From IMG/VR virus record IMGVR_UViG_3300009034_000016, positions 1-64,000 of that record: a stretch of 64,000 nucleotides of DNA; one strand, 5' to 3'. A model generated the notes under the pieces. It worked only from the letters and a program-made list of their open reading frames with translations. It did no database searches and was not told where the DNA came from. The position numbers were made by a program, and so were the translations under genes. Source of the DNA: a virus. The stretch's first letter is position 1; the number at the start of each line of letters is the position of its first letter. Positions 1-64,000 of this stretch are shown here, piece after piece.

Positions 1-1422
1 CTCCTTGCAGATCCCGTCCACCTGGATCGCTCTGAGGCGATAGACTCGCTGATTAAACATCGCAGAGTCCGGAACCAAGTCATTCGTCAACGGGTGCTCC
101 TGGAGAGAAGGCTTGATGTTCTATGCGAGTATGTGCTGGGTTATACCATCAAGCCGTTTCACCTGGCCATGATCAAATTCCAAGAAGAAAATCCCTTCTC
201 CCTCCAGTTAAGTTTCCGCGGAGCCGGTAAGAGCCACATACTAACCATCGCAAAGATAATCATGGAACTCCTAATCGATCCGAATATTCGGATTCTTATC
301 GGGAGCAAGACTCAAAAACAAGCCGAAGGTTTTCTCCGGTCGATTAAGCAGCATTTCATGTCCCCTCAGTTCGTCGCCGTATTCGGCAACAGGATAGGGG
401 ATAAGTGGGAGACTTCTGAGATAAACATGAGGGGACGGACCAGCACAGAGATGGAAAGTAATGTCTCGACTATCGGAGTGGAGGGGGCTATCGTATCGAG
501 ACATTTTAATCAGGCATATCTTGATGATATAGTAGCGGAGGAGAACTCAAAGACGCAACTTCAGCGGGACAAGGTATATACCTGGTATTATAAGGAACTT
601 GAACCATGCCTCCTTCCCGGAGAAGACACCCAGTTACACCTTAACGGAACCCCTTATCATCATAAAGATTTTTATAATCACCTGAAGAAAAGAGAATTAA
701 AGGAATTTACTCAAATAATCCCTTCCCTGGATAAAAAAGGTGGGACGCCTTGGCCAGAGCGGTTCCCAGTTGAATACTTTTTGCGGAAGAAAGCAAAAAC
801 TTCAACCGTTATTTTTAATTCGCAATATCAGTGCGACACCCGGGCGATGGAAGCTGCAATCTTCCAGCCGGATTGGTTTCGGGAATGGGATATCTTGCCC
901 GACAACCTCAGAATATTCCAAGCGGTTGATCCCGCAATCAGTCTAAAGACCTCTGCGGACTATTTTGCGAGCGCAACTATCGGGATTGATCACAGTGTAT
1001 CACCCGCGGAGGCTTATGTGCTAAAATGCTATAAAAAGCGAATGACTTTCCCTCAGCAAAAAGAAGAGATGATCCGGGATTTAATCGAATGGAATCCGGA
1101 GAGACTGGGGGTGGAGGCTAACGCATATCAGGGTGCACTTTACCAAGAACTCCGGGCCGATCACAGGACAAGTCCCTATACAATTGTTCCGATCTATAAT
1201 ACAGTTAAGAAAAAAAGCAGGGCCTTTCAGCTTGCCGGTAAATATGAGGAGGGGAGGATATGGCATAAGCAAGGATCCTCGGATTTGGAAGATCACCTGA
1301 TAGACATCACCGGCGATAAGGAAGAAGAGGACGATATGTTCGATGCTGTTGAAATGGGCGTCCGATTAGGTTTTGGTAAAAGAAGCAGAGCATTAAGAGA
1401 GGAAGAACCGGGGTTGATATGA
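1..1422 (+). CDS. terL: Terminase large subunit (frame is open from base 1, so the 5' end may lie outside the window)
   Basis: Walker A-like SFRGAGKS, Walker B YLDD, coupling motif GTPYH, RNase H-like nuclease motifs AVDPA and EDDMFDA; first gene of the head module. Confidence 0.93.
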   Translation, partial: LLADPVHLDRSEAIDSLIKHRRVRNQVIRQRVLLERRLDVLCEYVLGYTIKPFHLAMIKFQEENPFSLQLSFRGAGKSHILTIAKIIMELLIDPNIRILIGSKTQKQAEGFLRSIKQHFMSPQFVAVFGNRIGDKWETSEINMRGRTSTEMESNVSTIGVEGAIVSRHFNQAYLDDIVAEENSKTQLQRDKVYTWYYKELEPCLLPGEDTQLHLNGTPYHHKDFYNHLKKRELKEFTQIIPSLDKKGGTPWPERFPVEYFLRKKAKTSTVIFNSQYQCDTRAMEAAIFQPDWFREWDILPDNLRIFQAVDPAISLKTSADYFASATIGIDHSVSPAEAYVLKCYKKRMTFPQQKEEMIRDLIEWNPERLGVEANAYQGALYQELRADHRTSPYTIVPIYNTVKKKSRAFQLAGKYEEGRIWHKQGSSDLEDHLIDITGDKEEEDDMFDAVEMGVRLGFGKRSRALREEEPGLI

Positions 1423-3104
1423 GTAAAGGAAAAAAAGATGTAATGATGGAAGACGGTAAGGGCCCGGACAGCCCCACTAAGCAAAACATTGTGAAGGCGA
1501 TAGTGGTCGGAATTAGGGAAGATGTCCGTGCAGAGATGTCCGGGAAGACTCGGCAGATTGACGATTCCGAAGACTGGACTACGATGTATAAGGATGGGAA
1601 AGCGATTTCCCCTCCCTTTGAACCGTTAATTCTGGCTCAACTGCCGGAGAACAGCAGCGAACTCGGCCAGTGTATCGAAGCGATGGAGGTCAACATCGAG
1701 GGGTTCGGACATCGCTTTGTCCCCATTGTGGACTCAACAGAGATTAAGGAAGCTCAGAAAAAAGAGATGGAGAAGGAGCATGTAGAACTCTTTAATTTTT
1801 TTAATACATGTTCCGGAGTTGAGGAATCGTTCACGCAGTTAAGAAGAAAAACCCGGAAGGACATGGAAGCAACCGGGAACGGATACTGGGAAATTATCGA
1901 ACCGCCCCTTAAGAAAAATAGTCTTAGCGGGATCAATCATATCGAAGCTCACACTATGAGACTATCGACTCTTGACAAAGAGTTTGTTGATGTGGAGGAG
2001 AAAAGGCTGATTAAGAAGGATGACGGGACTTGGAAATACGAAGAAGTCAAGGTGCAGAGAAAGTTTAGAAAATTCTGCCAGATCAGGGGGGGCAGCACGG
2101 TATGGTTTAAGTCCCTGAACGATCCCCGGGATCTTAATTATAAGACGGGAGAGTTTGCGAAAGATGGGGCAAGGCTTAAAGTCGAAGACCGGGCAAATTC
2201 CGTGATTCATTTCAAAATCTATTCACCTCGCTCACCTTACGGAATCCCACGCTATATAGGAAACCTTTTTTCCATCTATGGGAGTCGGGCATCGGAGGAA
2301 ATAAACTACACTACACTGCGGAACAATAATATTCCCTCAATGATAGTCGCGGTGTCTAACGGCCAGCTTACTTCCGGGACGATTAAAAGAATGAAGGAAT
2401 TTGTTGAGACCCAGATTAAAGGTTCAGATAATTACAGCAAATTTTTATTATTGGAAGCAATGCCGGTTGAGGAGGGCGACGCGGGGGATGGAAAGGTCAA
2501 GATCGAGGTTAAGGAACTTACCGGATCGCAGATGCATGATGCTTTCTTCCAAACCTATGATAAGAACAATTGCGAAAAGGTCCGGCGGTCGTTCCGATTG
2601 CCGCCAATATTTTTGGGCGGCGCAGATGAGTATAATCGTGCTACGGCTGATACATCGAGGAAGCTCGCCGATGAACAAATCTTCGCCCCGGAGCGGGATG
2701 AGATCGATTTCGTGATCAATCGGCAGATACTCCCTAAGCTTAGTGCACGCTATTATGTGTTCAAGTCCAACAGCCCGATTATCACGAATAATGAGGAGTT
2801 AATCCGGCTCCTTACCGCAGCTGAGCGAGCAGGGGGGATTAACCCCCAGATAGCCCGTGATATTATATCCGAGATATTTGGAAAAGACATGGGAAAGGTT
2901 ACAGCAATAGATCCAAAAATACCTTTCACTATCCAAGTGGCAGAGGCGGCGAAGAAGCGTTCGCCGATTAATTTGGGCACGGTAGCACCAATAAAGTCGG
3001 ATGTAGATTATAGTGATGTGCAGGAATTCATAATGGGACTCTTAGCGGTTCGTAAGATTCTAACATCGTATTCGGAATATGGCGGGAAGATAGAAGGCGA
3101 ATAA
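1419..3104 (+). CDS. Portal protein (PBSX-like)
   Basis: Follows terminase; motifs GNGYWEI, SPYGIPRY, FRLPPIFLG, YNRATA typical of PBSX/HK97-type portals. Confidence 0.9.
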   Translation: MSKGKKDVMMEDGKGPDSPTKQNIVKAIVVGIREDVRAEMSGKTRQIDDSEDWTTMYKDGKAISPPFEPLILAQLPENSSELGQCIEAMEVNIEGFGHRFVPIVDSTEIKEAQKKEMEKEHVELFNFFNTCSGVEESFTQLRRKTRKDMEATGNGYWEIIEPPLKKNSLSGINHIEAHTMRLSTLDKEFVDVEEKRLIKKDDGTWKYEEVKVQRKFRKFCQIRGGSTVWFKSLNDPRDLNYKTGEFAKDGARLKVEDRANSVIHFKIYSPRSPYGIPRYIGNLFSIYGSRASEEINYTTLRNNNIPSMIVAVSNGQLTSGTIKRMKEFVETQIKGSDNYSKFLLLEAMPVEEGDAGDGKVKIEVKELTGSQMHDAFFQTYDKNNCEKVRRSFRLPPIFLGGADEYNRATADTSRKLADEQIFAPERDEIDFVINRQILPKLSARYYVFKSNSPIITNNEELIRLLTAAERAGGINPQIARDIISEIFGKDMGKVTAIDPKIPFTIQVAEAAKKRSPINLGTVAPIKSDVDYSDVQEFIMGLLAVRKILTSYSEYGGKIEGE

Positions 3105-3105
3105 G

Positions 3106-3309
3106 ATGGTAGAGATATTAAAGCCGATTGCTGAAATCTATGGGCTGCCTGGAATTATTATAGTTCTATGGCTCTGGGATCACCGTTCGCTTATGAAGAT
3201 AATGGTGGCCCGGGAAGATTCGGTTTTAAACGCGCTTATAGACAATACAAGAGCCCTGACTTCCCTGAAAACCCTAATTAAAGAAAGATTGAGGAGAAGT
3301 GGTGATTAA
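3106..3309 (+). CDS. Small membrane protein, holin-like
   Basis: 67 aa, one N-terminal TM segment (YGLPGIIIVLWLW) followed by a coiled coil (NTRALTSL). Confidence 0.45.
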   Translation: MVEILKPIAEIYGLPGIIIVLWLWDHRSLMKIMVAREDSVLNALIDNTRALTSLKTLIKERLRRSGD

Positions 3310-3508
3310 GCAGGTAAGGGAATTGTTGAATAGGGCCGGTGTCACAATAAAGTCCGTAAAAATAAACGGGGCTCAAAAATGTATGGAAAGAAAGTTTAGC
3401 CGAGTAATGGAAGAGCATCAGGCAACAGTGCAGGAAATAGCTGAACTGATAAACGAGGAATGTTCTGGATGCAACCCGGGGGACGATGGAGATGGGGCTA
3501 CCAGCTGA
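3299..3508 (+). CDS. Hypothetical protein
   Basis: GGAG RBS; overlaps both neighbours in the operon. Confidence 0.5.
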   Translation: MVIKQVRELLNRAGVTIKSVKINGAQKCMERKFSRVMEEHQATVQEIAELINEECSGCNPGDDGDGATS

Positions 3509-4514
3509 AAAGTTAGAGACAATGAAGGCCAAGGCTGTCCGCGAGATCGACCTGCTTATGGTTGAGGTTATGATGGAGGGCTTGTCTCAGGAGCCCTCGA
3601 TCCGGCGGCTGGAAGTAAGTCTGGCCGAGTCTCTTGTTTCAAAATTCAAAAAGAGGGTCCAGGTGGCGATTAATCGTGGACTGGCTACCCTTAACCTAAA
3701 ACCCGATAAGCCCTATACGGACAAGGATGTTAGGAAATTTTTAGACGCCTTTAAAAAAGAGTACTCGAAGTTTCCGAAAGATGCTGAGCCCACCATTAAT
3801 AGGTTTGCTCCGGCGATGTATAACCAGAGCAGGCGGCTACCAGTGAAGCCGATCAAGAAGCAGGTTGCGATAGACTTCGACCTGATAGACGATGCGGCTC
3901 GGGCTCACATGACCAAGGAGAGTATGTGGTGGGTGGGAGATCATTACGATACGGTGCTCCGGGAACGGCTTAACGATATGACCCGTCACAGCATGATTGA
4001 GAAGGGGCTGGGGCGCGTTGAGGCGGCGAAGGATCTACGAAAGAGCTTGCAGGACAATATGCTGCGAGGCAAGATGCCAGCGGTTCCAATGCCTCCCGGA
4101 TGGCGGGGAACAGACCAGGCATACTTTGAAGCGTTATCGGGAAATATTGCAAACCGGGCAAGCAACTTCGGAACGATTACCAACTACCAGGAAGCGGGTT
4201 TTGAGACCTTTGAAATAGCCGCGATAATTGACCGAAGGACTTCAGATATTTGTCGACGGATGAATGGAAAGGTCTTTACCGTTGACCAGGGAGCCGATCT
4301 CCGGGACCGGATTATAGGCGCCGAGAACCCTACGCAGTTGAAGGGAATAGCGGGGTGGGTAAAAGGCAAGGAGGCTGAGAAGTTATTCGGGATCAAGTCG
4401 GGAGTTGCAGCCACTCCTGCGCAAACTACAAAAATGGCAAAAGCGGGTATGGCCTTGCCACCTTATCATTTTAGGTGCCGGACGGTAATTATACCCGGGC
4501 CGGCTACGCGATAA
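3486..4514 (+). CDS. MuF / SPP1 gp7-like head morphogenesis protein
   Basis: DRRTSDICRRMNG and C-terminal PPYHFRCRT motifs; position after portal. Confidence 0.88.
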   Translation: MEMGLPAEKLETMKAKAVREIDLLMVEVMMEGLSQEPSIRRLEVSLAESLVSKFKKRVQVAINRGLATLNLKPDKPYTDKDVRKFLDAFKKEYSKFPKDAEPTINRFAPAMYNQSRRLPVKPIKKQVAIDFDLIDDAARAHMTKESMWWVGDHYDTVLRERLNDMTRHSMIEKGLGRVEAAKDLRKSLQDNMLRGKMPAVPMPPGWRGTDQAYFEALSGNIANRASNFGTITNYQEAGFETFEIAAIIDRRTSDICRRMNGKVFTVDQGADLRDRIIGAENPTQLKGIAGWVKGKEAEKLFGIKSGVAATPAQTTKMAKAGMALPPYHFRCRTVIIPGPATR

Positions 4515-4523
4515 GAATAGATT

Positions 4524-7500
4524 ATGAGTCCAATTACAGCAGATGCTTTAAACGGGGGAAGAAAGCACCCAGCGCAGAGACGCTTCGAAAGTGCCTTAGT
4601 CGAGGACTGGAGAAGGCGACGCTGGGCTTTACTGCTCCACAGCGAAGATGTGCTCAAAATGGAGATCGAGGAAATTGATGTAGCGAGCCTTCGCAAGGCA
4701 AGCGACCGGGAGCTACTAAGCCTCCATCGGCGGACTCATCAGCTATGGTCAAAGGTAAAGCCGCACGAAAAGCGGGATGGACTTTATTTAGTGGCGCCCC
4801 ATGCGCAGAGGATATGGGAGGGTAAGAAGAGACTTATTATCAAATCTAAAAAATTTAATGTTGAAGGCAAGAAATACTACCTTGTTCAGGATAAAGTTTA
4901 CGGAGTTATAGAGATGGGAGCCCCTTACAGTATTAACTTAGAGGAGTTCAAGAAACTATCGAAGCTTCACCTGATATCCGAGAAGGAGAGGTCCGAATGG
5001 TGGCCAGACTATAAAACTCTTTATGCCTACGCCGTTAAAAAGTTCGAGAGATTCCCAACCCCGAAAGATTACGATAGGGTCCCGCAGGCCCAGATATTTG
5101 TCAAGGATGTTGAACCGAGAAACAAAGTATCGAGGAGTGATATCGAGGCGGCTCATGAATTAATAGTATCCGAAGTGATAAGGAGGGGAATGGAGCATAA
5201 GACCCCGCTGGAGGATAAGAAAACCAAAGGGGTGGCAAAGTCCGTCCCGAAGGGAATTGATGCAATCTATAACGATGAGTACTTCAAGGGGCTCCTGAGC
5301 ATAGACACAAATTTTATCGCTGATCTTGCAGAGGTCAATAAGTACCTGGCGGGGGAAAGCTTACTCGAAATAGGTTGTGGATGCGGCAGGGCACTCAAGG
5401 TATTTGAAGTTTCCGGAATGAGCATTATCGGGGTTGATGCCGCAAGTAAGGCGATAGAGATGTGCAAGGCTGCCGAGCTCGAGGCCCGGAGGATGGATGC
5501 CCAGTATCTCGAATTCAGAGACGGGATGTTTGACACAGTTTTCTCAATGCACCTGCTTGAACATCTCGAAGATCCTATTAAGGCGATTACCGAGTCTCTA
5601 AGAGTAGCACGGAAGAGGGCGATTCATTTAGTTCCGCTTGGTAAGCGGGAGGATGTTACGCACCTCTGGGAATTTCTCAGCATAGAGAATTTACGGTCTT
5701 TCGTAGGGGATTTAGAAGTTGCAACACACTTTCAACGGATTCCAATGACTAATTGTGGGGTTATTGTATTTGATAAAGAACTACGGGGCGACATTCCTTT
5801 TTTTAATTATCTTGATTCTTTTACGGTAACTCCCGGATATGTCAGCCTCGGAGGGGGGTCGGTTAAAAAACCAAACCCGGACGATCTCGATATAATTATC
5901 AGGGAGGAAATACCGGATGATGGGCTGGAGGTAGCCCTGAGAAATCTCTTTTTCGATCCTGAGATAAGGAAGCGACTGCATTTCATCTATCATTCGGCTG
6001 GCCCTCACGATGATAGCATACCCCTGATGGACAAAGTCTGTCAGCTTCGTTCTGATTTTGAAATAAATCGAGTTGATGTAGAGAAAAGAGAATTGAAGCC
6101 TCTAACCCACTTCAAGCCCTTAAAGACCGGGAGGGGATATACGCAATTGGAGTTCTTTGCCCCGGAGGAGTTGTGGGAGAAGTGGGCCAAGCCCCTGATG
6201 GACGAAGGGATCGATATTGAGGTGGAAAGAAAATTTGGTGGCTGGCGCACGATCGCGCAAATTGACGAGAAGGGCAAGACCTATATATATTTTGATGATA
6301 CCAAGACTGACCGCTCAAAGCAGTTTATGAGTTTGGTTAGCGATCTTGAAGTTATCGGGGAGCCAGTAATATTAGACATGGATCTCGGTGCGGTCTATTC
6401 CGATGGTAGGCCAGTCGATAGAGTTAATCTTGGATTCGGCGGTAAGGTAATAATCCCGGAGAGTGGTAAATTTAAAATCAAGGATGGGCTGGATGCAATG
6501 CTTGTGGCGAATGTCTTTGATATCCTTTACTACGAAGGAGAGGATCTACATACCAAGCCCTGGGAGGAGAGGCGGGAAAGCTTGGAGAAGCTATTTGGCA
6601 AGCATGATTTTCGATTTCTTAAATTAGTCAAGAAGAATATTACATCCGATAAGAAAAGTTTCTTGGCCGCGGTGGCCCGGGTATCGAAGTTACCTGGATC
6701 GGAAGGAGCGGTGCCCAAGGCGGTAAATGGAGACTATCCACTTACGGGTATGACGCCGAGCGTAGCAAAAGTCAAAAATACACTCGAAATCAAAGTTCAG
6801 GTGATGGGTCGAACTCCGGTTAAAGATGAGGATATATGGACTTATGATATATCCGCTCTTGGGGGGGATGGCAATCCCGTAGATCTCGGCAAAACCATGA
6901 ACACCAAGCTGGATACCAAAGCTGGCGATATTATTACGATCTCAGTTCAGGAGGTTATACCTGATTGGGACGAGGAGCGTGAAATCTGGACGATTGCTAT
7001 CGTGATCCCGATTCCGCAAAATATAGAGCCGGGGAGAAAGAAGCCCGACACGGTTAGTGAGATTATCGTCAGGGCGGATAAGGCCAACATTCTCCAGGCA
7101 TCCCCGGCGGTGCGTGATAAGCTCAGGGCTTCAAGAATATCGGTCCGGAAGTTTATCGAGGAGCTTGTTGACTGCTTGGATGAAGAGAAACGGGATGCCC
7201 TCAGACCGCAGCCCGGGTCCCGGGAGGGGCTTGCTAACGAAGTTGTAAAATACATTCCAGAGCATAAAACCTACGTAGAGCCCTTTGCTGGCGGCGGTCG
7301 AGTGCTGATGAAAAAAGAGCCGTCCGAAATTGAGGTTCTTAGCGACTTAGATTCGGAAGTAATGTTCATGTTTAAGGCCGCCAAGTCCTTCACTAAGGAA
7401 GAAATAGAAAAGTTAAGGAAAATGGATTGGACGCGTGCGGAATCGAAATGGCTTCAGCTTAAGAAGTCAAAATTTAAAGATAAGCTCCGGGAATTCTACC

Positions 7501-9143
7501 GACTGATGTATGTCCGAAGATGTTCGTTTAATTACGATGGCTCTGCGTTTGCACGAAATAAAGAAGGGAGTCGGCTTGATTTTGGCCGAATAGAGCCTTG
7601 GTTTGGAGCAAAGGGAAGGCTTGCTAAGGTTAAGCTTCTTACCTGTGACTATGCGATTGCTATAAAAAGATTCGATGGTCCTGAAACATTTTTCCATATC
7701 GATCCGCCTTTTATAGGACATACTGAAAGCGGGGGATGGAAAAAATGGAAAGGCTTTGATTTCGAGAGACTATTTAAAATCGTTAAACAAATCAAGGGAA
7801 AATGGCTACTTACGATCGACGATGCTAAGGAAGTAAGAAAAATATTTTCTAAATATCATATAAAAGAAATTAAGGTTTTTAAGGGAAGCCAGCGTTTTTC
7901 TTGGTATGGGAATAAGATAAGGACGGAGCTCCTTATATCCAATTACAAGTTAGAGAAGGCTGGCGGGGGCAAGGCCGAGGAAACAGAGAAAGCCCAAAAG
8001 CCCGAGGCGAAGATCACGATCAAGAAGGGTGATAAGGGAGATGGGATACTCCAGACCCATGAACTCGGCCTAACGGAAGACCAGGTTAAACTACTCGGCC
8101 CCGACTTTTCATTCGGCTGGGATCCGGTCGAAATAAGCGATAGCCAATTTGGGAGACTCTATGAGATCCAGGATATTGGTTGGGAAGGGCTTGTTAAGAA
8201 AGCATCGGAAGGTGACTCTTCTAACCTGGGTAAGGCGATCAATAAAATTGATAAAGACGAACTGTCAGTATCCCAAAGAAAACTCATTGCACTGGTTGAA
8301 CCGGTTGCTATTCACACTGACATTAGATTACATCCGAAAGGGGCGCCATACTGGGAAGGCGGTGAGGGATTTACTCCGGGAAATCAGTTCCAAATAAATA
8401 AGTTTACTTTATTAGAAAAGGATGCTAAGGTTAGAATATTAATGGACTTCAAACGCCCCCGAAAGGGGACGGGAAGAGTCGAAACGATTAGAGGTCCCTT
8501 GATATGGTTAAAGGTCGGACTCAAAAAACCTCAAAGCTTTCCGCCCGGCTCGGTCGGTTCGACAGCAAAGGCTTGGGCAAGGTTTACGATAAGGGATTTG
8601 TTCGACTGGGAAGCAGGCACTCAGGAACCGCACTATAAGGAGTTTAAGTTTGACGATGGTGTACTTAAGGGCAGACATATTATGGCCTTCGCTCCACTTC
8701 CTGGGCGTGAGCAGAGAATGTGGCTGTTCTCCAGGCCGGGCAAACAAGAGATGGACGAAGAGGGAAAAAGTATCGTCAAGATACTCAAGGTCGATGAGGA
8801 GAAGAGAACTGTCCTCGGAGTAGTATTAGAGCCAGAAACTTTCGATGCCCAAGATGAAATTGTCAGTGCACCAGTTATTGAGAAAACCGCACATGACTTC
8901 CTTGCGAACTACAATCAAAAGACCAAACTTGGATATATGCACACCTTCTTTGAACCGGATCTCCAATTATATGAGTGTTATGTCGCACCCATAGATATGG
9001 TAATCGAGGGGACGAGGGTAAAGAAGGGTTCCTGGCTTATGCTCAGCAAGGTAAATGACGACCATATCTGGCAGCAGGTAAAGGATAAGAAAATTAAGGG
9101 ATATTCCATAGCGGGAATCGCAATAGCAAGGACTATCGGCTAA
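4524..9143 (+). CDS. Multidomain polyprotein: ASCH/PUA-like, class I SAM methyltransferase, nucleotidyltransferase-like, ATP-dependent DNA ligase, Dam/D12 adenine methylase, LigD 3'-phosphoesterase-like, C-terminal XkdF-like prohead protease
   Basis: Motifs in order: GLYLVAPHA..IWEGKK; LLEIGCGCG..FDTVFSMHLLEHL; LGGGSV..DDLDIII; ERKFGGWR, VFDILY, EGAVPK, KVK; YVEPFAGGG..DPPF; QTH..HTDIRL..LKGR..WL; VLGVVLEP..DAQ..YMH..KGSW..GYSIAG. Occupies the prohead-protease slot between MuF and scaffold. Confidence 0.8.
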   Translation: MSPITADALNGGRKHPAQRRFESALVEDWRRRRWALLLHSEDVLKMEIEEIDVASLRKASDRELLSLHRRTHQLWSKVKPHEKRDGLYLVAPHAQRIWEGKKRLIIKSKKFNVEGKKYYLVQDKVYGVIEMGAPYSINLEEFKKLSKLHLISEKERSEWWPDYKTLYAYAVKKFERFPTPKDYDRVPQAQIFVKDVEPRNKVSRSDIEAAHELIVSEVIRRGMEHKTPLEDKKTKGVAKSVPKGIDAIYNDEYFKGLLSIDTNFIADLAEVNKYLAGESLLEIGCGCGRALKVFEVSGMSIIGVDAASKAIEMCKAAELEARRMDAQYLEFRDGMFDTVFSMHLLEHLEDPIKAITESLRVARKRAIHLVPLGKREDVTHLWEFLSIENLRSFVGDLEVATHFQRIPMTNCGVIVFDKELRGDIPFFNYLDSFTVTPGYVSLGGGSVKKPNPDDLDIIIREEIPDDGLEVALRNLFFDPEIRKRLHFIYHSAGPHDDSIPLMDKVCQLRSDFEINRVDVEKRELKPLTHFKPLKTGRGYTQLEFFAPEELWEKWAKPLMDEGIDIEVERKFGGWRTIAQIDEKGKTYIYFDDTKTDRSKQFMSLVSDLEVIGEPVILDMDLGAVYSDGRPVDRVNLGFGGKVIIPESGKFKIKDGLDAMLVANVFDILYYEGEDLHTKPWEERRESLEKLFGKHDFRFLKLVKKNITSDKKSFLAAVARVSKLPGSEGAVPKAVNGDYPLTGMTPSVAKVKNTLEIKVQVMGRTPVKDEDIWTYDISALGGDGNPVDLGKTMNTKLDTKAGDIITISVQEVIPDWDEEREIWTIAIVIPIPQNIEPGRKKPDTVSEIIVRADKANILQASPAVRDKLRASRISVRKFIEELVDCLDEEKRDALRPQPGSREGLANEVVKYIPEHKTYVEPFAGGGRVLMKKEPSEIEVLSDLDSEVMFMFKAAKSFTKEEIEKLRKMDWTRAESKWLQLKKSKFKDKLREFYRLMYVRRCSFNYDGSAFARNKEGSRLDFGRIEPWFGAKGRLAKVKLLTCDYAIAIKRFDGPETFFHIDPPFIGHTESGGWKKWKGFDFERLFKIVKQIKGKWLLTIDDAKEVRKIFSKYHIKEIKVFKGSQRFSWYGNKIRTELLISNYKLEKAGGGKAEETEKAQKPEAKITIKKGDKGDGILQTHELGLTEDQVKLLGPDFSFGWDPVEISDSQFGRLYEIQDIGWEGLVKKASEGDSSNLGKAINKIDKDELSVSQRKLIALVEPVAIHTDIRLHPKGAPYWEGGEGFTPGNQFQINKFTLLEKDAKVRILMDFKRPRKGTGRVETIRGPLIWLKVGLKKPQSFPPGSVGSTAKAWARFTIRDLFDWEAGTQEPHYKEFKFDDGVLKGRHIMAFAPLPGREQRMWLFSRPGKQEMDEEGKSIVKILKVDEEKRTVLGVVLEPETFDAQDEIVSAPVIEKTAHDFLANYNQKTKLGYMHTFFEPDLQLYECYVAPIDMVIEGTRVKKGSWLMLSKVNDDHIWQQVKDKKIKGYSIAGIAIARTIG

Positions 9144-9240
9144 GTAGCTTTGGCTTTTTTCATAAATAGATTTATTTAATATTTCCCTGCCCCGTGAATT
9201 GATCACACGGGGGGCTTTGATCTGGGAATCCAGCTAAATC

Positions 9241-9276
9241 AAAGGGCTTGGGTTTGAATACCCAAGCCCTTTTTTA
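9241..9276 (+). terminator. Rho-independent terminator-like hairpin upstream of the scaffold gene
   Basis: AAAGGGCTTGGGT-loop-ACCCAAGCCCTTT followed by a T run. Confidence 0.75.
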
Positions 9277-9320
9277 GTTGGGGAGGGAATTTTTAGTGTG
9301 TGTGTAGTGCCTTGAATCTC

Positions 9321-9334
9321 TGCACGCGCGTGCA
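9321..9334. repeat. TGCAC-RCGC-GTGCA palindrome, copy 1 (abuts scaffold RBS)
   Basis: TGCACGCGCGTGCA followed by CGGAGG; related copies at 26752, 32913 and 62504. Confidence 0.7.
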
Positions 9335-9348
9335 CGGAGGGAGAGATA

Positions 9349-10341
9349 GTGGCTTCACCCGATGTTCCGAGGCCTGGAAGTTCGATAGACGATGATAAGA
9401 AAAAAAAGCGGCTTGTCGGCTTAACGGCCAGGGAAGTGAGTCTAGTAGACAGACCAGCGAATCAGAAGGATTTTCTTGTAATTAAAAATTTATCCGAGAA
9501 AGGAGGGATAGAGATGAAAAGAGAAAAAGTTATTAACGAAGAGGGCAAGGAAGTGCAGATAGTCAAGGATGACCCGACTGGGGACGTTGTCACTCTAGAA
9601 CTCAGTGAGGAGGAAGCTCAAGTTGCTCTTGCTGAGGATCTGGATATTTCGCTAGATGAGTTGAAGTCGCTCCAGGAAAGTGTGAAAGACGAAGGCGAAG
9701 ATGGAGTAGGCGACGGTGCTGGTGGGGCGGCGGACACTGGAGGAGATGCTGGTGGAAAGGAGAAGCAGGTTAAGCTTCCCGCTGCTACGGAGACAATGAT
9801 TAAGAAGCTAATTGCTTTGCTTACCAAGTTACTCGCAAAGTATCCTTATGGATATGGCTATCCGAAAGCCCCCGGATCCCAGAAGACTACGGTAAAGGAT
9901 GGAGGCGATGGTTCTGGTGACAGTGAATCTGGAAAGGGCGCCAGCGAAGGCGATGGTGCCCAAGATGTTGAGAAGATCGGCAGTCCGATTTCCCGGGAAC
10001 GTCTCAAGACTCTGAGAGGGGTTGTCATTACGCTTCAAAAGCTTCTTGACGAACTGGATAAGAAGAGTGAGGGAGAGGAGGCACCAGCTAAGAAGGCCGA
10101 TGAAAAGGGCGGAGAGGAGACTCCGAAGGAAGAGGTCCCGGTTAAGAAAGCCGAAGGAGGCGACGGTGCTGGCGACAAAGGTAAGGAAGATCCCACTCTA
10201 TTAGAGGTAGTGGCCGAGTTGAAAGGTCGCGTAGAGGCCATGGAGCAACTCGAGGGAACTCAAAAGGGACAAAAAGCCGATGGGACGGAAGGTGGCGGGA
10301 CGAAGGAAGGTATGTGGAGTAATGTCCTGGGCATCTCATAA
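9349..10341 (+). CDS. Capsid scaffolding protein
   Basis: N-terminal EVSLVDRPAN motif, acidic low-complexity body, short hydrophobic C-terminus (MWSNVLGIS); directly before the capsid gene. Confidence 0.7.
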   Translation: MASPDVPRPGSSIDDDKKKKRLVGLTAREVSLVDRPANQKDFLVIKNLSEKGGIEMKREKVINEEGKEVQIVKDDPTGDVVTLELSEEEAQVALAEDLDISLDELKSLQESVKDEGEDGVGDGAGGAADTGGDAGGKEKQVKLPAATETMIKKLIALLTKLLAKYPYGYGYPKAPGSQKTTVKDGGDGSGDSESGKGASEGDGAQDVEKIGSPISRERLKTLRGVVITLQKLLDELDKKSEGEEAPAKKADEKGGEETPKEEVPVKKAEGGDGAGDKGKEDPTLLEVVAELKGRVEAMEQLEGTQKGQKADGTEGGGTKEGMWSNVLGIS

Positions 10342-10363
10342 CATTTACTTTTAGAAAGGAGGG

Positions 10364-11436
10364 ATGACTAAGATGACTAATCAAGAACTTGTTGAAAAGG
10401 GAATAATTGTCGCGTCTGCCCTGGCTACTCAGGGAAAGCTCAATCCGCAGCAGGCCGACAAGTTCCTGGACTATGTCATCGACGAGACGAAACTCAAGGA
10501 CGCAGCGAGGATTGTAAGGTTCAAGCCCGAGAGCTACGATATCGACAAAATCGGAGTTGGGGCGAGAGCAGCGGTGCCGAAGGCTGAGGCTACCGACCCG
10601 GGAATCCGCCGGGGTATTGTCACATCCAGGGTAAGGTTAACTCCTGAAGAAGTTATGGTCCCAGTGGAGATCAGCGATATCTTCAAGGATGTTAATATTG
10701 AGGGCGATGATGTAGAGACTCATATCATCAAAATGTTTGCTACCCAGTTAGCAAACGATCTGGAAGAGCTCTATATCATAGGTGATATTCTCGGACCAGC
10801 CGTACTGGAGGGGAATATCGTAGATGGTGGATCAACGACTCAGTATATCAGGGATAGCTACCTGGCGCTCATGAACGGATGGCTCAGGATATGCGATGGG
10901 ACTACTACTCCCCTCCGGGTGGGGGCGCATGTAGTCAATGCGGCCGGAGTCAACATCGAGTCCAAAATCTTCTCGAACGCGATCAAGGCTATGCCGGAGA
11001 AGTTCAAGCGGAACCGGAATCAGTTAAGATTCCTTATCGCACCCGACTTGGAACAGAACTACCGGGAAAAGATCTCGACCCGGGCAACCGGCGCTGGTGA
11101 TGTAGCCCTGTCTACCACCAAGAACCTGACTCCGTTCGGGATCGAGGCGGTTCCAATACCACTACTAGCCAGGATCTAACCAACGGGACGATCACTAGGC
11201 TTACTGGGGGAGCCATTGGTTCCGGTGCTACCGTGAAGGTGACCTATAGCCCTTATTCCCAGATGCTCTTAACCCATTTCCGGAATCTTATTGTAGGTCT
11301 GGGAAGGGATGTGCGGATCGAGAAGGACAGGGACATCTTCAAGGGTGTTAATCAGTATGCGATTACGATCAAAGTGGCGGTGGATATTGAGAACCTCGAC
11401 GCAGTCGTCAAGGTAACGAATATCGGCTTATTGTAG
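10364..11436 (+). pseudogene. Major capsid protein (HK97 fold) split into 10364-11179 and ~11170-11436 by a frameshift or deletion
   Basis: N-part GKLNPQQADKFLDYVID..QLANDLEEL; C-part LLTHFRNLIVGLGRDVRIEKDRD..DAVVKVTNI lies in the -1 frame, which is open from ~11170 (QDLTNGTITRLTGGAIGSGATVKVTY). Confidence 0.8.
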
Positions 11437-11504
11437 CATTCTGAAGAGTCGAGCATCTGGCTAAAGACGCAGAATCTAAAAAACTACGAATAGGAGTAAG
11501 CTAT

Positions 11505-11813
11505 ATGAAAGCAACAGTGGTTCTAAAGGAAGCCGCGACCTATCACTATAAGACCTATATCTTCAAGCACGGGATCCCGCAGCCAGTTACCAATCCTCGA
11601 GACATCAAAGATTTACAAACTGACGGGATGGTTCAGGTGACTATTGAGGACGGGAAGCAGAAATTTTCGACGGGGGATGTTACCGCCGAGGACCTTGAAT
11701 CAATGAACTATAATGAGTTGAAAGAGGTTGCGGACAATCTCGCCCTTGATGAAATCCCGAGGAAGAAAAGCGGGCTGCTGGATTCAATTAAAGAGGCCCT
11801 AGGTCTCGAATAG
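11505..11813 (+). CDS. Small head-associated protein with Rho-N/HeH-like C-terminus
   Basis: EDLESMNYNELKEVA..KKSGLLDSI helix-extension-helix pattern; follows the capsid gene. Confidence 0.55.
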   Translation: MKATVVLKEAATYHYKTYIFKHGIPQPVTNPRDIKDLQTDGMVQVTIEDGKQKFSTGDVTAEDLESMNYNELKEVADNLALDEIPRKKSGLLDSIKEALGLE

Positions 11814-11951
11814 GGTTTTTCCCGGATTCAGCTTGGAGCGATAAAAAGACCACAAGCTAAAGGGTAGTGCTGGAGCCAGCACGGTTATTTAGCAGTTGGG
11901 TTAGGAAATCTGGAGGGAAAGGGTGTTTCGGAAACCCCCCATTATTTTAGG

Positions 11952-12407
11952 ATGAGAGGGGGGGAGGTGAAACATAACAATCTTATGAAGGTCATACTTA
12001 AGAGTCCTGCCCCCATCACCGTTGATGACTTTCCGCCCGATACGGTCCGGACCAGGGCGGGTGCTTTACACTTTCGTCCCGGCTCACTGGTGGAAATAAC
12101 GCAGAGTGAATATGAGCATCTCAAGGGCGGGGGAATGAATCTTGAAATTCATACCGCTGATGCCAAGGATGCCTCTCAAACCGGGGGAACGGGAGAGCCA
12201 GTAGCGGGGGGGTCAGGGGTAGATGATAAATTGCTTGAACTGAGCGTGGCTGCGGTGCGCGATGAAGTTCTAACCCGAAAGTCTGGCATGATGGCCGAGG
12301 AATATGCTGATTTTATTATGAGGTTAGCACTTATAGAAGCGGACGGTAAAAACCGAAGCAGCCTGATACACTTTTTCGAAGAAGAGGCTAAGCATTGCGG
12401 AGTATGA
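11952..12407 (+). CDS. Hypothetical head-associated protein
   Basis: C-terminal EADGKNRSSLI motif common in small post-capsid proteins. Confidence 0.55.
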   Translation: MRGGEVKHNNLMKVILKSPAPITVDDFPPDTVRTRAGALHFRPGSLVEITQSEYEHLKGGGMNLEIHTADAKDASQTGGTGEPVAGGSGVDDKLLELSVAAVRDEVLTRKSGMMAEEYADFIMRLALIEADGKNRSSLIHFFEEEAKHCGV

Positions 12408-12408
12408 T

Positions 12409-12771
12409 ACGCTCAAGGTTCATGTTAACAACGGGCAGACCCTCAATTTTGACCTTCAGGATGTGGGGGAGAGAGCAGAATGGCTTAGATTAGCCGGGGA
12501 CCCCTCCTTTCAGGAAACTATCACGGGGCTTGCGATTCTAAATAATCGCATACTCCATACCCTCCCGATTCCAAAAGGCTTCAGACAGGTTGAATTCAGC
12601 GCCGATAGAATAGAGGACCGTAAAAACGGTATGATAGTGGGGGAGCGAATGGAGTGTCAGGCTGACGGGATCTTGGTATCTGAGATAGTTTATTATTCTA
12701 AAACTCCCCGGATTACCCGGGTGGATCTGCTCCGGGTAGGCCGGCAGGTATTTAGGAGCAAAGATGTCTAA
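12409..12771 (+). CDS. Hypothetical protein (start uncertain: ACG at 12409 or GTG at 12463)
   Basis: The open frame extends upstream of 12463; GGAG lies 6 nt before ACG-CTC-AAG. Confidence 0.5.
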   Translation, partial: TLKVHVNNGQTLNFDLQDVGERAEWLRLAGDPSFQETITGLAILNNRILHTLPIPKGFRQVEFSADRIEDRKNGMIVGERMECQADGILVSEIVYYSKTPRITRVDLLRVGRQVFRSKDV

Positions 12772-13033
12772 GAGAATACATTTCGAGGATTATGCAGCAC
12801 CGACTTCTTACGGGGATCCAATCGAGTTCGGCTTTGAGGCCGAGCACATGAGAATAATACACGACGGCAATGGGACCCTGACAATATCCTTCGATAAGAC
12901 CGCAACGGACGGGAAGATGCTCAGCACGGACACTCCACTTGAACTCCTCGATCTGCGAATGTCGAAGATATGGATCAAATCAAGTGTGGATACCGATCCG
13001 GTAAGGGTCTACGCCTGGCGATCCGGCAGATAG
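12764..13033 (+). CDS. Small beta-rich virion protein
   Basis: AGGAG RBS; jelly-roll-like pattern; in the head module. Confidence 0.5.
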   Translation: MSKRIHFEDYAAPTSYGDPIEFGFEAEHMRIIHDGNGTLTISFDKTATDGKMLSTDTPLELLDLRMSKIWIKSSVDTDPVRVYAWRSGR

Positions 13034-13065
13034 GATTTTAAAAGTGGTGTAGGGGAAGGTTCCTA

Positions 13066-13776
13066 ATGGCATTATTGATTACTATCTCGGACTTCAGGTT
13101 TCAGGAGAACTTTAAGAAAGTGCCCCCAGAGGACGCTAAATTAAAAGAACTAATCGAATACTGGCAATCCTGGATTGAACGGGTAACGGGAAATTATTTT
13201 GAAAAAAAGGCCTTATCCTTCTATGTGGACGGAAACGATTCCGAAATGTTACACCTTGGAATTCCGATTATCACGATAACTCACTTAAGAATTAACGACT
13301 CCACTGCCGATCTTCCAGCTGATGAATACGCGGTCTATAATGGCAGGACTCCGCCAAATGATGACCGCCAAAATCCAAAGATAGTGCTTAAACAAAATTA
13401 TCGAAGAAATATATTTACCGATCCGGTGACGCCGATCCTGGGGCAGGTTTCAAAGCGAAGATTTCTGAGAGGCGAGAAAAACCAATACATCGAGGGGGAA
13501 TTCGGATACTTGGAACCGGATGACTCGGTTCCCCAGCCCATTCTCAGGGCGCTAAAAAGACTTGTCCTGAAAGATGCAGAGGCGATAGCCGGGGGTAAGA
13601 CAGTGCTGGACACCATGGATAAGTCCCGACTGATATCTCAAACGACAGATAAGCATAGCTATAAATTATCGGCAAGTCCCGGGGGTGGAGCTAGCTTAAC
13701 AGGGGATCAAGAGGTAGACAAAATATTAAGGGCTTATCGAGCACCGGCCGCAATGGGTGTGCCGAGGGATTGGTAG
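13066..13776 (+). CDS. Head-tail adaptor (gp6/gp15-like)
   Basis: WIERVTGNYF, GEFGY..VPQPI motifs; synteny. Confidence 0.7.
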   Translation: MALLITISDFRFQENFKKVPPEDAKLKELIEYWQSWIERVTGNYFEKKALSFYVDGNDSEMLHLGIPIITITHLRINDSTADLPADEYAVYNGRTPPNDDRQNPKIVLKQNYRRNIFTDPVTPILGQVSKRRFLRGEKNQYIEGEFGYLEPDDSVPQPILRALKRLVLKDAEAIAGGKTVLDTMDKSRLISQTTDKHSYKLSASPGGGASLTGDQEVDKILRAYRAPAAMGVPRDW

Positions 13777-13777
13777 A

Positions 13778-14170
13778 ATGGACCCTGACCTGATACATCC
13801 GATACCGGTTGAAATCGAGCAGATCGATAAGGGAAAAACAGCCTATGATGATGACGCGAGGGAGGCTGTTAGAACGATAGGCCGGAGTGTAGTGCAGAAA
13901 CTTGAAGCTCAAGTCTCTTGGTCGGTAAAGGATGAACCAATTCCTGGGAAGCAGGGGATATCGGAGGAGGCCCGGGGGTATTTGTTATTCAGACGAAATG
14001 ATTTAATCGGAAAATCTATCATAATAAATAGAGGGGATAAAATTATCAAGATCGGACATGATGATGTTGAGTTATTTATTCTTGGTAGAACCCCGGCGGG
14101 GCACTATCCTGATCAGGGCGGAGCTACTTTGCTGCAAGCTTATTTCGGTGATAGAAATCCGAGAACGTGA
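13778..14170 (+). CDS. Head closure protein
   Basis: YDDDAREAV..GYLLFR..INRGDKI; synteny. Confidence 0.6.
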   Translation: MDPDLIHPIPVEIEQIDKGKTAYDDDAREAVRTIGRSVVQKLEAQVSWSVKDEPIPGKQGISEEARGYLLFRRNDLIGKSIIINRGDKIIKIGHDDVELFILGRTPAGHYPDQGGATLLQAYFGDRNPRT

Positions 14171-14173
14171 AGT

Positions 14174-14764
14174 ATGGCTGACATTAAATTAACAGGCGAC
14201 TGGGGAACTTTTGGACAGGTGCTTATTGCCCTCTCGAGGCCTAAGAGTTACGATCCCGAGGTAAAGCGGTGCCTGCTGGCTTCCGGGGAAATGGTTCGGG
14301 GTGAGATCCGGAAAAGAATCGCCGATAAGAAATATGCACCTAACCGCCCAATGACTGTGGCTTTAAAGGGAAGCGATGTGCCGCTTGTTGATAAGGGAGA
14401 TCTATATAGAGCAATTGCTGTAAAGAAGCCCATTGAAAAGCGGGAAGTGTTCATAGGTGTTCTCCGGACGGCTAAAAAAGGCAGGAGAAAGCTTGCTAAT
14501 GTCGCCGCTATTCTGCACTATTGGAGAGGTCCCATTAAGGTAACTCCCAAGATGCGCCGTTATTTCCTGGCAATGTCAATTAAGTTCCCCGGTAAATGGT
14601 TCCCCCTGAAACCCGATACAAAGTTTTTGTCCTTCACCCGGAGGCCGTTCATAACGGATGTGACTGACGATACCAAAGTAATTGATGTATTTAAAGAGAA
14701 CTGCCTTAAAGTTATGGATGCAATAATTAATGAAAGACCAGGACGCTATCGGGGGCGGGTATAA
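14174..14764 (+). CDS. Neck / virion morphogenesis protein
   Basis: KGSDVPLVDKGDL and RRPF motifs; synteny. Confidence 0.65.
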   Translation: MADIKLTGDWGTFGQVLIALSRPKSYDPEVKRCLLASGEMVRGEIRKRIADKKYAPNRPMTVALKGSDVPLVDKGDLYRAIAVKKPIEKREVFIGVLRTAKKGRRKLANVAAILHYWRGPIKVTPKMRRYFLAMSIKFPGKWFPLKPDTKFLSFTRRPFITDVTDDTKVIDVFKENCLKVMDAIINERPGRYRGRV

Positions 14765-14806
14765 ACTATCGCCATCTTTTTGCTGGCGATTTCCATGTTT
14801 CACATT

Positions 14807-16054
14807 ATGAGCATAATTAAGATCATTAAATTAGTTGAATTCCCGGAGACAGCCAGGCCGAAGATCGAGTTCAGCGACACGGATAAGATTCGCCTGGATC
14901 CGGTAACTAACCGAGTGGTGCTGAAAAAAGACAGCCTGGGATATTACCCGGTATCCGAGGATCCGATTTATGTTCTGGCTCCCTACATTGAGCCCACATC
15001 TCAGAGGAAGTGGCTAAAATTTGAAGAACTAACGTATAAGCCCGATGGTACTTCAATATTTCATCGTCTGGTTGATAAGACTAATCATACTTGGCATTGG
15101 ACGGGTTCGATCTGGGAGGACAAGGGCGAGGGTGTATGGACTGCCCCGTGGAATACCGAGCAAGAAATTAATGAGAATATCGAGACTCTTTCCTTTGGGG
15201 GTAACAACCCCCATGCGATCCGGATAGCGACCTGGCTGAAAACGGTCGACCGCAACGTGACCCCGAAGCTCCAAGGACACAAGTTGCTTATGGAAGCGGA
15301 CATCAGTTTTCAGGAAAGCTGGCTGCTCCGAGCGTTAGTGCCCTCATTGAAGGCGGGGATACACTTCGACGCCGATTTGAAATTAGATATGTTTTCTTCT
15401 CAATCATATGTTGATCTGGCGGGTGAAGATCTGGGGGGGTTGAATATCAAAGATTGTGCCGTAGGATACGATCTGACCGATGACCCGAACCTGACGATTA
15501 ACATAGTTTCCAGTTACGATCCGGTAACTAAGCGAGTGACCTTTACTGGTTCAATCACCTCGGAGCATGAAGTTCTTTTGAGGCTTGAATGTGAACCGGA
15601 GGTGGCGATAACAACCGGACAGGACTATACAGAACTGGCGAAGGTGCCGGCCCTGATTTTGGATGACCTCACAGTCACCGAAAGTCTTCAATCCTATGAT
15701 GGTGAAACGATTAAGGACAAGGTAAATAATGAAGGCTGGCAGATGGCCCCGCCCTTAAATGAAGTGTGGTCTTTTCTCTTTTTATGTATCACCGACAAGC
15801 TTACCGACCAGCTAAGGTTAGCGAATGCGATCAAGAGTTACTTTAGGAGTAATCCCATTCTGCACTGGGATGCTCTCGATGTCGATCTCGACTTAGTGCA
15901 GACGAGTAAGTATTCCTCTAACTATCGTGCCAACCTCTCCGGCGTAATCCAGGGAGAATGTAATTTTCAGGTGAAATGGGTTCCTAACTATTTATCCCCG
16001 GGTGGGGGAGTGGATTTGATAAAAACATTTAACTTAACTATGTTACTTAGGTGA
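14807..16054 (+). CDS. Probable tail terminator with an added N-terminal domain
   Basis: Directly before the sheath gene; C-terminal VPALILDD..WSFLFLC pattern. Confidence 0.45.
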   Translation: MSIIKIIKLVEFPETARPKIEFSDTDKIRLDPVTNRVVLKKDSLGYYPVSEDPIYVLAPYIEPTSQRKWLKFEELTYKPDGTSIFHRLVDKTNHTWHWTGSIWEDKGEGVWTAPWNTEQEINENIETLSFGGNNPHAIRIATWLKTVDRNVTPKLQGHKLLMEADISFQESWLLRALVPSLKAGIHFDADLKLDMFSSQSYVDLAGEDLGGLNIKDCAVGYDLTDDPNLTINIVSSYDPVTKRVTFTGSITSEHEVLLRLECEPEVAITTGQDYTELAKVPALILDDLTVTESLQSYDGETIKDKVNNEGWQMAPPLNEVWSFLFLCITDKLTDQLRLANAIKSYFRSNPILHWDALDVDLDLVQTSKYSSNYRANLSGVIQGECNFQVKWVPNYLSPGGGVDLIKTFNLTMLLR

Positions 16055-16076
16055 AACTTAAAAGGAGGTAGGTGTT

Positions 16077-18416
16077 ATGGCACAAAGACGATTCGGACCG
16101 GTTAACGCCCCGGGGGTCGGTATAATAGAGAAGGCGCCTGAGCGTGCAGTTTCCCCGGCTGTCCTCGGCCCCGTTTGTTACTTTGGAATCACCGAGAAAG
16201 GTGAGGTTGGGGAACTTAATGCCTGTCTTACCAAGCCTGAGTTTACCCGGCGGATGGGGGGGAGGATACCGGATTCCCTGCTACCCGACGCAGCACAGGA
16301 TTATTTTGATAGCGGAAGGGGTGCAGGGCGACTCTACGGTGTCCGGGTTACTGACGGCTCGGAGGTAAAGTCCGAACTAACCTTGAAAAATCGGGCCTCT
16401 ACCCGGGCGGATGTAATTAAGGTGACGGCAAAGAATGGCGGAAGCTGGGGGGGTAAGAAGAGGGTCTTCTTTGCGGATATCGTTGACTATGCAACCGATC
16501 TTACCGAGACGGTATTGAAGACCTCGTGGCAGCCTACTACCGAGATCCCGAAGGATATGTTTAAGGGTGCGGTATTGACTTTCATGAAAACCAGTAAGAG
16601 CTACACCGTAATAAGCTCTACTCTGGCGAACTCGACTACCGAGCTTGAACTGACTGTAACGGCGGATAGCAAGATGGCGACCGACTGCAATTTCGGAGCG
16701 GCGGAGGACTATACCTTTACGGTTGTGTTGGGGAACGGGGAGAAGCACTTAGCGTTGGAGATCATGGACGGGCTGCTCAATCCGACCACCGAGTGGGGTT
16801 TGCGGATCTATGTGGACGGGGTGCTGGGCCCCGAGTATCCTAACCTGAATATGGATCCCGAAGCCTCGAATTATTTTATCAATGTCATCAACGATGATAC
16901 CGGAAACTTCGAGATCGAGGTTGAAGACCTGGTAACCGGGGCGAGGACGGCTGAGAGCCGCCCGGCGACGCATTACGGAGTAAATAAGACCATTGCGACG
17001 ACGAAGCTGACATTCGAGGCGGCAATTCCCGCCTACGATTCGGGGAATACCGGGGACGGCACGGTAGGGACATTCACTTACGGAGCGGATGTTAAGCCAC
17101 AGGTAATTACCCTGGAGTGTACCTCCGGAGGCCCTACGGGAACTTTCACAGTAAAGTCAACTATTGCACCCCTTGATGATCTGGCTGACGCGACTTCCGC
17201 TTCGGCTTATACCGCCCCGAGCCCTTTGGGAATAGGGTTCACGATTACAGACGGGGGAACGGCGTGGATAATCGGGGATACGATTGTAATCGATGTCAGA
17301 CCATTCGAGGAGGGTAAGTTGGTAGGTGGGAGGATATACCCATGTCTTATTGATGCCAACGAAGGAGGCAAGGAAGATCGGAGAGTGTATTTTCGGATCG
17401 TAGCGAACACGGAGACCGAGATCGACATAGGCGCCGGCGAAGACCTCACCCAGGACGGAGACTTTGAAACCGGGGATACCTTTATGGTAGTTGCACCGGA
17501 GGAACTCGGGCTTGGCTATGATGGTATCGCAGATATTGCGGACTCTGATTATAATGCCCTGTTGAACATCAGCACCTCGCCGGTGAATGAATTATCTAAC
17601 GCGAACATAGGGCTGCTTAAAATGGCTTGTCCCGGGGTGACTGCGACCGCAGTGCAGAAGGCAGGAGTTGCCCTCGCCTATGCTCTTAATTATCAATTCC
17701 GGATCGAGGTACCCGCCAATATAGTGACTTCCTCGGCCGCCGAAAAGTATGTAAACGATACCATCGGAAGGAACGATTCTATGGTCGGAGCCTTTCCGAG
17801 CTACGGAGATGTCAGCAACCCGGACGGCGAGGGGCTGAAGCAAATTTCTCTTACTGGTTCCATCCAGGGGAGGGAGGCCGGGGTCGCCCGGGATTGGGGC
17901 GGATATCACAAAGCCGCCGCGGGAATTGACGTAATCCTAAGCAGGGTTCTCAAGCTACCCGTTACACTATTCCCCGGCGATGAGGAACTTCTCAATCCCC
18001 AGGGATTGCAAATTATAAAATTCAAGGGGGGAAACTGTATCGTCTGGGGAGATAGAACCCTGGCCTTGGATCCGGGTTGGAAATGGAAGCACCAGCGGGA
18101 GCAGATGAGTTATTATGAGCATGTGCTGCAGGAGAATTTCGATTGGATTATTTTTGCGATACACGATCCGGAAACACGAGCCCAGGCGATAACAACTCTC
18201 CGGGCGTACTTCCTAATCGAGTATTCCAAAAGGGCCCTGGACAGAAACTACACCTTTGACGAGGCCTGCGATATCAAGGTAGATGCGGAAATCAATACCC
18301 CGGAGGCCCGGGCTGCGGGCGATATGTATGCTGAGATCGCATTACGGCTGCCCGACACCGTAGAGAGATTTATCATGACTGTGAACAAGCGAGGTATCTT
18401 CGAGTCCGTCGAGTAG
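16077..18416 (+). CDS. Contractile tail sheath protein
   Basis: APGVGIIE start, AKNGGSWG, HKAAAG, LLNPQGLQII..IVWGDRTL, ERFIM end; 779 aa with inserted domains. Confidence 0.93.
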   Translation: MAQRRFGPVNAPGVGIIEKAPERAVSPAVLGPVCYFGITEKGEVGELNACLTKPEFTRRMGGRIPDSLLPDAAQDYFDSGRGAGRLYGVRVTDGSEVKSELTLKNRASTRADVIKVTAKNGGSWGGKKRVFFADIVDYATDLTETVLKTSWQPTTEIPKDMFKGAVLTFMKTSKSYTVISSTLANSTTELELTVTADSKMATDCNFGAAEDYTFTVVLGNGEKHLALEIMDGLLNPTTEWGLRIYVDGVLGPEYPNLNMDPEASNYFINVINDDTGNFEIEVEDLVTGARTAESRPATHYGVNKTIATTKLTFEAAIPAYDSGNTGDGTVGTFTYGADVKPQVITLECTSGGPTGTFTVKSTIAPLDDLADATSASAYTAPSPLGIGFTITDGGTAWIIGDTIVIDVRPFEEGKLVGGRIYPCLIDANEGGKEDRRVYFRIVANTETEIDIGAGEDLTQDGDFETGDTFMVVAPEELGLGYDGIADIADSDYNALLNISTSPVNELSNANIGLLKMACPGVTATAVQKAGVALAYALNYQFRIEVPANIVTSSAAEKYVNDTIGRNDSMVGAFPSYGDVSNPDGEGLKQISLTGSIQGREAGVARDWGGYHKAAAGIDVILSRVLKLPVTLFPGDEELLNPQGLQIIKFKGGNCIVWGDRTLALDPGWKWKHQREQMSYYEHVLQENFDWIIFAIHDPETRAQAITTLRAYFLIEYSKRALDRNYTFDEACDIKVDAEINTPEARAAGDMYAEIALRLPDTVERFIMTVNKRGIFESVE

Positions 18417-18444
18417 GATTTAAAAAGGGAAAGGAGAAAGTAGA

Positions 18445-18861
18445 ATGAAAAGTGAATCGTCATACATGGGTTGGGCCGGCCGCCGAGCGGGAGCCCATTG
18501 GCATTCAACCGCGTCCAAGACCACAATGACCGATGGAAACCATAGCCACATTTGTGAGGATCTAAAAACCGTTCTTGATGGCGGAGAGCACGGCCACGAG
18601 ATTAAAGATCGAGAAGTTACCAGCAAGGGAGACCACGCCCATGCGTATCTAACAACCGATGCTAAATGGGCTTTTACTGAGCCAAATGGTGGAGAGCATG
18701 AACACGAGGTAGAACCGGACAACAAAGCACAAGGCGGGCAGCATGAGCATGTTCTAACTCTCCCGGATGGAAAAAAGCTGAAGACTCTTAGCCATGAGGA
18801 TATTAGGGCAAAATTGGTGGAGAAGTCTTTGCCCCCGAATTTCTGGGATAATGTAGTTTAG
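18445..18861 (+). CDS. His-rich protein with six HxH repeats
   Basis: HWH, HSH, HGH, HAH, HEH, HEH motifs; GGAG RBS. Confidence 0.6.
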   Translation: MKSESSYMGWAGRRAGAHWHSTASKTTMTDGNHSHICEDLKTVLDGGEHGHEIKDREVTSKGDHAHAYLTTDAKWAFTEPNGGEHEHEVEPDNKAQGGQHEHVLTLPDGKKLKTLSHEDIRAKLVEKSLPPNFWDNVV

Positions 18862-18915
18862 TTCAGGAAAAAAAGTAAATTTAGTTTTTGGAAAATAGAG
18901 TAAGGAGGTGAGATC

Positions 18916-19353
18916 ATGAGAGGAGAAGTTTTACCGGATCACATGCCGATCAGTAATTTCACGCTTTTGGTGGTCGGTTTGCCGCCCATGTATTTCTCTA
19001 AGATAGCAGGGCTTGAGCAAGAGCTGCAAACTGTCGACCTTCCAGACCGGACCACCGCATCGGGAGGCAACACTACCCCGGTGGAATTTACTGCCGAGAC
19101 GATGATGCACCACACTAACGATCAACTTGCTCTTGAACTCTGGTTTAAGGAGGGGCAGGATCCGGTCTCGCCGTTGTATAAAAAAGCTGCGACCCTGATT
19201 CATAAGAGTTTAAGTGGGGGTAATTTCCGTTCCTTTACCCTGGTCGCTCTTTATGTCAGCAAGAGAAAAACGCCAGATCTTGATAAGATTAACGAGGGCG
19301 AGCCCGCGGTAATCGAGTGGACATTTAAAGCGGATGACATGCTGCCGATATAG
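18916..19353 (+). CDS. Tail tube protein (T4 gp19-like)
   Basis: 145 aa after the sheath; FSKIAGLE, LELWF, PDLDK motifs; AGGAGG RBS. Confidence 0.85.
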   Translation: MRGEVLPDHMPISNFTLLVVGLPPMYFSKIAGLEQELQTVDLPDRTTASGGNTTPVEFTAETMMHHTNDQLALELWFKEGQDPVSPLYKKAATLIHKSLSGGNFRSFTLVALYVSKRKTPDLDKINEGEPAVIEWTFKADDMLPI

Positions 19354-19457
19354 AAGTAATGGTGAATTATTCGTAAAACGCTTATCATTACGTCTGGCAG
19401 GTGAAAGAGAGAGTCACCAGGACTCATCTAAATCTAAAACATTGATTGGAGGTTCTA

Positions 19458-20294
19458 ATGAGAAAAACTAATCTCAAGGACTTGCAAAATGTTTTACCTA
19501 TCGGAGTCTTTTCCCAAGAAGGAACATTTTGCAAGGAATTTAGTTTGCGCCCCTGGCGAATGAAAGAGGAACGTCAGATCGGACAAATCCGGGAACGGGA
19601 AGAGGGCTTAAATATGGGAAAATTCGGCTCCGAACTATTAGCCTTGATGATTACCAGCATAGGAGGTGTTGACTTCGAGAACAAACCCTATGAGGAACGG
19701 AGGCTTTTCGTAAACCAGATGTATCTTTCGGATGTGCTATATGTTTATGTTTATCTCCGGTATCAGGCCCTGGGGCGGGACTTACACCTGGATATTATCT
19801 GCCCATCCTGTAAGAAGAAATTCAGCTTCAGAGCCGATCTTGAAACGCTTGATGTCATGGTATATGAGGATATCGAGGACCCATCGGAATTAGTGCAGAT
19901 GGTAGAACTACGGAAAGGGTTAGAGATCGGGGGAGAGCTCCGCAAACAACTCTGGCTTCGCCCAAATGTCTGGAATGTTATGGAAAATATGAAGATCTCT
20001 ACCAGTGCGAATGACGGGGAACTAAAGGCGGAGTTATTTAAGGATAGCGTCATCAGGTATGGCGACAATGCGGATACACCTCCCCAGTTCGTTCTCAGCG
20101 ATAATGTTCTTGACGAACTGTGGAAAGTGGATATCGAGGAGATCAAAGCGCATCTTGAGCGGCTTAACGCCGGTGCGACTATGGTAATTAGCGGTGAGTG
20201 TCCTGCCTGTGAAAATGAGTTCTTTAAAGGGCTTGATTGGAACTATGATTCTTTTTTCGCACATTCCTCCCTATCGGGTCAGCCGAGGAGTTAA
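19458..20294 (+). CDS. Tail assembly chaperone / T4 gp26-like baseplate hub assembly protein
   Basis: CPSC and CPAC zinc motifs, ends in ..DSFF; lies between tube and tape measure genes. Confidence 0.7.
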   Translation: MRKTNLKDLQNVLPIGVFSQEGTFCKEFSLRPWRMKEERQIGQIREREEGLNMGKFGSELLALMITSIGGVDFENKPYEERRLFVNQMYLSDVLYVYVYLRYQALGRDLHLDIICPSCKKKFSFRADLETLDVMVYEDIEDPSELVQMVELRKGLEIGGELRKQLWLRPNVWNVMENMKISTSANDGELKAELFKDSVIRYGDNADTPPQFVLSDNVLDELWKVDIEEIKAHLERLNAGATMVISGECPACENEFFKGLDWNYDSFFAHSSLSGQPRS

Positions 20295-20428
20295 GGGAGG
20301 AGTGTTTTAAACTGGTCTATCATATTCCGGGGTTGAGCCTTGAAGCGGTTGAGAACATGACGCCCGCCGAACGATCCTGGTGGTGGGAGCGTTTAGTGGA
20401 GCAGAGGGAAAGGGATACTAAGGGGTAA
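20252..20428 (+). other. -1 programmed frameshift site (T TTT TTC) and extension frame of the tail chaperone
   Basis: Slippery heptamer at 20252-20258; the -1 frame reads FFRTFLPIGSAEELREECFKLVYHIPGLSLEAVENMTPAERSWWWERL.. to TAA at 20428. Confidence 0.7.
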
Positions 20429-20440
20429 TAAGGAATAATT

Positions 20441-22246
20441 ATGGCCTTTCGTAACATAGGCATGGGAGCACGGCTCACATTCGATGAACGCAAGGGGGTT
20501 GCATCGATGGGACGCGCTTCGCGCTCTTTTACCATGCTAACTAAATCTGCAAGATTAGCTGGCAGGGGTGTCAAGTGGATGCTCCCAAGCTTCCGTCAGT
20601 TAGCGATTGCGGGAGCTGCGGTTGCCGCGGTTGGCGGCCTGATGGTCAAGTCATACGCCGATTTTGAGCAGGCTATGGCCGGAGTTAGGGCTGTTGCGGT
20701 AACCGCGACCGAGCCTGAGTTTAAGGAGATGACGAGTCTGGCCAAACAACTTGGTGCTACAACCAAGTTCACCGCGACCGAATCGGCGGAAGCGATGGAG
20801 TTATTCACCCGGGCTGGGTTCAATGCAAGGGAAGTAATGTCGGCGATTCCCGCGGTGTTGAGTGCCGCGGCGGCGGAGGGAATGGGGATCGCCGAGGCAG
20901 CGGATATCAGCAGTAATTCACTGAGGATTATGGGACTTGAAGCAACGGAGACCGCCCGGGTAGTGGATGTGCTGGCCCTGGCTTCTGCAAAGTCTAATAC
21001 CAATATGCAGATGCTGGGTGAGGCATTTCGCTATGGGGGTGCACAGGCAAGGATCCTGGGAATACCGCTTGAGATGACGGCGGCAATGTTCGGTAAGCTG
21101 GCCGATAGCGGGTTGAAGGCGACAACGGGCGGGACATCGTTGACTGCTATGCTGGTCAGGATGGTAAAGCCTTCTGCGAAGGCTACTAAGTTTATGCAGA
21201 TGCACAATATTTCCTTAACTGACGCAGCGGGCAAGTTCAAACCCATGCCGGTGCTCATAGATAAATTTGCAAAGGCTATTTCTGGGATTAGCGATGAGGC
21301 GAAGCGGTCGGCAACTATTCAGGAACTGTTTGGTATTAGGGGGGCTAAAGCTTACAGTGCGTTTGCCGCAGTCGGAGGTCGAGCGCTTCAGGACTTAGCC
21401 ACCGATCTCGGTAATTCCGAAGGCGCGGCCAAGCGAATGGCGGATATTCGGATGGAGACCCTGGCGGGGCAGTTCACCCTGTTGAAGTCTGCTACCGAGG
21501 GATTCCGGATCGAGATAGGCGAATATCTCGCACCCATCACCCGGGAATGGACAAAGAATGCAACGGATTGGATTGGGAGTGTAGCAACGGCCCTTCGACT
21601 TCTTAAAGAACCAGGGGAAATGACGGGCGAGCAGCTAAGGGAATGGATGGGCCTGACGGGGAGTGCGAGGGAAGCGGCGGTTACTCTAACTGCGGCGGTT
21701 AAGGGAATTGAAGGTGCAATGCGAAGCCTTGCTGCCTTTATGCAGAGTGAAACGGTTGCAACCCTAAAGGATTTTGTTAAGTGGATTGGTTTTGGGCTCG
21801 GACAACTCGGGAAGTTGGGGGAGGTTACTAAAATTCCGAGGGAACTTCTTGATCAGGCCAAGTTAGCTGCTCAGGCGAAAATGGATATAGCCGAGATTAC
21901 GAAATATACCCCCACGGAGGTTGTCACAAAGAAGGTCGGTGAATTATTTGGAGCCCTTCCTGCCGAGGCGCGGAGAGGATTCGTTCCGGGAGTAGAACCG
22001 AGGAAAGCAGTTCCCGCTGGACAGATGGGGCCCCTGCCGGTAACCCCCGGTCCCACCCCCCCGATGAGAATTGCCGAGCCAACCCCAGCAACTATGCCAG
22101 AGGTAGTAATCCATACGCATGTTATTCTTGATGGTCGGGAGATCGCCCGGGCTGTTGACAGGGTGAAATCCAATCTGGCGGAAAGGGTGGGATTAGACCT
22201 GGGGGCTGGAGGACTCCGGGCAATCGCTGAAGGGGGTGTAGCCTAA
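20441..22246 (+). CDS. Tape measure protein (TP901-family core)
   Basis: FEQAMAGVRAV, AKQLGATTKFTATESAEAM, LDGREIARAV; Ala/Gly-rich. Confidence 0.92.
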   Translation: MAFRNIGMGARLTFDERKGVASMGRASRSFTMLTKSARLAGRGVKWMLPSFRQLAIAGAAVAAVGGLMVKSYADFEQAMAGVRAVAVTATEPEFKEMTSLAKQLGATTKFTATESAEAMELFTRAGFNAREVMSAIPAVLSAAAAEGMGIAEAADISSNSLRIMGLEATETARVVDVLALASAKSNTNMQMLGEAFRYGGAQARILGIPLEMTAAMFGKLADSGLKATTGGTSLTAMLVRMVKPSAKATKFMQMHNISLTDAAGKFKPMPVLIDKFAKAISGISDEAKRSATIQELFGIRGAKAYSAFAAVGGRALQDLATDLGNSEGAAKRMADIRMETLAGQFTLLKSATEGFRIEIGEYLAPITREWTKNATDWIGSVATALRLLKEPGEMTGEQLREWMGLTGSAREAAVTLTAAVKGIEGAMRSLAAFMQSETVATLKDFVKWIGFGLGQLGKLGEVTKIPRELLDQAKLAAQAKMDIAEITKYTPTEVVTKKVGELFGALPAEARRGFVPGVEPRKAVPAGQMGPLPVTPGPTPPMRIAEPTPATMPEVVIHTHVILDGREIARAVDRVKSNLAERVGLDLGAGGLRAIAEGGVA

Positions 22247-23029
22247 ATGGGCGTGCCGATATTAGGTGGATTATTTGGTAAGACCTGGCCCTGGAAACTC
22301 GAGGACCTTGATCATAAAGGAACGGTTATCGAGGGACACTTCGCCCCGGAGAACCTTACGCTTAATGCGGGTTCAACGTTCGGGGAGACCACAGGGCTTA
22401 ACAGGTTAAATCCCGTGCTCCAGTTTCTGCACGGCAATGGAAGGCGGTTTTCATTTGATGCCCTAATCTTCGCTCGTGATACCACCAAGAGGATTGAGGA
22501 GGCACTCGAGGGAATACTGAAACTTACCGAGAGGGCACCCGACCTGAAACGACCCCCCGTGTGTCGCTTTTCAGTAGGACATGTTGAGGCACTCAATGAC
22601 CTGGTGGTTGTCAGCTCGGTTGGTGGAGTAAGGATCGCAGAGTTAAGAAAAGACGGATCGCTCCGTTCATTCGAGGCGAGGATTAGCCTGATTAGATATG
22701 TGCCATTCAGTGTTGAGGAGCAGCCCCAGACTTCGGCGGAGCAACCAGCACCGTCAACTCGGTATATCAAAACTCTCGATAACGACATGTTTGAGCAAGT
22801 GGCACAGCGGGAGTATAGAGATCCGTTAAAGGGAGTCATTATCAAGGCGGAAAATCCGGGGGTAGGCGATACCCTGGAGGCGGGGGAGACGCTGAAGATC
22901 CTTCCCGCCGATCATCCCACGGTGAGGGCGCGTGTAGCACCTAGTTCAATAGCCCTGGGCAATGGCAAAAGCCAAAGAGAGAATTTGTTTGCAGCGAGGG
23001 GTGAGACCCGCTATCTTTATAATATTTGA
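22247..23029 (+). CDS. Tail tube initiator with LysM-like domain
   Basis: FAPENL, RPPVCRF, C-terminal VAQREYRDP..IKAENP LysM-like motif. Confidence 0.7.
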   Translation: MGVPILGGLFGKTWPWKLEDLDHKGTVIEGHFAPENLTLNAGSTFGETTGLNRLNPVLQFLHGNGRRFSFDALIFARDTTKRIEEALEGILKLTERAPDLKRPPVCRFSVGHVEALNDLVVVSSVGGVRIAELRKDGSLRSFEARISLIRYVPFSVEEQPQTSAEQPAPSTRYIKTLDNDMFEQVAQREYRDPLKGVIIKAENPGVGDTLEAGETLKILPADHPTVRARVAPSSIALGNGKSQRENLFAARGETRYLYNI

Positions 23030-23035
23030 GGAATT

Positions 23036-24199
23036 ATGGCTCAATTTGACGATTTAGCTCCCCGGTATCAGATCGAGGTAAATGGCATCCCTCTCCAGGA
23101 AGATGTGCTTGCCGGCATTAACTCGGTCGAATTCAGTGAGAGCGAAGACCTGATGGATGAAGTGCGGATCAAGCTCGACAATGTGAACACGGAAGGTGAT
23201 TATCGAACGGCGGTCCGTCCCCGGTTTTCGGATTCCAAGGTGTTAGCGGAAGGTAATGTTATTGACTTGTTTATGGGGTATGGCGATGTTCTTGACTGGA
23301 TGACCCGCTGTGAAGTAGTCAATTGGGAGCCGGACTTTCCTAAAAGTGCAGTTCCTACCTTGGATGTCATTGCCTTTTCAGGTGCTCATAGAATGGCGTC
23401 CCCAAAGAATCCGAAGCATAAGACGAAAAACTGGCGGGATGCACCCCATAGTGATTTTGTAGCTGAGATAGCACGTAGCTATAAGTTCGGAACCGATAAT
23501 ATAGAGAACACAAAGCTTAAGAAATTTACTCCCCAGGCTTCCAATATTAGCGACTTTGAGTTCATTAAAACACTGGCGGAATTTCACGGCTTTGAATTCT
23601 TTGTAACATTTAACACGCAGTCCAAGCGATGGGATTTATATTTCAGAACCCCGGAGGTCAGGCCCGCAGCGGTATATAATCTATTCTACGACAAGGGCGA
23701 TGAGACTACATTATTTTCCTTTAAACCCGATTTTACCCTGAGCGGGGTTTTTACGGAAATCGAATTGGTAGGCTGGGACGAAGAGCGGGGGATCCCCATT
23801 ATCATCCGAATCGTGGAGGATAAGGAAGGGGAGAAGGCGAAGTTCACCGAGGGGGGAACGGAATCGATCCTATCACAGGTTATAGAGAGTGGGTTGGAAA
23901 CATGTCTTGCAGCTGAGTTCGGCAAGCGGATCAAGGTGATCACCGCGCCGCAGATAGCGGACGAGCCGACGGCGCAAGCTCTGGCGGAGTCCATACTGCG
24001 GAGGGGTAAAGAGGCGTTTCTGTCCGGGCGGGGGCAAACCGTAGGGATCGAGAAGATAAGGGCTCGTCAGGTGCATAATCTTCTCGGCCTAGGGAATAGG
24101 TTCTCCGGTAAGTACCTCTTTGCGGAAGTCAATCACAAGATGCCTGGGGATGGGATTGGGTACAGCCTTGATTTCAGGGCACGGAAGATTATTGAGTGA
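23036..24199 (+). CDS. Baseplate hub / late control D protein
   Basis: SDFEFIKTLA, GLGNRFSGKY..VNH motifs. Confidence 0.85.
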   Translation: MAQFDDLAPRYQIEVNGIPLQEDVLAGINSVEFSESEDLMDEVRIKLDNVNTEGDYRTAVRPRFSDSKVLAEGNVIDLFMGYGDVLDWMTRCEVVNWEPDFPKSAVPTLDVIAFSGAHRMASPKNPKHKTKNWRDAPHSDFVAEIARSYKFGTDNIENTKLKKFTPQASNISDFEFIKTLAEFHGFEFFVTFNTQSKRWDLYFRTPEVRPAAVYNLFYDKGDETTLFSFKPDFTLSGVFTEIELVGWDEERGIPIIIRIVEDKEGEKAKFTEGGTESILSQVIESGLETCLAAEFGKRIKVITAPQIADEPTAQALAESILRRGKEAFLSGRGQTVGIEKIRARQVHNLLGLGNRFSGKYLFAEVNHKMPGDGIGYSLDFRARKIIE

Positions 24200-24225
24200 A
24201 AAAAGTCTAATTTTTGTAAGGGACA

Positions 24226-24852
24226 ATGGTCAAAGAAATACATATCGGCGAGGTAACTAACAACCTGGTTGGCCCGGACGGGAAGCCATTCCGCCGGGGC
24301 GAGGTTATGTTCAAGTGCGAAACCTTGCTTGAGGACGGCTCGGAATACCCCATTCCAGCGGCTCCCTCATTCCATTATGCTACGAATGGATACGGGATGT
24401 TTTTTGTGCCCCCACCCGGAACTCAGATCGAGATCGAGGTTGCCCAGGGTCGGGATAAGATCGTGGAGAGCAGGGTGCGATACCGGGCGATGCTGTATTC
24501 TGACATTAATGAAGTGCCTTCGGAATTTCTTAGTAATTATCCTCATAAAAAGGGGATTAAGCTTTTATCGGGGCGCCTCATATTCGACGATAGCCCCGGG
24601 GGCGAGTTGCTGGAATTATTTCACGAGGGCGGAACCGGCTTTGAACTGAAAAAGAATGGGGACTGGGTAGAGAAGGTCATCAAGGATAAGCTAATTGAGA
24701 TCCTGGGCCAGTTGAAGATCACGGCCCAGGGGATCATGCTGGGAGATGATAATCTGGTTGCTCTGGATGGGGTGGTAACGGGACAGTCCATTGATCCATT
24801 TACAGGTCAGAAGCATATTGATGTATCCAGTGTGGTGAGAGCTAAGAAGTAA
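24226..24852 (+). CDS. Baseplate spike (gpV-like)
   Basis: OB-fold GMFFVPPPG, then LIFDDSPG beta repeats. Confidence 0.8.
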   Translation: MVKEIHIGEVTNNLVGPDGKPFRRGEVMFKCETLLEDGSEYPIPAAPSFHYATNGYGMFFVPPPGTQIEIEVAQGRDKIVESRVRYRAMLYSDINEVPSEFLSNYPHKKGIKLLSGRLIFDDSPGGELLELFHEGGTGFELKKNGDWVEKVIKDKLIEILGQLKITAQGIMLGDDNLVALDGVVTGQSIDPFTGQKHIDVSSVVRAKK

Positions 24853-24869
24853 AAAAAGGAGAGACCCCT

Positions 24870-25094
24870 ATGGCACTTAATGGAGATAATTTGGGCGATG
24901 AAATGAGAGTTGCGGTCACTGCCGAGGATCCTGCTGACAGAACCGCTATGTTCAGAGCCCTTGGAAATGCCGTGATAGACCATTTTAAAAACAATGCTGA
25001 GATAACCATTGACGATCCCTCGGGCTTAGTTGACAACCAAGGGAATCCACCAGCTTCCAGCCACACCGGAACGGCGACAGGGGGGATTACTTAA
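24870..25094 (+). CDS. Small baseplate-associated protein
   Basis: AGGAG RBS; synteny after the spike gene. Confidence 0.5.
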   Translation: MALNGDNLGDEMRVAVTAEDPADRTAMFRALGNAVIDHFKNNAEITIDDPSGLVDNQGNPPASSHTGTATGGIT

Positions 25095-25159
25095 GGTTAG
25101 GGGAGAAAGTTGCTTGAACGCTGTTAATTAAAAAACAGCGGTCTTATATCTTAAGAATC

Positions 25160-25525
25160 ATGCCAAAAGGACTTGCATTACCATTAGGTGTTGATCAATA
25201 TGGCCGGGCAAAAACTCTGAGCGGGACTGAGCAGTTAGAAAAGCTACTGCGGGCAGGGCTGTCTATCTGCTCGAGCAATAATCCGTTTCAGGCTGACCTG
25301 GGCCTCGATCCGACATTGATATTTGACATAACCTCGCCCGCTGCGGAAGGGGCTGCCCGGGATGCGATAAAGGCTGTGTTCAAGACCTTTGAACTCCGGG
25401 GCCGGGCCAAACTTTCACCGCCCATTGAGTTTGAACGGGGAGACGGTAAGTTGACGGCACACATCAAGTACATTGATTTAGAAGCTGAAAAGGAATCGGA
25501 ACTCTATTTTTCCATAATGCCTTAA
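25160..25525 (+). CDS. Baseplate wedge / sheath initiator (gp25/gpW-like)
   Basis: MPKGLALP start, NPFQADLG..LIF; synteny. Confidence 0.65.
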   Translation: MPKGLALPLGVDQYGRAKTLSGTEQLEKLLRAGLSICSSNNPFQADLGLDPTLIFDITSPAAEGAARDAIKAVFKTFELRGRAKLSPPIEFERGDGKLTAHIKYIDLEAEKESELYFSIMP

Positions 25526-26688
25526 TTAAAAGGGAACTTGCATTGGAATAGAGGAAGATGATTATGAGAAAATCTTTTAGATATAGGCTTTTCACTAATA
25601 AAATTCAGGAACTAAAGCTGAGCCAACTGCTTGACTCGGCCCGCTTTCTTTATAACTGCGCTCTTGAACAAAGAATTATCTGCTATAAACAATGGCGTAA
25701 ATCTATTAACTATTACGACCAAGCTAATAGCCTTAAAGAAATTCGCGGCTTTAACAAAGGCATTGCTCAGCTTAATTATTCTTGCTCTCAAAATATACTC
25801 CGGCAACTTGACAAAGCTTTTCAAGGCTTCTTTAGACGCATCCCCCAAGGCGAAAAACCTGGATTTCCCCGATTTAAAGGAGAGGATAGATTTAACTCGA
25901 TTACATTTCCAACCTATGGAGATGGTGTCAAGCTTCAGAATGGAAAACTTTATATTCAGAATATTGGCCATATCAGAATTAAGCTCCATAGAAACTTAAA
26001 AGGAACAATCAAAACTATTACAATTAAAAGGCAAAACGGGCGATTCTATGTTTCTTTTTCTTGCAATGGAGTCCCAAGAGCAATCCTTCCAGCCTCCACC
26101 AAAGAGATAGGTATTGATGTCGGTATTAAGTCCTTCGCCGTTATGTCCGATGGTCAAGTTATTGACAACCCGAAACACTTGAAGCAAAGCGAAAATAAGC
26201 TGAAAGCTCTTCAGCAACAACACTCTGAAAAGCGGACTCGCAAGACCAAAAGAAAATTGGCCCAGCTGCATGAAAAAGTAAGTAACCAGCGCAAAGACTT
26301 TCTGCATAAACTGAGTAGAAAAATCGTGAACCAATTTGGTTTTATCTTTGTCGAGGATCTCAAACCCAGAGAAATGGTCAATAATAATTTTAAGGTTCTC
26401 AACAAGTATATCAACGATGCTGCGTGGTCTTTGTTCTTTAACTTCACGGCCTACAAAGCGGAAGAGGCTGGTAGGGTGTTTGTTAAAGTCAACCCAAAAG
26501 GAACTACGCAAGAATGTTCTAATTGCGGGGAAATTGTTCCGAAAGATTTGAGTGTGAGAATTCATCATTGTCCTCGGTGTAGCTTTAAGGTCCCTCGTGA
26601 TTTCAACTCATCGTTAAATATTCTTGGGCGTGGACAACGCCTCGTGCATAGTACGGAAGCCGCCTGCTTTAGCTGACGGAGTTGTCAC
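25526..26688 (+). mobile_element. Non-autonomous IS200/IS605-type (IS1341-like) element; left end approximate
   Basis: tnpB without tnpA; right end GAAGCCGCCTGCTTTAGCTGACGGAGTTGTCAC resembles typical TnpB element ends; more AT-rich than its flanks. Confidence 0.75.
25558..26676 (+). CDS. tnpB: RNA-guided endonuclease TnpB
   Basis: HTH_OrfB N-terminus, PGFPRFK, RuvC motifs GIDVG / VEDL / RDFNSSLNI, CSNCG..CPRC zinc finger. Confidence 0.95.
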   Translation: MIMRKSFRYRLFTNKIQELKLSQLLDSARFLYNCALEQRIICYKQWRKSINYYDQANSLKEIRGFNKGIAQLNYSCSQNILRQLDKAFQGFFRRIPQGEKPGFPRFKGEDRFNSITFPTYGDGVKLQNGKLYIQNIGHIRIKLHRNLKGTIKTITIKRQNGRFYVSFSCNGVPRAILPASTKEIGIDVGIKSFAVMSDGQVIDNPKHLKQSENKLKALQQQHSEKRTRKTKRKLAQLHEKVSNQRKDFLHKLSRKIVNQFGFIFVEDLKPREMVNNNFKVLNKYINDAAWSLFFNFTAYKAEEAGRVFVKVNPKGTTQECSNCGEIVPKDLSVRIHHCPRCSFKVPRDFNSSLNILGRGQRLVHSTEAACFS

Positions 26689-26751
26689 ATATTTGATGTG
26701 AGCAATCAGCATGTGTCTGTTCCGGCAACCTAAAATGGAAATTAAACTAAG

Positions 26752-26771
26752 CCGTGCACACGCGTGCACGG
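26752..26771. repeat. TGCAC-RCGC-GTGCA palindrome, copy 2 (overlaps baseplate J RBS)
   Basis: CCGTGCAC-ACGC-GTGCACGG followed by GAGG. Confidence 0.7.
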
Positions 26772-26784
26772 GAGGGGCGAGAAA

Positions 26785-28944
26785 TTGAGTGACGAGCTAA
26801 TTCAGGTTCCCGACTTTAAATTCAGCACATTTTACTACGCCGATATTCTCCGGGCGTTGATTAACTATCGCAGATCTAATGTGCCGGAGATCACCGACGA
26901 GAACCCATTAGAGCCCTATATCCAGTTAGAGCGGGCCTTCGCCCTGGTAGCCCACCAGAATAATGTGCTCCTTGACTTTATTGCTAAGGAAACGCTTCTC
27001 CCAACCGCCCAGCTACGACAGAGCGTTGCATCACACCTGAAGATGATTGATTATGAACTGAGCGAGGCTTCTCCCGCGGTTACCGAGATCGTAATGAAGC
27101 TGACTAAATTATTTACCTCTTCATTTCAGATCCTCCCGATTTTATCACGAGTTGCAACGGAATATTCCGAGGAGCAGCCGGCGATCGCGTTCGAGGATTT
27201 ACTTGGGCTTAACATCGAGAGGACCGATCAAGTTAGTAAGGTGTTCGCTCTGGAAGACACTACTTACACGGACTACACTACGGAAGCTAATACCGATGCA
27301 TCCTATTTCTCTCCCTGGGCGACCCCGGCAGCCGGAGACAAGTTGTATGTCGGCCACGAGGGGATCATGTGGGATAAACTTAACGTAATATTTCAAACCG
27401 GGGGCAGTGGGCTCACGGGGATATGGGAGTACTACGACGGTGAGTGGTCCGATGTTAATCCCTCAAGGGTCAAAATAGATGGGGATAAGCTGGTGGTTGA
27501 TCTCACTTCCTTATTGGGTGCCAATGATCGGTCTGGAGCGGTTGTCAGGTTAATTCTCATATCCACCTCAGCCTACGAGGAAATGACATCACAGTGGGGG
27601 GATCCCGGGATCGCCGAGTGGGGAGCCGGGGACATCAATTACGCCGAAACTACCGGGTTCCTCGGGCAAACCAGCCCTTCCGAAGAGGCTAACCAATATG
27701 TCGTTGGATCGCAGTGGCATAGCCTCGAAGAAACAGACGGAACCGCCAATCTAAGTCAAGACGGAGATGTGGATTATGACCTGCCCCAGACACTAACGAA
27801 ACGGTGGGCAAGGGGCGAGATCAATGCTTACGAAGCATACTGGATGAGATACCGTATTATCAGCGTGAGTTCTCCTGCCGGACCGAGTATCGACCGGCTT
27901 AAGGTCGATACCGGCAATCAGCATATCATGCACTCATTTACCCAGGGGCTCACGGTAGAGGACGATCCCCTCGGGACCTCTAACGGCCAGGCTAATCAGT
28001 CGTTTACATTTACCCAGGGGCCGTTGATAGGCGGTTCCCAGAAAGTCTATGTTGACGATGGGTTGTGGACGGAAGTCCGAAACTTTCTTAATTCCGGCCC
28101 CGGGGATGGGCATTATATCCTGTCGGTTGATGATGATGGAATAGCTACGGCAACATTCAGCGACGGGGTAAGCGGGAGAATCCCGCCATCGGGGAATACT
28201 ATCCGCTCGGAATATCGAATCAATGCGGAGGAGGATGGTAATGTGGGGGCTGGGACGATTGGGGTGAATAAATCCGGGATATCCTTCGTAACGGATATTG
28301 TCAATCCCAGGCAGGCAATCGGATGGACGGCAAAGGAGGGCTCCACGCCTGCTCTGCTTGAAATAGCTAAGCTTGAAGGCCCGGCTAGTGTGAGGACTCT
28401 TGAGAGGGCGGTCGGACCCTCGGATGTCAGGGATTTGGCAGTTGCCTACACGACGGAGGAGGGATCGAAGCTGGTGAGTAGAGCCCGGGCGGTGGAAGAA
28501 GCCTACGGGGCCAAGACGGTGTTATGTGTAGTAGTGGGCACGGGGGGGGCAACGCTCAGCGAAGCTCAGCAAACCGAGCTTGAGGAGTATTTCAACGGCA
28601 ACCTCCTGACGGGCAAGGACGGAGTACTGGTTCTAAATCAACGAGTCTATGTTGATAACTATACTCCCAAGATAATAGATGTTACGGCGACGGTCTATGG
28701 GGGTAAGAAGGACTTGATTGAGACGGCTTTGAAGGTGCTGCTCGACCCGGAGGCAAGAACGGCGGACGGCCTGCGTTGGGAATGGGATTTTGGGGAGACT
28801 GTCCCGACATCAAGGATCATAGCCCAGATATTTATCGTGGCTGGTGTGAGACAGGTAGAACTCACAGCCCCGGCCGCTAATGTTGTCCTGACCGTGAACG
28901 AACTACCGAAAGTTGGGACGCTCAGTATAACAGTGAATCCGTGA
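26785..28944 (+). CDS. Baseplate J-like wedge protein
   Basis: ETLLPTAQLRQSV, LGTSNGQANQSF, FSDGVSGRIP, GNVGAGTI, LERAV motifs; TTG start after GGAGG. Confidence 0.88.
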   Translation: MSDELIQVPDFKFSTFYYADILRALINYRRSNVPEITDENPLEPYIQLERAFALVAHQNNVLLDFIAKETLLPTAQLRQSVASHLKMIDYELSEASPAVTEIVMKLTKLFTSSFQILPILSRVATEYSEEQPAIAFEDLLGLNIERTDQVSKVFALEDTTYTDYTTEANTDASYFSPWATPAAGDKLYVGHEGIMWDKLNVIFQTGGSGLTGIWEYYDGEWSDVNPSRVKIDGDKLVVDLTSLLGANDRSGAVVRLILISTSAYEEMTSQWGDPGIAEWGAGDINYAETTGFLGQTSPSEEANQYVVGSQWHSLEETDGTANLSQDGDVDYDLPQTLTKRWARGEINAYEAYWMRYRIISVSSPAGPSIDRLKVDTGNQHIMHSFTQGLTVEDDPLGTSNGQANQSFTFTQGPLIGGSQKVYVDDGLWTEVRNFLNSGPGDGHYILSVDDDGIATATFSDGVSGRIPPSGNTIRSEYRINAEEDGNVGAGTIGVNKSGISFVTDIVNPRQAIGWTAKEGSTPALLEIAKLEGPASVRTLERAVGPSDVRDLAVAYTTEEGSKLVSRARAVEEAYGAKTVLCVVVGTGGATLSEAQQTELEEYFNGNLLTGKDGVLVLNQRVYVDNYTPKIIDVTATVYGGKKDLIETALKVLLDPEARTADGLRWEWDFGETVPTSRIIAQIFIVAGVRQVELTAPAANVVLTVNELPKVGTLSITVNP

Positions 28945-28980
28945 AAAAAACTCTGTGCCTAAAGAATTATAGAGGAATTT

Positions 28981-30162
28981 ATGCCTTACCCGTTTAACAT
29001 CTACGATTTTATAATCGAGCCCATCCGGCTTCAGGATCAAAAAACCAAATTTTTGGAACGGTATCTGAAGGGGCCGCAGAACGTTGCGAACACGACATGG
29101 GATAAGATTCAGAGTGTCAAGCAGTTATTCGATTGGGAACTCACCCCGGATGAGGCTCTTAGATATCTACTCTGGCATGTCGGATTTACACGGGATCTTG
29201 ATTACATCGTCCAGGAGCTTGATTACGATGACCTGCGACGACTTCTCGGCCTTGCCATTCCGATGTGGAAAAGTAAGGGAGTCCCTAGCGGGCTTGAGGG
29301 CACCGTTAGATCTCTTGTTGGTAGAGACCCACAGATATTCGACTGGTTTCATTTAAGATACGAGGAGGGCAAAACATATTTCGGGGAAGAGTGGCTGGGA
29401 GACGATCCGTTTTTCGTAGAGGAGGTTGGGGCGGCCGCAAGAGATGAGCACTACTCCATTGCTTTTGTTGAAGATACTTATGAGAGCATAAACCAGACTT
29501 TACTCGCCGATATTTTTCGTTTATGTAGACCCCTCGGTGAGCGGTTTGATATATTTCTGTGTAATATATTTGACCAGTTTACAGTTGGGTTTGATAGATG
29601 GAGTGTTTGCGAAGGAAGCGATAATCTTTCTTTAGAAAATGGGGTTTTAGTTTACGGATTTGGGTTGGGTGGCCATGTTAAATTTAATATAAATGAGGCA
29701 GTTAATTGGAAATCCTATATAACAAAATGGAGAGTAAAGATAGAGCATCAATCGACTTCCAATCAAACATTTGGAATTAGCGTATATATGTATCCTGGTT
29801 CTGGAACTTACGATGATCAAATACTTTGTATTTACAGAAATGATACAAAAACAGCGTCAATTTGGAAACGTATTAACGATTCTTGGACGGTGGAGGCGAC
29901 GACATCTTATTATATTCCTCCAGAAGCTTGGTTTACTTGGACAATTGTCATAGATCATCAATACGAGGGTGAGACTGAGGAGCGCATTGTTATCAAATGG
30001 TATTTGGACGGAGATTTAGTTATAGAGAAGGACTGGCCGAAGGCGGACGTTCCTAATCAGGGAACGGTGGGTTTCAGAAGAACCGTTAATACTAAATGTT
30101 ATATTGATTGGGTTAGGTTACAGAAATTGCCGATAGTTCCCATTAATGTTGGGCCGGCATAG
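28981..30162 (+). CDS. Baseplate wedge / P2 gpI-like tail protein with C-terminal beta-sandwich
   Basis: FLERYL, LRYLLWHVG, WKSKG motifs. Confidence 0.75.
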   Translation: MPYPFNIYDFIIEPIRLQDQKTKFLERYLKGPQNVANTTWDKIQSVKQLFDWELTPDEALRYLLWHVGFTRDLDYIVQELDYDDLRRLLGLAIPMWKSKGVPSGLEGTVRSLVGRDPQIFDWFHLRYEEGKTYFGEEWLGDDPFFVEEVGAAARDEHYSIAFVEDTYESINQTLLADIFRLCRPLGERFDIFLCNIFDQFTVGFDRWSVCEGSDNLSLENGVLVYGFGLGGHVKFNINEAVNWKSYITKWRVKIEHQSTSNQTFGISVYMYPGSGTYDDQILCIYRNDTKTASIWKRINDSWTVEATTSYYIPPEAWFTWTIVIDHQYEGETEERIVIKWYLDGDLVIEKDWPKADVPNQGTVGFRRTVNTKCYIDWVRLQKLPIVPINVGPA

Positions 30163-30174
30163 AGGAGGTAATTC

Positions 30175-32082
30175 ATGGCAACCGGAGATAAATACACAAA
30201 TGTCTATTCCAAGAAGTTCCTATCCTGGCAAGAGTTCAGCACCTACATCATTACTTACCTTAAGAACTTAATCAAGGACGGGATTGCCAGTTTCGTTACC
30301 GGAGGGCTATCAAGTGGCTTCTTCTCAGCCGTTACGCTATCTTCCGATATTGCGGACGAGATCGATGTCGGGGCATTTAAGGGAGCGGATAAAGAGTCCA
30401 ATATTATAGAGCAAGCCATCCCTCGCTCCGGTTATGAAAAAGATGTGCCTTTTGAGAATACCACGGCCATCGACTATCATGTCGGGGTGCACCAGTTTGA
30501 GGTGCCAGACGATGCCGAGATCGCGGCCCGGAGTGGGCAGGCGGAATATCGCTATTTCCGGGAGGACATCGGGGAGATGGCTCACCCGGATTCCGTTACC
30601 GATAATGGGGATGGGACGATGACCCTGGTTGTCAACTCCGTAACCGAGGCCCGGGATAACACGGACCGATATGTCTATGTCTGGTTAGTTGATCCCCTAT
30701 CTGCGGTGGATTGGATCGAGGAGAAGCAGATAGTATGGAGTAGCGGGACTTCCGAGAATAAGATTACCACAACGGCGAAGCTCGGCCAGGATACGATCTC
30801 TACCAATGTTAATGACTACTGGGTAGCTTTGCGGGGAGTCTCGATTAAGCGGGATACCGACTTAAGGACAGATAAATCTTATATCTATGTCGGTAAGGCG
30901 ACGGGTAATAGCGGGGGCATTCCGACCTTCAGCACGACCGACCAGAAGCTGTTGGAAAGTATTTATAACTTTGAGCAGGAGGTGATTGATGCGCGGACCT
31001 CCGATGTATATGGGGCAAAAGCGTCTCTTGATCTAAGGATAGAAGAAGTGGATGGGGAGGTCAATACTGCCCGGGATGGCAAGACCACACTTCAAGACAG
31101 GCTTGAAGGAGAAGCCGAGTTCAATGTGATTATTGATACCGCCGACAAGGGCGATTACCTAACCTTGGCTGCCTATATTGCCGATTCTCCGGCTGCCGGG
31201 GATCGGGTTCTAATTAATGTCGATGAGGAGATCACTGGGGCCACGATGGTTATCCCGGCCAACATCATGCTTCAGCAGCAAAAGAATAAGAAATTTTGGT
31301 GTGATGAAGATTTAGCGATTGTCCTTCAGTTTAGCGATGGAATTGTGACCGTAGGAGAGATTTTACTTGATTTGTCACATACTGGCACCGTAACGACAGC
31401 GATATCTTTTAATGGGGGCAATAATAGCCATTTCAATCTTAGAGTTGGCAATCTTAGCACAGGAACAGTTACTAATGCCTTCAAGATAGAATCTGGCAAG
31501 AGAAGTAATGTAGCGAAAGGAGAAGCGATTGAGGTTGGTGCAGGACTATTCACTAACATTTTAGTTGATAGCTCTGGTACAACAGATAACGATATTGTTA
31601 TTAGGAAAGATGGCGGAGTTATAAATGGGGGCGATGGGACTGCTGATTATCGAATGGATCAAGAACATGAGGAAAGCGGACTACACTCAGATGGTGGATC
31701 TTATGGTTGGCATGGAGATCAAGACACAATAAAGATACTTTCAGGGGATTTTTCTTCAAACGATGCTAGTAATCCAGCAGTGCTCTATGCCGGCTTTGTT
31801 TCAAGTTTGAACGCTACTGTAGATTTTTATGCTAATATTCCTATACCGATGGGATATAAAGCTACTGCTGTTAGGATATATTCAAGTGTCTCAAGGGACA
31901 TTGATGTTCTTGAATGTGATATAGATACATCCACATCCATAAGTAAAGGAACTGGTAATACAACGGCGGAGATCGACATAACCGATGTAACTGCTGATGG
32001 GACTAATTATTTAAATATCCAGGTTAAAGATATTAATAGTGCAGAGATAAGAGGAGGTTATGTAACTATTGCGAAGGCTTAA
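30175..32082 (+). CDS. Tail fibre / receptor-binding protein
   Basis: Follows gpI; EVIDAR..SLDLRI coiled motif; beta-rich C-terminus encoded by more AT-rich DNA. Confidence 0.65.
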   Translation: MATGDKYTNVYSKKFLSWQEFSTYIITYLKNLIKDGIASFVTGGLSSGFFSAVTLSSDIADEIDVGAFKGADKESNIIEQAIPRSGYEKDVPFENTTAIDYHVGVHQFEVPDDAEIAARSGQAEYRYFREDIGEMAHPDSVTDNGDGTMTLVVNSVTEARDNTDRYVYVWLVDPLSAVDWIEEKQIVWSSGTSENKITTTAKLGQDTISTNVNDYWVALRGVSIKRDTDLRTDKSYIYVGKATGNSGGIPTFSTTDQKLLESIYNFEQEVIDARTSDVYGAKASLDLRIEEVDGEVNTARDGKTTLQDRLEGEAEFNVIIDTADKGDYLTLAAYIADSPAAGDRVLINVDEEITGATMVIPANIMLQQQKNKKFWCDEDLAIVLQFSDGIVTVGEILLDLSHTGTVTTAISFNGGNNSHFNLRVGNLSTGTVTNAFKIESGKRSNVAKGEAIEVGAGLFTNILVDSSGTTDNDIVIRKDGGVINGGDGTADYRMDQEHEESGLHSDGGSYGWHGDQDTIKILSGDFSSNDASNPAVLYAGFVSSLNATVDFYANIPIPMGYKATAVRIYSSVSRDIDVLECDIDTSTSISKGTGNTTAEIDITDVTADGTNYLNIQVKDINSAEIRGGYVTIAKA

Positions 32083-32482
32083 AGGTTAATAAAAAGCAAT
32101 CGTTTTTGCTCATATCATCATAAAATTCTCTTTGCTTTTGATATGGGTAATTTTCGTCATCATCGCAATAGGATTCTATATGAGCAGTTTCGTGAATAAT
32201 AACAGAACATTCGTAGGTTAATGAGGAATATTTTATATAAATATTGTCACAGTCACATTTTGCAAGACCATTTTTTGGTTTACCTTCATGTATTAATTCA
32301 TCAATATGGTATGCACAATGGACATAATTTCTAATGTATTCTGGCCACTCCGGTCCTGCGCACTCAATGATTCTCCAGTGTTTTGCAGAGATACTGAGAT
32401 TCTTAGATTTATCAGGACAAGGAGGGCAATCGGGGCCGCAACTGAAAAGGAAAATAAGACAGAATAAAAGAAGCTTCTTCAT
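32066..32482 (-). CDS. Lipoprotein with HExxH zincin motif (moron-like)
   Basis: MKKLLLFCLIFLFS|C lipobox, IIHETAH; AT-rich; only convincing minus-strand gene. Confidence 0.7.
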   Translation of the reverse strand: MKKLLLFCLIFLFSCGPDCPPCPDKSKNLSISAKHWRIIECAGPEWPEYIRNYVHCAYHIDELIHEGKPKNGLAKCDCDNIYIKYSSLTYECSVIIHETAHIESYCDDDENYPYQKQREFYDDMSKNDCFLLTFKPSQ

Positions 32483-32489
32483 TTTTTTA

Positions 32490-32519
32490 ATTCTATTATA
32501 GCAAAATAGAGTTTGTCAA
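32490..32519 (-). promoter_or_regulatory. Sigma70-type promoter for the lipoprotein gene (probably leaderless)
   Basis: Minus strand reads TTGACA-N18-TAGAAT-7 nt-ATG, with an overlapping TGCTATAAT extended -10. Confidence 0.55.
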
Positions 32520-32739
32520 GCTAATTATTCCTTTTTAAGCAGAATCATTACTAATGGCAGAAACTAAAAATAAAAATATGCCTTCGATAGAGCAAACCAT
32601 ATTAGCACTTCCCAAGGAGGTAATAGTGCCCTTTCAGGTCTATATTTTTCTTCTCCATCCGCAATAACTTGACTAATCTATCCTTTCTGTATTTTCGATT
32701 TAACCTAACTTTTTAGAAACTAAATAGTTGGGGGTGGAT

Positions 32740-33402
32740 ATGAAAGATAAACTTCTCATAATCCCTGGGCATCTTGGTAAGGATACCGGGGCTATCGGTA
32801 AACCCTCTGAAGACATCGTTGGTGACTTCGGCCCCCCGACCTCCGAGAAGGAATGCTGGATCAATCTACAGCAGGCGATTGGATTTTGTATTGCCTGGGC
32901 GGCAAGTGACCTGTGCACACGCGTGCAGGTAACCCTTGTAGTTCCAAACGGTGAGGTAAAGCCCGGGCTGATTGATGTAATTGATATGAAAGGTCCCAAG
33001 AAATTCACTTTAGAGAAACGCGTCTTGCTGGCAAATTCTCTCTCGGCGGACATGGTAGAATTACATCAGAATGCTTTTTCCAGTTCGGTTGTCCAGGGGA
33101 GCGAGATCTGTGTTTATAGGAAGTTCAGGCGAGGGAAACTGTCAGAGAATACCATAGTAGCCCGGGCAATGCTGGAGGAGTTGGAAAAGCTTGGGCTCCA
33201 GAGCCGGGGGGTCAAGGAGCGCCCAGATTTGTATTCGCTCAGAAAGACAAAACATCTATCTTTCGTAGTAGAGTCGGGGTTCATTTCAAATCCCAGAGAG
33301 CTACGGCTTCTTGATGTGGACTGTGATGGATTTAACGAGAGTGTGGGTTTGGCGCTCTGGCAGGGGTATTCCAAAGCATACAAAAAGCTGAAAGGACTAT
33401 AA
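32740..33402 (+). CDS. Endolysin, N-acetylmuramoyl-L-alanine amidase (Amidase_3)
   Basis: IIPGHLGKDTGA, EKE, ELHQNA, VESGFISN zinc-amidase motifs. Confidence 0.88.
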   Translation: MKDKLLIIPGHLGKDTGAIGKPSEDIVGDFGPPTSEKECWINLQQAIGFCIAWAASDLCTRVQVTLVVPNGEVKPGLIDVIDMKGPKKFTLEKRVLLANSLSADMVELHQNAFSSSVVQGSEICVYRKFRRGKLSENTIVARAMLEELEKLGLQSRGVKERPDLYSLRKTKHLSFVVESGFISNPRELRLLDVDCDGFNESVGLALWQGYSKAYKKLKGL

Positions 33403-33404
33403 CG

Positions 33405-33650
33405 TTGACCGACTTCGTTATCGCTCTATTAATATTTTTCCTGATATGTATCCCGATGAGCATAGTTGGGTTGTTAACCAATGACACAACACTGCAGTTT
33501 GTGATGTTAACCCTCACCGGGGTCGCTTTCCTGGCGGGGTTTATAATGAAGGGGCTGCTTAATCGGCTGGTAGGCCCGGGCGGTAAAGAAAATAAGCAGC
33601 CATTGGAGACGGTTGAGTTGACGAACATCCCGGGTAATAGTTTAAGGTGA
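33405..33650 (+). CDS. Holin-like protein with two TM segments
   Basis: Two hydrophobic helices; directly after the endolysin. Confidence 0.55.
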   Translation: MTDFVIALLIFFLICIPMSIVGLLTNDTTLQFVMLTLTGVAFLAGFIMKGLLNRLVGPGGKENKQPLETVELTNIPGNSLR

Positions 33651-33658
33651 AGAGGTAG

Positions 33659-33967
33659 ATGGCGTTTGCAAATCCAATACCGGAAGCCGTTGCAGTTATT
33701 CCATTACCGGATTATGACTCCGGCTGGTTTACTACTATCATTGATGCTTATGTCAATTTAACACATAATTTAGGTGGTAGTACTGACCGTTATATGGTAG
33801 AATTACATTACCGGGGTGGCCCACTCGGGGAAGGAGAGAGTGACCGATGGGAAAAAAATAAAGGGGTGCATTGGGAAAATCTAACAACAACTACTATAGA
33901 TGTATACCGGGCCAAGGAAGATGATTGCTGCCTCGAAGCAAGGGTGAGGATTTGGGTTACAGATTGA
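33659..33967 (+). CDS. Small beta protein resembling a tail-fibre distal domain
   Basis: DYDSGWF..LTHNLG..RVRIW pattern. Confidence 0.45.
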   Translation: MAFANPIPEAVAVIPLPDYDSGWFTTIIDAYVNLTHNLGGSTDRYMVELHYRGGPLGEGESDRWEKNKGVHWENLTTTTIDVYRAKEDDCCLEARVRIWVTD

Positions 33968-33979
33968 TTGGATTAACTT

Positions 33980-35167
33980 ATGGCTAATTTAGAAAAAATT
34001 CAATTCGCTGCTGCTAAAACCGGACTAAGTATCATAGGCAGAATAGTGCGGGATGCTGATCTTTATTATTATGATTTCGTAACAGGGGGCAATACCTTCG
34101 TTGCCACCGATTCGGCTAATACAAGAATAACTATGCCTGCCCGAAGTGCTCCGCAAAACTATATCTACGAATCCGCTACTTTTGATATTGAACTCTGGAA
34201 CGACGGTTGGTACGAATGGCAAGTATATGATGCTGTCGATAAGCTGCTTGCATTATCACGATATTATATTTCCAATGGGTTTATCATGTTTGATAATTAT
34301 CTTGTTGGTTTAAAGACCGATATAACGGGAGTGAAAGCAAAGACGGATAACCTGCCCCCGAACCCCACGAGCGAAACTAATGCGACCGCCAATAAGGACT
34401 CTATTATCGTCGAGATAGATAATAACGAAACCAAAATAGATTCCGTGCAGGGGGATGTTACCGCCATTAAGGCAAAAACCGATAATCTGCCTGTCGATCC
34501 AACTTCCGAAGCTAATGCAACTGCGAACAGGAACGCAATCGTAGCTGAGGTTAACGAGAACGAGGGAAAGATAGATATCGTTGACGGCAATGTGGATAGT
34601 ATCAAAACAAAAACTGATAACCTGCCCGTTGATCCAGCGAGTGAAGCCAACGCCACAGCTAACAAGGATGTGATCGTAGCTGAGGTAAATGTTAATGAAG
34701 GCAAAATAGATTCAGTTCAGGTAGATGCAACCGCAATAAAGGCAAAGACTGATAATTTACCGACGGATCCGACGTCTGAGACCAATGCTACGGCGAATAA
34801 GAATGAGATAGTTACCGAGGTGGATGTCAATGAGACCCTAATTAACGGGGTCAAAATTAAAACGGATAACCTCCCAATCGACCCTACCTCCGAGACAAAT
34901 GCTACTACCAATAAAGATGAAATCATTGCAGAGATAGACGGCAATGAGGGGAAGCTTGATGACATTAAATCAGATACCACAGCTATTAAGGCGAAGACAG
35001 ATAACTTACCTCCTGACCCTGCTAGTCAATCCCAGGTGGAAACCGCTATCGACCTCGTGCCCGAAGCGGTATGGGAAGTTGATATAAACGATACCGAGCA
35101 ACCAACTATAATCCAAAAAGCTAAACACTGGCAGGGACTGGTAGGCTCGATAATGAGGAAACAATGA
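33980..35167 (+). CDS. Fibrous protein with KxKTDNLPxDP repeats
   Basis: Six KxKTDNLP units with ~45-aa period. Confidence 0.7.
   Translation: MANLEKIQFAAAKTGLSIIGRIVRDADLYYYDFVTGGNTFVATDSANTRITMPARSAPQNYIYESATFDIELWNDGWYEWQVYDAVDKLLALSRYYISNGFIMFDNYLVGLKTDITGVKAKTDNLPPNPTSETNATANKDSIIVEIDNNETKIDSVQGDVTAIKAKTDNLPVDPTSEANATANRNAIVAEVNENEGKIDIVDGNVDSIKTKTDNLPVDPASEANATANKDVIVAEVNVNEGKIDSVQVDATAIKAKTDNLPTDPTSETNATANKNEIVTEVDVNETLINGVKIKTDNLPIDPTSETNATTNKDEIIAEIDGNEGKLDDIKSDTTAIKAKTDNLPPDPASQSQVETAIDLVPEAVWEVDINDTEQPTIIQKAKHWQGLVGSIMRKQ
34333..35030 (+). repeat. Coding tandem repeat, ~135-bp period
   Basis: Units of 45, 45, 45, 38 and 45 aa plus a partial sixth unit. Confidence 0.85.
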
Positions 35168-35643
35168 TTAATGTTCCTAAATTGAAGTCGAAAATGCAAG
35201 AAGTCGTTTGCCCGCAGATGCCGGAATTATGCAGCCTCATATCGTCTCAGGCCTGGTGTCTCGGGAATGCCGAGAAGTTACAATGTCTTGCTGATAACCT
35301 TAACCCTCTCCTGGCGCAGTTTGCCCCAAATGAACTCCTGGACATCGCGGATAAAATAGTAGATATGAAGCATGGGGATTTAGCACAAATCCTGATATAT
35401 CTCATTTCGTGCGTGCCGTCTTTATGTGAATTAATGGAGGGCACTCAGCTCAGCGGAGCTTTATTAGCAAAGCGGAATTTGCTCAAATCCAAAATAGTGC
35501 ATCAAATAGTATTTAAGGAATCTATTGTCAAGTATGGGTGTCAATCGCTGCTGCTTGAACTCAAAGCATATTTAGAATCTCTGGGTGAACTAAGTCCCGA
35601 AGATCAAAAGATACTTGACCAAATAAACGAACTATTATCTTAG
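35164..35643 (+). CDS. Hypothetical helical, Cys-containing protein
   Basis: ATGA overlap with the upstream gene. Confidence 0.55.
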   Translation: MINVPKLKSKMQEVVCPQMPELCSLISSQAWCLGNAEKLQCLADNLNPLLAQFAPNELLDIADKIVDMKHGDLAQILIYLISCVPSLCELMEGTQLSGALLAKRNLLKSKIVHQIVFKESIVKYGCQSLLLELKAYLESLGELSPEDQKILDQINELLS

Positions 35644-35651
35644 GGGTTAGT

Positions 35652-36638
35652 ATGTTTGAATGGTCTACAATACATCAAATCTATCATGGTAGGAATTTTT
35701 ATACTAATGCTAACCCTGCTATTGGCAATGATGCTAATTCCGGAACACAGGAAAGTCCCTTCCTGACAATTGCGCGGGCATTATTGGAATGTAGAGCAGG
35801 CGAAGGGGATAAGGTATGGGCTTACAGTTCAAGAGTGCACTTGCCTGGATTAGGATTATATGCCTTTACGGAAAATGTGCATCTTGATAAAATATTCACG
35901 GCTATTATAGGCCATTTCGGCGTTAATGTTAGTTCCGGGATAGGGATTGATATTTATAATCCTTTCCGACCGATTGAGGATTGTTTGGTTTCAGGAGCTT
36001 TGGTTTCAGGTAATGGAATTGATTCTGGATATCGTTTAAAAAATGCAGCCAGATCGCTAATCGTTCGTTCTGATTGGCTTCTTATTGATGAAGATCCAGG
36101 ACAGGTTGGCTTTGAACTTACCGCCGATCCTGTCGATCCGAATCTTGAATTTTTCGGAGGGAATGGATTTATTAATTGTAAGGCTTCTGGCAATAGAATA
36201 GGAGGGGGGGTTGACAAAACTACTGCATTCAAATTAACAGACTACGGATTTGAAGCTAACTACCTACTGGATCCTTTCGTATCTAAATGTGAGCGCGGAA
36301 TAGAAATTACAAATAGTTCGACTCACGGGGATCATGCTATTGTAGGTGCAAGGTTTTACGATAATGATGAGCCCTGCCACCAAGCGGACGCACTGCACCA
36401 CTGGCACTTATGGGGCTGCCTTTACGATGACCTGGAGCGAGGGCTTGATGGATGGGGGAGGCAGCTGCCCTGGCCTAACGAAGAAGCCTCCTGGACTTTT
36501 GCTCATCCGGACGAATCACCTTTCAGGAATATCGGAGCATTACTTTCTAATAAGATAGGAACCATATCGTCAACATCTATGATTAGGGAGATGCTTTTAA
36601 GTAATCTGTCTAATGGAGGATTCGGGAAGATGTCATGA
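35652..36638 (+). CDS. Parallel beta-helix-like protein
   Basis: GNDANSGTQESPFLTIARAL motif, typical N-cap of pectin-lyase-like beta-helices. Confidence 0.6.
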   Translation: MFEWSTIHQIYHGRNFYTNANPAIGNDANSGTQESPFLTIARALLECRAGEGDKVWAYSSRVHLPGLGLYAFTENVHLDKIFTAIIGHFGVNVSSGIGIDIYNPFRPIEDCLVSGALVSGNGIDSGYRLKNAARSLIVRSDWLLIDEDPGQVGFELTADPVDPNLEFFGGNGFINCKASGNRIGGGVDKTTAFKLTDYGFEANYLLDPFVSKCERGIEITNSSTHGDHAIVGARFYDNDEPCHQADALHHWHLWGCLYDDLERGLDGWGRQLPWPNEEASWTFAHPDESPFRNIGALLSNKIGTISSTSMIREMLLSNLSNGGFGKMS

Positions 36639-37600
36639 GTGAATTGATGAAATTAAATACACTCTATGGTGGTAGCTTAAAGTTGTTCAATCCACTTACA
36701 AGACAGCCTGTTACTGGGAAACTGCCTGGTGATTTTGCCCATACAGTCTACTCCAACGACTCCCTCTCTCTAGACCCGGTAATGGTCGTAGAAATTCTAC
36801 CTTCAGGTAATGGTGAATATTACTGGACTCATACAGCAACGGAGTTGGGATACCGTAAGATAATGATAGAGACTGAAATTATCATTTCTGGGATTACCTT
36901 TCGTCTATCGTTTCCTTTTTCTTTTGAAGTCGTCAAGAACGATCTACAGGATGTCTATGACAAGATTGACAGCCTGGCTGCCGGAGAAGGCTCCGAGCCG
37001 GTGATAATCTATGCGAAAGAGACCGGGAGCGAGCTGCCGATTCCCGAAGTGGACTATGAGATCTGGGACGAAAGTAATTCAGTAAGACTCCATAGTGGCG
37101 AAGATTCCAATAACAACGGCAATCAGGAATTTAATCTCAACCCGGGCAATTACAAGGTAAAGCTCCGGAAGCCTTATTGGAATTTTCCGTTTATAACGGA
37201 TTTAATTGTCTTAACTGGGGGAACCGAACTCACTATCCACGGAGATAGACTATTGCCCTCCGTTCCCTCGGACCCGAATTTGTGCGTAGTTTACGGATAT
37301 GCTTACGGAGTAAATGGGCAGAAACTTCCAGGTGCTGGTATTGTTGCGGAACTAAGTGATTTATCCGCGTTCAAGAACTCGATAAAGATTGCGGAGATGA
37401 CTAACGAGGCCTCCTCTAACGAAGAAGGTTATTTTGAACTTGAATTGATTCCCAACAGTAAGCTTGAGCCGGAAGGATCGCGGTATTCTTTTAAAATCAC
37501 AAAGGACGGAATTTATTTATGGACAGTTCGGGGAACCGTGCCGGATCAAGCAAGTGCACAATTTAGGGATATAATTGATTTATCTGAGATTGATTGTTGA
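36635..37600 (+). CDS. Protein with tandem prealbumin/carboxypeptidase-regulatory-like beta-sandwiches (paralog 1)
   Basis: FNLNPGNYKVKLRKP, LCVVYG, GYFELELIPN; paralog of 38275-39303. Confidence 0.6.
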   Translation: MSELMKLNTLYGGSLKLFNPLTRQPVTGKLPGDFAHTVYSNDSLSLDPVMVVEILPSGNGEYYWTHTATELGYRKIMIETEIIISGITFRLSFPFSFEVVKNDLQDVYDKIDSLAAGEGSEPVIIYAKETGSELPIPEVDYEIWDESNSVRLHSGEDSNNNGNQEFNLNPGNYKVKLRKPYWNFPFITDLIVLTGGTELTIHGDRLLPSVPSDPNLCVVYGYAYGVNGQKLPGAGIVAELSDLSAFKNSIKIAEMTNEASSNEEGYFELELIPNSKLEPEGSRYSFKITKDGIYLWTVRGTVPDQASAQFRDIIDLSEIDC

Positions 37601-37639
37601 ATTTTTTTCATTTGAACTAAAAAAATATAGATTGTTAAA

Positions 37640-38278
37640 TTGCTGTGCTATCAAACAAATTTCAATGCTCCTGACTATGATCTTGGCCCACTCCCGGGCC
37701 AGCAAGGGTGGATTAATCCCGTTCCGGGTAGTTGGCTCGACCCGACGGTTGAGCCGGCTGCTATTTTCTCTGGGCAAGAAGTTCACGCTGCGGCTAGCGC
37801 CGCTCAAATTGCTGGATGTGCAAGATTTCTGGATGGTTTTGGTGCAGGGGGTACCCAGTGGCTTAGGGGATCTTTTGCGAGTAGGCAGCCATTACCATAT
37901 TTAAGCTCTCAAATTACTGATGTTGGAGGAGCATTCGCTTCTCAATTGTTTGGATTTGGAGCTATCCTCTTTTATCCTGATAAAATAATAGTCCAAGATG
38001 GTGCAAATATAGTTTCTACCGGCGTGACCTTTGCTCCCGACGAACCACATATTGTGAAAGCGAAAATAGATTTTACCACCAAAACATGGGATGCTTATGT
38101 TGATGATATGTCCACACCGAAAAAAGTTAATCTCGACCTGCAAGATGCGAATATAAATGATATAAGAGGTTTTATATTCTTTGGAGTCAATGGTTACGGC
38201 ACCAAAGTGATGGATGATTTTTTTGTTGGAGATTTCGATCCTGACCTTGCAATTTTCCGCAGGAGAAGAGAAGTATGA
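37640..38278 (+). CDS. Concanavalin/LamG-like beta-sandwich protein
   Basis: GPLPGQQGW, IDFTTKTWDAYVD, MDDF; start uncertain. Confidence 0.45.
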   Translation: MLCYQTNFNAPDYDLGPLPGQQGWINPVPGSWLDPTVEPAAIFSGQEVHAAASAAQIAGCARFLDGFGAGGTQWLRGSFASRQPLPYLSSQITDVGGAFASQLFGFGAILFYPDKIIVQDGANIVSTGVTFAPDEPHIVKAKIDFTTKTWDAYVDDMSTPKKVNLDLQDANINDIRGFIFFGVNGYGTKVMDDFFVGDFDPDLAIFRRRREV

Positions 38279-39303
38279 TATTAGAGTTTGAAATTCAAAA
38301 GAATGCAGAAGCATATGTAGAAATCTATATTATGGGGTTTGATGGCCATGGTAAGACAGGATTAACATTAGGGACTTTTACTGAGGTTGTTCGCAAACCA
38401 CCGGATGATACTATCAAGGCACTTACTGGTGAAACTTATACCGAACAAGAAAACGGGTGGTATGGACTCCATATACCGGCTAATTTTTGTGATGTTAATG
38501 GGGAATGGAAAATCCATATCAATGAACATGTAGACGGCGGGTGTTTTGATGGGGCTGCTGTCATTAAGGTTATGGAGCATAATCCATACGATTTTTCTGA
38601 CATGGCCAAGGATTCAACTGTCGCCAAAGCAGCGGGAACTAAAGGAACAGACAATATCTTCGACGGCGTGGAAAGTCTCCAGCAGGGCTCCGGGTCTGAG
38701 ACAGCTACCATCTACGCGAAGGAGACTACTACTGAGAATCCCATTCCCGAGGCATATTTTGAAATCTGGGACGAGAGCAATTCCACCCGGCTCTACCGGG
38801 ACGAGGACAGCGATGCTAACGGGACGGCAATATTTAATTTGGCTCCGGGCAACTATAAGGTCAAGATCCGAAAGCCATTCTGGGACTTCCCGACTTACAC
38901 CGATTTGACCGTCCCGGTTGGCGGGACATCGCTGACGGTGCATGCTACGCTCTTCAGTCCATCGGCCCCTCCGGGACCCGATCTTTGCGTGGTCTATGGT
39001 TGGGTAATAGATACCCAAAATAATAAAATTTTCGATGCAATAATAAAAGCTACTCTTGACAACGACGATGCGTTCGATGAAGGTTCGCAGAAAGTAGCTG
39101 ACATGACAATTGAAACAACAAGCAACTTGGAAGGATACTTTGAACTCGTTTTGATTCCCAATTCTAAATATAGTATTACCGGGACCAAGTATGAGTTCGA
39201 GATTGTAAAGGTCGAGGAAGGGTATGGATGGAGAAAGCTGGGTGTTGTCCCCGACCTTGACAATGTGAAGCTGGAGGACGTTGTGAATCCAGCGGCAGAA
39301 TGA
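38275..39303 (+). CDS. Protein with tandem prealbumin-like beta-sandwiches (paralog 2)
   Basis: FNLAPGNYKVKIRKP, LCVVYG, GYFELVLIPN. Confidence 0.6.
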   Translation: MILEFEIQKNAEAYVEIYIMGFDGHGKTGLTLGTFTEVVRKPPDDTIKALTGETYTEQENGWYGLHIPANFCDVNGEWKIHINEHVDGGCFDGAAVIKVMEHNPYDFSDMAKDSTVAKAAGTKGTDNIFDGVESLQQGSGSETATIYAKETTTENPIPEAYFEIWDESNSTRLYRDEDSDANGTAIFNLAPGNYKVKIRKPFWDFPTYTDLTVPVGGTSLTVHATLFSPSAPPGPDLCVVYGWVIDTQNNKIFDAIIKATLDNDDAFDEGSQKVADMTIETTSNLEGYFELVLIPNSKYSITGTKYEFEIVKVEEGYGWRKLGVVPDLDNVKLEDVVNPAAE

Positions 39304-39331
39304 AGAGAGTTCTTAACAAAGGAGGTGTAGC

Positions 39332-39781
39332 ATGACAAAGTGTCTCAGTGGGGTTATGGTGTTACTGGTAGTGCTGTTTATGCCGCTATTAGTATTCGCC
39401 CAGGATGTAGAGGAGGTGTTTGGCATTGAGGAGATAGTTAGCAATCTCCTCGGGGCGGGGGGCTGGCCCTTAGCTTTGGCGGCACTCTTCTCCTTGGCGA
39501 TGGCGGTCCTGTTAGGTCGGCTCGGGTTCAAGGGGAAGTTGATAAAGATCCCCTGGGTAACGGAATGGCTGAAAGCTAAAATATCAGAGAAGCTATGGCC
39601 ATTAGTGATCATAGGCGTAGCCGGGCTTATAGGGCTATTCACTGCCTTGGGAACCGAGGAGGTGATGACCCTGGCGGTAGCGATATCCGGATTAATAGAG
39701 GGAATTCTATTTGGAGCAGCTTCAATCGGTTTGCACCAATTACAGCGCAAGACGGGCCAGGCCATAGCGGGAAAAGAGTAG
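39332..39781 (+). CDS. Multi-pass membrane protein (holin-like)
   Basis: AGGAGG RBS; signal-like N-terminus plus three hydrophobic segments. Confidence 0.55.
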   Translation: MTKCLSGVMVLLVVLFMPLLVFAQDVEEVFGIEEIVSNLLGAGGWPLALAALFSLAMAVLLGRLGFKGKLIKIPWVTEWLKAKISEKLWPLVIIGVAGLIGLFTALGTEEVMTLAVAISGLIEGILFGAASIGLHQLQRKTGQAIAGKE

Positions 39782-39825
39782 GGCCCCTTGATGCCTTTCA
39801 GATCAGGGGGCTAACCAAGGTTGCT

Positions 39826-40083
39826 ATGGTTTTGGTGGATAAATATCTCCCCGGGGAGACTGATTTAGACAAGGAGTTTAAAACCCATATAGTTTTTGTC
39901 CTGAACCGAGTCTTGGTCAACTATAATAGTATCCGGGATCCGGACAGGATAAAAAAGATCGGAAGACTACTCATGAGATTCGGAAGGGTGGCGCAGCTCT
40001 ATGGGAAGAAGAAAAAAGGTTATAGCCGTCTTAGGGACATTGCTTCTCAGCTTGATGACATTTTGGATGCCTTCGGCGGATGA
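39826..40083 (+). CDS. Hypothetical protein (start uncertain)
   Basis: Fills the operon gap in the frame of ORF 39595-40083. Confidence 0.4.
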   Translation: MVLVDKYLPGETDLDKEFKTHIVFVLNRVLVNYNSIRDPDRIKKIGRLLMRFGRVAQLYGKKKKGYSRLRDIASQLDDILDAFGG

Positions 40084-40417
40084 GAAAACAACTGGGCACT
40101 TTGATCCCGATGGATCCTGGCACCCCGAAGATCCCACGGTCGAGAATACCTACCAGATGCCGGATATCTCGGCAGGATTCCTTTTCGACCTGAAAGAATA
40201 TGGTATCTATCCCAGTCTGAGCGTAGAACTCCTTGATATGAGGAGAATTAAGATTGACTCTGGAGTGGCAGTCCAGAGGATATATCTCTACGGTGGATAC
40301 CGATGGACAAGTATTTTTGAACTCTCCACTGGGTTATGGGCTGGGATCTATATAATTGAGGACAAAGGAGGTGTAGGCTTCAATTACGGAATTGCGATGA
40401 CAATTATGAAATTTTAA
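40001..40417 (+). CDS. Secreted or outer-membrane beta-strand protein
   Basis: Signal peptide, alternating aromatic beta-strands, C-terminal Phe. Confidence 0.45.
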   Translation: MGRRKKVIAVLGTLLLSLMTFWMPSADEKTTGHFDPDGSWHPEDPTVENTYQMPDISAGFLFDLKEYGIYPSLSVELLDMRRIKIDSGVAVQRIYLYGGYRWTSIFELSTGLWAGIYIIEDKGGVGFNYGIAMTIMKF

Positions 40418-40468
40418 TTCTTCAACCTTCCCCAAATAACCTCAAATAAATTTAATAATATTACCATG

Positions 40469-40499
40469 AAATAGCCGGTATTAAATCGGCTATTTTTTT
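40469..40499 (+). terminator. Rho-independent terminator ending the late operon
   Basis: AAATAGCCGGT-ATTAA-ATCGGCTATTT followed by a T run. Confidence 0.8.
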
Positions 40500-40679
40500 G
40501 CCTTTTTATGGGTCTCGCAAATCCTTATTAAATGGAGCTTTTCTCCCTTTGTATTTTATTAAGCCTCCAATATTAAAGGGGTATTTTCTCCATTAATTTA
40601 TCCGATTAATATTTATAAATATATGAAATATAAAGGTTTTCTTATTTCTAATATTTCTTTTAAAATAGGTCGATTTTGC

Positions 40680-40708
40680 TTGACAACGGTTTGGGGATAT
40701 AATATAGT
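40680..40708 (+). promoter_or_regulatory. Sigma70-type early promoter
   Basis: TTGACA-N17-TATAGT after an AT-rich tract. Confidence 0.7.
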
Positions 40709-40715
40709 ATAGACA

Positions 40716-40842
40716 ATGAAGGAGCAAAAAAACATGGAGCAAAAAAAATTGAAAGAACAAACTCGAAGGCTCGGTTCTGCTGGGCTAAGAGTAATGGCTG
40801 GGGGTTTTGGGTTGCTCCATGTTTCCCCCGGCCATTTTTTTA
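40716..40842 (+). promoter_or_regulatory. Attenuator-like structured leader
   Basis: Terminator-like stem AATGGCTGGGGG/CCCCCGGCCATT + T run; its loop TTGCTCCATGTT is complementary to AACATGGAGCAA at 40731-40742. Confidence 0.5.
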
Positions 40843-40854
40843 CAGGAGGAGAAG

Positions 40855-41043
40855 ATGAAGAGGTATTTCGTTGAGAAAAGAGAAAATCAAATCATCGGGG
40901 GAGATAATCGCCACGGTTGGGCGGTTGTAGAGCGGATAGGCGATGTATGGGGAAAAAAGATGGATGCTTTGAAATACACTATAGCTGTGTATCCGACTCG
41001 GAAAGAGGCTCAACAAGAGGTTAAGGGGTTGAATCGATCATAA
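40855..41043 (+). CDS. Small early hypothetical protein
   Basis: AGGAGG RBS. Confidence 0.65.
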   Translation: MKRYFVEKRENQIIGGDNRHGWAVVERIGDVWGKKMDALKYTIAVYPTRKEAQQEVKGLNRS

Positions 41044-41087
41044 TGAGTACTTAACCCCGAAACTACCGGGGAAAGGAGGTAAAAAAA

Positions 41088-41459
41088 ATGTTGTGGATTA
41101 AAGATGTGATCAAAACAGAAAACGGGGTGCACTATATCCCCTCAAATTATCGTGAACTGATGGAAAAGGGCGAACAATATGAAACTATATGGTCGCTCGA
41201 TTCACAAGCTGAACGCTTGCGGAAAGAATGGGATAGTGGAAGCGGTTGGATTGAAGCCCCCATTTGTGTTAGTGTTGGGGATGCAGGATGCTCTTTTCTG
41301 GAGCCCTTCATATCGAAGCAAGAAGCTCTTGATTGGATTCGGGAGCAGGTTGGGAAAGAAAGAGTATATTTCAGTTGGAATGCAAATCAGGAATTGCGAG
41401 AAATGTTCCCCGAAATCCCAATACTTTCACAAGAACATTGGAAGGCATTGGGAAGCTAA
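41088..41459 (+). CDS. Early hypothetical protein
   Basis: AGGAGG RBS supplied by the junction repeat. Confidence 0.7.
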   Translation: MLWIKDVIKTENGVHYIPSNYRELMEKGEQYETIWSLDSQAERLRKEWDSGSGWIEAPICVSVGDAGCSFLEPFISKQEALDWIREQVGKERVYFSWNANQELREMFPEIPILSQEHWKALGS

Positions 41460-41498
41460 CCCCTGAGCTCTCCCCCCACCGGGGAAAGGAGGAGGAAG

Positions 41499-41681
41499 AT
41501 GGAGAAAATAGCATGGTTCAGAATAAAAAAGAGGGTTTTCGGTGATGGGTATCAGGTGAGAGTAAGAACTTTCACTGGAGAAGAAGATACTGTTGATATA
41601 ATCCCTGACCTCAGCCAAGCACAGCGTAAATTTGATAGTCTCCTTGAAAGTATGATACCTCTATCGGAAAGACCTATTTAA
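41499..41681 (+). CDS. Early hypothetical protein
   Basis: AGGAGG RBS supplied by the junction repeat. Confidence 0.65.
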   Translation: MEKIAWFRIKKRVFGDGYQVRVRTFTGEEDTVDIIPDLSQAQRKFDSLLESMIPLSERPI

Positions 41682-41718
41682 CCCCCGCTCTCCCTGAGCG
41701 GGAACAAAGGAGGAGAAG

Positions 41719-42174
41719 ATGGGGTTAAGAAAAGATAAATGGGTAAAGCGTTGGAAAGTGCCAGGCTCTAATGGTAATGGCAATTGGACTGTTGCCGTAG
41801 ATAAAGACGGTAACTACGGTTGCAGTTGTCCCAGGTGGAAATTTAAAAGGGAACTATGCCATCACATTCAACTTGTCAAGATGGGGGGCGGGGATAACAT
41901 TATCCCGTATGAGCGTCCAGAGTATATATTGGCAAGCGTTAATAAGCCTATATTGGATAGAGAAAAAAACAGGCTATTGGTCCCTCTAATAGGCATCCCC
42001 GATGCTCACATGATGCAAGCTACTATCTGCTTCCATCTACTCAAGAATGGCTATTCAATGGGTGAAGTAAGGGAATTAAGAAGGATTCCTAGTGAATGGA
42101 CAATAAAGGCCATATTCGCTCATATCAAAAGGCACGGAGAGGCAGAATACCCCGCAGGTTGGTATAACCATTAA
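41719..42174 (+). CDS. SWIM zinc-finger protein
   Basis: CSCPRW..LCHHI (CxC..CxH). Confidence 0.75.
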   Translation: MGLRKDKWVKRWKVPGSNGNGNWTVAVDKDGNYGCSCPRWKFKRELCHHIQLVKMGGGDNIIPYERPEYILASVNKPILDREKNRLLVPLIGIPDAHMMQATICFHLLKNGYSMGEVRELRRIPSEWTIKAIFAHIKRHGEAEYPAGWYNH

Positions 42175-42208
42175 CCCCTGAGCTTAGCTTGGGGAAGAAA
42201 GGAGGAAG

Positions 42209-43003
42209 TTGGAATTGATACCTAATAACTACGAGATGAAGAAGCAGGCGAGAATAGACCAATATAGAGAAAGAGCAGAGAAAGCCCGTGTTGAGTCAGA
42301 TTTGAAATACAAGGAAGCTAAGAGGATGGGGGAAGTAATTCCAATGGGACAACCAATCTTGATCGGACATCACTCAGAAAAAGCAGACCGAAATTATAGG
42401 GCACGGATTGATAAAAAAATTGATGGGTCTTATAGGGAATTAAAAAAAGCTGAGCATTACGAAAGGAAGGCCGAGGCAGCCGAAAAAAACAGGGCAATTA
42501 GTTCAGACGACCCGGAGGCAGTCCAGAAGCTCAAGGCCAAGATAGAGAAAGCCGAGAAATATCAGGCAAGGATGAAGCAGGTAAACCAAGCCTTTAAAAA
42601 GGGCGATGAGGCACTGAAAGCCCTGGGGCTAACAGATGAGGCCATTTACATAATGAAAGCCAAGATAGAAGGTGCTTACAGTTGGGAAAAACAGCCCTTC
42701 CCTTCATATTGCTTGACCAACAATAACGCTAACATCCGGCGAATGAAGAAACGGCTCGAAGACATTGAGAGCCAGCAAGGAGCTGAAAGCTCAGCCAAAC
42801 AATATGATGGCTTTGAGATAGTTGAAGACATAGAGGATAACAGGATCCGGATTCTATTTGATGGGAAGCCCCCGGAGAACATCAGAAGCATTTTAAAACA
42901 GTGTGGATTCCGCTGGAGCCCCTACAATAAAGCCTGGCAGAGACACTTAAACAATGCCGGTAGGGGTGCAGTCGAGCAGGCAATTAATTTGATGAATGCT
43001 TAA
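42209..43003 (+). CDS. DUF3560-domain protein
   Basis: PMGQPILIGHHSEKADR, ISSDDPEA, GFRWSP..AWQR. Confidence 0.85.
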   Translation: MELIPNNYEMKKQARIDQYRERAEKARVESDLKYKEAKRMGEVIPMGQPILIGHHSEKADRNYRARIDKKIDGSYRELKKAEHYERKAEAAEKNRAISSDDPEAVQKLKAKIEKAEKYQARMKQVNQAFKKGDEALKALGLTDEAIYIMKAKIEGAYSWEKQPFPSYCLTNNNANIRRMKKRLEDIESQQGAESSAKQYDGFEIVEDIEDNRIRILFDGKPPENIRSILKQCGFRWSPYNKAWQRHLNNAGRGAVEQAINLMNA

Positions 43004-43043
43004 CCCTGAGCTTAACCCCACCGGGGGCCTTGCTGAGAGGTTG

Positions 43044-44015
43044 ATGATGAATAGTAAAATAGTAAACATCCCAGGATATACAATAACAGCGAGGGAGAGA
43101 AAATCTAAGTATATCCATGAGTTCACGAAAACCCCGGCGGAAATTATATGTCCTCATTTCTGGGTTTTATCCCAGGGAAATCTTTGTCCCTTTGCCTGTT
43201 CCTATTGTTACCTGGAAGGGACTTTTAGGTGGGGTAATGCTAAGAGCGAAGCCCCGGTGGTCTTCGTAGATGATCCGGATAGTGAACAACCGACCCAGAG
43301 GGGAATGAAAAGGGAAGTCGAGGGCTGGCTTAATAAGCCGGGGAATTTAGTGTTGAATGCCGGCGAGCTCTCAGATGCCCTGGTCTTTGACCACTGGACA
43401 AAGATGTCAAGATGGTTGATCCCCCTATTCGGAGAACAGAGAAATCACAAGCTATTGCTATTGACAAAAAGCGATAATGTGAAGGGACTATTGGAACTGC
43501 CCCATAATGGGCAGACTATAGTTTCATTCTCCATAAATGCCCTGGAGGTATCTAAGAGATTTGAGGCTGGGGCGCCTCTTCCGACAGATAGACTGAGCGT
43601 TGCCAAGCTATGCCAGGATGCTGGATACCCAGTCAGGCTCAGGATAGATCCGATGATACCGGTCGAGGGATGGAAGGAGAAATATACTGAGTTGATGCGC
43701 TTAATTGGTGATCTTGAAATTAAACCTGAAAGGATAACCGTGGGATCCCTCCGGTATTTCCCGACTGTTCGGACGGCGGTGAAATCAAGCGACCGCCCGG
43801 GGAAGGATGTGTTTGACTATGGCCGGGAGTGGACGAAGGTAGACGGTAGGCTGAGAGTGGATTTTAATACCAGGATCGAGATGTATAGACTTGTTTTAGG
43901 CTATATAAAATTTTATCTTGACAAAATTGGTTTTGGGATTTGCAAAGAGACAGAAAAAGCCTGGGAAGAAATAGGCGAAGGAATTCCCAGGGGGGTATGT
44001 AATTGCACGACTTGA
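43044..44015 (+). CDS. Spore photoproduct lyase-like radical SAM protein
   Basis: CPFACSYCYL, AGELSDAL, LLLTKS, VSFSIN, RLRIDPMIP, LRY, ICKE, terminal CNC. Confidence 0.8.
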   Translation: MMNSKIVNIPGYTITARERKSKYIHEFTKTPAEIICPHFWVLSQGNLCPFACSYCYLEGTFRWGNAKSEAPVVFVDDPDSEQPTQRGMKREVEGWLNKPGNLVLNAGELSDALVFDHWTKMSRWLIPLFGEQRNHKLLLLTKSDNVKGLLELPHNGQTIVSFSINALEVSKRFEAGAPLPTDRLSVAKLCQDAGYPVRLRIDPMIPVEGWKEKYTELMRLIGDLEIKPERITVGSLRYFPTVRTAVKSSDRPGKDVFDYGREWTKVDGRLRVDFNTRIEMYRLVLGYIKFYLDKIGFGICKETEKAWEEIGEGIPRGVCNCTT

Positions 44016-44035
44016 AAAGAAAGGAGGCGATAACA

Positions 44036-44221
44036 ATGAGAAAAGGCGAGAAAATTAGAATAAGGTTGGGTGGTAACCGTTACTGGGTGACGATTCTTAA
44101 AATTAGAGAGGAGCTTCCTGGTGGCTGGTTTTTAAAGGTCAAGTTCGGGCAAGGAGCGATTCGGGATTTGGGGGTAAATCGCCATCCCATATATACGACG
44201 GGTAAGGAAATAAAAGAATAG
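44036..44221 (+). CDS. Small SH3-like hypothetical protein
   Basis: AGGAGG RBS before MRKGEKIRI. Confidence 0.55.
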   Translation: MRKGEKIRIRLGGNRYWVTILKIREELPGGWFLKVKFGQGAIRDLGVNRHPIYTTGKEIKE

Positions 44222-44374
44222 AGGGGGATTGAATATAAACCCTGCCCTGATAAGATTGAAAGTTATATATCAATATTGCCTGTTCAATCACCTCGCCCGG
44301 GGCCTGAGGTAAACTTCGAAACGGAGAAATTGCTCCCCGATTGCTCAGGCAATATTTCACAAGGAGGTTAGAGA

Positions 44375-44656
44375 GTGGATAAGATAAGCAAGATATTGTT
44401 AATCGAGGGGATCGTTTTATCATGCTGGGTATTTTGTTCCATTATGGAGGGGATGGGGGAAACCGCAGTCTTGGGAAAGTCACCCGTTGGGGACAATGAG
44501 AAGAGAAACATAGAGGTTGTTCTACCCAAAGGGACCTGGGATAACCTTGAACATATATCTAAGGTCAAAGGCATACCGATAGGGGAAATTATAGGGCAGG
44601 GGGTCGTGGCCTGGCATATTTATTGTGATCTAAAAAGTCAAGAGGAAGGGAGGTGA
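44375..44656 (+). CDS. Hypothetical protein with ribbon-helix-helix-like C-terminus
   Basis: AGGAGG RBS; IEVVLPKGTWDNLEHISKVKGIPIGEII. Confidence 0.4.
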   Translation: MDKISKILLIEGIVLSCWVFCSIMEGMGETAVLGKSPVGDNEKRNIEVVLPKGTWDNLEHISKVKGIPIGEIIGQGVVAWHIYCDLKSQEEGR

Positions 44657-44660
44657 AGCA

Positions 44661-45005
44661 GTGGAGCTAAAGCATTTGAATATTGACAGAAACGGATTTC
44701 GTTTGAGGGCAGAGATACAAGGCTTTGAGGTTGATATTAAACAAGGAGAAGGAACTGTCGAGGTTCCTATATGTATTGAGATTGAAAATAACAAGCGAAA
44801 GCCTCTTGGCTATGTTCGATTAATGGAGAATAAAATAACCGATAAAATAATTCTACAGATATGGCACTCAAGGAAGGAGTATAACGGTGCCTTGAAGCTA
44901 TTAAAATCTAAACTAATGTTTGCCGATGGAGGGGTATCAATAAACTATGTGAAGAAGTATGTTAAAACTTTGGGAGAGTGGGCCAAAGGGAGGAGGGTAG
45001 AATAA
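44661..45005 (+). CDS. Hypothetical protein
   Basis: GGAGG RBS. Confidence 0.55.
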   Translation: MELKHLNIDRNGFRLRAEIQGFEVDIKQGEGTVEVPICIEIENNKRKPLGYVRLMENKITDKIILQIWHSRKEYNGALKLLKSKLMFADGGVSINYVKKYVKTLGEWAKGRRVE

Positions 45006-45061
45006 AAAAGAAGATGGTTAACGACTGGAGGAAAAGGGTTTCCAGAAGAAAGGAGGATTAG

Positions 45062-45250
45062 ATGAAAGTAAGACTTAGTGACGACGAGTTAAAAAGTGCC
45101 GTCCTTGGATATCTCAATTCAAAGGGGATGGGGGTATCCCACGATAACCTGACAGTCAGGTTTGATAGGGTCGGGAAGAAGATAGTAGTTTTGGCTTCTA
45201 TTGATTTCGGTGGGAAGCCTGACGAAAAGCAGGCGATAGAAGATATTTAG
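45062..45250 (+). CDS. Hypothetical protein
   Basis: AGGAGG RBS. Confidence 0.6.
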   Translation: MKVRLSDDELKSAVLGYLNSKGMGVSHDNLTVRFDRVGKKIVVLASIDFGGKPDEKQAIEDI

Positions 45251-45270
45251 TAGAAAAGGAGGCGATTAAT

Positions 45271-46317
45271 ATGGCAGAAAAGAACAAAAAGGAAGTGACA
45301 GCACTGGAGAAGTATGATCCTAAAGAATACAATGTGCTGTTGCCGACAACTACCATCCGGCAGATTAGCCCTTTTCACAAGCCGACAGTAGAGATCGTTC
45401 AGCTCGACCCAGACCCGGAAGGGCCGGATGTCTATAAGCAGGACGACAAGGGGGAGAAGCTATCCCTCAGAAAAGCGGCGCTGATGAAATTCGCTGTTGC
45501 GGCCGGATTAGTGTGGGATTGGAAGAATACACGCCGGGTTGACGATGGCAAAGATCCTAATATAGTTAGATACTCAGCGGTAGCGGCTTTGAGAAAAGAA
45601 GACCTAACCTGGATACCGCTAAAGGCCGACAAGGAAATTGACCTGGTGGCGATCGAGGCCGATCTCAGAGAGAATGTGTATTTAAAAAAGGCGAAAAGAC
45701 TGAAGAAGGCAAACAAGCTTGACCAGTCAGTTGAGAACTACGTCTCATATAACGTAGAGCGAGACATGAGACAGAAGAGACTTCACAAGTGCCAGTTAGC
45801 CGAAACCGGAGCGATGCTCCGAGTGATCCGGAGCCTACTGGGCTTACCCCCAACCTTCACGCCAACTCAAATCCAGAAGCCGTTTGTGATGATGCGAGTG
45901 GCGTTCGATCCGGACATGCGAGACCCGGAGATTAGAAAGCTGCTCCTGGAGGAGGCTGGCAAGTCCATCGGGGCAGCCTACAATGGAACGGGATCGCCGG
46001 CTATGTTAACAGCAGGGTCCCTGGAAGAGATCGCTGGGGATGAAACCGAGGAACAATCAGCGATTGACATAGGAGCGGAGGTAGTGGACGAAAAAGAAAG
46101 CCATTGGCCAACTGCCGATGAGTTTAATGGGATGACCGCGTTGGACCAGGCAAATGTTTTGGAGAAGCTAATGACTGAGGTTAGCTTCGACCGGAAGAAA
46201 CTCAAGAACGCAGTGATCCCGGATTGGGCAAAGGAACATAGAATATTGTTTTTTGAGAAGCTCATGAGCGAACTCCTTGGACAGGAAGAGGAAAAGCTTC
46301 CTTTTGAAGAAAGTTAG
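45271..46317 (+). CDS. Putative recombination / ssDNA-annealing protein
   Basis: AETGAMLRVIRSLLGL motif, acidic tail; directly upstream of SbcD/SbcC (function inferred from context). Confidence 0.4.
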   Translation: MAEKNKKEVTALEKYDPKEYNVLLPTTTIRQISPFHKPTVEIVQLDPDPEGPDVYKQDDKGEKLSLRKAALMKFAVAAGLVWDWKNTRRVDDGKDPNIVRYSAVAALRKEDLTWIPLKADKEIDLVAIEADLRENVYLKKAKRLKKANKLDQSVENYVSYNVERDMRQKRLHKCQLAETGAMLRVIRSLLGLPPTFTPTQIQKPFVMMRVAFDPDMRDPEIRKLLLEEAGKSIGAAYNGTGSPAMLTAGSLEEIAGDETEEQSAIDIGAEVVDEKESHWPTADEFNGMTALDQANVLEKLMTEVSFDRKKLKNAVIPDWAKEHRILFFEKLMSELLGQEEEKLPFEES

Positions 46318-46408
46318 AAAAATCCGGATCGTTTGCTTTTTGATGGCGAGCAACTAATCCGGATAGGGGTCGGGGTCGGATGGTGGGGTTTAAGTCCGGC
46401 CCCGACCA

Positions 46409-47653
46409 ATGGAGAAAAAAACAATGAAGGTGAAGATATTACAGATCGGTGACATCCATCTGAGAAGCAAGCACTTGGATGAGAATCTAAAATGCTGTGA
46501 TTTTGCAGCTGGTAAGGCTGAGGAAGAAAAGCCTGACATCATAATGGTTACCGGAGATGTCTTCGATAGCCAGGTTGCTCTTGATAGCGAGGTAGTCCGA
46601 GCGGGAATTGAATTTCTTGGCCGCTTAGGAGACGTTGCCCCGATGATCATTGTCCAGGGGACAAGGACTCATGACCGTGATAGTCTTAAGGCCCTACAGA
46701 GACTCAAGACAGCACACGATGTCCATATATCGTTTGAGCCGGAGACGATTGTATTTACTGGTATTAGCTTTATAAAAACGGTTGCCGAGAATTATTCTCA
46801 GGCCAGCCACCTCAACGCCAAGCTCCTGATTAACACCCTACCCGCGCCCCCCCGCCTGGCCGGTGAAGGGAGTTTGGAAGAGCAGAGTCAGAACCTTGCC
46901 AGACACTTGGAAACGATAATCACGGGCTTCGGGGCATCGGCCGCAGAGCTCGATTGGCCACACGTGATCGCGGGACATATAAGCATAAAGGGGGCAAAAA
47001 TTTCAGATAAGCAGATAATGTTCGGAATGGACGCCGAGCTATCAAAGGAAGCTTTTGTCCCAGCGAAGGCGGACCTGATATGTCTGGCTCATATCCATGT
47101 AGCACAGAGAATCGGAGACAACATATTTTATTGCGGGTCTACATCCCGCCTGAACTACGGAGAGGACGAAGGCAAGGGGTTCTGGATGCATGAGTTGTCC
47201 TGGGGGAAGGAAAGAGATCCTGTCTCTCAACGATTTTGCGTGGATAGAAAGAGCAGATTCATAGAGACGCCGGCCAGGAAGATGATCTTGATTGAGGAGG
47301 ACCTGACCGGTGAGGGGATTGACAGATTCAGGAACGACCTTATAGGGGCTGACTTCGAGGACTGCTTTGTCCGGGTTAGATATCGGATTAAGGAAAAAGA
47401 CGTCCATCGGCTCGGGAGAAAAGAGGTTGAAGGTATAATGAATAAGAGTGGAGCTTACGAAGTAAAGATCGAGGTTGAGGTTGTCCCGGAATTGCGAGTG
47501 CGCTGCGAGAACCTGGTAACCGCCGGAACGCTGAGGCAGAAGATTGTAGCAATGCCCAGGGAGGAGCCCGTGCCCGAGTCGGTCTTGGAAAAAGCTGATA
47601 AGCTCGAGGACCTAAATAAGGAAGAGATAGAAACGGGGGTAATGGAATTATGA
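46409..47653 (+). CDS. sbcD: SbcD/Mre11-like metallophosphoesterase nuclease
   Basis: GDIH, GDVFD, GTRTHD, AGH, LAHIH motifs. Confidence 0.88.
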   Translation: MEKKTMKVKILQIGDIHLRSKHLDENLKCCDFAAGKAEEEKPDIIMVTGDVFDSQVALDSEVVRAGIEFLGRLGDVAPMIIVQGTRTHDRDSLKALQRLKTAHDVHISFEPETIVFTGISFIKTVAENYSQASHLNAKLLINTLPAPPRLAGEGSLEEQSQNLARHLETIITGFGASAAELDWPHVIAGHISIKGAKISDKQIMFGMDAELSKEAFVPAKADLICLAHIHVAQRIGDNIFYCGSTSRLNYGEDEGKGFWMHELSWGKERDPVSQRFCVDRKSRFIETPARKMILIEEDLTGEGIDRFRNDLIGADFEDCFVRVRYRIKEKDVHRLGRKEVEGIMNKSGAYEVKIEVEVVPELRVRCENLVTAGTLRQKIVAMPREEPVPESVLEKADKLEDLNKEEIETGVMEL

Positions 47654-47866
47654 GCCAAGGAGAGGTAGCATGACTATGGACGTTCCTCTTATTAAGAGAC
47701 GAGAAATGGTTATTAAGAATAAACAGACCAAGAGAAGGAGCAAGCCAGAATATTGAGAAGGAAAAATAGAAAATGATAAAACTTATTTTGGTATTGATTT
47801 TATTTCTATTTAACATTGTTCTCGGCCTTAAACTGGCCAGGCTGCATAGAGAGGATAGGTGGAAAA

Positions 47867-50056
47867 ATGATTAATCAGCGCATTCGATTGGTAGGGTTCA
47901 CCGGGATCCAGAGTGGGATGGGCTTAGAGGAAATAGATGTAGACCTCCGGGGCCTCAGAGGATTAGTTGCTATCTGTGGGGACAACGGTGCGGGTAAGTC
48001 TACCTTCTTAGAGTGTCTGCAACCATTCCGGCAGATGATTAGCCGGGAAGGGGGTTTGAAAGATCATACTTATTTGAGCCAGTCTGTCAAGGAACTCTGG
48101 TTTAGCATGGACGGAATCGATTATCACTCAACGGTGCTTGTTAATCCGCAGAAAGAGAAAAGCACGGGAACGCTATTGCCCGGGACTAATAGCGGGCTGG
48201 TTAGTGATTACGATACCGAACTCAGAAAGCTGATAGGTTCCCCCACTATGTTCATGAACTCGGTATTCGCTGGACAAAAGAGTAAAAGGTTTACCGAGTT
48301 GACTCAGGGTAATCGAAAGGAACTCTTCATTGAATTTCTCGGCCTGGATCGGTTAATAAATTACTGTCAGATCTCCCGGGGCTGCGAGAAGTTAATTAAG
48401 GTCAAGCGGATGGGGGTGGAGGAGGAAATCCGCAGGCTTCGGGATAAAGTAGGGGACTTAGACGACCTGAGACAAAGGGTAAAAGCAAAGGAGGGGGACC
48501 TCGAGACATTCAGACAGTACCTCGCTCAACTGAGCAAGCAACTTACCGAAGCAAAAGGTCAGCACAATATCCTGGAAGCTCAGGCGATAGAGGTGGTTAA
48601 AAAGAGGGGAGAGATCGAGGCCCTGAAAGCGAAGATAAATGGCAAGGAGAGCGAGATCCGGGCGGAAGTAACTGGGAACTTAAATAGGCTGGAAACGCAT
48701 AAACGAGGACTTGAGAGGGAGGTTGAAAGTGCGGATAGAGACATAGCCGATGCGAAGGCTAAAATCTCCAGAGCTGAGGGGCAGCTTGACTCAATAGCAG
48801 AGATAGCATCAATAGAGCCCTGGGCCATCGAGAAGATGAAAGCCGAACTAAAGCTCATAGACAATAAAGTAAAGCAACTGAATCAAGTCGAGAAAAGATA
48901 TGCTGGTGTGGATGCTACCATTAAGGCGAAGGTGGGGGAGGTTAAGAGACTCGAGGGCCGGCCAGCGGACTGCAAAATCAATGATTGTGTATTTATTTCC
49001 GGGGCTCTTAAGGCTAAAGAAGACCTTGAGTCGTCAAGGCAGATGATGATAGGGTTGGAAAGGGAGCTTATAGCCCTACCGGAACTAAATGAGAAAAAGG
49101 ACTTACTTTCAGATAAGCTGTCAACCCTGGCGGAGAACCAGCAAAAGATTGCCGACCGGGAACATCTTAAGCAGAGAATAAAAGAGAATGAGAGGATTCT
49201 GGCCGTTAAGGGAAATAAATCGGGAGAACTTCACGAAGAGATTGAGAAGACCTCGGCGTCAATCCAATCCTTAAGTGTCCAGTCTGCCCTTGATAGGAGC
49301 CAGGAACTTAAGGATCTGTCCCTGGAGTTGAACAAGGCCGAGGAGTCGATCGATGAAGATGTTGTGTTCCAAAGGGATAAATTAAAAACCGAAATAGAGG
49401 GGATACAGAATACCGTCAACGAGACAGGGGAGAAAATTGCACAGGTGGATGCTAATCTAAATTCACTTAAGAACGAAATAGCTGAGGCCGAGAAATCTCA
49501 GGAGGAAATTAAGTCGCTGTCGGAGAGGGTTAAATTTCTGGAATCCGAGCAATCGGATTGGATATTTCTGGGAAGGATCTGTGGGAAAGACAACCTACAA
49601 GCACTTGAGATAGATGCCGTGGCTCCTACTGTCACGGGATATGCGAATAGCCTATTAAGTGCGTGTTATGGATCCCGGTTTAATATTACTTTTCAGACTG
49701 TCAACGAAAAAGGGAATGAAACTTTCGATGTAATTATAAATGATATTAAGCAGGAAAGGCCAGTTCTAATTGAAAATGTTTCCGGGGGGGAGGAAGTATG
49801 GATACTTAAAGCGTTACGGTTGGCTGTTACACTGATGATGAAATCAAGATCTGGTAGGCGGTTTCAAACTCTTTATTCAGATGAAGAGGATGGTGCTTTA
49901 AATCCCACAAAAAGAGAACCTTATGTTCAGATGTATCGAAAGGCAATGGAAATTGGTGGATTTGAGGTAGCTTATTTGATAACCCATTCCCCGGAAGTGA
50001 TTCAATTATGCGATTCAATAATGAGGTTTGGAGAGGGTGGTATTAGTAGAGAATAA
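47867..50056 (+). CDS. sbcC: SbcC/Rad50-like SMC ATPase
   Basis: Walker A GDNGAGKST, long coiled coil with central Cys pair, SGGE signature, DEEDGAL, ITH. Confidence 0.9.
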   Translation: MINQRIRLVGFTGIQSGMGLEEIDVDLRGLRGLVAICGDNGAGKSTFLECLQPFRQMISREGGLKDHTYLSQSVKELWFSMDGIDYHSTVLVNPQKEKSTGTLLPGTNSGLVSDYDTELRKLIGSPTMFMNSVFAGQKSKRFTELTQGNRKELFIEFLGLDRLINYCQISRGCEKLIKVKRMGVEEEIRRLRDKVGDLDDLRQRVKAKEGDLETFRQYLAQLSKQLTEAKGQHNILEAQAIEVVKKRGEIEALKAKINGKESEIRAEVTGNLNRLETHKRGLEREVESADRDIADAKAKISRAEGQLDSIAEIASIEPWAIEKMKAELKLIDNKVKQLNQVEKRYAGVDATIKAKVGEVKRLEGRPADCKINDCVFISGALKAKEDLESSRQMMIGLERELIALPELNEKKDLLSDKLSTLAENQQKIADREHLKQRIKENERILAVKGNKSGELHEEIEKTSASIQSLSVQSALDRSQELKDLSLELNKAEESIDEDVVFQRDKLKTEIEGIQNTVNETGEKIAQVDANLNSLKNEIAEAEKSQEEIKSLSERVKFLESEQSDWIFLGRICGKDNLQALEIDAVAPTVTGYANSLLSACYGSRFNITFQTVNEKGNETFDVIINDIKQERPVLIENVSGGEEVWILKALRLAVTLMMKSRSGRRFQTLYSDEEDGALNPTKREPYVQMYRKAMEIGGFEVAYLITHSPEVIQLCDSIMRFGEGGISRE

Positions 50057-50061
50057 AGGGA

Positions 50062-50310
50062 TTATGCACACCGTGTGCATAAGTTATCCACAGAGTTATC
50101 AACAGGGTGTTGATAATTTATTTCGTGAATATTTATTTAAAATCTATCAACAGGGTTATCAACAACCACTGACTACTATATATGGTATTATATTTGAAAC
50201 TTAAATACAATAGATGGTATTTTTAAAATGAAACTTCATGTCTCTAAAAAAGTTATCCACAGCCCCTATAAAGATCCTAGTATAATAAGATCATAGATAT
50301 ATAGGAAGAT
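50062..50310. promoter_or_regulatory. oriC-like locus: eight DnaA boxes plus AT-rich / trio-like segment
   Basis: TTATGCACA 50062, TGTGCATAA 50074, TTATCCACA 50084 and 50253, TTATCAACA 50096 and 50156, TGTTGATAA 50108, CTATCAACA 50144. Confidence 0.8.
50173..50220. promoter_or_regulatory. Tandem NrdR-box-like sites
   Basis: CTACTATATATGGTAT (50173) and ATACAATAGATGGTAT (50205), 32 bp apart; consensus acaCwAtATaTwGtgt. Confidence 0.6.
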
Positions 50311-50343
50311 TATAGCTGTAAGGGGGTTGTAGGGGGGGGATAG

Positions 50344-51003
50344 ATGGAAGAAGATAATCGGTATTATGATATTCCGATCTATTTACTTGATGTGATAAAA
50401 AAATTAGCCCCAATAAAAGTCGCGGTCCTAATATATTGCGCTGAAATTATTTATGGATTGGGAGCTAAAAGGGTTTTTATAGACCAAGTCGTTATGCAAT
50501 TAGGAATTAAGAAAAAAGAGGCGGAGGTGGTTTTAAATAAATTAGTTAGAATGGGGGTAATGATTAAAGAGGGAGAGTGTTATAGTTTTATTAATATAGA
50601 AAAACTAAGGAATATATCACGAGGCTGGGAAAAATATAAAACGAAAGTTATAAATCCATCAGAACATAAAACCGAAACTATAACGATCACAGAAGAAGAG
50701 AAAAGAATACTTAAAGTCCTCTGTGAAATAAAAGGATTCCCAAGAGGGTATAAAGAGGATGTAATAACAATAAAACTTATAAGGGCCTTAGAAGAGGAAT
50801 TTCCAATAGTTGACCCCGAGGAATTGGTAAAGAATTGGGTTGTGTATAAACAAGATCAACCATTTAAAAAAAGATCATCACCTCGAGCGCAGTTAAGAAA
50901 CCAGTTTAAAATGGCGTCGCAGCGGGGGATGTTCCTTAAGTCGCCGGGACTAAAAGGGGAAGGGAGAAAATATGCAGGAAAAGTCGCTCGGTATAAAGGA
51001 TAA
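50344..51003 (+). CDS. Putative replication initiator (winged HTH plus C-terminal helical domain)
   Basis: N-terminal wHTH pattern (VLNKLVRMGVM); lies between the origin-like locus and the loader ATPase. Confidence 0.6.
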   Translation: MEEDNRYYDIPIYLLDVIKKLAPIKVAVLIYCAEIIYGLGAKRVFIDQVVMQLGIKKKEAEVVLNKLVRMGVMIKEGECYSFINIEKLRNISRGWEKYKTKVINPSEHKTETITITEEEKRILKVLCEIKGFPRGYKEDVITIKLIRALEEEFPIVDPEELVKNWVVYKQDQPFKKRSSPRAQLRNQFKMASQRGMFLKSPGLKGEGRKYAGKVARYKG

Positions 51004-51634
51004 CCCTCGATGCCAACTATGTGGTGATACAGGGATTGAGTATATAGGGGAACGTGCAGTCCGTGTATGTCAATGTGTCCTGGAAAATAAAATTAAAAAG
51101 GCTGTTGGGGAGACATTTGTCAAGAAGGGATTTAAAGAATACATTCCTAAGAATGAAAGCCAAGTAAGGGCGTTAGGGGCATTTAAGAGAAACCTGGAAG
51201 GGAGTTTTTATTTATATGGTGACTTTGGGAGTGGAAAGACACACCTACTGTCCGCACAGTACTCGGCTATGGTTAGGGATAGGTCAAAAAAGGAAATGGT
51301 GTTTATGACGGACATAGAGTATGTAAACAGCGTGCGTCAGAAAGACCCGTTAATAAAAATAGAGGACATAAAAAAGGCGAAGGACGGGATCCATTTATTT
51401 TTTAAAGACTTTGGGAAGACGACCCCAACTGCCTGGGCCCTCGAGGAATTATTTAATATCATTGATGCTATCTATAGCAGGCAAGGAGAAGGGGAAAAAT
51501 TCGGGATCTCAATAGCAAGTAACTCCGAGCTATCCGTAATCGCCGACCGCTACGATATAGAGGGGACGGCGCTGGGTGGGGCGATAGCTAGGCGTATTGA
51601 GGATATGTGTGAGGTGTATAAAATTAACAATTAA
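50972..51634 (+). CDS. DnaC/IstB-like AAA+ helicase loader
   Basis: CQLCGDTG..CQC, Walker A GDFGSGKT, IASN, IARRI; Walker B is atypical (LFFKDFG). Confidence 0.82.
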   Translation: MQEKSLGIKDNPRCQLCGDTGIEYIGERAVRVCQCVLENKIKKAVGETFVKKGFKEYIPKNESQVRALGAFKRNLEGSFYLYGDFGSGKTHLLSAQYSAMVRDRSKKEMVFMTDIEYVNSVRQKDPLIKIEDIKKAKDGIHLFFKDFGKTTPTAWALEELFNIIDAIYSRQGEGEKFGISIASNSELSVIADRYDIEGTALGGAIARRIEDMCEVYKINN

Positions 51635-51657
51635 TAGGAAAAGGGAGGACAATAGGG

Positions 51658-51849
51658 ATGAAATGCTGTAATCTAAAGGAAGTTGACATCGTGAGGAACG
51701 GAGCAGGGCAGATAATGAAGGTAGAGGAGAACTTCAAGGATTGCCTAGAGAAGAAGTGTAATAGTTGGAATCCTAATAGGGGAGAATGTGCAACATGTAA
51801 TAGCACGGGGAGAAGAGATGGAATTCATATGGTTGTAGAAACCAAATAA
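51658..51849 (+). CDS. Small Cys-rich protein
   Basis: FKDCLEKKCNSW..C; GGAGG RBS. Confidence 0.55.
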   Translation: MKCCNLKEVDIVRNGAGQIMKVEENFKDCLEKKCNSWNPNRGECATCNSTGRRDGIHMVVETK

Positions 51850-51877
51850 GAGCAATAGGGAACTAACGGGATGTTTC

Positions 51878-51920
51878 AAGACGTCCAGTGAGAATCCGGC
51901 CACCGAGGTTTGAAAGGAGG
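51878..51920 (+). repeat. Junction repeat family 2, copy A
   Basis: AGACG..GAATCCGGCCACCGAGGTTTGAAAGGAGG. Confidence 0.75.
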
Positions 51921-51931
51921 AAAGTTATAAT

Positions 51932-52186
51932 ATGGGAATACAAGCTTATTCGACAACGGGAAAAAGAATTGTAAGAAAGAGTGGAACCGTATCTTTTTAT
52001 GGGAAGAAATATTTTGCGTCTTTTCTAATATCAAGGATAGGACAGGAAGTTTTTATTAGAGATTATGGGGACGAGATATACGCCACTGATTCAAACGGAT
52101 TTTGTGCATCTATACAAGAATGGAAACCAAAAGTTGCTGCAAGAAAAGAGACGAGCCGGAATCCGGCAACTGGTCGGTTAAACTAA
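51932..52186 (+). CDS. Stand-alone Mu-transposase C-terminal-like domain
   Basis: RIVRKSGTVSFYGKKY..LISRIGQEVFIR pattern. Confidence 0.5.
   Translation: MGIQAYSTTGKRIVRKSGTVSFYGKKYFASFLISRIGQEVFIRDYGDEIYATDSNGFCASIQEWKPKVAARKETSRNPATGRLN
52148..52173 (+). repeat. Junction repeat family 2, copy B
   Basis: GAGACGAGCCGGAATCCGGCAACTGG (encodes ETSRNPATG). Confidence 0.8.
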
Positions 52187-52205
52187 CAAGAAGAGGAGGA
52201 TTGTT

Positions 52206-53261
52206 ATGATATGTCCAAAATGCGGTAGGTTAATCATTAAACCCGAACATAACTTAACCGACGAGGGAAAGTGTACGAACTGCGGGGAGTTATTGATGAC
52301 CCCAGAACAGCTTAAGGAGTTTGCTACGGATGAGGAAATGAGTAAGCTCAAGGTGTACTCTAAGTCGAAGGACGGGGGTGTTGGGAAAGAGTTATCGCTT
52401 ATCACCTACGCCGATATAAGACCCCCAAAGAACAAAAAAGAGGCTACGGACTTAAGTAGAAAACTGATCCAGATCAAGGAGGGTATAGACGCGAGCTATT
52501 TTACAATGGGAGCAATCCTTCAGGTATTCTACGATGAGGAATCATTTAAGCTGCTTGGGCACAATACCTTCCGGGAGTATGTTGACAGCATGCTTGGATT
52601 TGGGTGGCGCAAGGCGATGTATCTGATAGGGATCGCGGAGGCTTTCGGGGAGAAGGGATTGGTCCTCAGCGAGAAGCAGAAAGCCGGGATTGAATGGTCA
52701 AAAATGCGAGAGTTGGCCGCTCTTTTTAAGAAAGGAATACTTAATCAGGAAAACCTTAACGAATGGCTTGGACTCGCAAAAACTCTTGGAACTCGGGAGT
52801 TAATCGAAAAGGTCAAGGAAGCGAAAGGATCGGCACCTACACCAGAAGAAGATAAGATGGTAGGCTTTATGATAAAACTCTTCCCCGGTCAGGTCAAGAT
52901 CGTTAACCAGGCGATGGAGCAGGCTGCGCAACTAACCGGCTGGGAAGTTAAGGGGGGTAACCTCGAAATGATCTGTGCGGAGTTCCTGGGGGGCCTTCAG
53001 GAACCGGTGGCGAGGTTAAATAAACTTATTGAGAGCATAGAGAGGGCCTATAAGGTAAAGATCGTCTATGAATCGGTAGAAGTAAAAACGACAGGGGAGC
53101 CGGCCCCGGGGAAAGCCAAGGGGAAGAAGGACAATCCCGATAATAATGGTAAGCCCAGTAATAAGGAGGGCAGCCCCAGCAAGGGAAAGGCTAACCCTGG
53201 CAAGGGTAGCAAAAAGGAATCCGGCAAAGAAGAGGATAACGGCCTCCCTTATGAGGAGTAA
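52206..53261 (+). CDS. Zinc-ribbon plus helical DNA-binding-like protein
   Basis: CPKC..CTNC; GHNTFREYV..GWRKAMYLI. Confidence 0.55.
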   Translation: MICPKCGRLIIKPEHNLTDEGKCTNCGELLMTPEQLKEFATDEEMSKLKVYSKSKDGGVGKELSLITYADIRPPKNKKEATDLSRKLIQIKEGIDASYFTMGAILQVFYDEESFKLLGHNTFREYVDSMLGFGWRKAMYLIGIAEAFGEKGLVLSEKQKAGIEWSKMRELAALFKKGILNQENLNEWLGLAKTLGTRELIEKVKEAKGSAPTPEEDKMVGFMIKLFPGQVKIVNQAMEQAAQLTGWEVKGGNLEMICAEFLGGLQEPVARLNKLIESIERAYKVKIVYESVEVKTTGEPAPGKAKGKKDNPDNNGKPSNKEGSPSKGKANPGKGSKKESGKEEDNGLPYEE

Positions 53262-53436
53262 ATGGGGGAATACATCCTTTATCGGAATAAACGTCTCTAT
53301 GGAGGTAAAATGGAACTCTGGGGCACTATTTTGAACTCCTCAAGGAAATCTTAGAATGGCTAACGACAAAACTCGACCAGAGGACTATCAATCGGAACTC
53401 GGGCAGGATCCCGGACAACTAAGGAGGAATTAAATT

Positions 53437-54255
53437 ATGGCGAAGAAGGGAGAAAGCTATCCAAATTGTCTCGGAGGCTATGAGCCATTCGAGACTAACA
53501 AAGACCCGGAGTGTGACGGGGGGGAACGTAAAGTCGGGGAAAAGTTAAAGACAGAACCAGCCTGTCTATGGCATGACCGATGTATAGCCGTGCAGACGGT
53601 ATCACAGGTCAGGGGGGTGACCCCCGAGACCTTATTGAAGCAGATGTCAGTTGGTAAGATAATGGAAATGTATCAGAACGAGGCTCAAAAAGTAATGGAA
53701 GAAGAAATAGCTGGGACTGAGTCTCAGGTTCCCCCTGATGTGGAGGAGCACCTCGATTTACCAGGGCAGTATATCAACTTCAAGCTCGGAACAAATAAGG
53801 CCAGGAAATTTGTAGCGGAATTACAGGACTTCTATGAAGCGATACAAAACTTTATGGTCAAGCTACAGGACCTTACAGATAAGGTCAATCAGGCATTAGG
53901 GCAACCGATTAAGAAGTTGCATGCCGAGGTACGGAAATCCAAAGCACCTAGGAGAGCCAAACCTATTGCTGGACTAATGGCCCGGGAAGAGGCGGATGTC
54001 GCTAAGATTGCCAGGAAGATGCGTATGCCGTGGTATCAGGCGAATAGCAAGGGGGGGTACGTGGTAATTCAGGAAGGGAAAATTCTCAGGATACCGAAAA
54101 ACTGTGAGAATCCTTTCAGGAATAGCTCGGCATGGGGATTGGTCTTCAGGTCATATCAAACGGGGGGAACACTGTCCGAAATAATAAGCCGAGCCAGGGA
54201 ACGTCTGAGAAAGGTTCGCAGGCTCAGAGCTTCGGATAGTAAGTTAAGGAGATAA
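53437..54255 (+). CDS. Hypothetical protein with Cys-rich N-terminus
   Basis: AAGGAGG RBS; 272-aa ORF. Confidence 0.6.
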   Translation: MAKKGESYPNCLGGYEPFETNKDPECDGGERKVGEKLKTEPACLWHDRCIAVQTVSQVRGVTPETLLKQMSVGKIMEMYQNEAQKVMEEEIAGTESQVPPDVEEHLDLPGQYINFKLGTNKARKFVAELQDFYEAIQNFMVKLQDLTDKVNQALGQPIKKLHAEVRKSKAPRRAKPIAGLMAREEADVAKIARKMRMPWYQANSKGGYVVIQEGKILRIPKNCENPFRNSSAWGLVFRSYQTGGTLSEIISRARERLRKVRRLRASDSKLRR

Positions 54256-54433
54256 GGATTAGGCTCCCGGCGGCGAATATTAAACGAGCACCCGGCGTGA
54301 TTAACCAAGGCAAGGCGGGGAAATAATGGGCAGGTGCAACCTGTTGGCCGCAGGGCTCAGTGGGTTAGCCGGAAAACCCTAAGAGCGTGTTGGAAACAAT
54401 CACCTGCCCTGCCCTAAATTGGAAGGGAGTAAA

Positions 54434-57230
54434 ATGGATTTTCAAGAGGCGAAGTATATCACTTTATGGAAGCTGGCCCTAACCTACGGTGAGGGGGGCA
54501 AAGTGCCGGAGATATACCATTCAAGAACAGACCCCAGACGCCGGGAGCGGTTTTGGGTTGAGCAAATGGATATGGATGACAGTTCCCGGAGCTGTGCGTT
54601 TTGCCAAGTTGGCCTCAGCATCATCGCAAGTGGTATCGCAAATTATAAGGAAGTATCTCATAATGAGTGCGACTACTGCCCGATCGACGGTCTCTGCGAC
54701 GAGTGGAGACAACTGAACCGGGGCAAGCCACTCTACCACCGCTACCACAAGCAGGCTCTACGGCGAATATTTAATAAATTACTGGCATTACCAATGCCGA
54801 AGGAAATAAAATGAACATCTACTTTCTAACAGACGAACAGGCAAAGCGACTGGGGATAGAGGGTGTCGAATATATTAAATACAAACGATACTCTCCCGCT
54901 CCGGCTAATGTTATTGTTGACAATGTGATATGCACTGAGAGACGATTTGTGAGGATACTCGGAAGGACGGCATTGAGAATATTGAGGGAGGAGAAGTGAT
55001 GGAATATACTCAAGTAACTAACATGCCTGACAATTTTTATGTAGAGAAATGCTGCCCCAATGCCTTAATTAAACACGATAAAATATATAAATGTAATTAT
55101 GGTTTCGGAATACCTCGTTGGAATAAATGGCCTTCTGAACAGATTTTTTCTTGTAATAATTGTGGTAAGAAACTTCAAACCCTAACCCACCCGGAGGCGA
55201 CATGAAAGAACCTAAGACAAAAAATAAAGACCCCTTAAAATTAGAGTTAAAGAAAGGTGAAAACTTAGCAAGGGAATTGGTATTGCATCTCAATAGAATG
55301 GGAGCGGGGAAAGCTAAGATACCAGTGAAATTGAGCGGAAGAGAATATGTAATTGAGATAAAAACAAAGGAGTAAGCTATGCCGGTATTAACAACTTATT
55401 ATGAGGTGTTCTGTTCGTGTGGTAAGGGGTTATGTAAAGACCTCAGAGCTGCGGAAGAAGATGGAATAATGAAAATCATTATTGAGCCCTGTCCTGATTG
55501 TTTAGAAAAAGCAAAAGGGATAGATTATATGAGGGAATTGCAAGCTATTTATGATAGCGAGATTAATTTCCAGATAAACTGTTTTTGGGATGGGGGCTGG
55601 GAGGTAGCAATCGGAGACGAGATGAACGGATGGAAAATAAAGCATTCGGAAGAAACTCTTGAGGGAGCTATCAAATGGCTGATAAAAGCGGTGTGTGGTT
55701 GGTATCCCAATAGTGGATATGCAAAGAGGAAAGAGGATGCTCAAAAGTAGAGGAACTAAAGGAGATTGAGGTATGAGTGATAAAAATGAATATATGCAAT
55801 GTAACTTTCAAAAGACTTTCAAAGACGGTAGTGTTGGTTGTAGGTTAAAGATAGAAATTATACAGGGGCAAATAGGATTTCAGTTTTGTGATGAAGAAAA
55901 GTGTCGATTGGCGGGAATAGAATCTGATGTAAAAGATATTTATAAATTATTAATGGATGAATATAAGATTGATGTTTTAAATAGAGATAATTTAAGGGAA
56001 AAACATGGTCTAAAAAAGAGAAAACAACCATGACACCCACCGAAGTTAAGGAGATTAAGGTATGAATTTTGAGACTGAATTTCTAAAGTTTATAGAGAGG
56101 GAACCGAAGCCCAAAACAAGAATATTTTCTGTAATGACTAAAGATGAAAGTTGTGAGCTTGGGAAAATAAAGTGGTATCCGGCGTGGAGGCATTATTGCT
56201 TTTTCCCGACCGTAGAGACTGAGACAGTTCATTCAGATAGGTGCTTATTACAAATATCAAATTTTGTTAAACGATTAAATGATGAACACAAAAGGAGTCA
56301 CCATGACAACCACTGAAGTAAAGCAAGCCCATGATAGGATTTGGGCTGTTAGGGAGAAGATAGGATTATGGAATATAGAGATAGGTGGTAAAGCTGTGTT
56401 AAGGATAAGGATTAGATACGATATACCCTTTGCGAATACTGAGAACTTTGAAACCACTGAACAAGTCAACCAATTCCTAAAGGAGCTGGAATGAAATATG
56501 CTAAGTGTTGCGGGGAATGTATTATGAATCATGAATGTTTGTTTCAAGACAACAACGATGTAGAAAGTTGTAGTGATTTTCAGTCCCTTGATAATGATGA
56601 ATTGGAGGATGAATAAATGAAAGAATCTGAAGTCTGGCCGTTAGCTACTGAGATTTGGGAGAAGCGGGAGAAGATAGGGCTAATTGACATAAATGAAAGA
56701 ATGATTAATCCAGATAATGAAAAATTAGGATGGGGGATTTGTATCGAGGGGACAAAAATTAAAGAAGATTATGGAACTAAATGTTTTGAAACCCTAATTG
56801 AAGTCCGCCGCTTTCTGGACGGGCTGGAACAGGAGGAGTTATGAAATTCGACCTACCAATCAAAGTTTATCTTGACGGTGATATGTGGTGTGCTCTATTA
56901 GGTAAGGACTTACAAGAAGGGCTTGCGGGATTTGGTAAAACACCTAAAAGGGCTCTCAAAGTTCTTTGTGAAACATTAACCGAGAATTTCTTAAATCTGC
57001 CAACGAGTTTAATAAGCGAAATTGATTTTAGCAAGGGAGAGAAAGTTAAGCCCGTATTATATTTGTCGGGTAGCGAGAAGGGAACTTCCGGTATCATGCG
57101 TCAGACAGACAAGGCCTTACGAAATGCAGGAATGAAAGACAAGGCAGATAAGTTTATATTAGAGGCAAGGAAATCTATATCTTATGATAAATTGCTTCAT
57201 CTTTGTGAGGAATATGTAACGATTAAATAA
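54434..57230 (+). other. Run of small co-oriented hypothetical genes (54434-54814, 54811-54999, 54999-55205, 55379-55750, 55773-56033, 56062-56316, 56303-56494, 56617-56844, 56841-57230)
   Basis: Tightly packed ORFs with GGAG RBSs and ATGA overlaps; several are paralogous. Confidence 0.6.
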
Positions 57231-57385
57231 AGGACACCCCATGCCCTGCACCGAGTGTGAATACTATCGAATCTATTATGAACCCTTAGAGTATGGGGGC
57301 GCTCCCTGTTGGAAGGAGGAGCCCGATTGTCGGTTAGGGAGAGAGGAGGGGGAGTGCGAGTTGATAACAGAAGAGGAGGAAGAAA

Positions 57386-57640
57386 ATGGTAGTTAAAACA
57401 CAATGGCTCAAATTTATAGAGAAAAAACCAAAGCCTAAAACAAGAGTATTTGCAGTTACACCTAAAGAAAATAATTGTGAACTCGGAGAGATAAAATGGT
57501 ATGGCCCCTGGAGACATTATTGTTTTTTCCCCACAACAGAAATAGAAACAGTTCATTCAGATAGGTGCCTATTAGAAATTTCAACATTCATAACAAGATT
57601 GAATAAAGAACATGCTGATACTAAAGAAGGAGGAAGGTGA
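57386..57640 (+). CDS. Hypothetical protein, paralog of 56062-56316
   Basis: Shared LKFIE..PKPKTR.F.V, CELG.IKWY..WRHYCFFPT, ETVHSDRCLL. Confidence 0.75.
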   Translation: MVVKTQWLKFIEKKPKPKTRVFAVTPKENNCELGEIKWYGPWRHYCFFPTTEIETVHSDRCLLEISTFITRLNKEHADTKEGGR

Positions 57641-58563
57641 AAATTAATCTCTTAGATATAGATTCCAAGATCCCCAACTTGGCTTTAATGAAAATATCAG
57701 CTTATCATAAGTCAATTCACAATGAAGTGTTTTTAAACTTTCCTATATGTAATCCAGACATGACTTTTGCCTCTTGTATATTTACTAAGAATAAAAACAA
57801 AGTGCCTTTTGGTGTTAAGGCTGGCGGCCCAGGATATAACCTAAAAACAAAATTGCCTGAGCATATAGAAAGGTGTTCACCAGACTATTCCCTCTATCCA
57901 AAAATAGATTATTCGCTTGGCTATACTTATCGTTATTGTCCCCGGAAATGTGCTTTTTGTAATGTTTGGAAAATGGGGAATAAGAGAGGCGAACACCATA
58001 GTATCTATGAATTTTATGATAAACAATTCAGAATAATTCGACTTCTGAATAACAACACCTTTGCCGATCCGGATTGGCGGGAGACTTTTAAGGAAATAAA
58101 AAAAGAAAACCTGATTGCCCATTTCGACCAGGGCTTTGATATTAGACTCCTATCTGAGGAAAAGGCTCATTATTTGAAATTGATTAAGCACCATAAACAA
58201 ATTTATTTTGCCTTCGATGATATTAAGTTAGAAAAGGATATTAGGCAGGGGATAAAAATATTAGATAAGGCAAAAATATCAAGGTCGAAAATTGCTTTTT
58301 TTATACTGACTGGATTTAATTCAAACCTCAATGAAGATATTGAAAGAGTTGAAATGCTTAGGAGTATGAACATTGATTGTTACGTTATGGCTTATAATGG
58401 CGGAGTTAATCGTTTGACCAGAGAATATGCACGCTATGTAAACACTAAAGTAGTTTTTAAAACTCGGTCATTTGAACAATTTTTAAAATCAAGAAATGTT
58501 GGTTATTTATTAATGGCAGGGGGCTCAACCTTTACAAAGGGGCAAGCCCCTGGTGAGGGGTAG
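57637..58563 (+). CDS. Phage radical SAM protein
   Basis: IPNLALMKISAYHK, CPRKCAFC (CxxxCxxC), QGFDIRL, FAFD. Confidence 0.85.
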   Translation: MKINLLDIDSKIPNLALMKISAYHKSIHNEVFLNFPICNPDMTFASCIFTKNKNKVPFGVKAGGPGYNLKTKLPEHIERCSPDYSLYPKIDYSLGYTYRYCPRKCAFCNVWKMGNKRGEHHSIYEFYDKQFRIIRLLNNNTFADPDWRETFKEIKKENLIAHFDQGFDIRLLSEEKAHYLKLIKHHKQIYFAFDDIKLEKDIRQGIKILDKAKISRSKIAFFILTGFNSNLNEDIERVEMLRSMNIDCYVMAYNGGVNRLTREYARYVNTKVVFKTRSFEQFLKSRNVGYLLMAGGSTFTKGQAPGEG

Positions 58564-58571
58564 GAAGGGAG

Positions 58572-58817
58572 GTGATAAAAGTGGGAGTTATTAACTTGGA
58601 TATTTATGGGAGCTTCCCAGGGGGAGTGCATGGACAAAGGTCGTTTAGTGCTATGACACATGGTCATGCCCATGCTGTTACTGAGGCCATAGCTTTTCTG
58701 GTAAATAAAGTATTGCCAAAAGCCATTGCCCTCGATCACAAGCTCCATGAGGAAGGCGAAAAACCATCAAAGGGATTTGACCCAGAAACGAAAGGAGGTG
58801 ATTCAAATGAACCATAA
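58572..58817 (+). CDS. Hypothetical protein
   Basis: GGAGG RBS. Confidence 0.5.
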   Translation: MIKVGVINLDIYGSFPGGVHGQRSFSAMTHGHAHAVTEAIAFLVNKVLPKAIALDHKLHEEGEKPSKGFDPETKGGDSNEP

Positions 58818-59244
58818 AATGCTTAGCAAGTTTAGTGTAGTGCTAATAGTCGTTGCCCTGCTATTCCTAACGGCAGGGTTAGTGATAGCGGAGGAGGATA
58901 CTATTGGACCGATAAAGTTTGGGCCGATGTTGACGGCTCAAATGATTAGAATGAAGTTTGACCCTACCCGGACTTCATTTATGACCAGTGGCCTGGGTGG
59001 TGGATTTTTTGCCGAGTATCAGGCTAAGGAAAAAACCGCCTTCAAGCCCAGGGTAGAAATCTATGTCCTGGCCTCATCCCAGGAGGAAAGTAAGGAACTG
59101 GATATTGAGTTTGGCTGTTCCGGCTCATTATTGTCAATCGGCCCATTACAGTTAGGAACTATCGGGGCAATTTACAATCCCGATGAGGACGAATGGTCAT
59201 TGATAATAGGGGGCAGCTTAACTCTATGGGGTAAGGGATTGTAG
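58807..59244 (+). CDS. Signal-peptide-bearing beta-strand protein
   Basis: AGGAGG RBS before MNHKMLSKF; signal peptide ending VIA|EED. Confidence 0.55.
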   Translation: MNHKMLSKFSVVLIVVALLFLTAGLVIAEEDTIGPIKFGPMLTAQMIRMKFDPTRTSFMTSGLGGGFFAEYQAKEKTAFKPRVEIYVLASSQEESKELDIEFGCSGSLLSIGPLQLGTIGAIYNPDEDEWSLIIGGSLTLWGKGL

Positions 59245-59382
59245 GCATTGGTCTGCTCAATGGCTCCCGGCGGTGAATTAGTCATGGACTTCGTGTTAAA
59301 TAGACCGGGCTGATTTATCGAGACCGCTTGCGTTCTTAATTGGGATTAGCGCTGGTGGGTTCTGGGAGCCTTAATAAAATTT

Positions 59383-59817
59383 ATGAGAACGATACCTTTA
59401 AATCTTAATGAAGCTGCTAAGTTTGTGAAAAAATATCATAGGCATAATGATCCACCTACTCGAAGTAAGTTTTCAATAGGAGCAACTAAGGAGGGTAAAT
59501 TGGTTGGGGTTGCTATTGCAGGCAGACCTGTTGCAAGGCTTCTTAATGATGGGAGAACACTTGAAATAATAAGGGTATGCACAGACGGCACTTTCAATGC
59601 TAATAGTTTCTTATATTCACGAGTTAAGAAAATAGCTCTGTTGATGGGTTATGAAAAAGTGATTACTTATACATTGCAAGAAGAGTCCGGGGCTTCCCTA
59701 AAAGCAATAGGAGCTCAAATAGAGGCAGAGGTAAAAGCCAAGAGTTGGAATTGTAAAGGAAGGCCAAGAAGAGAACAAGAGGTTTATAAGAAACCTAAAT
59801 ATAGGTGGATATTGTAA
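59383..59817 (+). CDS. XF1762-family / Mom-like GNAT-fold protein
   Basis: EAAKFVKKYHRH, LVGVAIAGRPVAR, RVCTDGTFNANSFLY, ITYTLQEESGASL. Confidence 0.8.
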   Translation: MRTIPLNLNEAAKFVKKYHRHNDPPTRSKFSIGATKEGKLVGVAIAGRPVARLLNDGRTLEIIRVCTDGTFNANSFLYSRVKKIALLMGYEKVITYTLQEESGASLKAIGAQIEAEVKAKSWNCKGRPRREQEVYKKPKYRWIL

Positions 59818-59852
59818 GGTTCCGGGAGCCAGGTTTGAAAGGAGGTAATGTT

Positions 59853-60125
59853 GTGGGTTTTGTAGATCGTGATCGTTATCCTTATGATGTAGGTGAACTT
59901 TTTGTTACAGAGCTTATGGTGTGTCATAGTGCTGCTGGTTACTTCATTGGTCGTATGTGTTGGGATAAGGAATTAAGTTTTGAAGATCAGTTTTCTCGTG
60001 AAAGTGGTTATTATCCTACTGCAACTGTCGCTCAGAAGGCATTAAAAGAAGGATTCGAGGTTAGAGAGTGTTCGGAGAATGAGATGGCATATAACGAAGG
60101 ACTACCACGCCCCGGTGCGACCTGA
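59853..60125 (+). CDS. Conserved phage hypothetical protein (start approximate)
   Basis: VCHSAAGYFIG..SRESGYY motif; AGGAGG RBS. Confidence 0.6.
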   Translation: MGFVDRDRYPYDVGELFVTELMVCHSAAGYFIGRMCWDKELSFEDQFSRESGYYPTATVAQKALKEGFEVRECSENEMAYNEGLPRPGAT

Positions 60126-60148
60126 CGGTAAGTAGGAGAAGGGAAAAT

Positions 60149-60403
60149 ATGATTAATAAGAATTTACCAGAACCGGAACCCAGAGATAGGCAGTGCGTTT
60201 ATTGTTTTCGTAAAACAGGATCGCTCAAAGGTCAGCTTATTCATTGGCCAAGTCCTGATTTTAAAGGTTGGGTTGCTACTGTAAGTGGTATGGAAATAGA
60301 GCCATTTTCTACTTGGTTATACATTTGTCAATGGTGTCGTGGTGTAGAAACAAAAAGAAAGCAACGCTCCGAGACGAGCCGGAATCCGGCCACCGGGGTT
60401 TGA
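60149..60403 (+). CDS. Zinc-finger small protein whose C-terminus is encoded by the junction repeat
   Basis: CVYC..CQWC; ends ETSRNPATGV. Confidence 0.6.
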   Translation: MINKNLPEPEPRDRQCVYCFRKTGSLKGQLIHWPSPDFKGWVATVSGMEIEPFSTWLYICQWCRGVETKRKQRSETSRNPATGV

Positions 60404-60410
60404 AAGGAGG
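60371..60410 (+). repeat. Junction repeat family 2, copy C
   Basis: GAGACGAGCCGGAATCCGGCCACCGGGGTTTGAAAGGAGG. Confidence 0.8.
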
Positions 60411-60413
60411 ACT

Positions 60414-62004
60414 ATGTTTCCAAAATTTATCTTTAATAAGGAAATAGGGCAAACCATTAAGGCCGAAGCAATGCAACAGATAATTAATAAATATATCTGG
60501 AGGTGTGGCTTAGAACATGCCTTCAAGACTACTTTCTGGGAGCGGATTGAATACTGGTATCTGAGGATCTTTTGGGAGCCGTGGCAAAAATTTAGAAATG
60601 AAATAAATTCTCTAAAAGATTTAAGTGATTATTATCCTAAAAATCTTGAAGAAGCAATAGATAAAGCAAATGATTTATATAGAATGTGGATGAAACAAGG
60701 CAACAAGGAGGATGCTATTACTATCGGTTTTCTCCTCTCCCACGCCAAAGAGTGCCCAAGCTGTAGGAAGGTGGAGGAAGTGGTGAGGAAGTTGAAGGAG
60801 AGATTTGAGGAGACTGAAAATTTAGAAATGAAAGCCGAGCTTGAACTTATTATTGAGATGCTAACCGAGGAGGCCGCCCATGGATAGGAAGGAAGCGATT
60901 GAGGAACTGGATCATTGTTTGGAAGCAAACGAATTCCCCGCTTGGGAAGCTATTGCTATTGCTCACAAGAACCTCAAGCTGGTTGAGGAAGTGGTGGGGT
61001 GGTTAGAGGATTCAATTAAAAGCACATCCAGTACTCCCGGGCAAGTTAGTTTCATCGATGGCAGAATAGACGCTTGGGAGGATATATTAGAAATGCTAAC
61101 CGAGGGGGAGTGATGAATTACTGTTCAAGTTGTGGCCTTCCTGTCCCTGAAGGGCAGGGGGGAGTTTGTTCAATGTGTTACGGCGATCCCGAATATGGTA
61201 GGGATGGGTATTATAAACAACGCCTCGAGGAAGAAGAAATGCAAGAACAGGAAAGAGAACGGGAGGAAGAGGAAACGGGAGGAAGAGGAAAGGAGGGAGA
61301 AGAGTGATGAAACTGGAAAAGGCGATTGAGATGGTTAAAGAGGTTACCTCTTATGTGGAGGAAAAGATACCGAACCCTCTGTATTGGTTCAACACGGACG
61401 AACGGGAAGCCCTCCGCCTCGTGATTGAGGCGGCGGAGAGGGATTTAAAAAAGTTTGACGAAAGAATAGAGAAATTGGAAAACAAGATTAAAAGATTAGA
61501 ATCGCTACCCATAGTTTATGGCCCAAATACAGCTTACTTACCACACAAGAAGGAAGGAGGAAAGGAATGAGTAAAGGTCTAAAGAAAACAACCGAAGAAT
61601 TAAGGGAAAATATTGGGAAAGTAGAGGAAATATTAAAAACTGGGGGATGGACAAGGAATCAGCGGGAAGCCTTTAAACTTGTAATTCAAGCTGCTAAGGA
61701 GCGAAGTGGGTGGGGCGAGAACGTAAAGGTAATTTGCAAGATTACCAATAGCTGTAAATGTGGTCACCATCTCATGGTTATAACAAATAAGGAAACCTGC
61801 GAAAAGCAAGCCAACCTCTCCTTTCTCCAGAAGGTGAGGGAGGAGTGTAAGAAGTATTATAACTTTGATGAACATTATACAGATTGTAAGAAATGTCGTT
61901 ATGAGAGAGATTGTATATTTCAGTCTCTTGATGCTGAGTCAGATCAAGGATTAATGGATCTCATCGAGAAGGTGCTGGAGGCCCCAGAAATCGCGAAGGG
62001 GTAG
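60414..62004 (+). other. Run of small hypothetical genes (60414-60887, 60880-61113, 61113-61307, 61307-61570, 61567-62004)
   Basis: Overlapping stop/start codons; shared peptide blocks VEEVV..EMLTE and REA..LVI.AA. Confidence 0.6.
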
Positions 62005-62067
62005 GAAGGGAAAATTTATTTTAATGGGGGGAGGAGTAAGATATCCCATAACCAAAAGGAGGTAGCC

Positions 62068-62490
62068 ATGGACCCGTTATTGTTGCTAGTGAATCTTAAA
62101 AAAGACTTTGGTGTTATTCTGGAGCAACTGAAGTGTGCCGGGAGCGAGAGTGAGGCAAAAGAACAGTTAGCCCTAAACGCAAGTATGCAGGCGGATTGGG
62201 CGAAGAGGGAAGGCGAGGAGCTATACAATCAGATCGTGGCCGATGCTGAATATAGGCAGTGGCGGGCGAAAGTGATAAATAACTTACTTACCCAGGACCC
62301 GAAGTTGTCGGAATGGAAGATCAAGGCGCTGATTGAACAGGATGATAAATTCGTAGAGTTTAAGCAGTTTATAGCCAAGAGTCAGATGGAGCATCAGGTT
62401 TACGGCAGGTTTATTGATGCGCTCCATGACCAGGCTGAGGCTATAAGGTTTCTGCTTGATCGGGAGCCTGATTTTAAGCTGGAGAAGTAA
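62068..62490 (+). CDS. Helical protein, possibly UvsY-like recombination mediator
   Basis: KLSEWKIKALIEQDDKF pattern; 140 aa coiled coil. Confidence 0.35.
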   Translation: MDPLLLLVNLKKDFGVILEQLKCAGSESEAKEQLALNASMQADWAKREGEELYNQIVADAEYRQWRAKVINNLLTQDPKLSEWKIKALIEQDDKFVEFKQFIAKSQMEHQVYGRFIDALHDQAEAIRFLLDREPDFKLEK

Positions 62491-62503
62491 TGGGCTTGCA
62501 ACA

Positions 62504-62521
62504 CGTGCACACGCGTGCACG
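62504..62521. repeat. TGCAC-RCGC-GTGCA palindrome, copy 4 (overlaps RBS)
   Basis: CGTGCAC-ACGC-GTGCACG followed by GAGG. Confidence 0.7.
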
Positions 62522-62530
62522 GAGGAGTAA

Positions 62531-62908
62531 ATGAAGAAGTGTTTAAAATGCGGGAAATGCTGTAAGGAGATCCCGATTGAGCATAGCCCAAAAAGGTTAA
62601 AGGAATACTATCTTGACTGGAGGCTACGGAAGAAAAAAGAACCAGATATACTCATGGATATATGGTTACTGTATCCAATGTTAAGATATTTAGGGAGAAG
62701 AAGGTATGGAAGGTATTTGTATCGCTGCATTCATCTGACTAAAGGGAATCTATGTGATATCAACTCCATAAAACCGGATATGTGTAAGGGATATCCCTGG
62801 TATGGTGAAAAAGAATCTGAAAGGAAGTTGAGCTCATTGACAATCTTAAAGTGTGGGTATAACAAATGGTTAGAAAGGATCAAGGATGAAGAAGATAAAA
62901 CTGGTTAA
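62531..62908 (+). CDS. YkgJ-family CxxCxxCC cysteine-cluster protein
   Basis: CLKCGKCC..CIHL..LCDI..KPDMCKGYP. Confidence 0.85.
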   Translation: MKKCLKCGKCCKEIPIEHSPKRLKEYYLDWRLRKKKEPDILMDIWLLYPMLRYLGRRRYGRYLYRCIHLTKGNLCDINSIKPDMCKGYPWYGEKESERKLSSLTILKCGYNKWLERIKDEEDKTG

Positions 62909-63413
62909 CTTAATTCCGAGGATACATCGTCTGAAGGATGATAATGTCCCGCACTTCGATCTATCACCCGGGACCATAGCCGAGGTTTACCTAATCTTCG
63001 GCGGGTTGGTTTGGAATCTCCTGCGCAGGGTTACTGGGATGCTTATAGGTGCAACCGCAACAACCATCGGGAATAATATATATTTCTATACCCCATCCCC
63101 GGATATGGCCGAGAAAATCCGGGACTATCTGCCACTTATCGTCCATGAGCTAATCCATATCAAGCAGTTTAAAAAGAATGGCTTGGTCAGGTTTGTTTCA
63201 ATCTACTTCGGTCAATTTTTCAGGGAGTTCTATAAGATCTGGCGCAGTGGCCACGGCTTTGATATTAAGGGGGCTTACGCCATGATCGGCCTGGAGAGAG
63301 AAGCCTACGATGCGGAAAACTATATGTATCAGCACCCGGAGATAGCTGAGAGTTTCAGGATTTTCGGGGCTTGGGGAAAGGGAGGATTAAATCAATGTGG
63401 GATCGAATTTTAA
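62886..63413 (+). CDS. Zincin-like metallopeptidase (DUF4157-like)
   Basis: ATTIGNNIY, LIVHELIHIKQ, LEREAY. Confidence 0.75.
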   Translation: MKKIKLVNLIPRIHRLKDDNVPHFDLSPGTIAEVYLIFGGLVWNLLRRVTGMLIGATATTIGNNIYFYTPSPDMAEKIRDYLPLIVHELIHIKQFKKNGLVRFVSIYFGQFFREFYKIWRSGHGFDIKGAYAMIGLEREAYDAENYMYQHPEIAESFRIFGAWGKGGLNQCGIEF

Positions 63414-63487
63414 CTATCTATCTAATCGGTGGGGGGATTATTCTGGTAATTCTCCTAATTTTCTTCGTAATAGTCGGGGAATGGTGA
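63395..63487 (+). CDS. 30-aa single-TM peptide (not in the ORF track)
   Basis: GGAGG RBS; MWDRILTIYLIGGGIILVILLIFFVIVGEW. Confidence 0.5.
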   Translation: MWDRILTIYLIGGGIILVILLIFFVIVGEW

Positions 63488-63489
63488 AA

Positions 63490-63684
63490 ATGAAGTGTCC
63501 ATATTGCAGCGATAGCGATACAACCGTCATATATATTTGCAATACCGACGACAGAAAAAAATATAAATATAGGAGACTCCCTAAGAAGCTCAGAGGAAAC
63601 AATACTATTCGACGGCGGCGTAAATGCCTTGGTTGCGGATATAGGTTTAACACGGTGGAGAGCCATGCTGAGGGAGGGGAATGA
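63490..63684 (+). CDS. NrdR-like zinc-ribbon-only protein
   Basis: MKCPYC..TTVI..IRRRRKCLGCGYRFNTVE matches the NrdR N-terminal domain; no ATP-cone follows. Confidence 0.75.
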   Translation: MKCPYCSDSDTTVIYICNTDDRKKYKYRRLPKKLRGNNTIRRRRKCLGCGYRFNTVESHAEGGE

Positions 63685-63929
63685 CAAGGACGTGCATATT
63701 TTGTGGGAGTGAGTGGGAAGAAGTAAACAAATCACATCCAGAGAATGACTGCGGGATTTGTTTAAGATGTCTTGGTGATGGAAACGATCGTCCAGAATCC
63801 AGAACGGCCGTCTTTTACCCTATTAATTTCGATTCTTTTAATCTTCGTAATAGTTGGTTAGATCTGCTATTTAGAGACATTACCGATCACCTTATTTTGG
63901 CGGAGGAACTGGAGGGGGAGGGGGGTTGA
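63681..63929 (+). CDS. Small zinc-finger protein
   Basis: CIFC..GICLRC; GGAGG RBS. Confidence 0.55.
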   Translation: MTRTCIFCGSEWEEVNKSHPENDCGICLRCLGDGNDRPESRTAVFYPINFDSFNLRNSWLDLLFRDITDHLILAEELEGEGG

Positions 63930-64000
63930 TATGTGTAAACATAAAGACTTTAAAATAGAGACATGGAGAGGGCCATATTGTCCTTGGTGTAGGAACGATA

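Follow-up and report, generated by a model that had tools for sequence, protein, structure and literature searches.

The 1539-aa open reading frame (ORF) located between the MuF and scaffold genes of IMG/VR virus record IMGVR_UViG_3300009034_000016 is, judged from its sequence, a phage polyvalent protein of the subclass with a C-terminal assemblin-like peptidase. The window analyzed here is the first 64,000 nucleotides of this record, which is 80 kb in length and 66% complete. Seven recognizable domains were found within the 1539 aa; the identities of six are established, while that of the nucleotidyltransferase-like domain is plausible but unproven (Table 1). Polyvalent proteins are phage or conjugative-element polypeptides that each unite between two and fifteen biochemically disparate domains and in which an assemblin-like peptidase is always C-terminal, and those carrying this peptidase are a predicted class for which packaging, processing, and delivery were the proposed logic (Iyer et al. 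2017, J Bacteriol; PMC5512222). The ORF combines disparate domains, a location among head genes, and an embedded peptidase at its C terminus. The package-and-deliver idea is thus not new but a published prediction of 2017, and DNA ligases, LigD phosphoesterases, and ASCH domains do not appear among the cargo named in the main text of that study (PMC5512222). The layout, whose outline the 2017 study foresaw, occurs widely in metagenomes.

Table 1. Polyvalent ORF, its domains, and the neighboring head genes (positions in the window)
Feature	Residues (aa)	Position (nt)	Strand	Basis
MuF-like minor head protein, upstream neighbor		3486..4514	+	Pfam Phage_Mu_F E 2e-7; phrog_115
Polyvalent ORF, 1539 aa	1-1539	4524..9143	+	frame reading and homolog P0002
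First helix of N-terminal helical hairpin	45-84	4656..4775	+	recurrence in homologs
ASCH (PUA-like) domain, within hairpin loop	85-200	4776..5123	+	Atlas, profile A4
Second hairpin helix and K/E-rich linker	201-245	5124..5258	+	homolog comparison
Class I SAM-dependent methyltransferase (Methyltransf_11 type)	246-400	5259..5723	+	Pfam, PDB
Pol-beta-type nucleotidyltransferase-like domain	420-520	5781..6083	+	motif, weak matches
ATP-dependent DNA ligase, adenylation and OB-like region	521-880	6084..7163	+	Pfam, profile
D12-class N6-adenine DNA methyltransferase	890-1150	7191..7973	+	Pfam, phrog, PDB
LigD-type 3'-phosphoesterase beta-barrel	1169-1406	8028..8741	+	AlphaFold model, fold matches
XkdF-type (Peptidase_S78_2) prohead serine protease	1411-1539	8754..9140	+	Pfam, phrog, fold
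Probable scaffold protein, downstream neighbor		9349..10341	+	acidic, low-complexity; synteny with relatives
Major capsid protein		10364..11179	+	phrog_1623 E 8e-58

No stop codon was found within the ORF, and a frame of this length has a random expectation of (61/64)^1540, or ~e^-74. It is extremely improbable that the ORF arose as an assembly chimera or by read-through across several genes. The neighboring major capsid gene does contain a frame break near 11150-11180, with homology resuming in another frame at ~11146-11430, and this genome or its assembly is therefore imperfect; however, an independent contig from another data source encodes a 1537-aa protein (P0002) that has the same architecture and is 78% identical from end to end, and the fused layout is common to more than 40 large homologs and more than 20 IMG/VR loci. 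The ATG start codon of the ORF lies 9 nt past the MuF stop codon, and no clear Shine-Dalgarno sequence was identified at this start or at M45 (4656), an alternative start that would yield 1495 aa. As several homologs start at the position aligned with M45-46, M45 may be the true start.

The gene order at the locus is TerL, portal, MuF, the 1539-aa ORF, scaffold, and major capsid protein, forming a contiguous head module in this record, and the arrangement TerL-portal-MuF-[cargo-PE-XkdF]-scaffold-MCP is kept across IMG/VR loci L002 to L024 (synteny in more than 15 loci; PE, phosphoesterase; MCP, major capsid protein). The scaffold protein carries EVSLVDRPANQKDFLVIK at its N terminus and weakly matches the N-terminal part of phrog_3017, while members of the phrog_1623 family in related Streptomyces phages carry the major capsid protein annotation. 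The first-pass annotation had described one uninterrupted frame between MuF and scaffold, ending in an XkdF-like protease preceded by ASCH/PUA-like, class I SAM-methyltransferase, ATP-dependent ligase, and LigD 3'-phosphoesterase-like segments. All of this was borne out, with each segment placed within a few residues of a mapped domain.

The C-terminal domain matches the Pfam XkdF family across aa 1418-1533 (E 2e-27; 96.1 bits against a gathering cut-off of 24) and the phrog_3017 head maturation protease (E 1e-32). Its structural model aligned with T4 gp21 (5jbl) at a Z score of 8.9, compared to 4.7 for the herpesvirus VZV protease, the latter being at the background level of unrelated rows. 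Conserved residues include D1441, Q1443, H1473 (GYMHT, 8931-8945), and S1528 (GYSIAG, 9099-9116), with H1473 and S1528 present in at least 90% of the rows of alignment A2 and invariant across the 47 sequences of A6. By analogy with assemblin and gp21 rather than by residue-level superposition, H1473 and S1528 are the putative catalytic residues. No prohead protease other than the XkdF domain was detected in the 80-kb record. The scaffold is a protein of its own, encoded by a separate ORF 205 nt downstream, and the XkdF domain has no fusion to it.

Directly upstream of the protease, the AlphaFold model of the PE domain (aa 1170-1405; pLDDT 80) fits the eight-stranded beta-barrel fold of the LigD 3'-phosphoesterase superfamily. 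The top Foldseek matches were six LigD-PE chains from four entries (3p43, 3n9b, 5dmp, and 3p4h), at E values from 2e-4 (3p43) to 4e-3, and structural alignment gave Z scores of 12.9 for VIA 3p4h (rmsd 2.1 A; 117/118 residues) and 11.1 for 3n9b. At the sequence level there was no Pfam match (LigD_N) at an E value of ≤1, and a search of the PDB with profile A2 returned nothing at an E value of ≤10. A helical insert of 75 aa (aa 1186-1260; 8079-8303) separates the QxH motif (8049-8063) from HxDxR (8310-8330), which are followed by HYKEF (8628-8645); the insert splitting the motif ranges from 35 to 85 aa. Throughout the A1 clade there is no variation at Q1177, H1179, H1264, D1266, R1268, or H1370, and in the 21-row A2 alignment H1370 is found in all rows and H1264, D1266, and R1268 in at least 90%. 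These six residues match Gln7, His9, His15, Asp17, Arg19, and His51 of the CkoPE active site, where H9, H15, and D17 are metal ligands and R19 and H51 phosphate ligands (PMC3082917); the pairing of H1370 with His51 is the probable one given the H-x3-[Y/F] pattern. The equivalent of CkoPE Y55 is not Tyr but F1374 in this clade and Phe, Ile, or Leu in the sister clade. In CkoPE, Y55 is needed mainly for vigorous 3'-phosphomonoesterase activity, and Ala mutants keep the diesterase (PMC3082917).

The PE domain travels with the protease and not with the ligase, as no ligase accompanies it in 19 of the 23 PE+XkdF representatives, and in some relatives PE+XkdF forms a minimal unit without other cargo. 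The ligase and phosphoesterase had been taken together as the end-healing and sealing parts of LigD; both domains are present, but the argument is weaker than it looks because the PE is linked to the protease. Some of the ligase-less PE+XkdF copies have a degenerate site in which H1370 or a metal ligand is missing, so the PE module may, going by these residues, be partly structural.

The ligase domain matches Pfam PF01068 across aa 563-751 (E 3e-11; 43.8 bits against a gathering cut-off of 26.2), and its family profile A5 matched the adenylation domain of archaeal and eukaryotic ligases (Lig1) at E values down to 8e-23. Motifs I (K570 in ERKFGGWR, 6225-6248), III (LDMDLG, 6372-6389), IIIa (VFDILY), IV (SEGAVPK, 6699-6719), and V (KVK, 6768-6776) could be identified. 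The deviations from consensus noted earlier (KFGG and LDMD) are real: motif I takes the form K-x-[G/N/D]-G-x-R and motif III is without the usual Glu, making these motifs recognizable but noncanonical, and motifs I (KFGG) and III (DMDLG) and the region of motif VI all depart from the consensus. Nevertheless, K570, R575, D618, F665, and S726-E-G..K732 are invariant across 14 sequences, and K749 and K751 are each shared by at least 90% of the 14 rows. A conserved stretch of ~120 aa follows motif V, and the PDB profile alignments end at the adenylation domain. The best ligase family in NCBIfam was LigD (TIGR02776; 43.8 bits against an equivalog cut-off of 373), and no AEP polymerase domain was detected in the ORF using Pfam and NCBIfam. 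The odd motif I notwithstanding, this is the domain most conserved between the ORF and P0002 (94% identity), and it is the sole ligase in the 80-kb record.

The domain preceding the ligase carries a motif that fits the pol-beta pattern hG[GS]-x(7-13)-D-h-[DE] plus a third carboxylate, in the form of GGGS-x7-DLD and D503 (GGGS, 5850-5861; DLD, 5883-5891; GPHDD, 6000-6014). G[GS]-x7-DxD plus GPH[DS]...D is kept in 14 homologs (aa 426-515), in the alignment of which (A3) G444, D456, R460, and G493 are invariant and D454, P494, H495, and D503 are found in at least 90%. Thus, the GS..DxD motif that suggested a nucleotidyltransferase stood up as a conserved feature, but fold and profile support was weak. 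Pfam matches were limited to DUF6932 in 7 of 14 members (best E, 2.7e-4), Polbeta in 2 of 14 (0.014), and further weak matches to DNA_pol_B_palm and MTPAP; no match was found by profile search of the PDB; and the AlphaFold model (pLDDT of only 46) provided no usable fold. In the ESM Atlas the domain scored 0.84 to 0.86 with NTP_transf_2 clusters. It adjoins the ligase in all 38 homologs (38/38), and its identity as a nucleotidyltransferase is plausible on its conserved motif.

Two methyltransferases are present. The class I SAM-dependent enzyme matches Pfam Methyltransf_11 at aa 281-367 (E 5e-16; motif I, EIGCGCG, 5367-5387); its PDB matches are small-molecule methyltransferases, and its NCBIfam matches all fall under their cut-offs. 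The second matches the D12 class across aa 898-1118 (PF02086; E 1e-15; 58.2 bits against a gathering cut-off of 22), as well as phrog_56 (E 5e-41) and PDB entry 7m6b (E 7e-12). The D12 part of its earlier label as Dam/D12 was upheld, but the Dam part was not, and GATC specificity cannot be assumed, because the score against Dam proper (TIGR00571) was 63.3 bits, under the cut-off of 114.85. Its motif I is PFAGGG (7281-7298; aa 920-925) and its motif IV DPPF (7701-7712; aa 1060-1063). The latter had been listed as deviant; motif IV of methyltransferases is (D/N/S)PP(Y/F/W), and DPPF is a normal variant of it. The D12 domain is only 55% identical to that of P0002 and is an insertion in this lineage, since it is absent from P0003 to P0014. 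It is the sole enzyme of its kind in the 80-kb record.

At the N terminus, the ASCH domain splits a helical hairpin that is contiguous in P0005, P0006, P0007, P0011, and P0017. The motif of the first helix (..LLSLHRRTHQLW..) is conserved and recurs N-terminally or internally in homologs. In the ESM Atlas the ASCH domain scored 0.94 (190/256 shared features), with the ten best matches all ASCH, and profile A4 matched TTHA0113 (1wk2/2dp9) over its full length (E 7e-8; 114/122 positions), a protein that is treated as an ASCH protein (PMC6803910). The Pfam ASCH family (PF04266) was matched weakly in 2 of 11 members, matched P0028 at an E value of 0.028, and fell under the threshold on this copy. 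Relative to the GxKxxExR motif, the form found here is GxKxx[IV]xK, with Gly and Lys kept, Glu replaced by Ile or Val, and Arg by Lys. A weak Pfam Pyr_excise match (E 0.007) was observed in the linker region at aa 205-231.

The combination of ASCH, a SAM methyltransferase used in a Hen1-like way, 3'-phosphoesterase, and ligase could also be read as a kit, either delivered or made late, that mends tRNAs or other RNAs cut by host anticodon nucleases, although we regard this as unlikely. The ASCH domain has reportedly been linked to RNA in a preprint on an ac4C eraser. ASCH domains are described as RNA-associated (PMC6803910), and LigD-type PE takes off 3'-ribonucleosides and 3'-phosphates (PMC3082917). 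Furthermore, the SAM methyltransferase is not recognizable as a DNA methyltransferase, and sister proteins couple the ligase with 2H/LigT phosphoesterases. However, the ligase belongs to the DNA ligase family, with archaeal DNA ligases, Lig1, and LigD as its best matches; no polynucleotide kinase domain was found; and the D12 methyltransferase acts on DNA.

A survey of 1.84 billion proteins identified 4480 XkdF homologs, with detailed counts made on the closest 150 representatives. The XkdF domain lies no more than 20 aa from the C terminus in 147 of these, and, as the first-pass annotation anticipated in proposing a search for variable N-terminal cargo, about half (73/150) have an N-terminal extension of at least 250 aa, which reaches at least 1000 aa in 20. 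Cargo in 47 long representatives included the D12 methyltransferase (n = 18), DNA ligase (n = 10), 2H phosphoesterase (n = 10), C5 methyltransferase (n = 2), and InPase (n = 2), with NUDIX, UDG, PALP, and metallo-beta-lactamase as extra cargo in homologs. The related XkdF domains of cultured phages are either stand-alone or fused to scaffold and are cargo-free. It is improbable that the enzymes enter the head yet are not delivered in active form, with catalysis secondary or lost and the domains acting as filler, an internal body, or a DNA-binding core to organize the genome or adjust the internal pressure. The degenerate PE sites of some PE+XkdF relatives and the off-consensus ligase motifs of this protein are in line with such a role, but the catalytic residues of the ligase, PE, D12, and protease domains are invariant or close to it in 14 to 21 sequences of this clade at 27 to 53% identity, and the ligase is the domain so strongly conserved in P0002.

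For the protein as a whole, we give an even chance to the proposal that the protease carries the cargo into the head and frees it there, and that the enzymes are ejected with the DNA into the new cell. The packaging, cleavage, ejection, and substrates of the 1539-aa protein are what we infer, because no cultured phage has the cargo-carrying form. The XkdF domain must be within the procapsid to mature it and therefore would bring in the whole chain at head assembly. Once activated, the protease could cut the K/E-rich interdomain linkers, with x-E-K followed by R, A, or S as candidate sites; of the six occurrences of x-E-K-[R/A/S], five fall at domain junctions, which is a lead only as the motif is short and was picked out post hoc. 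A bias for V/I-E-K was found 6 to 8 residues upstream of XkdF in 163 homologs. The freed, folded enzymes would be too big for the capsid pores and would stay in the head, exiting with the DNA at infection in a manner modeled on the T4 internal proteins and Alt, P1 DarB, and N4 vRNAP. In the new cell, the D12 methyltransferase would modify the incoming genome against restriction, and the nucleotidyltransferase-like domain, ligase, and 3'-phosphoesterase might act as a functional analog of bacterial LigD, healing and sealing nicks or breaks or circularizing the genome ahead of phage gene expression, with the ligase possibly packaged in a pre-adenylated state. The conserved head-module position, the presence of the only detectable prohead protease, and a cargo repertoire typical of polyvalent proteins all fit delivery. 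Against it, methylation of incoming DNA must outrun restriction, and phages more commonly methylate progeny DNA ahead of packaging; the XkdF domain and the scaffold are separate proteins here; and the cultured relatives carry no cargo. The independence of the PE from the ligase, the off-consensus ligase motifs, F1374 in the PE, the unproven nucleotidyltransferase-like fold, and the absence of a Ku homolog from the 66%-complete record also count against it.

A rather less probable account than delivery is a late cytoplasmic polyprotein, in which XkdF (with or without the PE) cuts itself off before or at procapsid entry and the cargo works on progeny DNA in the infected cell. The progeny DNA would be methylated before packaging, nicks sealed, and concatemer ends trimmed, with the fusion serving only for co-expression and stoichiometry. 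Methylation before packaging is the usual anti-restriction route. As the D12 methyltransferase and ligase are the only ones in the 80-kb record, they may be needed for progeny replication or modification; however, at only 66% completeness the record could be missing further enzymes of either kind, ligase or methyltransferase. The K/E-rich linkers divide the cargo from PE-XkdF, and the existence of PE+XkdF alone as a minimal unit is likewise compatible with this account. Co-expression alone explains poorly why N-terminal cargo sits on a C-terminal head protease (147/150), within the head module, and draws on a shuffled polyvalent repertoire.

Under the delivery reading, the more specific version, in which a self-contained LigD-like kit for end joining (minimal nucleotidyltransferase, pre-adenylated ligase, and 3'-phosphoesterase) would be delivered by the virion along with a methyltransferase and with the protease as cargo handle, is put forward tentatively and is considerably less probable than delivery itself. 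If true, the genome could be circularized, or restriction or CRISPR breaks resealed and then protected, ahead of all phage gene expression and without host repair factors, and the prohead protease would represent a general, evolvable cargo-loading handle for thousands of uncultured phages.

The closest known systems are the polyvalent proteins, with which the ORF shares many disparate enzymes in one chain among virion genes, a peptidase at the C-terminal extreme, and an N6-adenine methylase, which serves as a hub domain in this class; relatives of the ORF also carry 2H and InPase, which are typical cargo. The chain differs in having neither a zincin-like MPTase nor a MuF domain. The assemblin-like subclass was described as "rather limited in distribution" (PMC5512222), in contrast to the 4480 XkdF homologs counted here, with half of the closest 150 extended by 250 aa or more of cargo. 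Compared with LigD (polymerase, 3'-phosphoesterase, and ligase), a nucleotidyltransferase-type domain, a ligase, and a PE barrel likewise occur in one polypeptide, and the PE has kept its ligands for metal and phosphate (Q, H, H, D, R, H). However, the nucleotidyltransferase is of a minimal pol-beta type (unproven) and not an archaeo-eukaryotic primase-polymerase, a 75-aa helical insert lies between two PE metal histidines, Phe replaces Tyr, the ligase scores 44 bits against the cut-off of 373, and a D12 methyltransferase lies between ligase and PE. No Ku homolog was found in the 66%-complete record.

P1 DarB, T4 IPI*/Alt, and N4 vRNAP are enclosed in the head and co-injected with the DNA, with the T4 capsid-targeting sequences being cut by gp21. 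DarB shares with the ORF the presence of a methyltransferase, and IPI*/Alt are prohead-targeted cargo trimmed by gp21, the fold of which is shared with the XkdF domain. In these systems the cargo is separate and relies on a targeting peptide or partners, and packaging has been shown by experiment, whereas here the cargo is covalently fused to the protease itself and its packaging is predicted. MuF-fused effectors and polymorphic toxins are also head-internal carriers of variable enzyme cargo, and a MuF gene adjoins the ORF here, with that of relative L006 itself extended to 1211 aa; the MuF carrier is N-terminal and its cargo C-terminal, the reverse of the C-terminal protease and N-terminal cargo described here. 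Lastly, ordinary XkdF proteins (PBSX XkdF, Lactococcus P335-group gp33, and phiPsa374 gp161) have the same protease domain in the same slot between portal/MuF and capsid, either stand-alone (151 aa) or as a protease-then-scaffold fusion (349 aa) without enzymatic cargo, whereas in this record the domain ends a polyvalent protein and the scaffold has a gene of its own.

The ORF at positions 4524 to 9143 (+ strand) comprises 1539 codons in one frame with no stops; at 47% G+C, chance would not be expected to give one so long ((61/64)^1540, approximately e^-74). The homologous protein P0002 (1537 aa), encoded on an independent contig in a different data source, is 78% identical to the ORF from end to end, which rules out an assembly artefact as the origin of the fusion. 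Frame, domains and neighbors agreed with the first-pass annotation in nearly every detail. No internal start or Shine-Dalgarno sequence was evident just upstream of the XkdF domain. The source IMG/VR virus record is 80,478 bases in length and was judged 66% complete.

Features of the ORF (aa) and of the surrounding window (nucleotide positions)
Feature	Coordinates	Setting or support
Large terminase	1-1422	Neighbor of ORF
Portal	1419-3104	Neighbor of ORF
MuF-like minor head protein	3486-4514	Neighbor of ORF
Methyltransf_11	aa 281-367	Pfam, above gathering score
DNA_ligase_A_M	aa 563-751	Pfam, above gathering score
MethyltransfD12	aa 898-1118	Pfam, above gathering score
Peptidase_S78_2 (XkdF)	aa 1418-1533	Pfam, above gathering score
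Probable scaffold	9349-10341	Neighbor of ORF
Major capsid protein	10364-11179	Neighbor of ORF
Primase-like protein	42209-43003	Replication region
SbcD-like and SbcC-like nuclease pair	46409-50056	Replication region
DnaC-like loader	50972-51634	Replication region
Radical-SAM protein	57637-58563	Replication region

The stop codon of the ORF is separated by a 205-nt gap from the listed GTG start of the scaffold gene. The scaffold N-terminus (positions 9270 to 9420) reads ..LTAREVSLVDRPANQKDFLVIKN.. and matches phrog_3017, a protease-scaffold family, over the N-terminal part of that family; its EVSLVxRGAN motif also opens the homologue P0014, which is without XkdF. This N-terminal element could be a dock between protease and scaffold. 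The major capsid gene is broken (positions 10364 to 11436), as its similarity to the 423- to 458-aa capsid proteins of relatives spans two frames, one to approximately 11168 and the other at approximately 11146 to 11430, leaving 38 to 52 residues of the relatives unmatched; the break is due either to faulty assembly or to a genome that is itself defective. An archaeal-virus origin, raised because the ligase matched ANMV-1, was rejected, as bacterial phages supply the nearest relatives of the portal and capsid proteins.

The class I SAM methyltransferase, ATP-dependent ligase and Dam/D12 methyltransferase proposed from sequence each scored above the Pfam gathering score. The ligase motif KFGG had been flagged as a departure from KxDG; the non-KxDG form stands, but motif I is K-x-[G/N/D]-G-x-R family-wide with the Lys and Arg invariant. 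Ligase motifs IIIa and IV are likewise invariant across the family, and both motif V lysines are present in at least 90% of rows. The methyltransferase DPPF, also listed as deviating, is an ordinary form of motif IV. In NCBIfam, LigD models outscored the other ligase families but stayed far below their cut-off; neither a Ku homologue nor a second ligase was found in the record.

Per-domain amino acid identity to P0002 was highest for the ligase (94%), compared with 65% for the SAM methyltransferase, 62% for the nucleotidyltransferase-like domain and 55% for the D12 methyltransferase. Such a mosaic points either to an exchange of cassettes or to modification domains that evolve faster. The D12 domain (positions 7164 to 7990), the most diverged between the two proteins, is inserted between ligase and phosphoesterase and, when P0003 to P0014 were compared, occurred within the close clade only in this ORF and P0002. 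Another, weak D12-like stretch (E 8e-4, one internal TGA) was located outside the window near the end of the 80-kb record (76281 to 76520).

Two further N-terminal segments had been assigned from sequence, as ASCH/PUA-like and nucleotidyltransferase-like. For the former, a profile of the aa 85 to 200 module built from 11 proteins matched TTHA0113 (1wk2/2dp9), an ASCH protein (PMC6803910), over its whole length (E 7e-8), and ESM Atlas placed the module with ASCH clusters at 0.94, in agreement with the assignment. The ASCH domain interrupts a conserved helical hairpin, LLxLHxRxHQLW ... HxLVVxEMxRRGMxH (positions 4656 to 5258), at its loop; in the homologues P0005, P0006, P0007, P0011 and P0017 the hairpin is contiguous. 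A weak match (E 0.007) of 27 residues in the second hairpin helix to Pyr_excise, the T4 endonuclease V family, was dropped, as searches with homologues did not recover it. Pfam searches with the isolated unassigned segments of the ORF returned nothing significant. The segment at aa 420 to 520 bears the signature of pol-beta nucleotidyltransferases (GGGS-x7-DLD, then GPHDD and a further Asp downstream), invariant or nearly so in 14 sequences, making a nucleotidyltransferase-like domain plausible. The AlphaFold model from the 14-sequence alignment failed (pLDDT 46), profile and Atlas support was weak, the profile gave only chance eIF6 matches against the PDB, and no stand-alone homologues of 86 to 286 aa were found.

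To the C-terminal side, aa 1150 to 1539 were folded with AlphaFold using a 21-sequence alignment from IMG/VR loci, giving a model of pLDDT 80 and pTM 0.70. Among approximately 48,000 PDB representatives, the top two fold matches were the LigD 3'-phosphoesterases 3p4h (Z 12.9, rmsd 2.1 A, 117 of 118 residues) and 3n9b (Z 11.1), followed by the T4 capsid assembly protease gp21 (Z 8.9) on the C-terminal domain; Foldseek gave a concordant result. Both the LigD 3'-phosphoesterase-like segment and the C-terminal XkdF-like protease of the first-pass annotation were thereby upheld. The predicted phosphoesterase barrel contains Q1177-x-H1179, a 75-aa helical insert, H1264-x-D1266-x-R1268 and a later H1370-x3-F1374, residues that appear to correspond to Gln7, His9, His15, Asp17, Arg19 and His51 of the Korarchaeum enzyme, in which manganese is bound by His, His and Asp and phosphate by Arg and His (PMC3082917). 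In contrast to that enzyme, the tyrosine mainly supporting the monoesterase step is replaced by Phe. Q1177, H1179, H1264, D1266, R1268 and H1370 are invariant in a 14-sequence alignment; in the 21-sequence alignment, every row keeps H1370 and at least 90% of rows keep H1264, D1266 and R1268. A phosphoesterase-XkdF profile matched no PDB sequences, and the predicted phosphoesterase identity comes from fold and motif.

A HMMER scan with the XkdF domain alone, run against all 1.84 billion representatives, yielded 4480 matches at E<=1e-3. Among the best 150 of these, XkdF lies within 20 residues of the C-terminus in 147, and the N-terminal extension reaches 250 aa or more in 73 and 1000 aa or more in 20, so that the variable N-terminal cargo for which a survey had been proposed is found in about half. 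Pfam analysis of 47 long representatives identified D12 in 18, DNA ligase and 2H in 10 each, and C5 methyltransferase and InPase in two each. Shuffled cargo was also seen in 44 large relatives retrieved by a word-indexed search, including D12 and C5 methyltransferases, NUDIX, UDG, 2H phosphoesterase, metallo-beta-lactamase and a PLP enzyme, along with inteins or LAGLIDADG elements that interrupt the ligase; inteins or LAGLIDADG homing-endonuclease domains lie in or beside the ligase of P0041, P0015 and P0100. Two homologues are extreme in their cargo: in P0022 (2643 aa), as many as five C5-methyltransferase stretches stand alongside other methyltransferases, ligase and XkdF, and P0016 (990 aa) combines XkdF with three D12 methyltransferases in tandem.

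Using HMMs built from the ORF's own modules, the phosphoesterase was found directly before XkdF in 23 of 145 representatives, while the nucleotidyltransferase-like module nearly always accompanied ligase (38 of 38, and 3 of 4). As 19 of the 23 lack ligase, and some phosphoesterase-XkdF-only proteins are without H1370 or a metal histidine, the phosphoesterase seems to go with the protease at that end of the chain, where it may be structural; in the ORF's own clade, its active site appears intact. The phosphoesterase-protease ORF was mapped in 23 IMG/VR loci, and the order portal/MuF, ORF, scaffold/capsid was kept wherever flanking head genes were detectably similar. One locus, L006 (3569 to 7201), has a MuF gene of 1211 aa (MuF at approximately aa 270 to 370, the rest without Pfam match) and an XkdF ORF of only 503 aa; here cargo may have shifted from protease to MuF.

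No prohead protease other than XkdF could be detected in the record; searches for S78 and ClpP types found none, as did one for S77, which is uninformative because its control matched nowhere. Together with the contiguous head module, this means that the procapsid must take in the chain, or its C-terminal end at the very least. On the simplest reading, the whole chain would be incorporated, the protease would cut K/E-rich linkers, and the folded enzymes would stay in the head and leave with the DNA. Candidate cleavage sites are offered by x-E-K-[R/A/S], of which five of six occurrences in the ORF fall at domain junctions (after K83, K521, K889, K1145 and K1156); the bias (p ~0.002) is only indicative because the motif was chosen post hoc. 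Across 163 homologues, a V/I-E-K bias was present 6 to 8 residues upstream of XkdF. In a new cell, methylation of the genome could fall to the D12 enzyme, and the nucleotidyltransferase-like, ligase and phosphoesterase domains could together serve as a counterpart of LigD. The main rival explanation is that the cargo works late in the cytoplasm and only the protease end enters the head, in favor of which the ligase is the only one, and the D12 methyltransferase the only clear one, in the available 80 kb. If the cargo is instead truly packaged and ejected, prohead proteases would be a widespread loader for pre-made enzymes and would provide a counter-defence layer active before transcription; this would be the first case of a particle that carries in the virus's own enzymes for DNA break repair, and protease handle, cleavable linkers and swappable cargo would form a natural design for putting proteins into phage capsids.

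Packaging by the protease, release by cleavage and ejection with the DNA, as interpreted in the first-pass annotation, is a reasonable reading already published as a prediction in 2017, when Iyer et al. defined the "polyvalent proteins" of phages and conjugative elements (PMC5512222); for this large family it still stands as a prediction. In the main text of that work, ligases appear only as RNA ligases, without association with the 2H domain, LigD phosphoesterase and ASCH are absent, and pol-beta nucleotidyltransferases are confined to the polyvalent proteins of conjugative elements. A literature search found no later paper on the XkdF-ligase form. In cultured phages, related XkdF domains occur as stand-alone or protease-scaffold genes, such as the 151-aa gene of phiPsa374 and the 349-aa protease-scaffold gene of Lactococcus 28201; neither contains a methyltransferase, and their "DNA methyltransferase" label was dismissed as annotation carry-over of the family name. 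The ORF is notable for the richest cargo in its immediate clade, for repair-type cargo not described in 2017 and for a clear linkage of the phosphoesterase to the protease.
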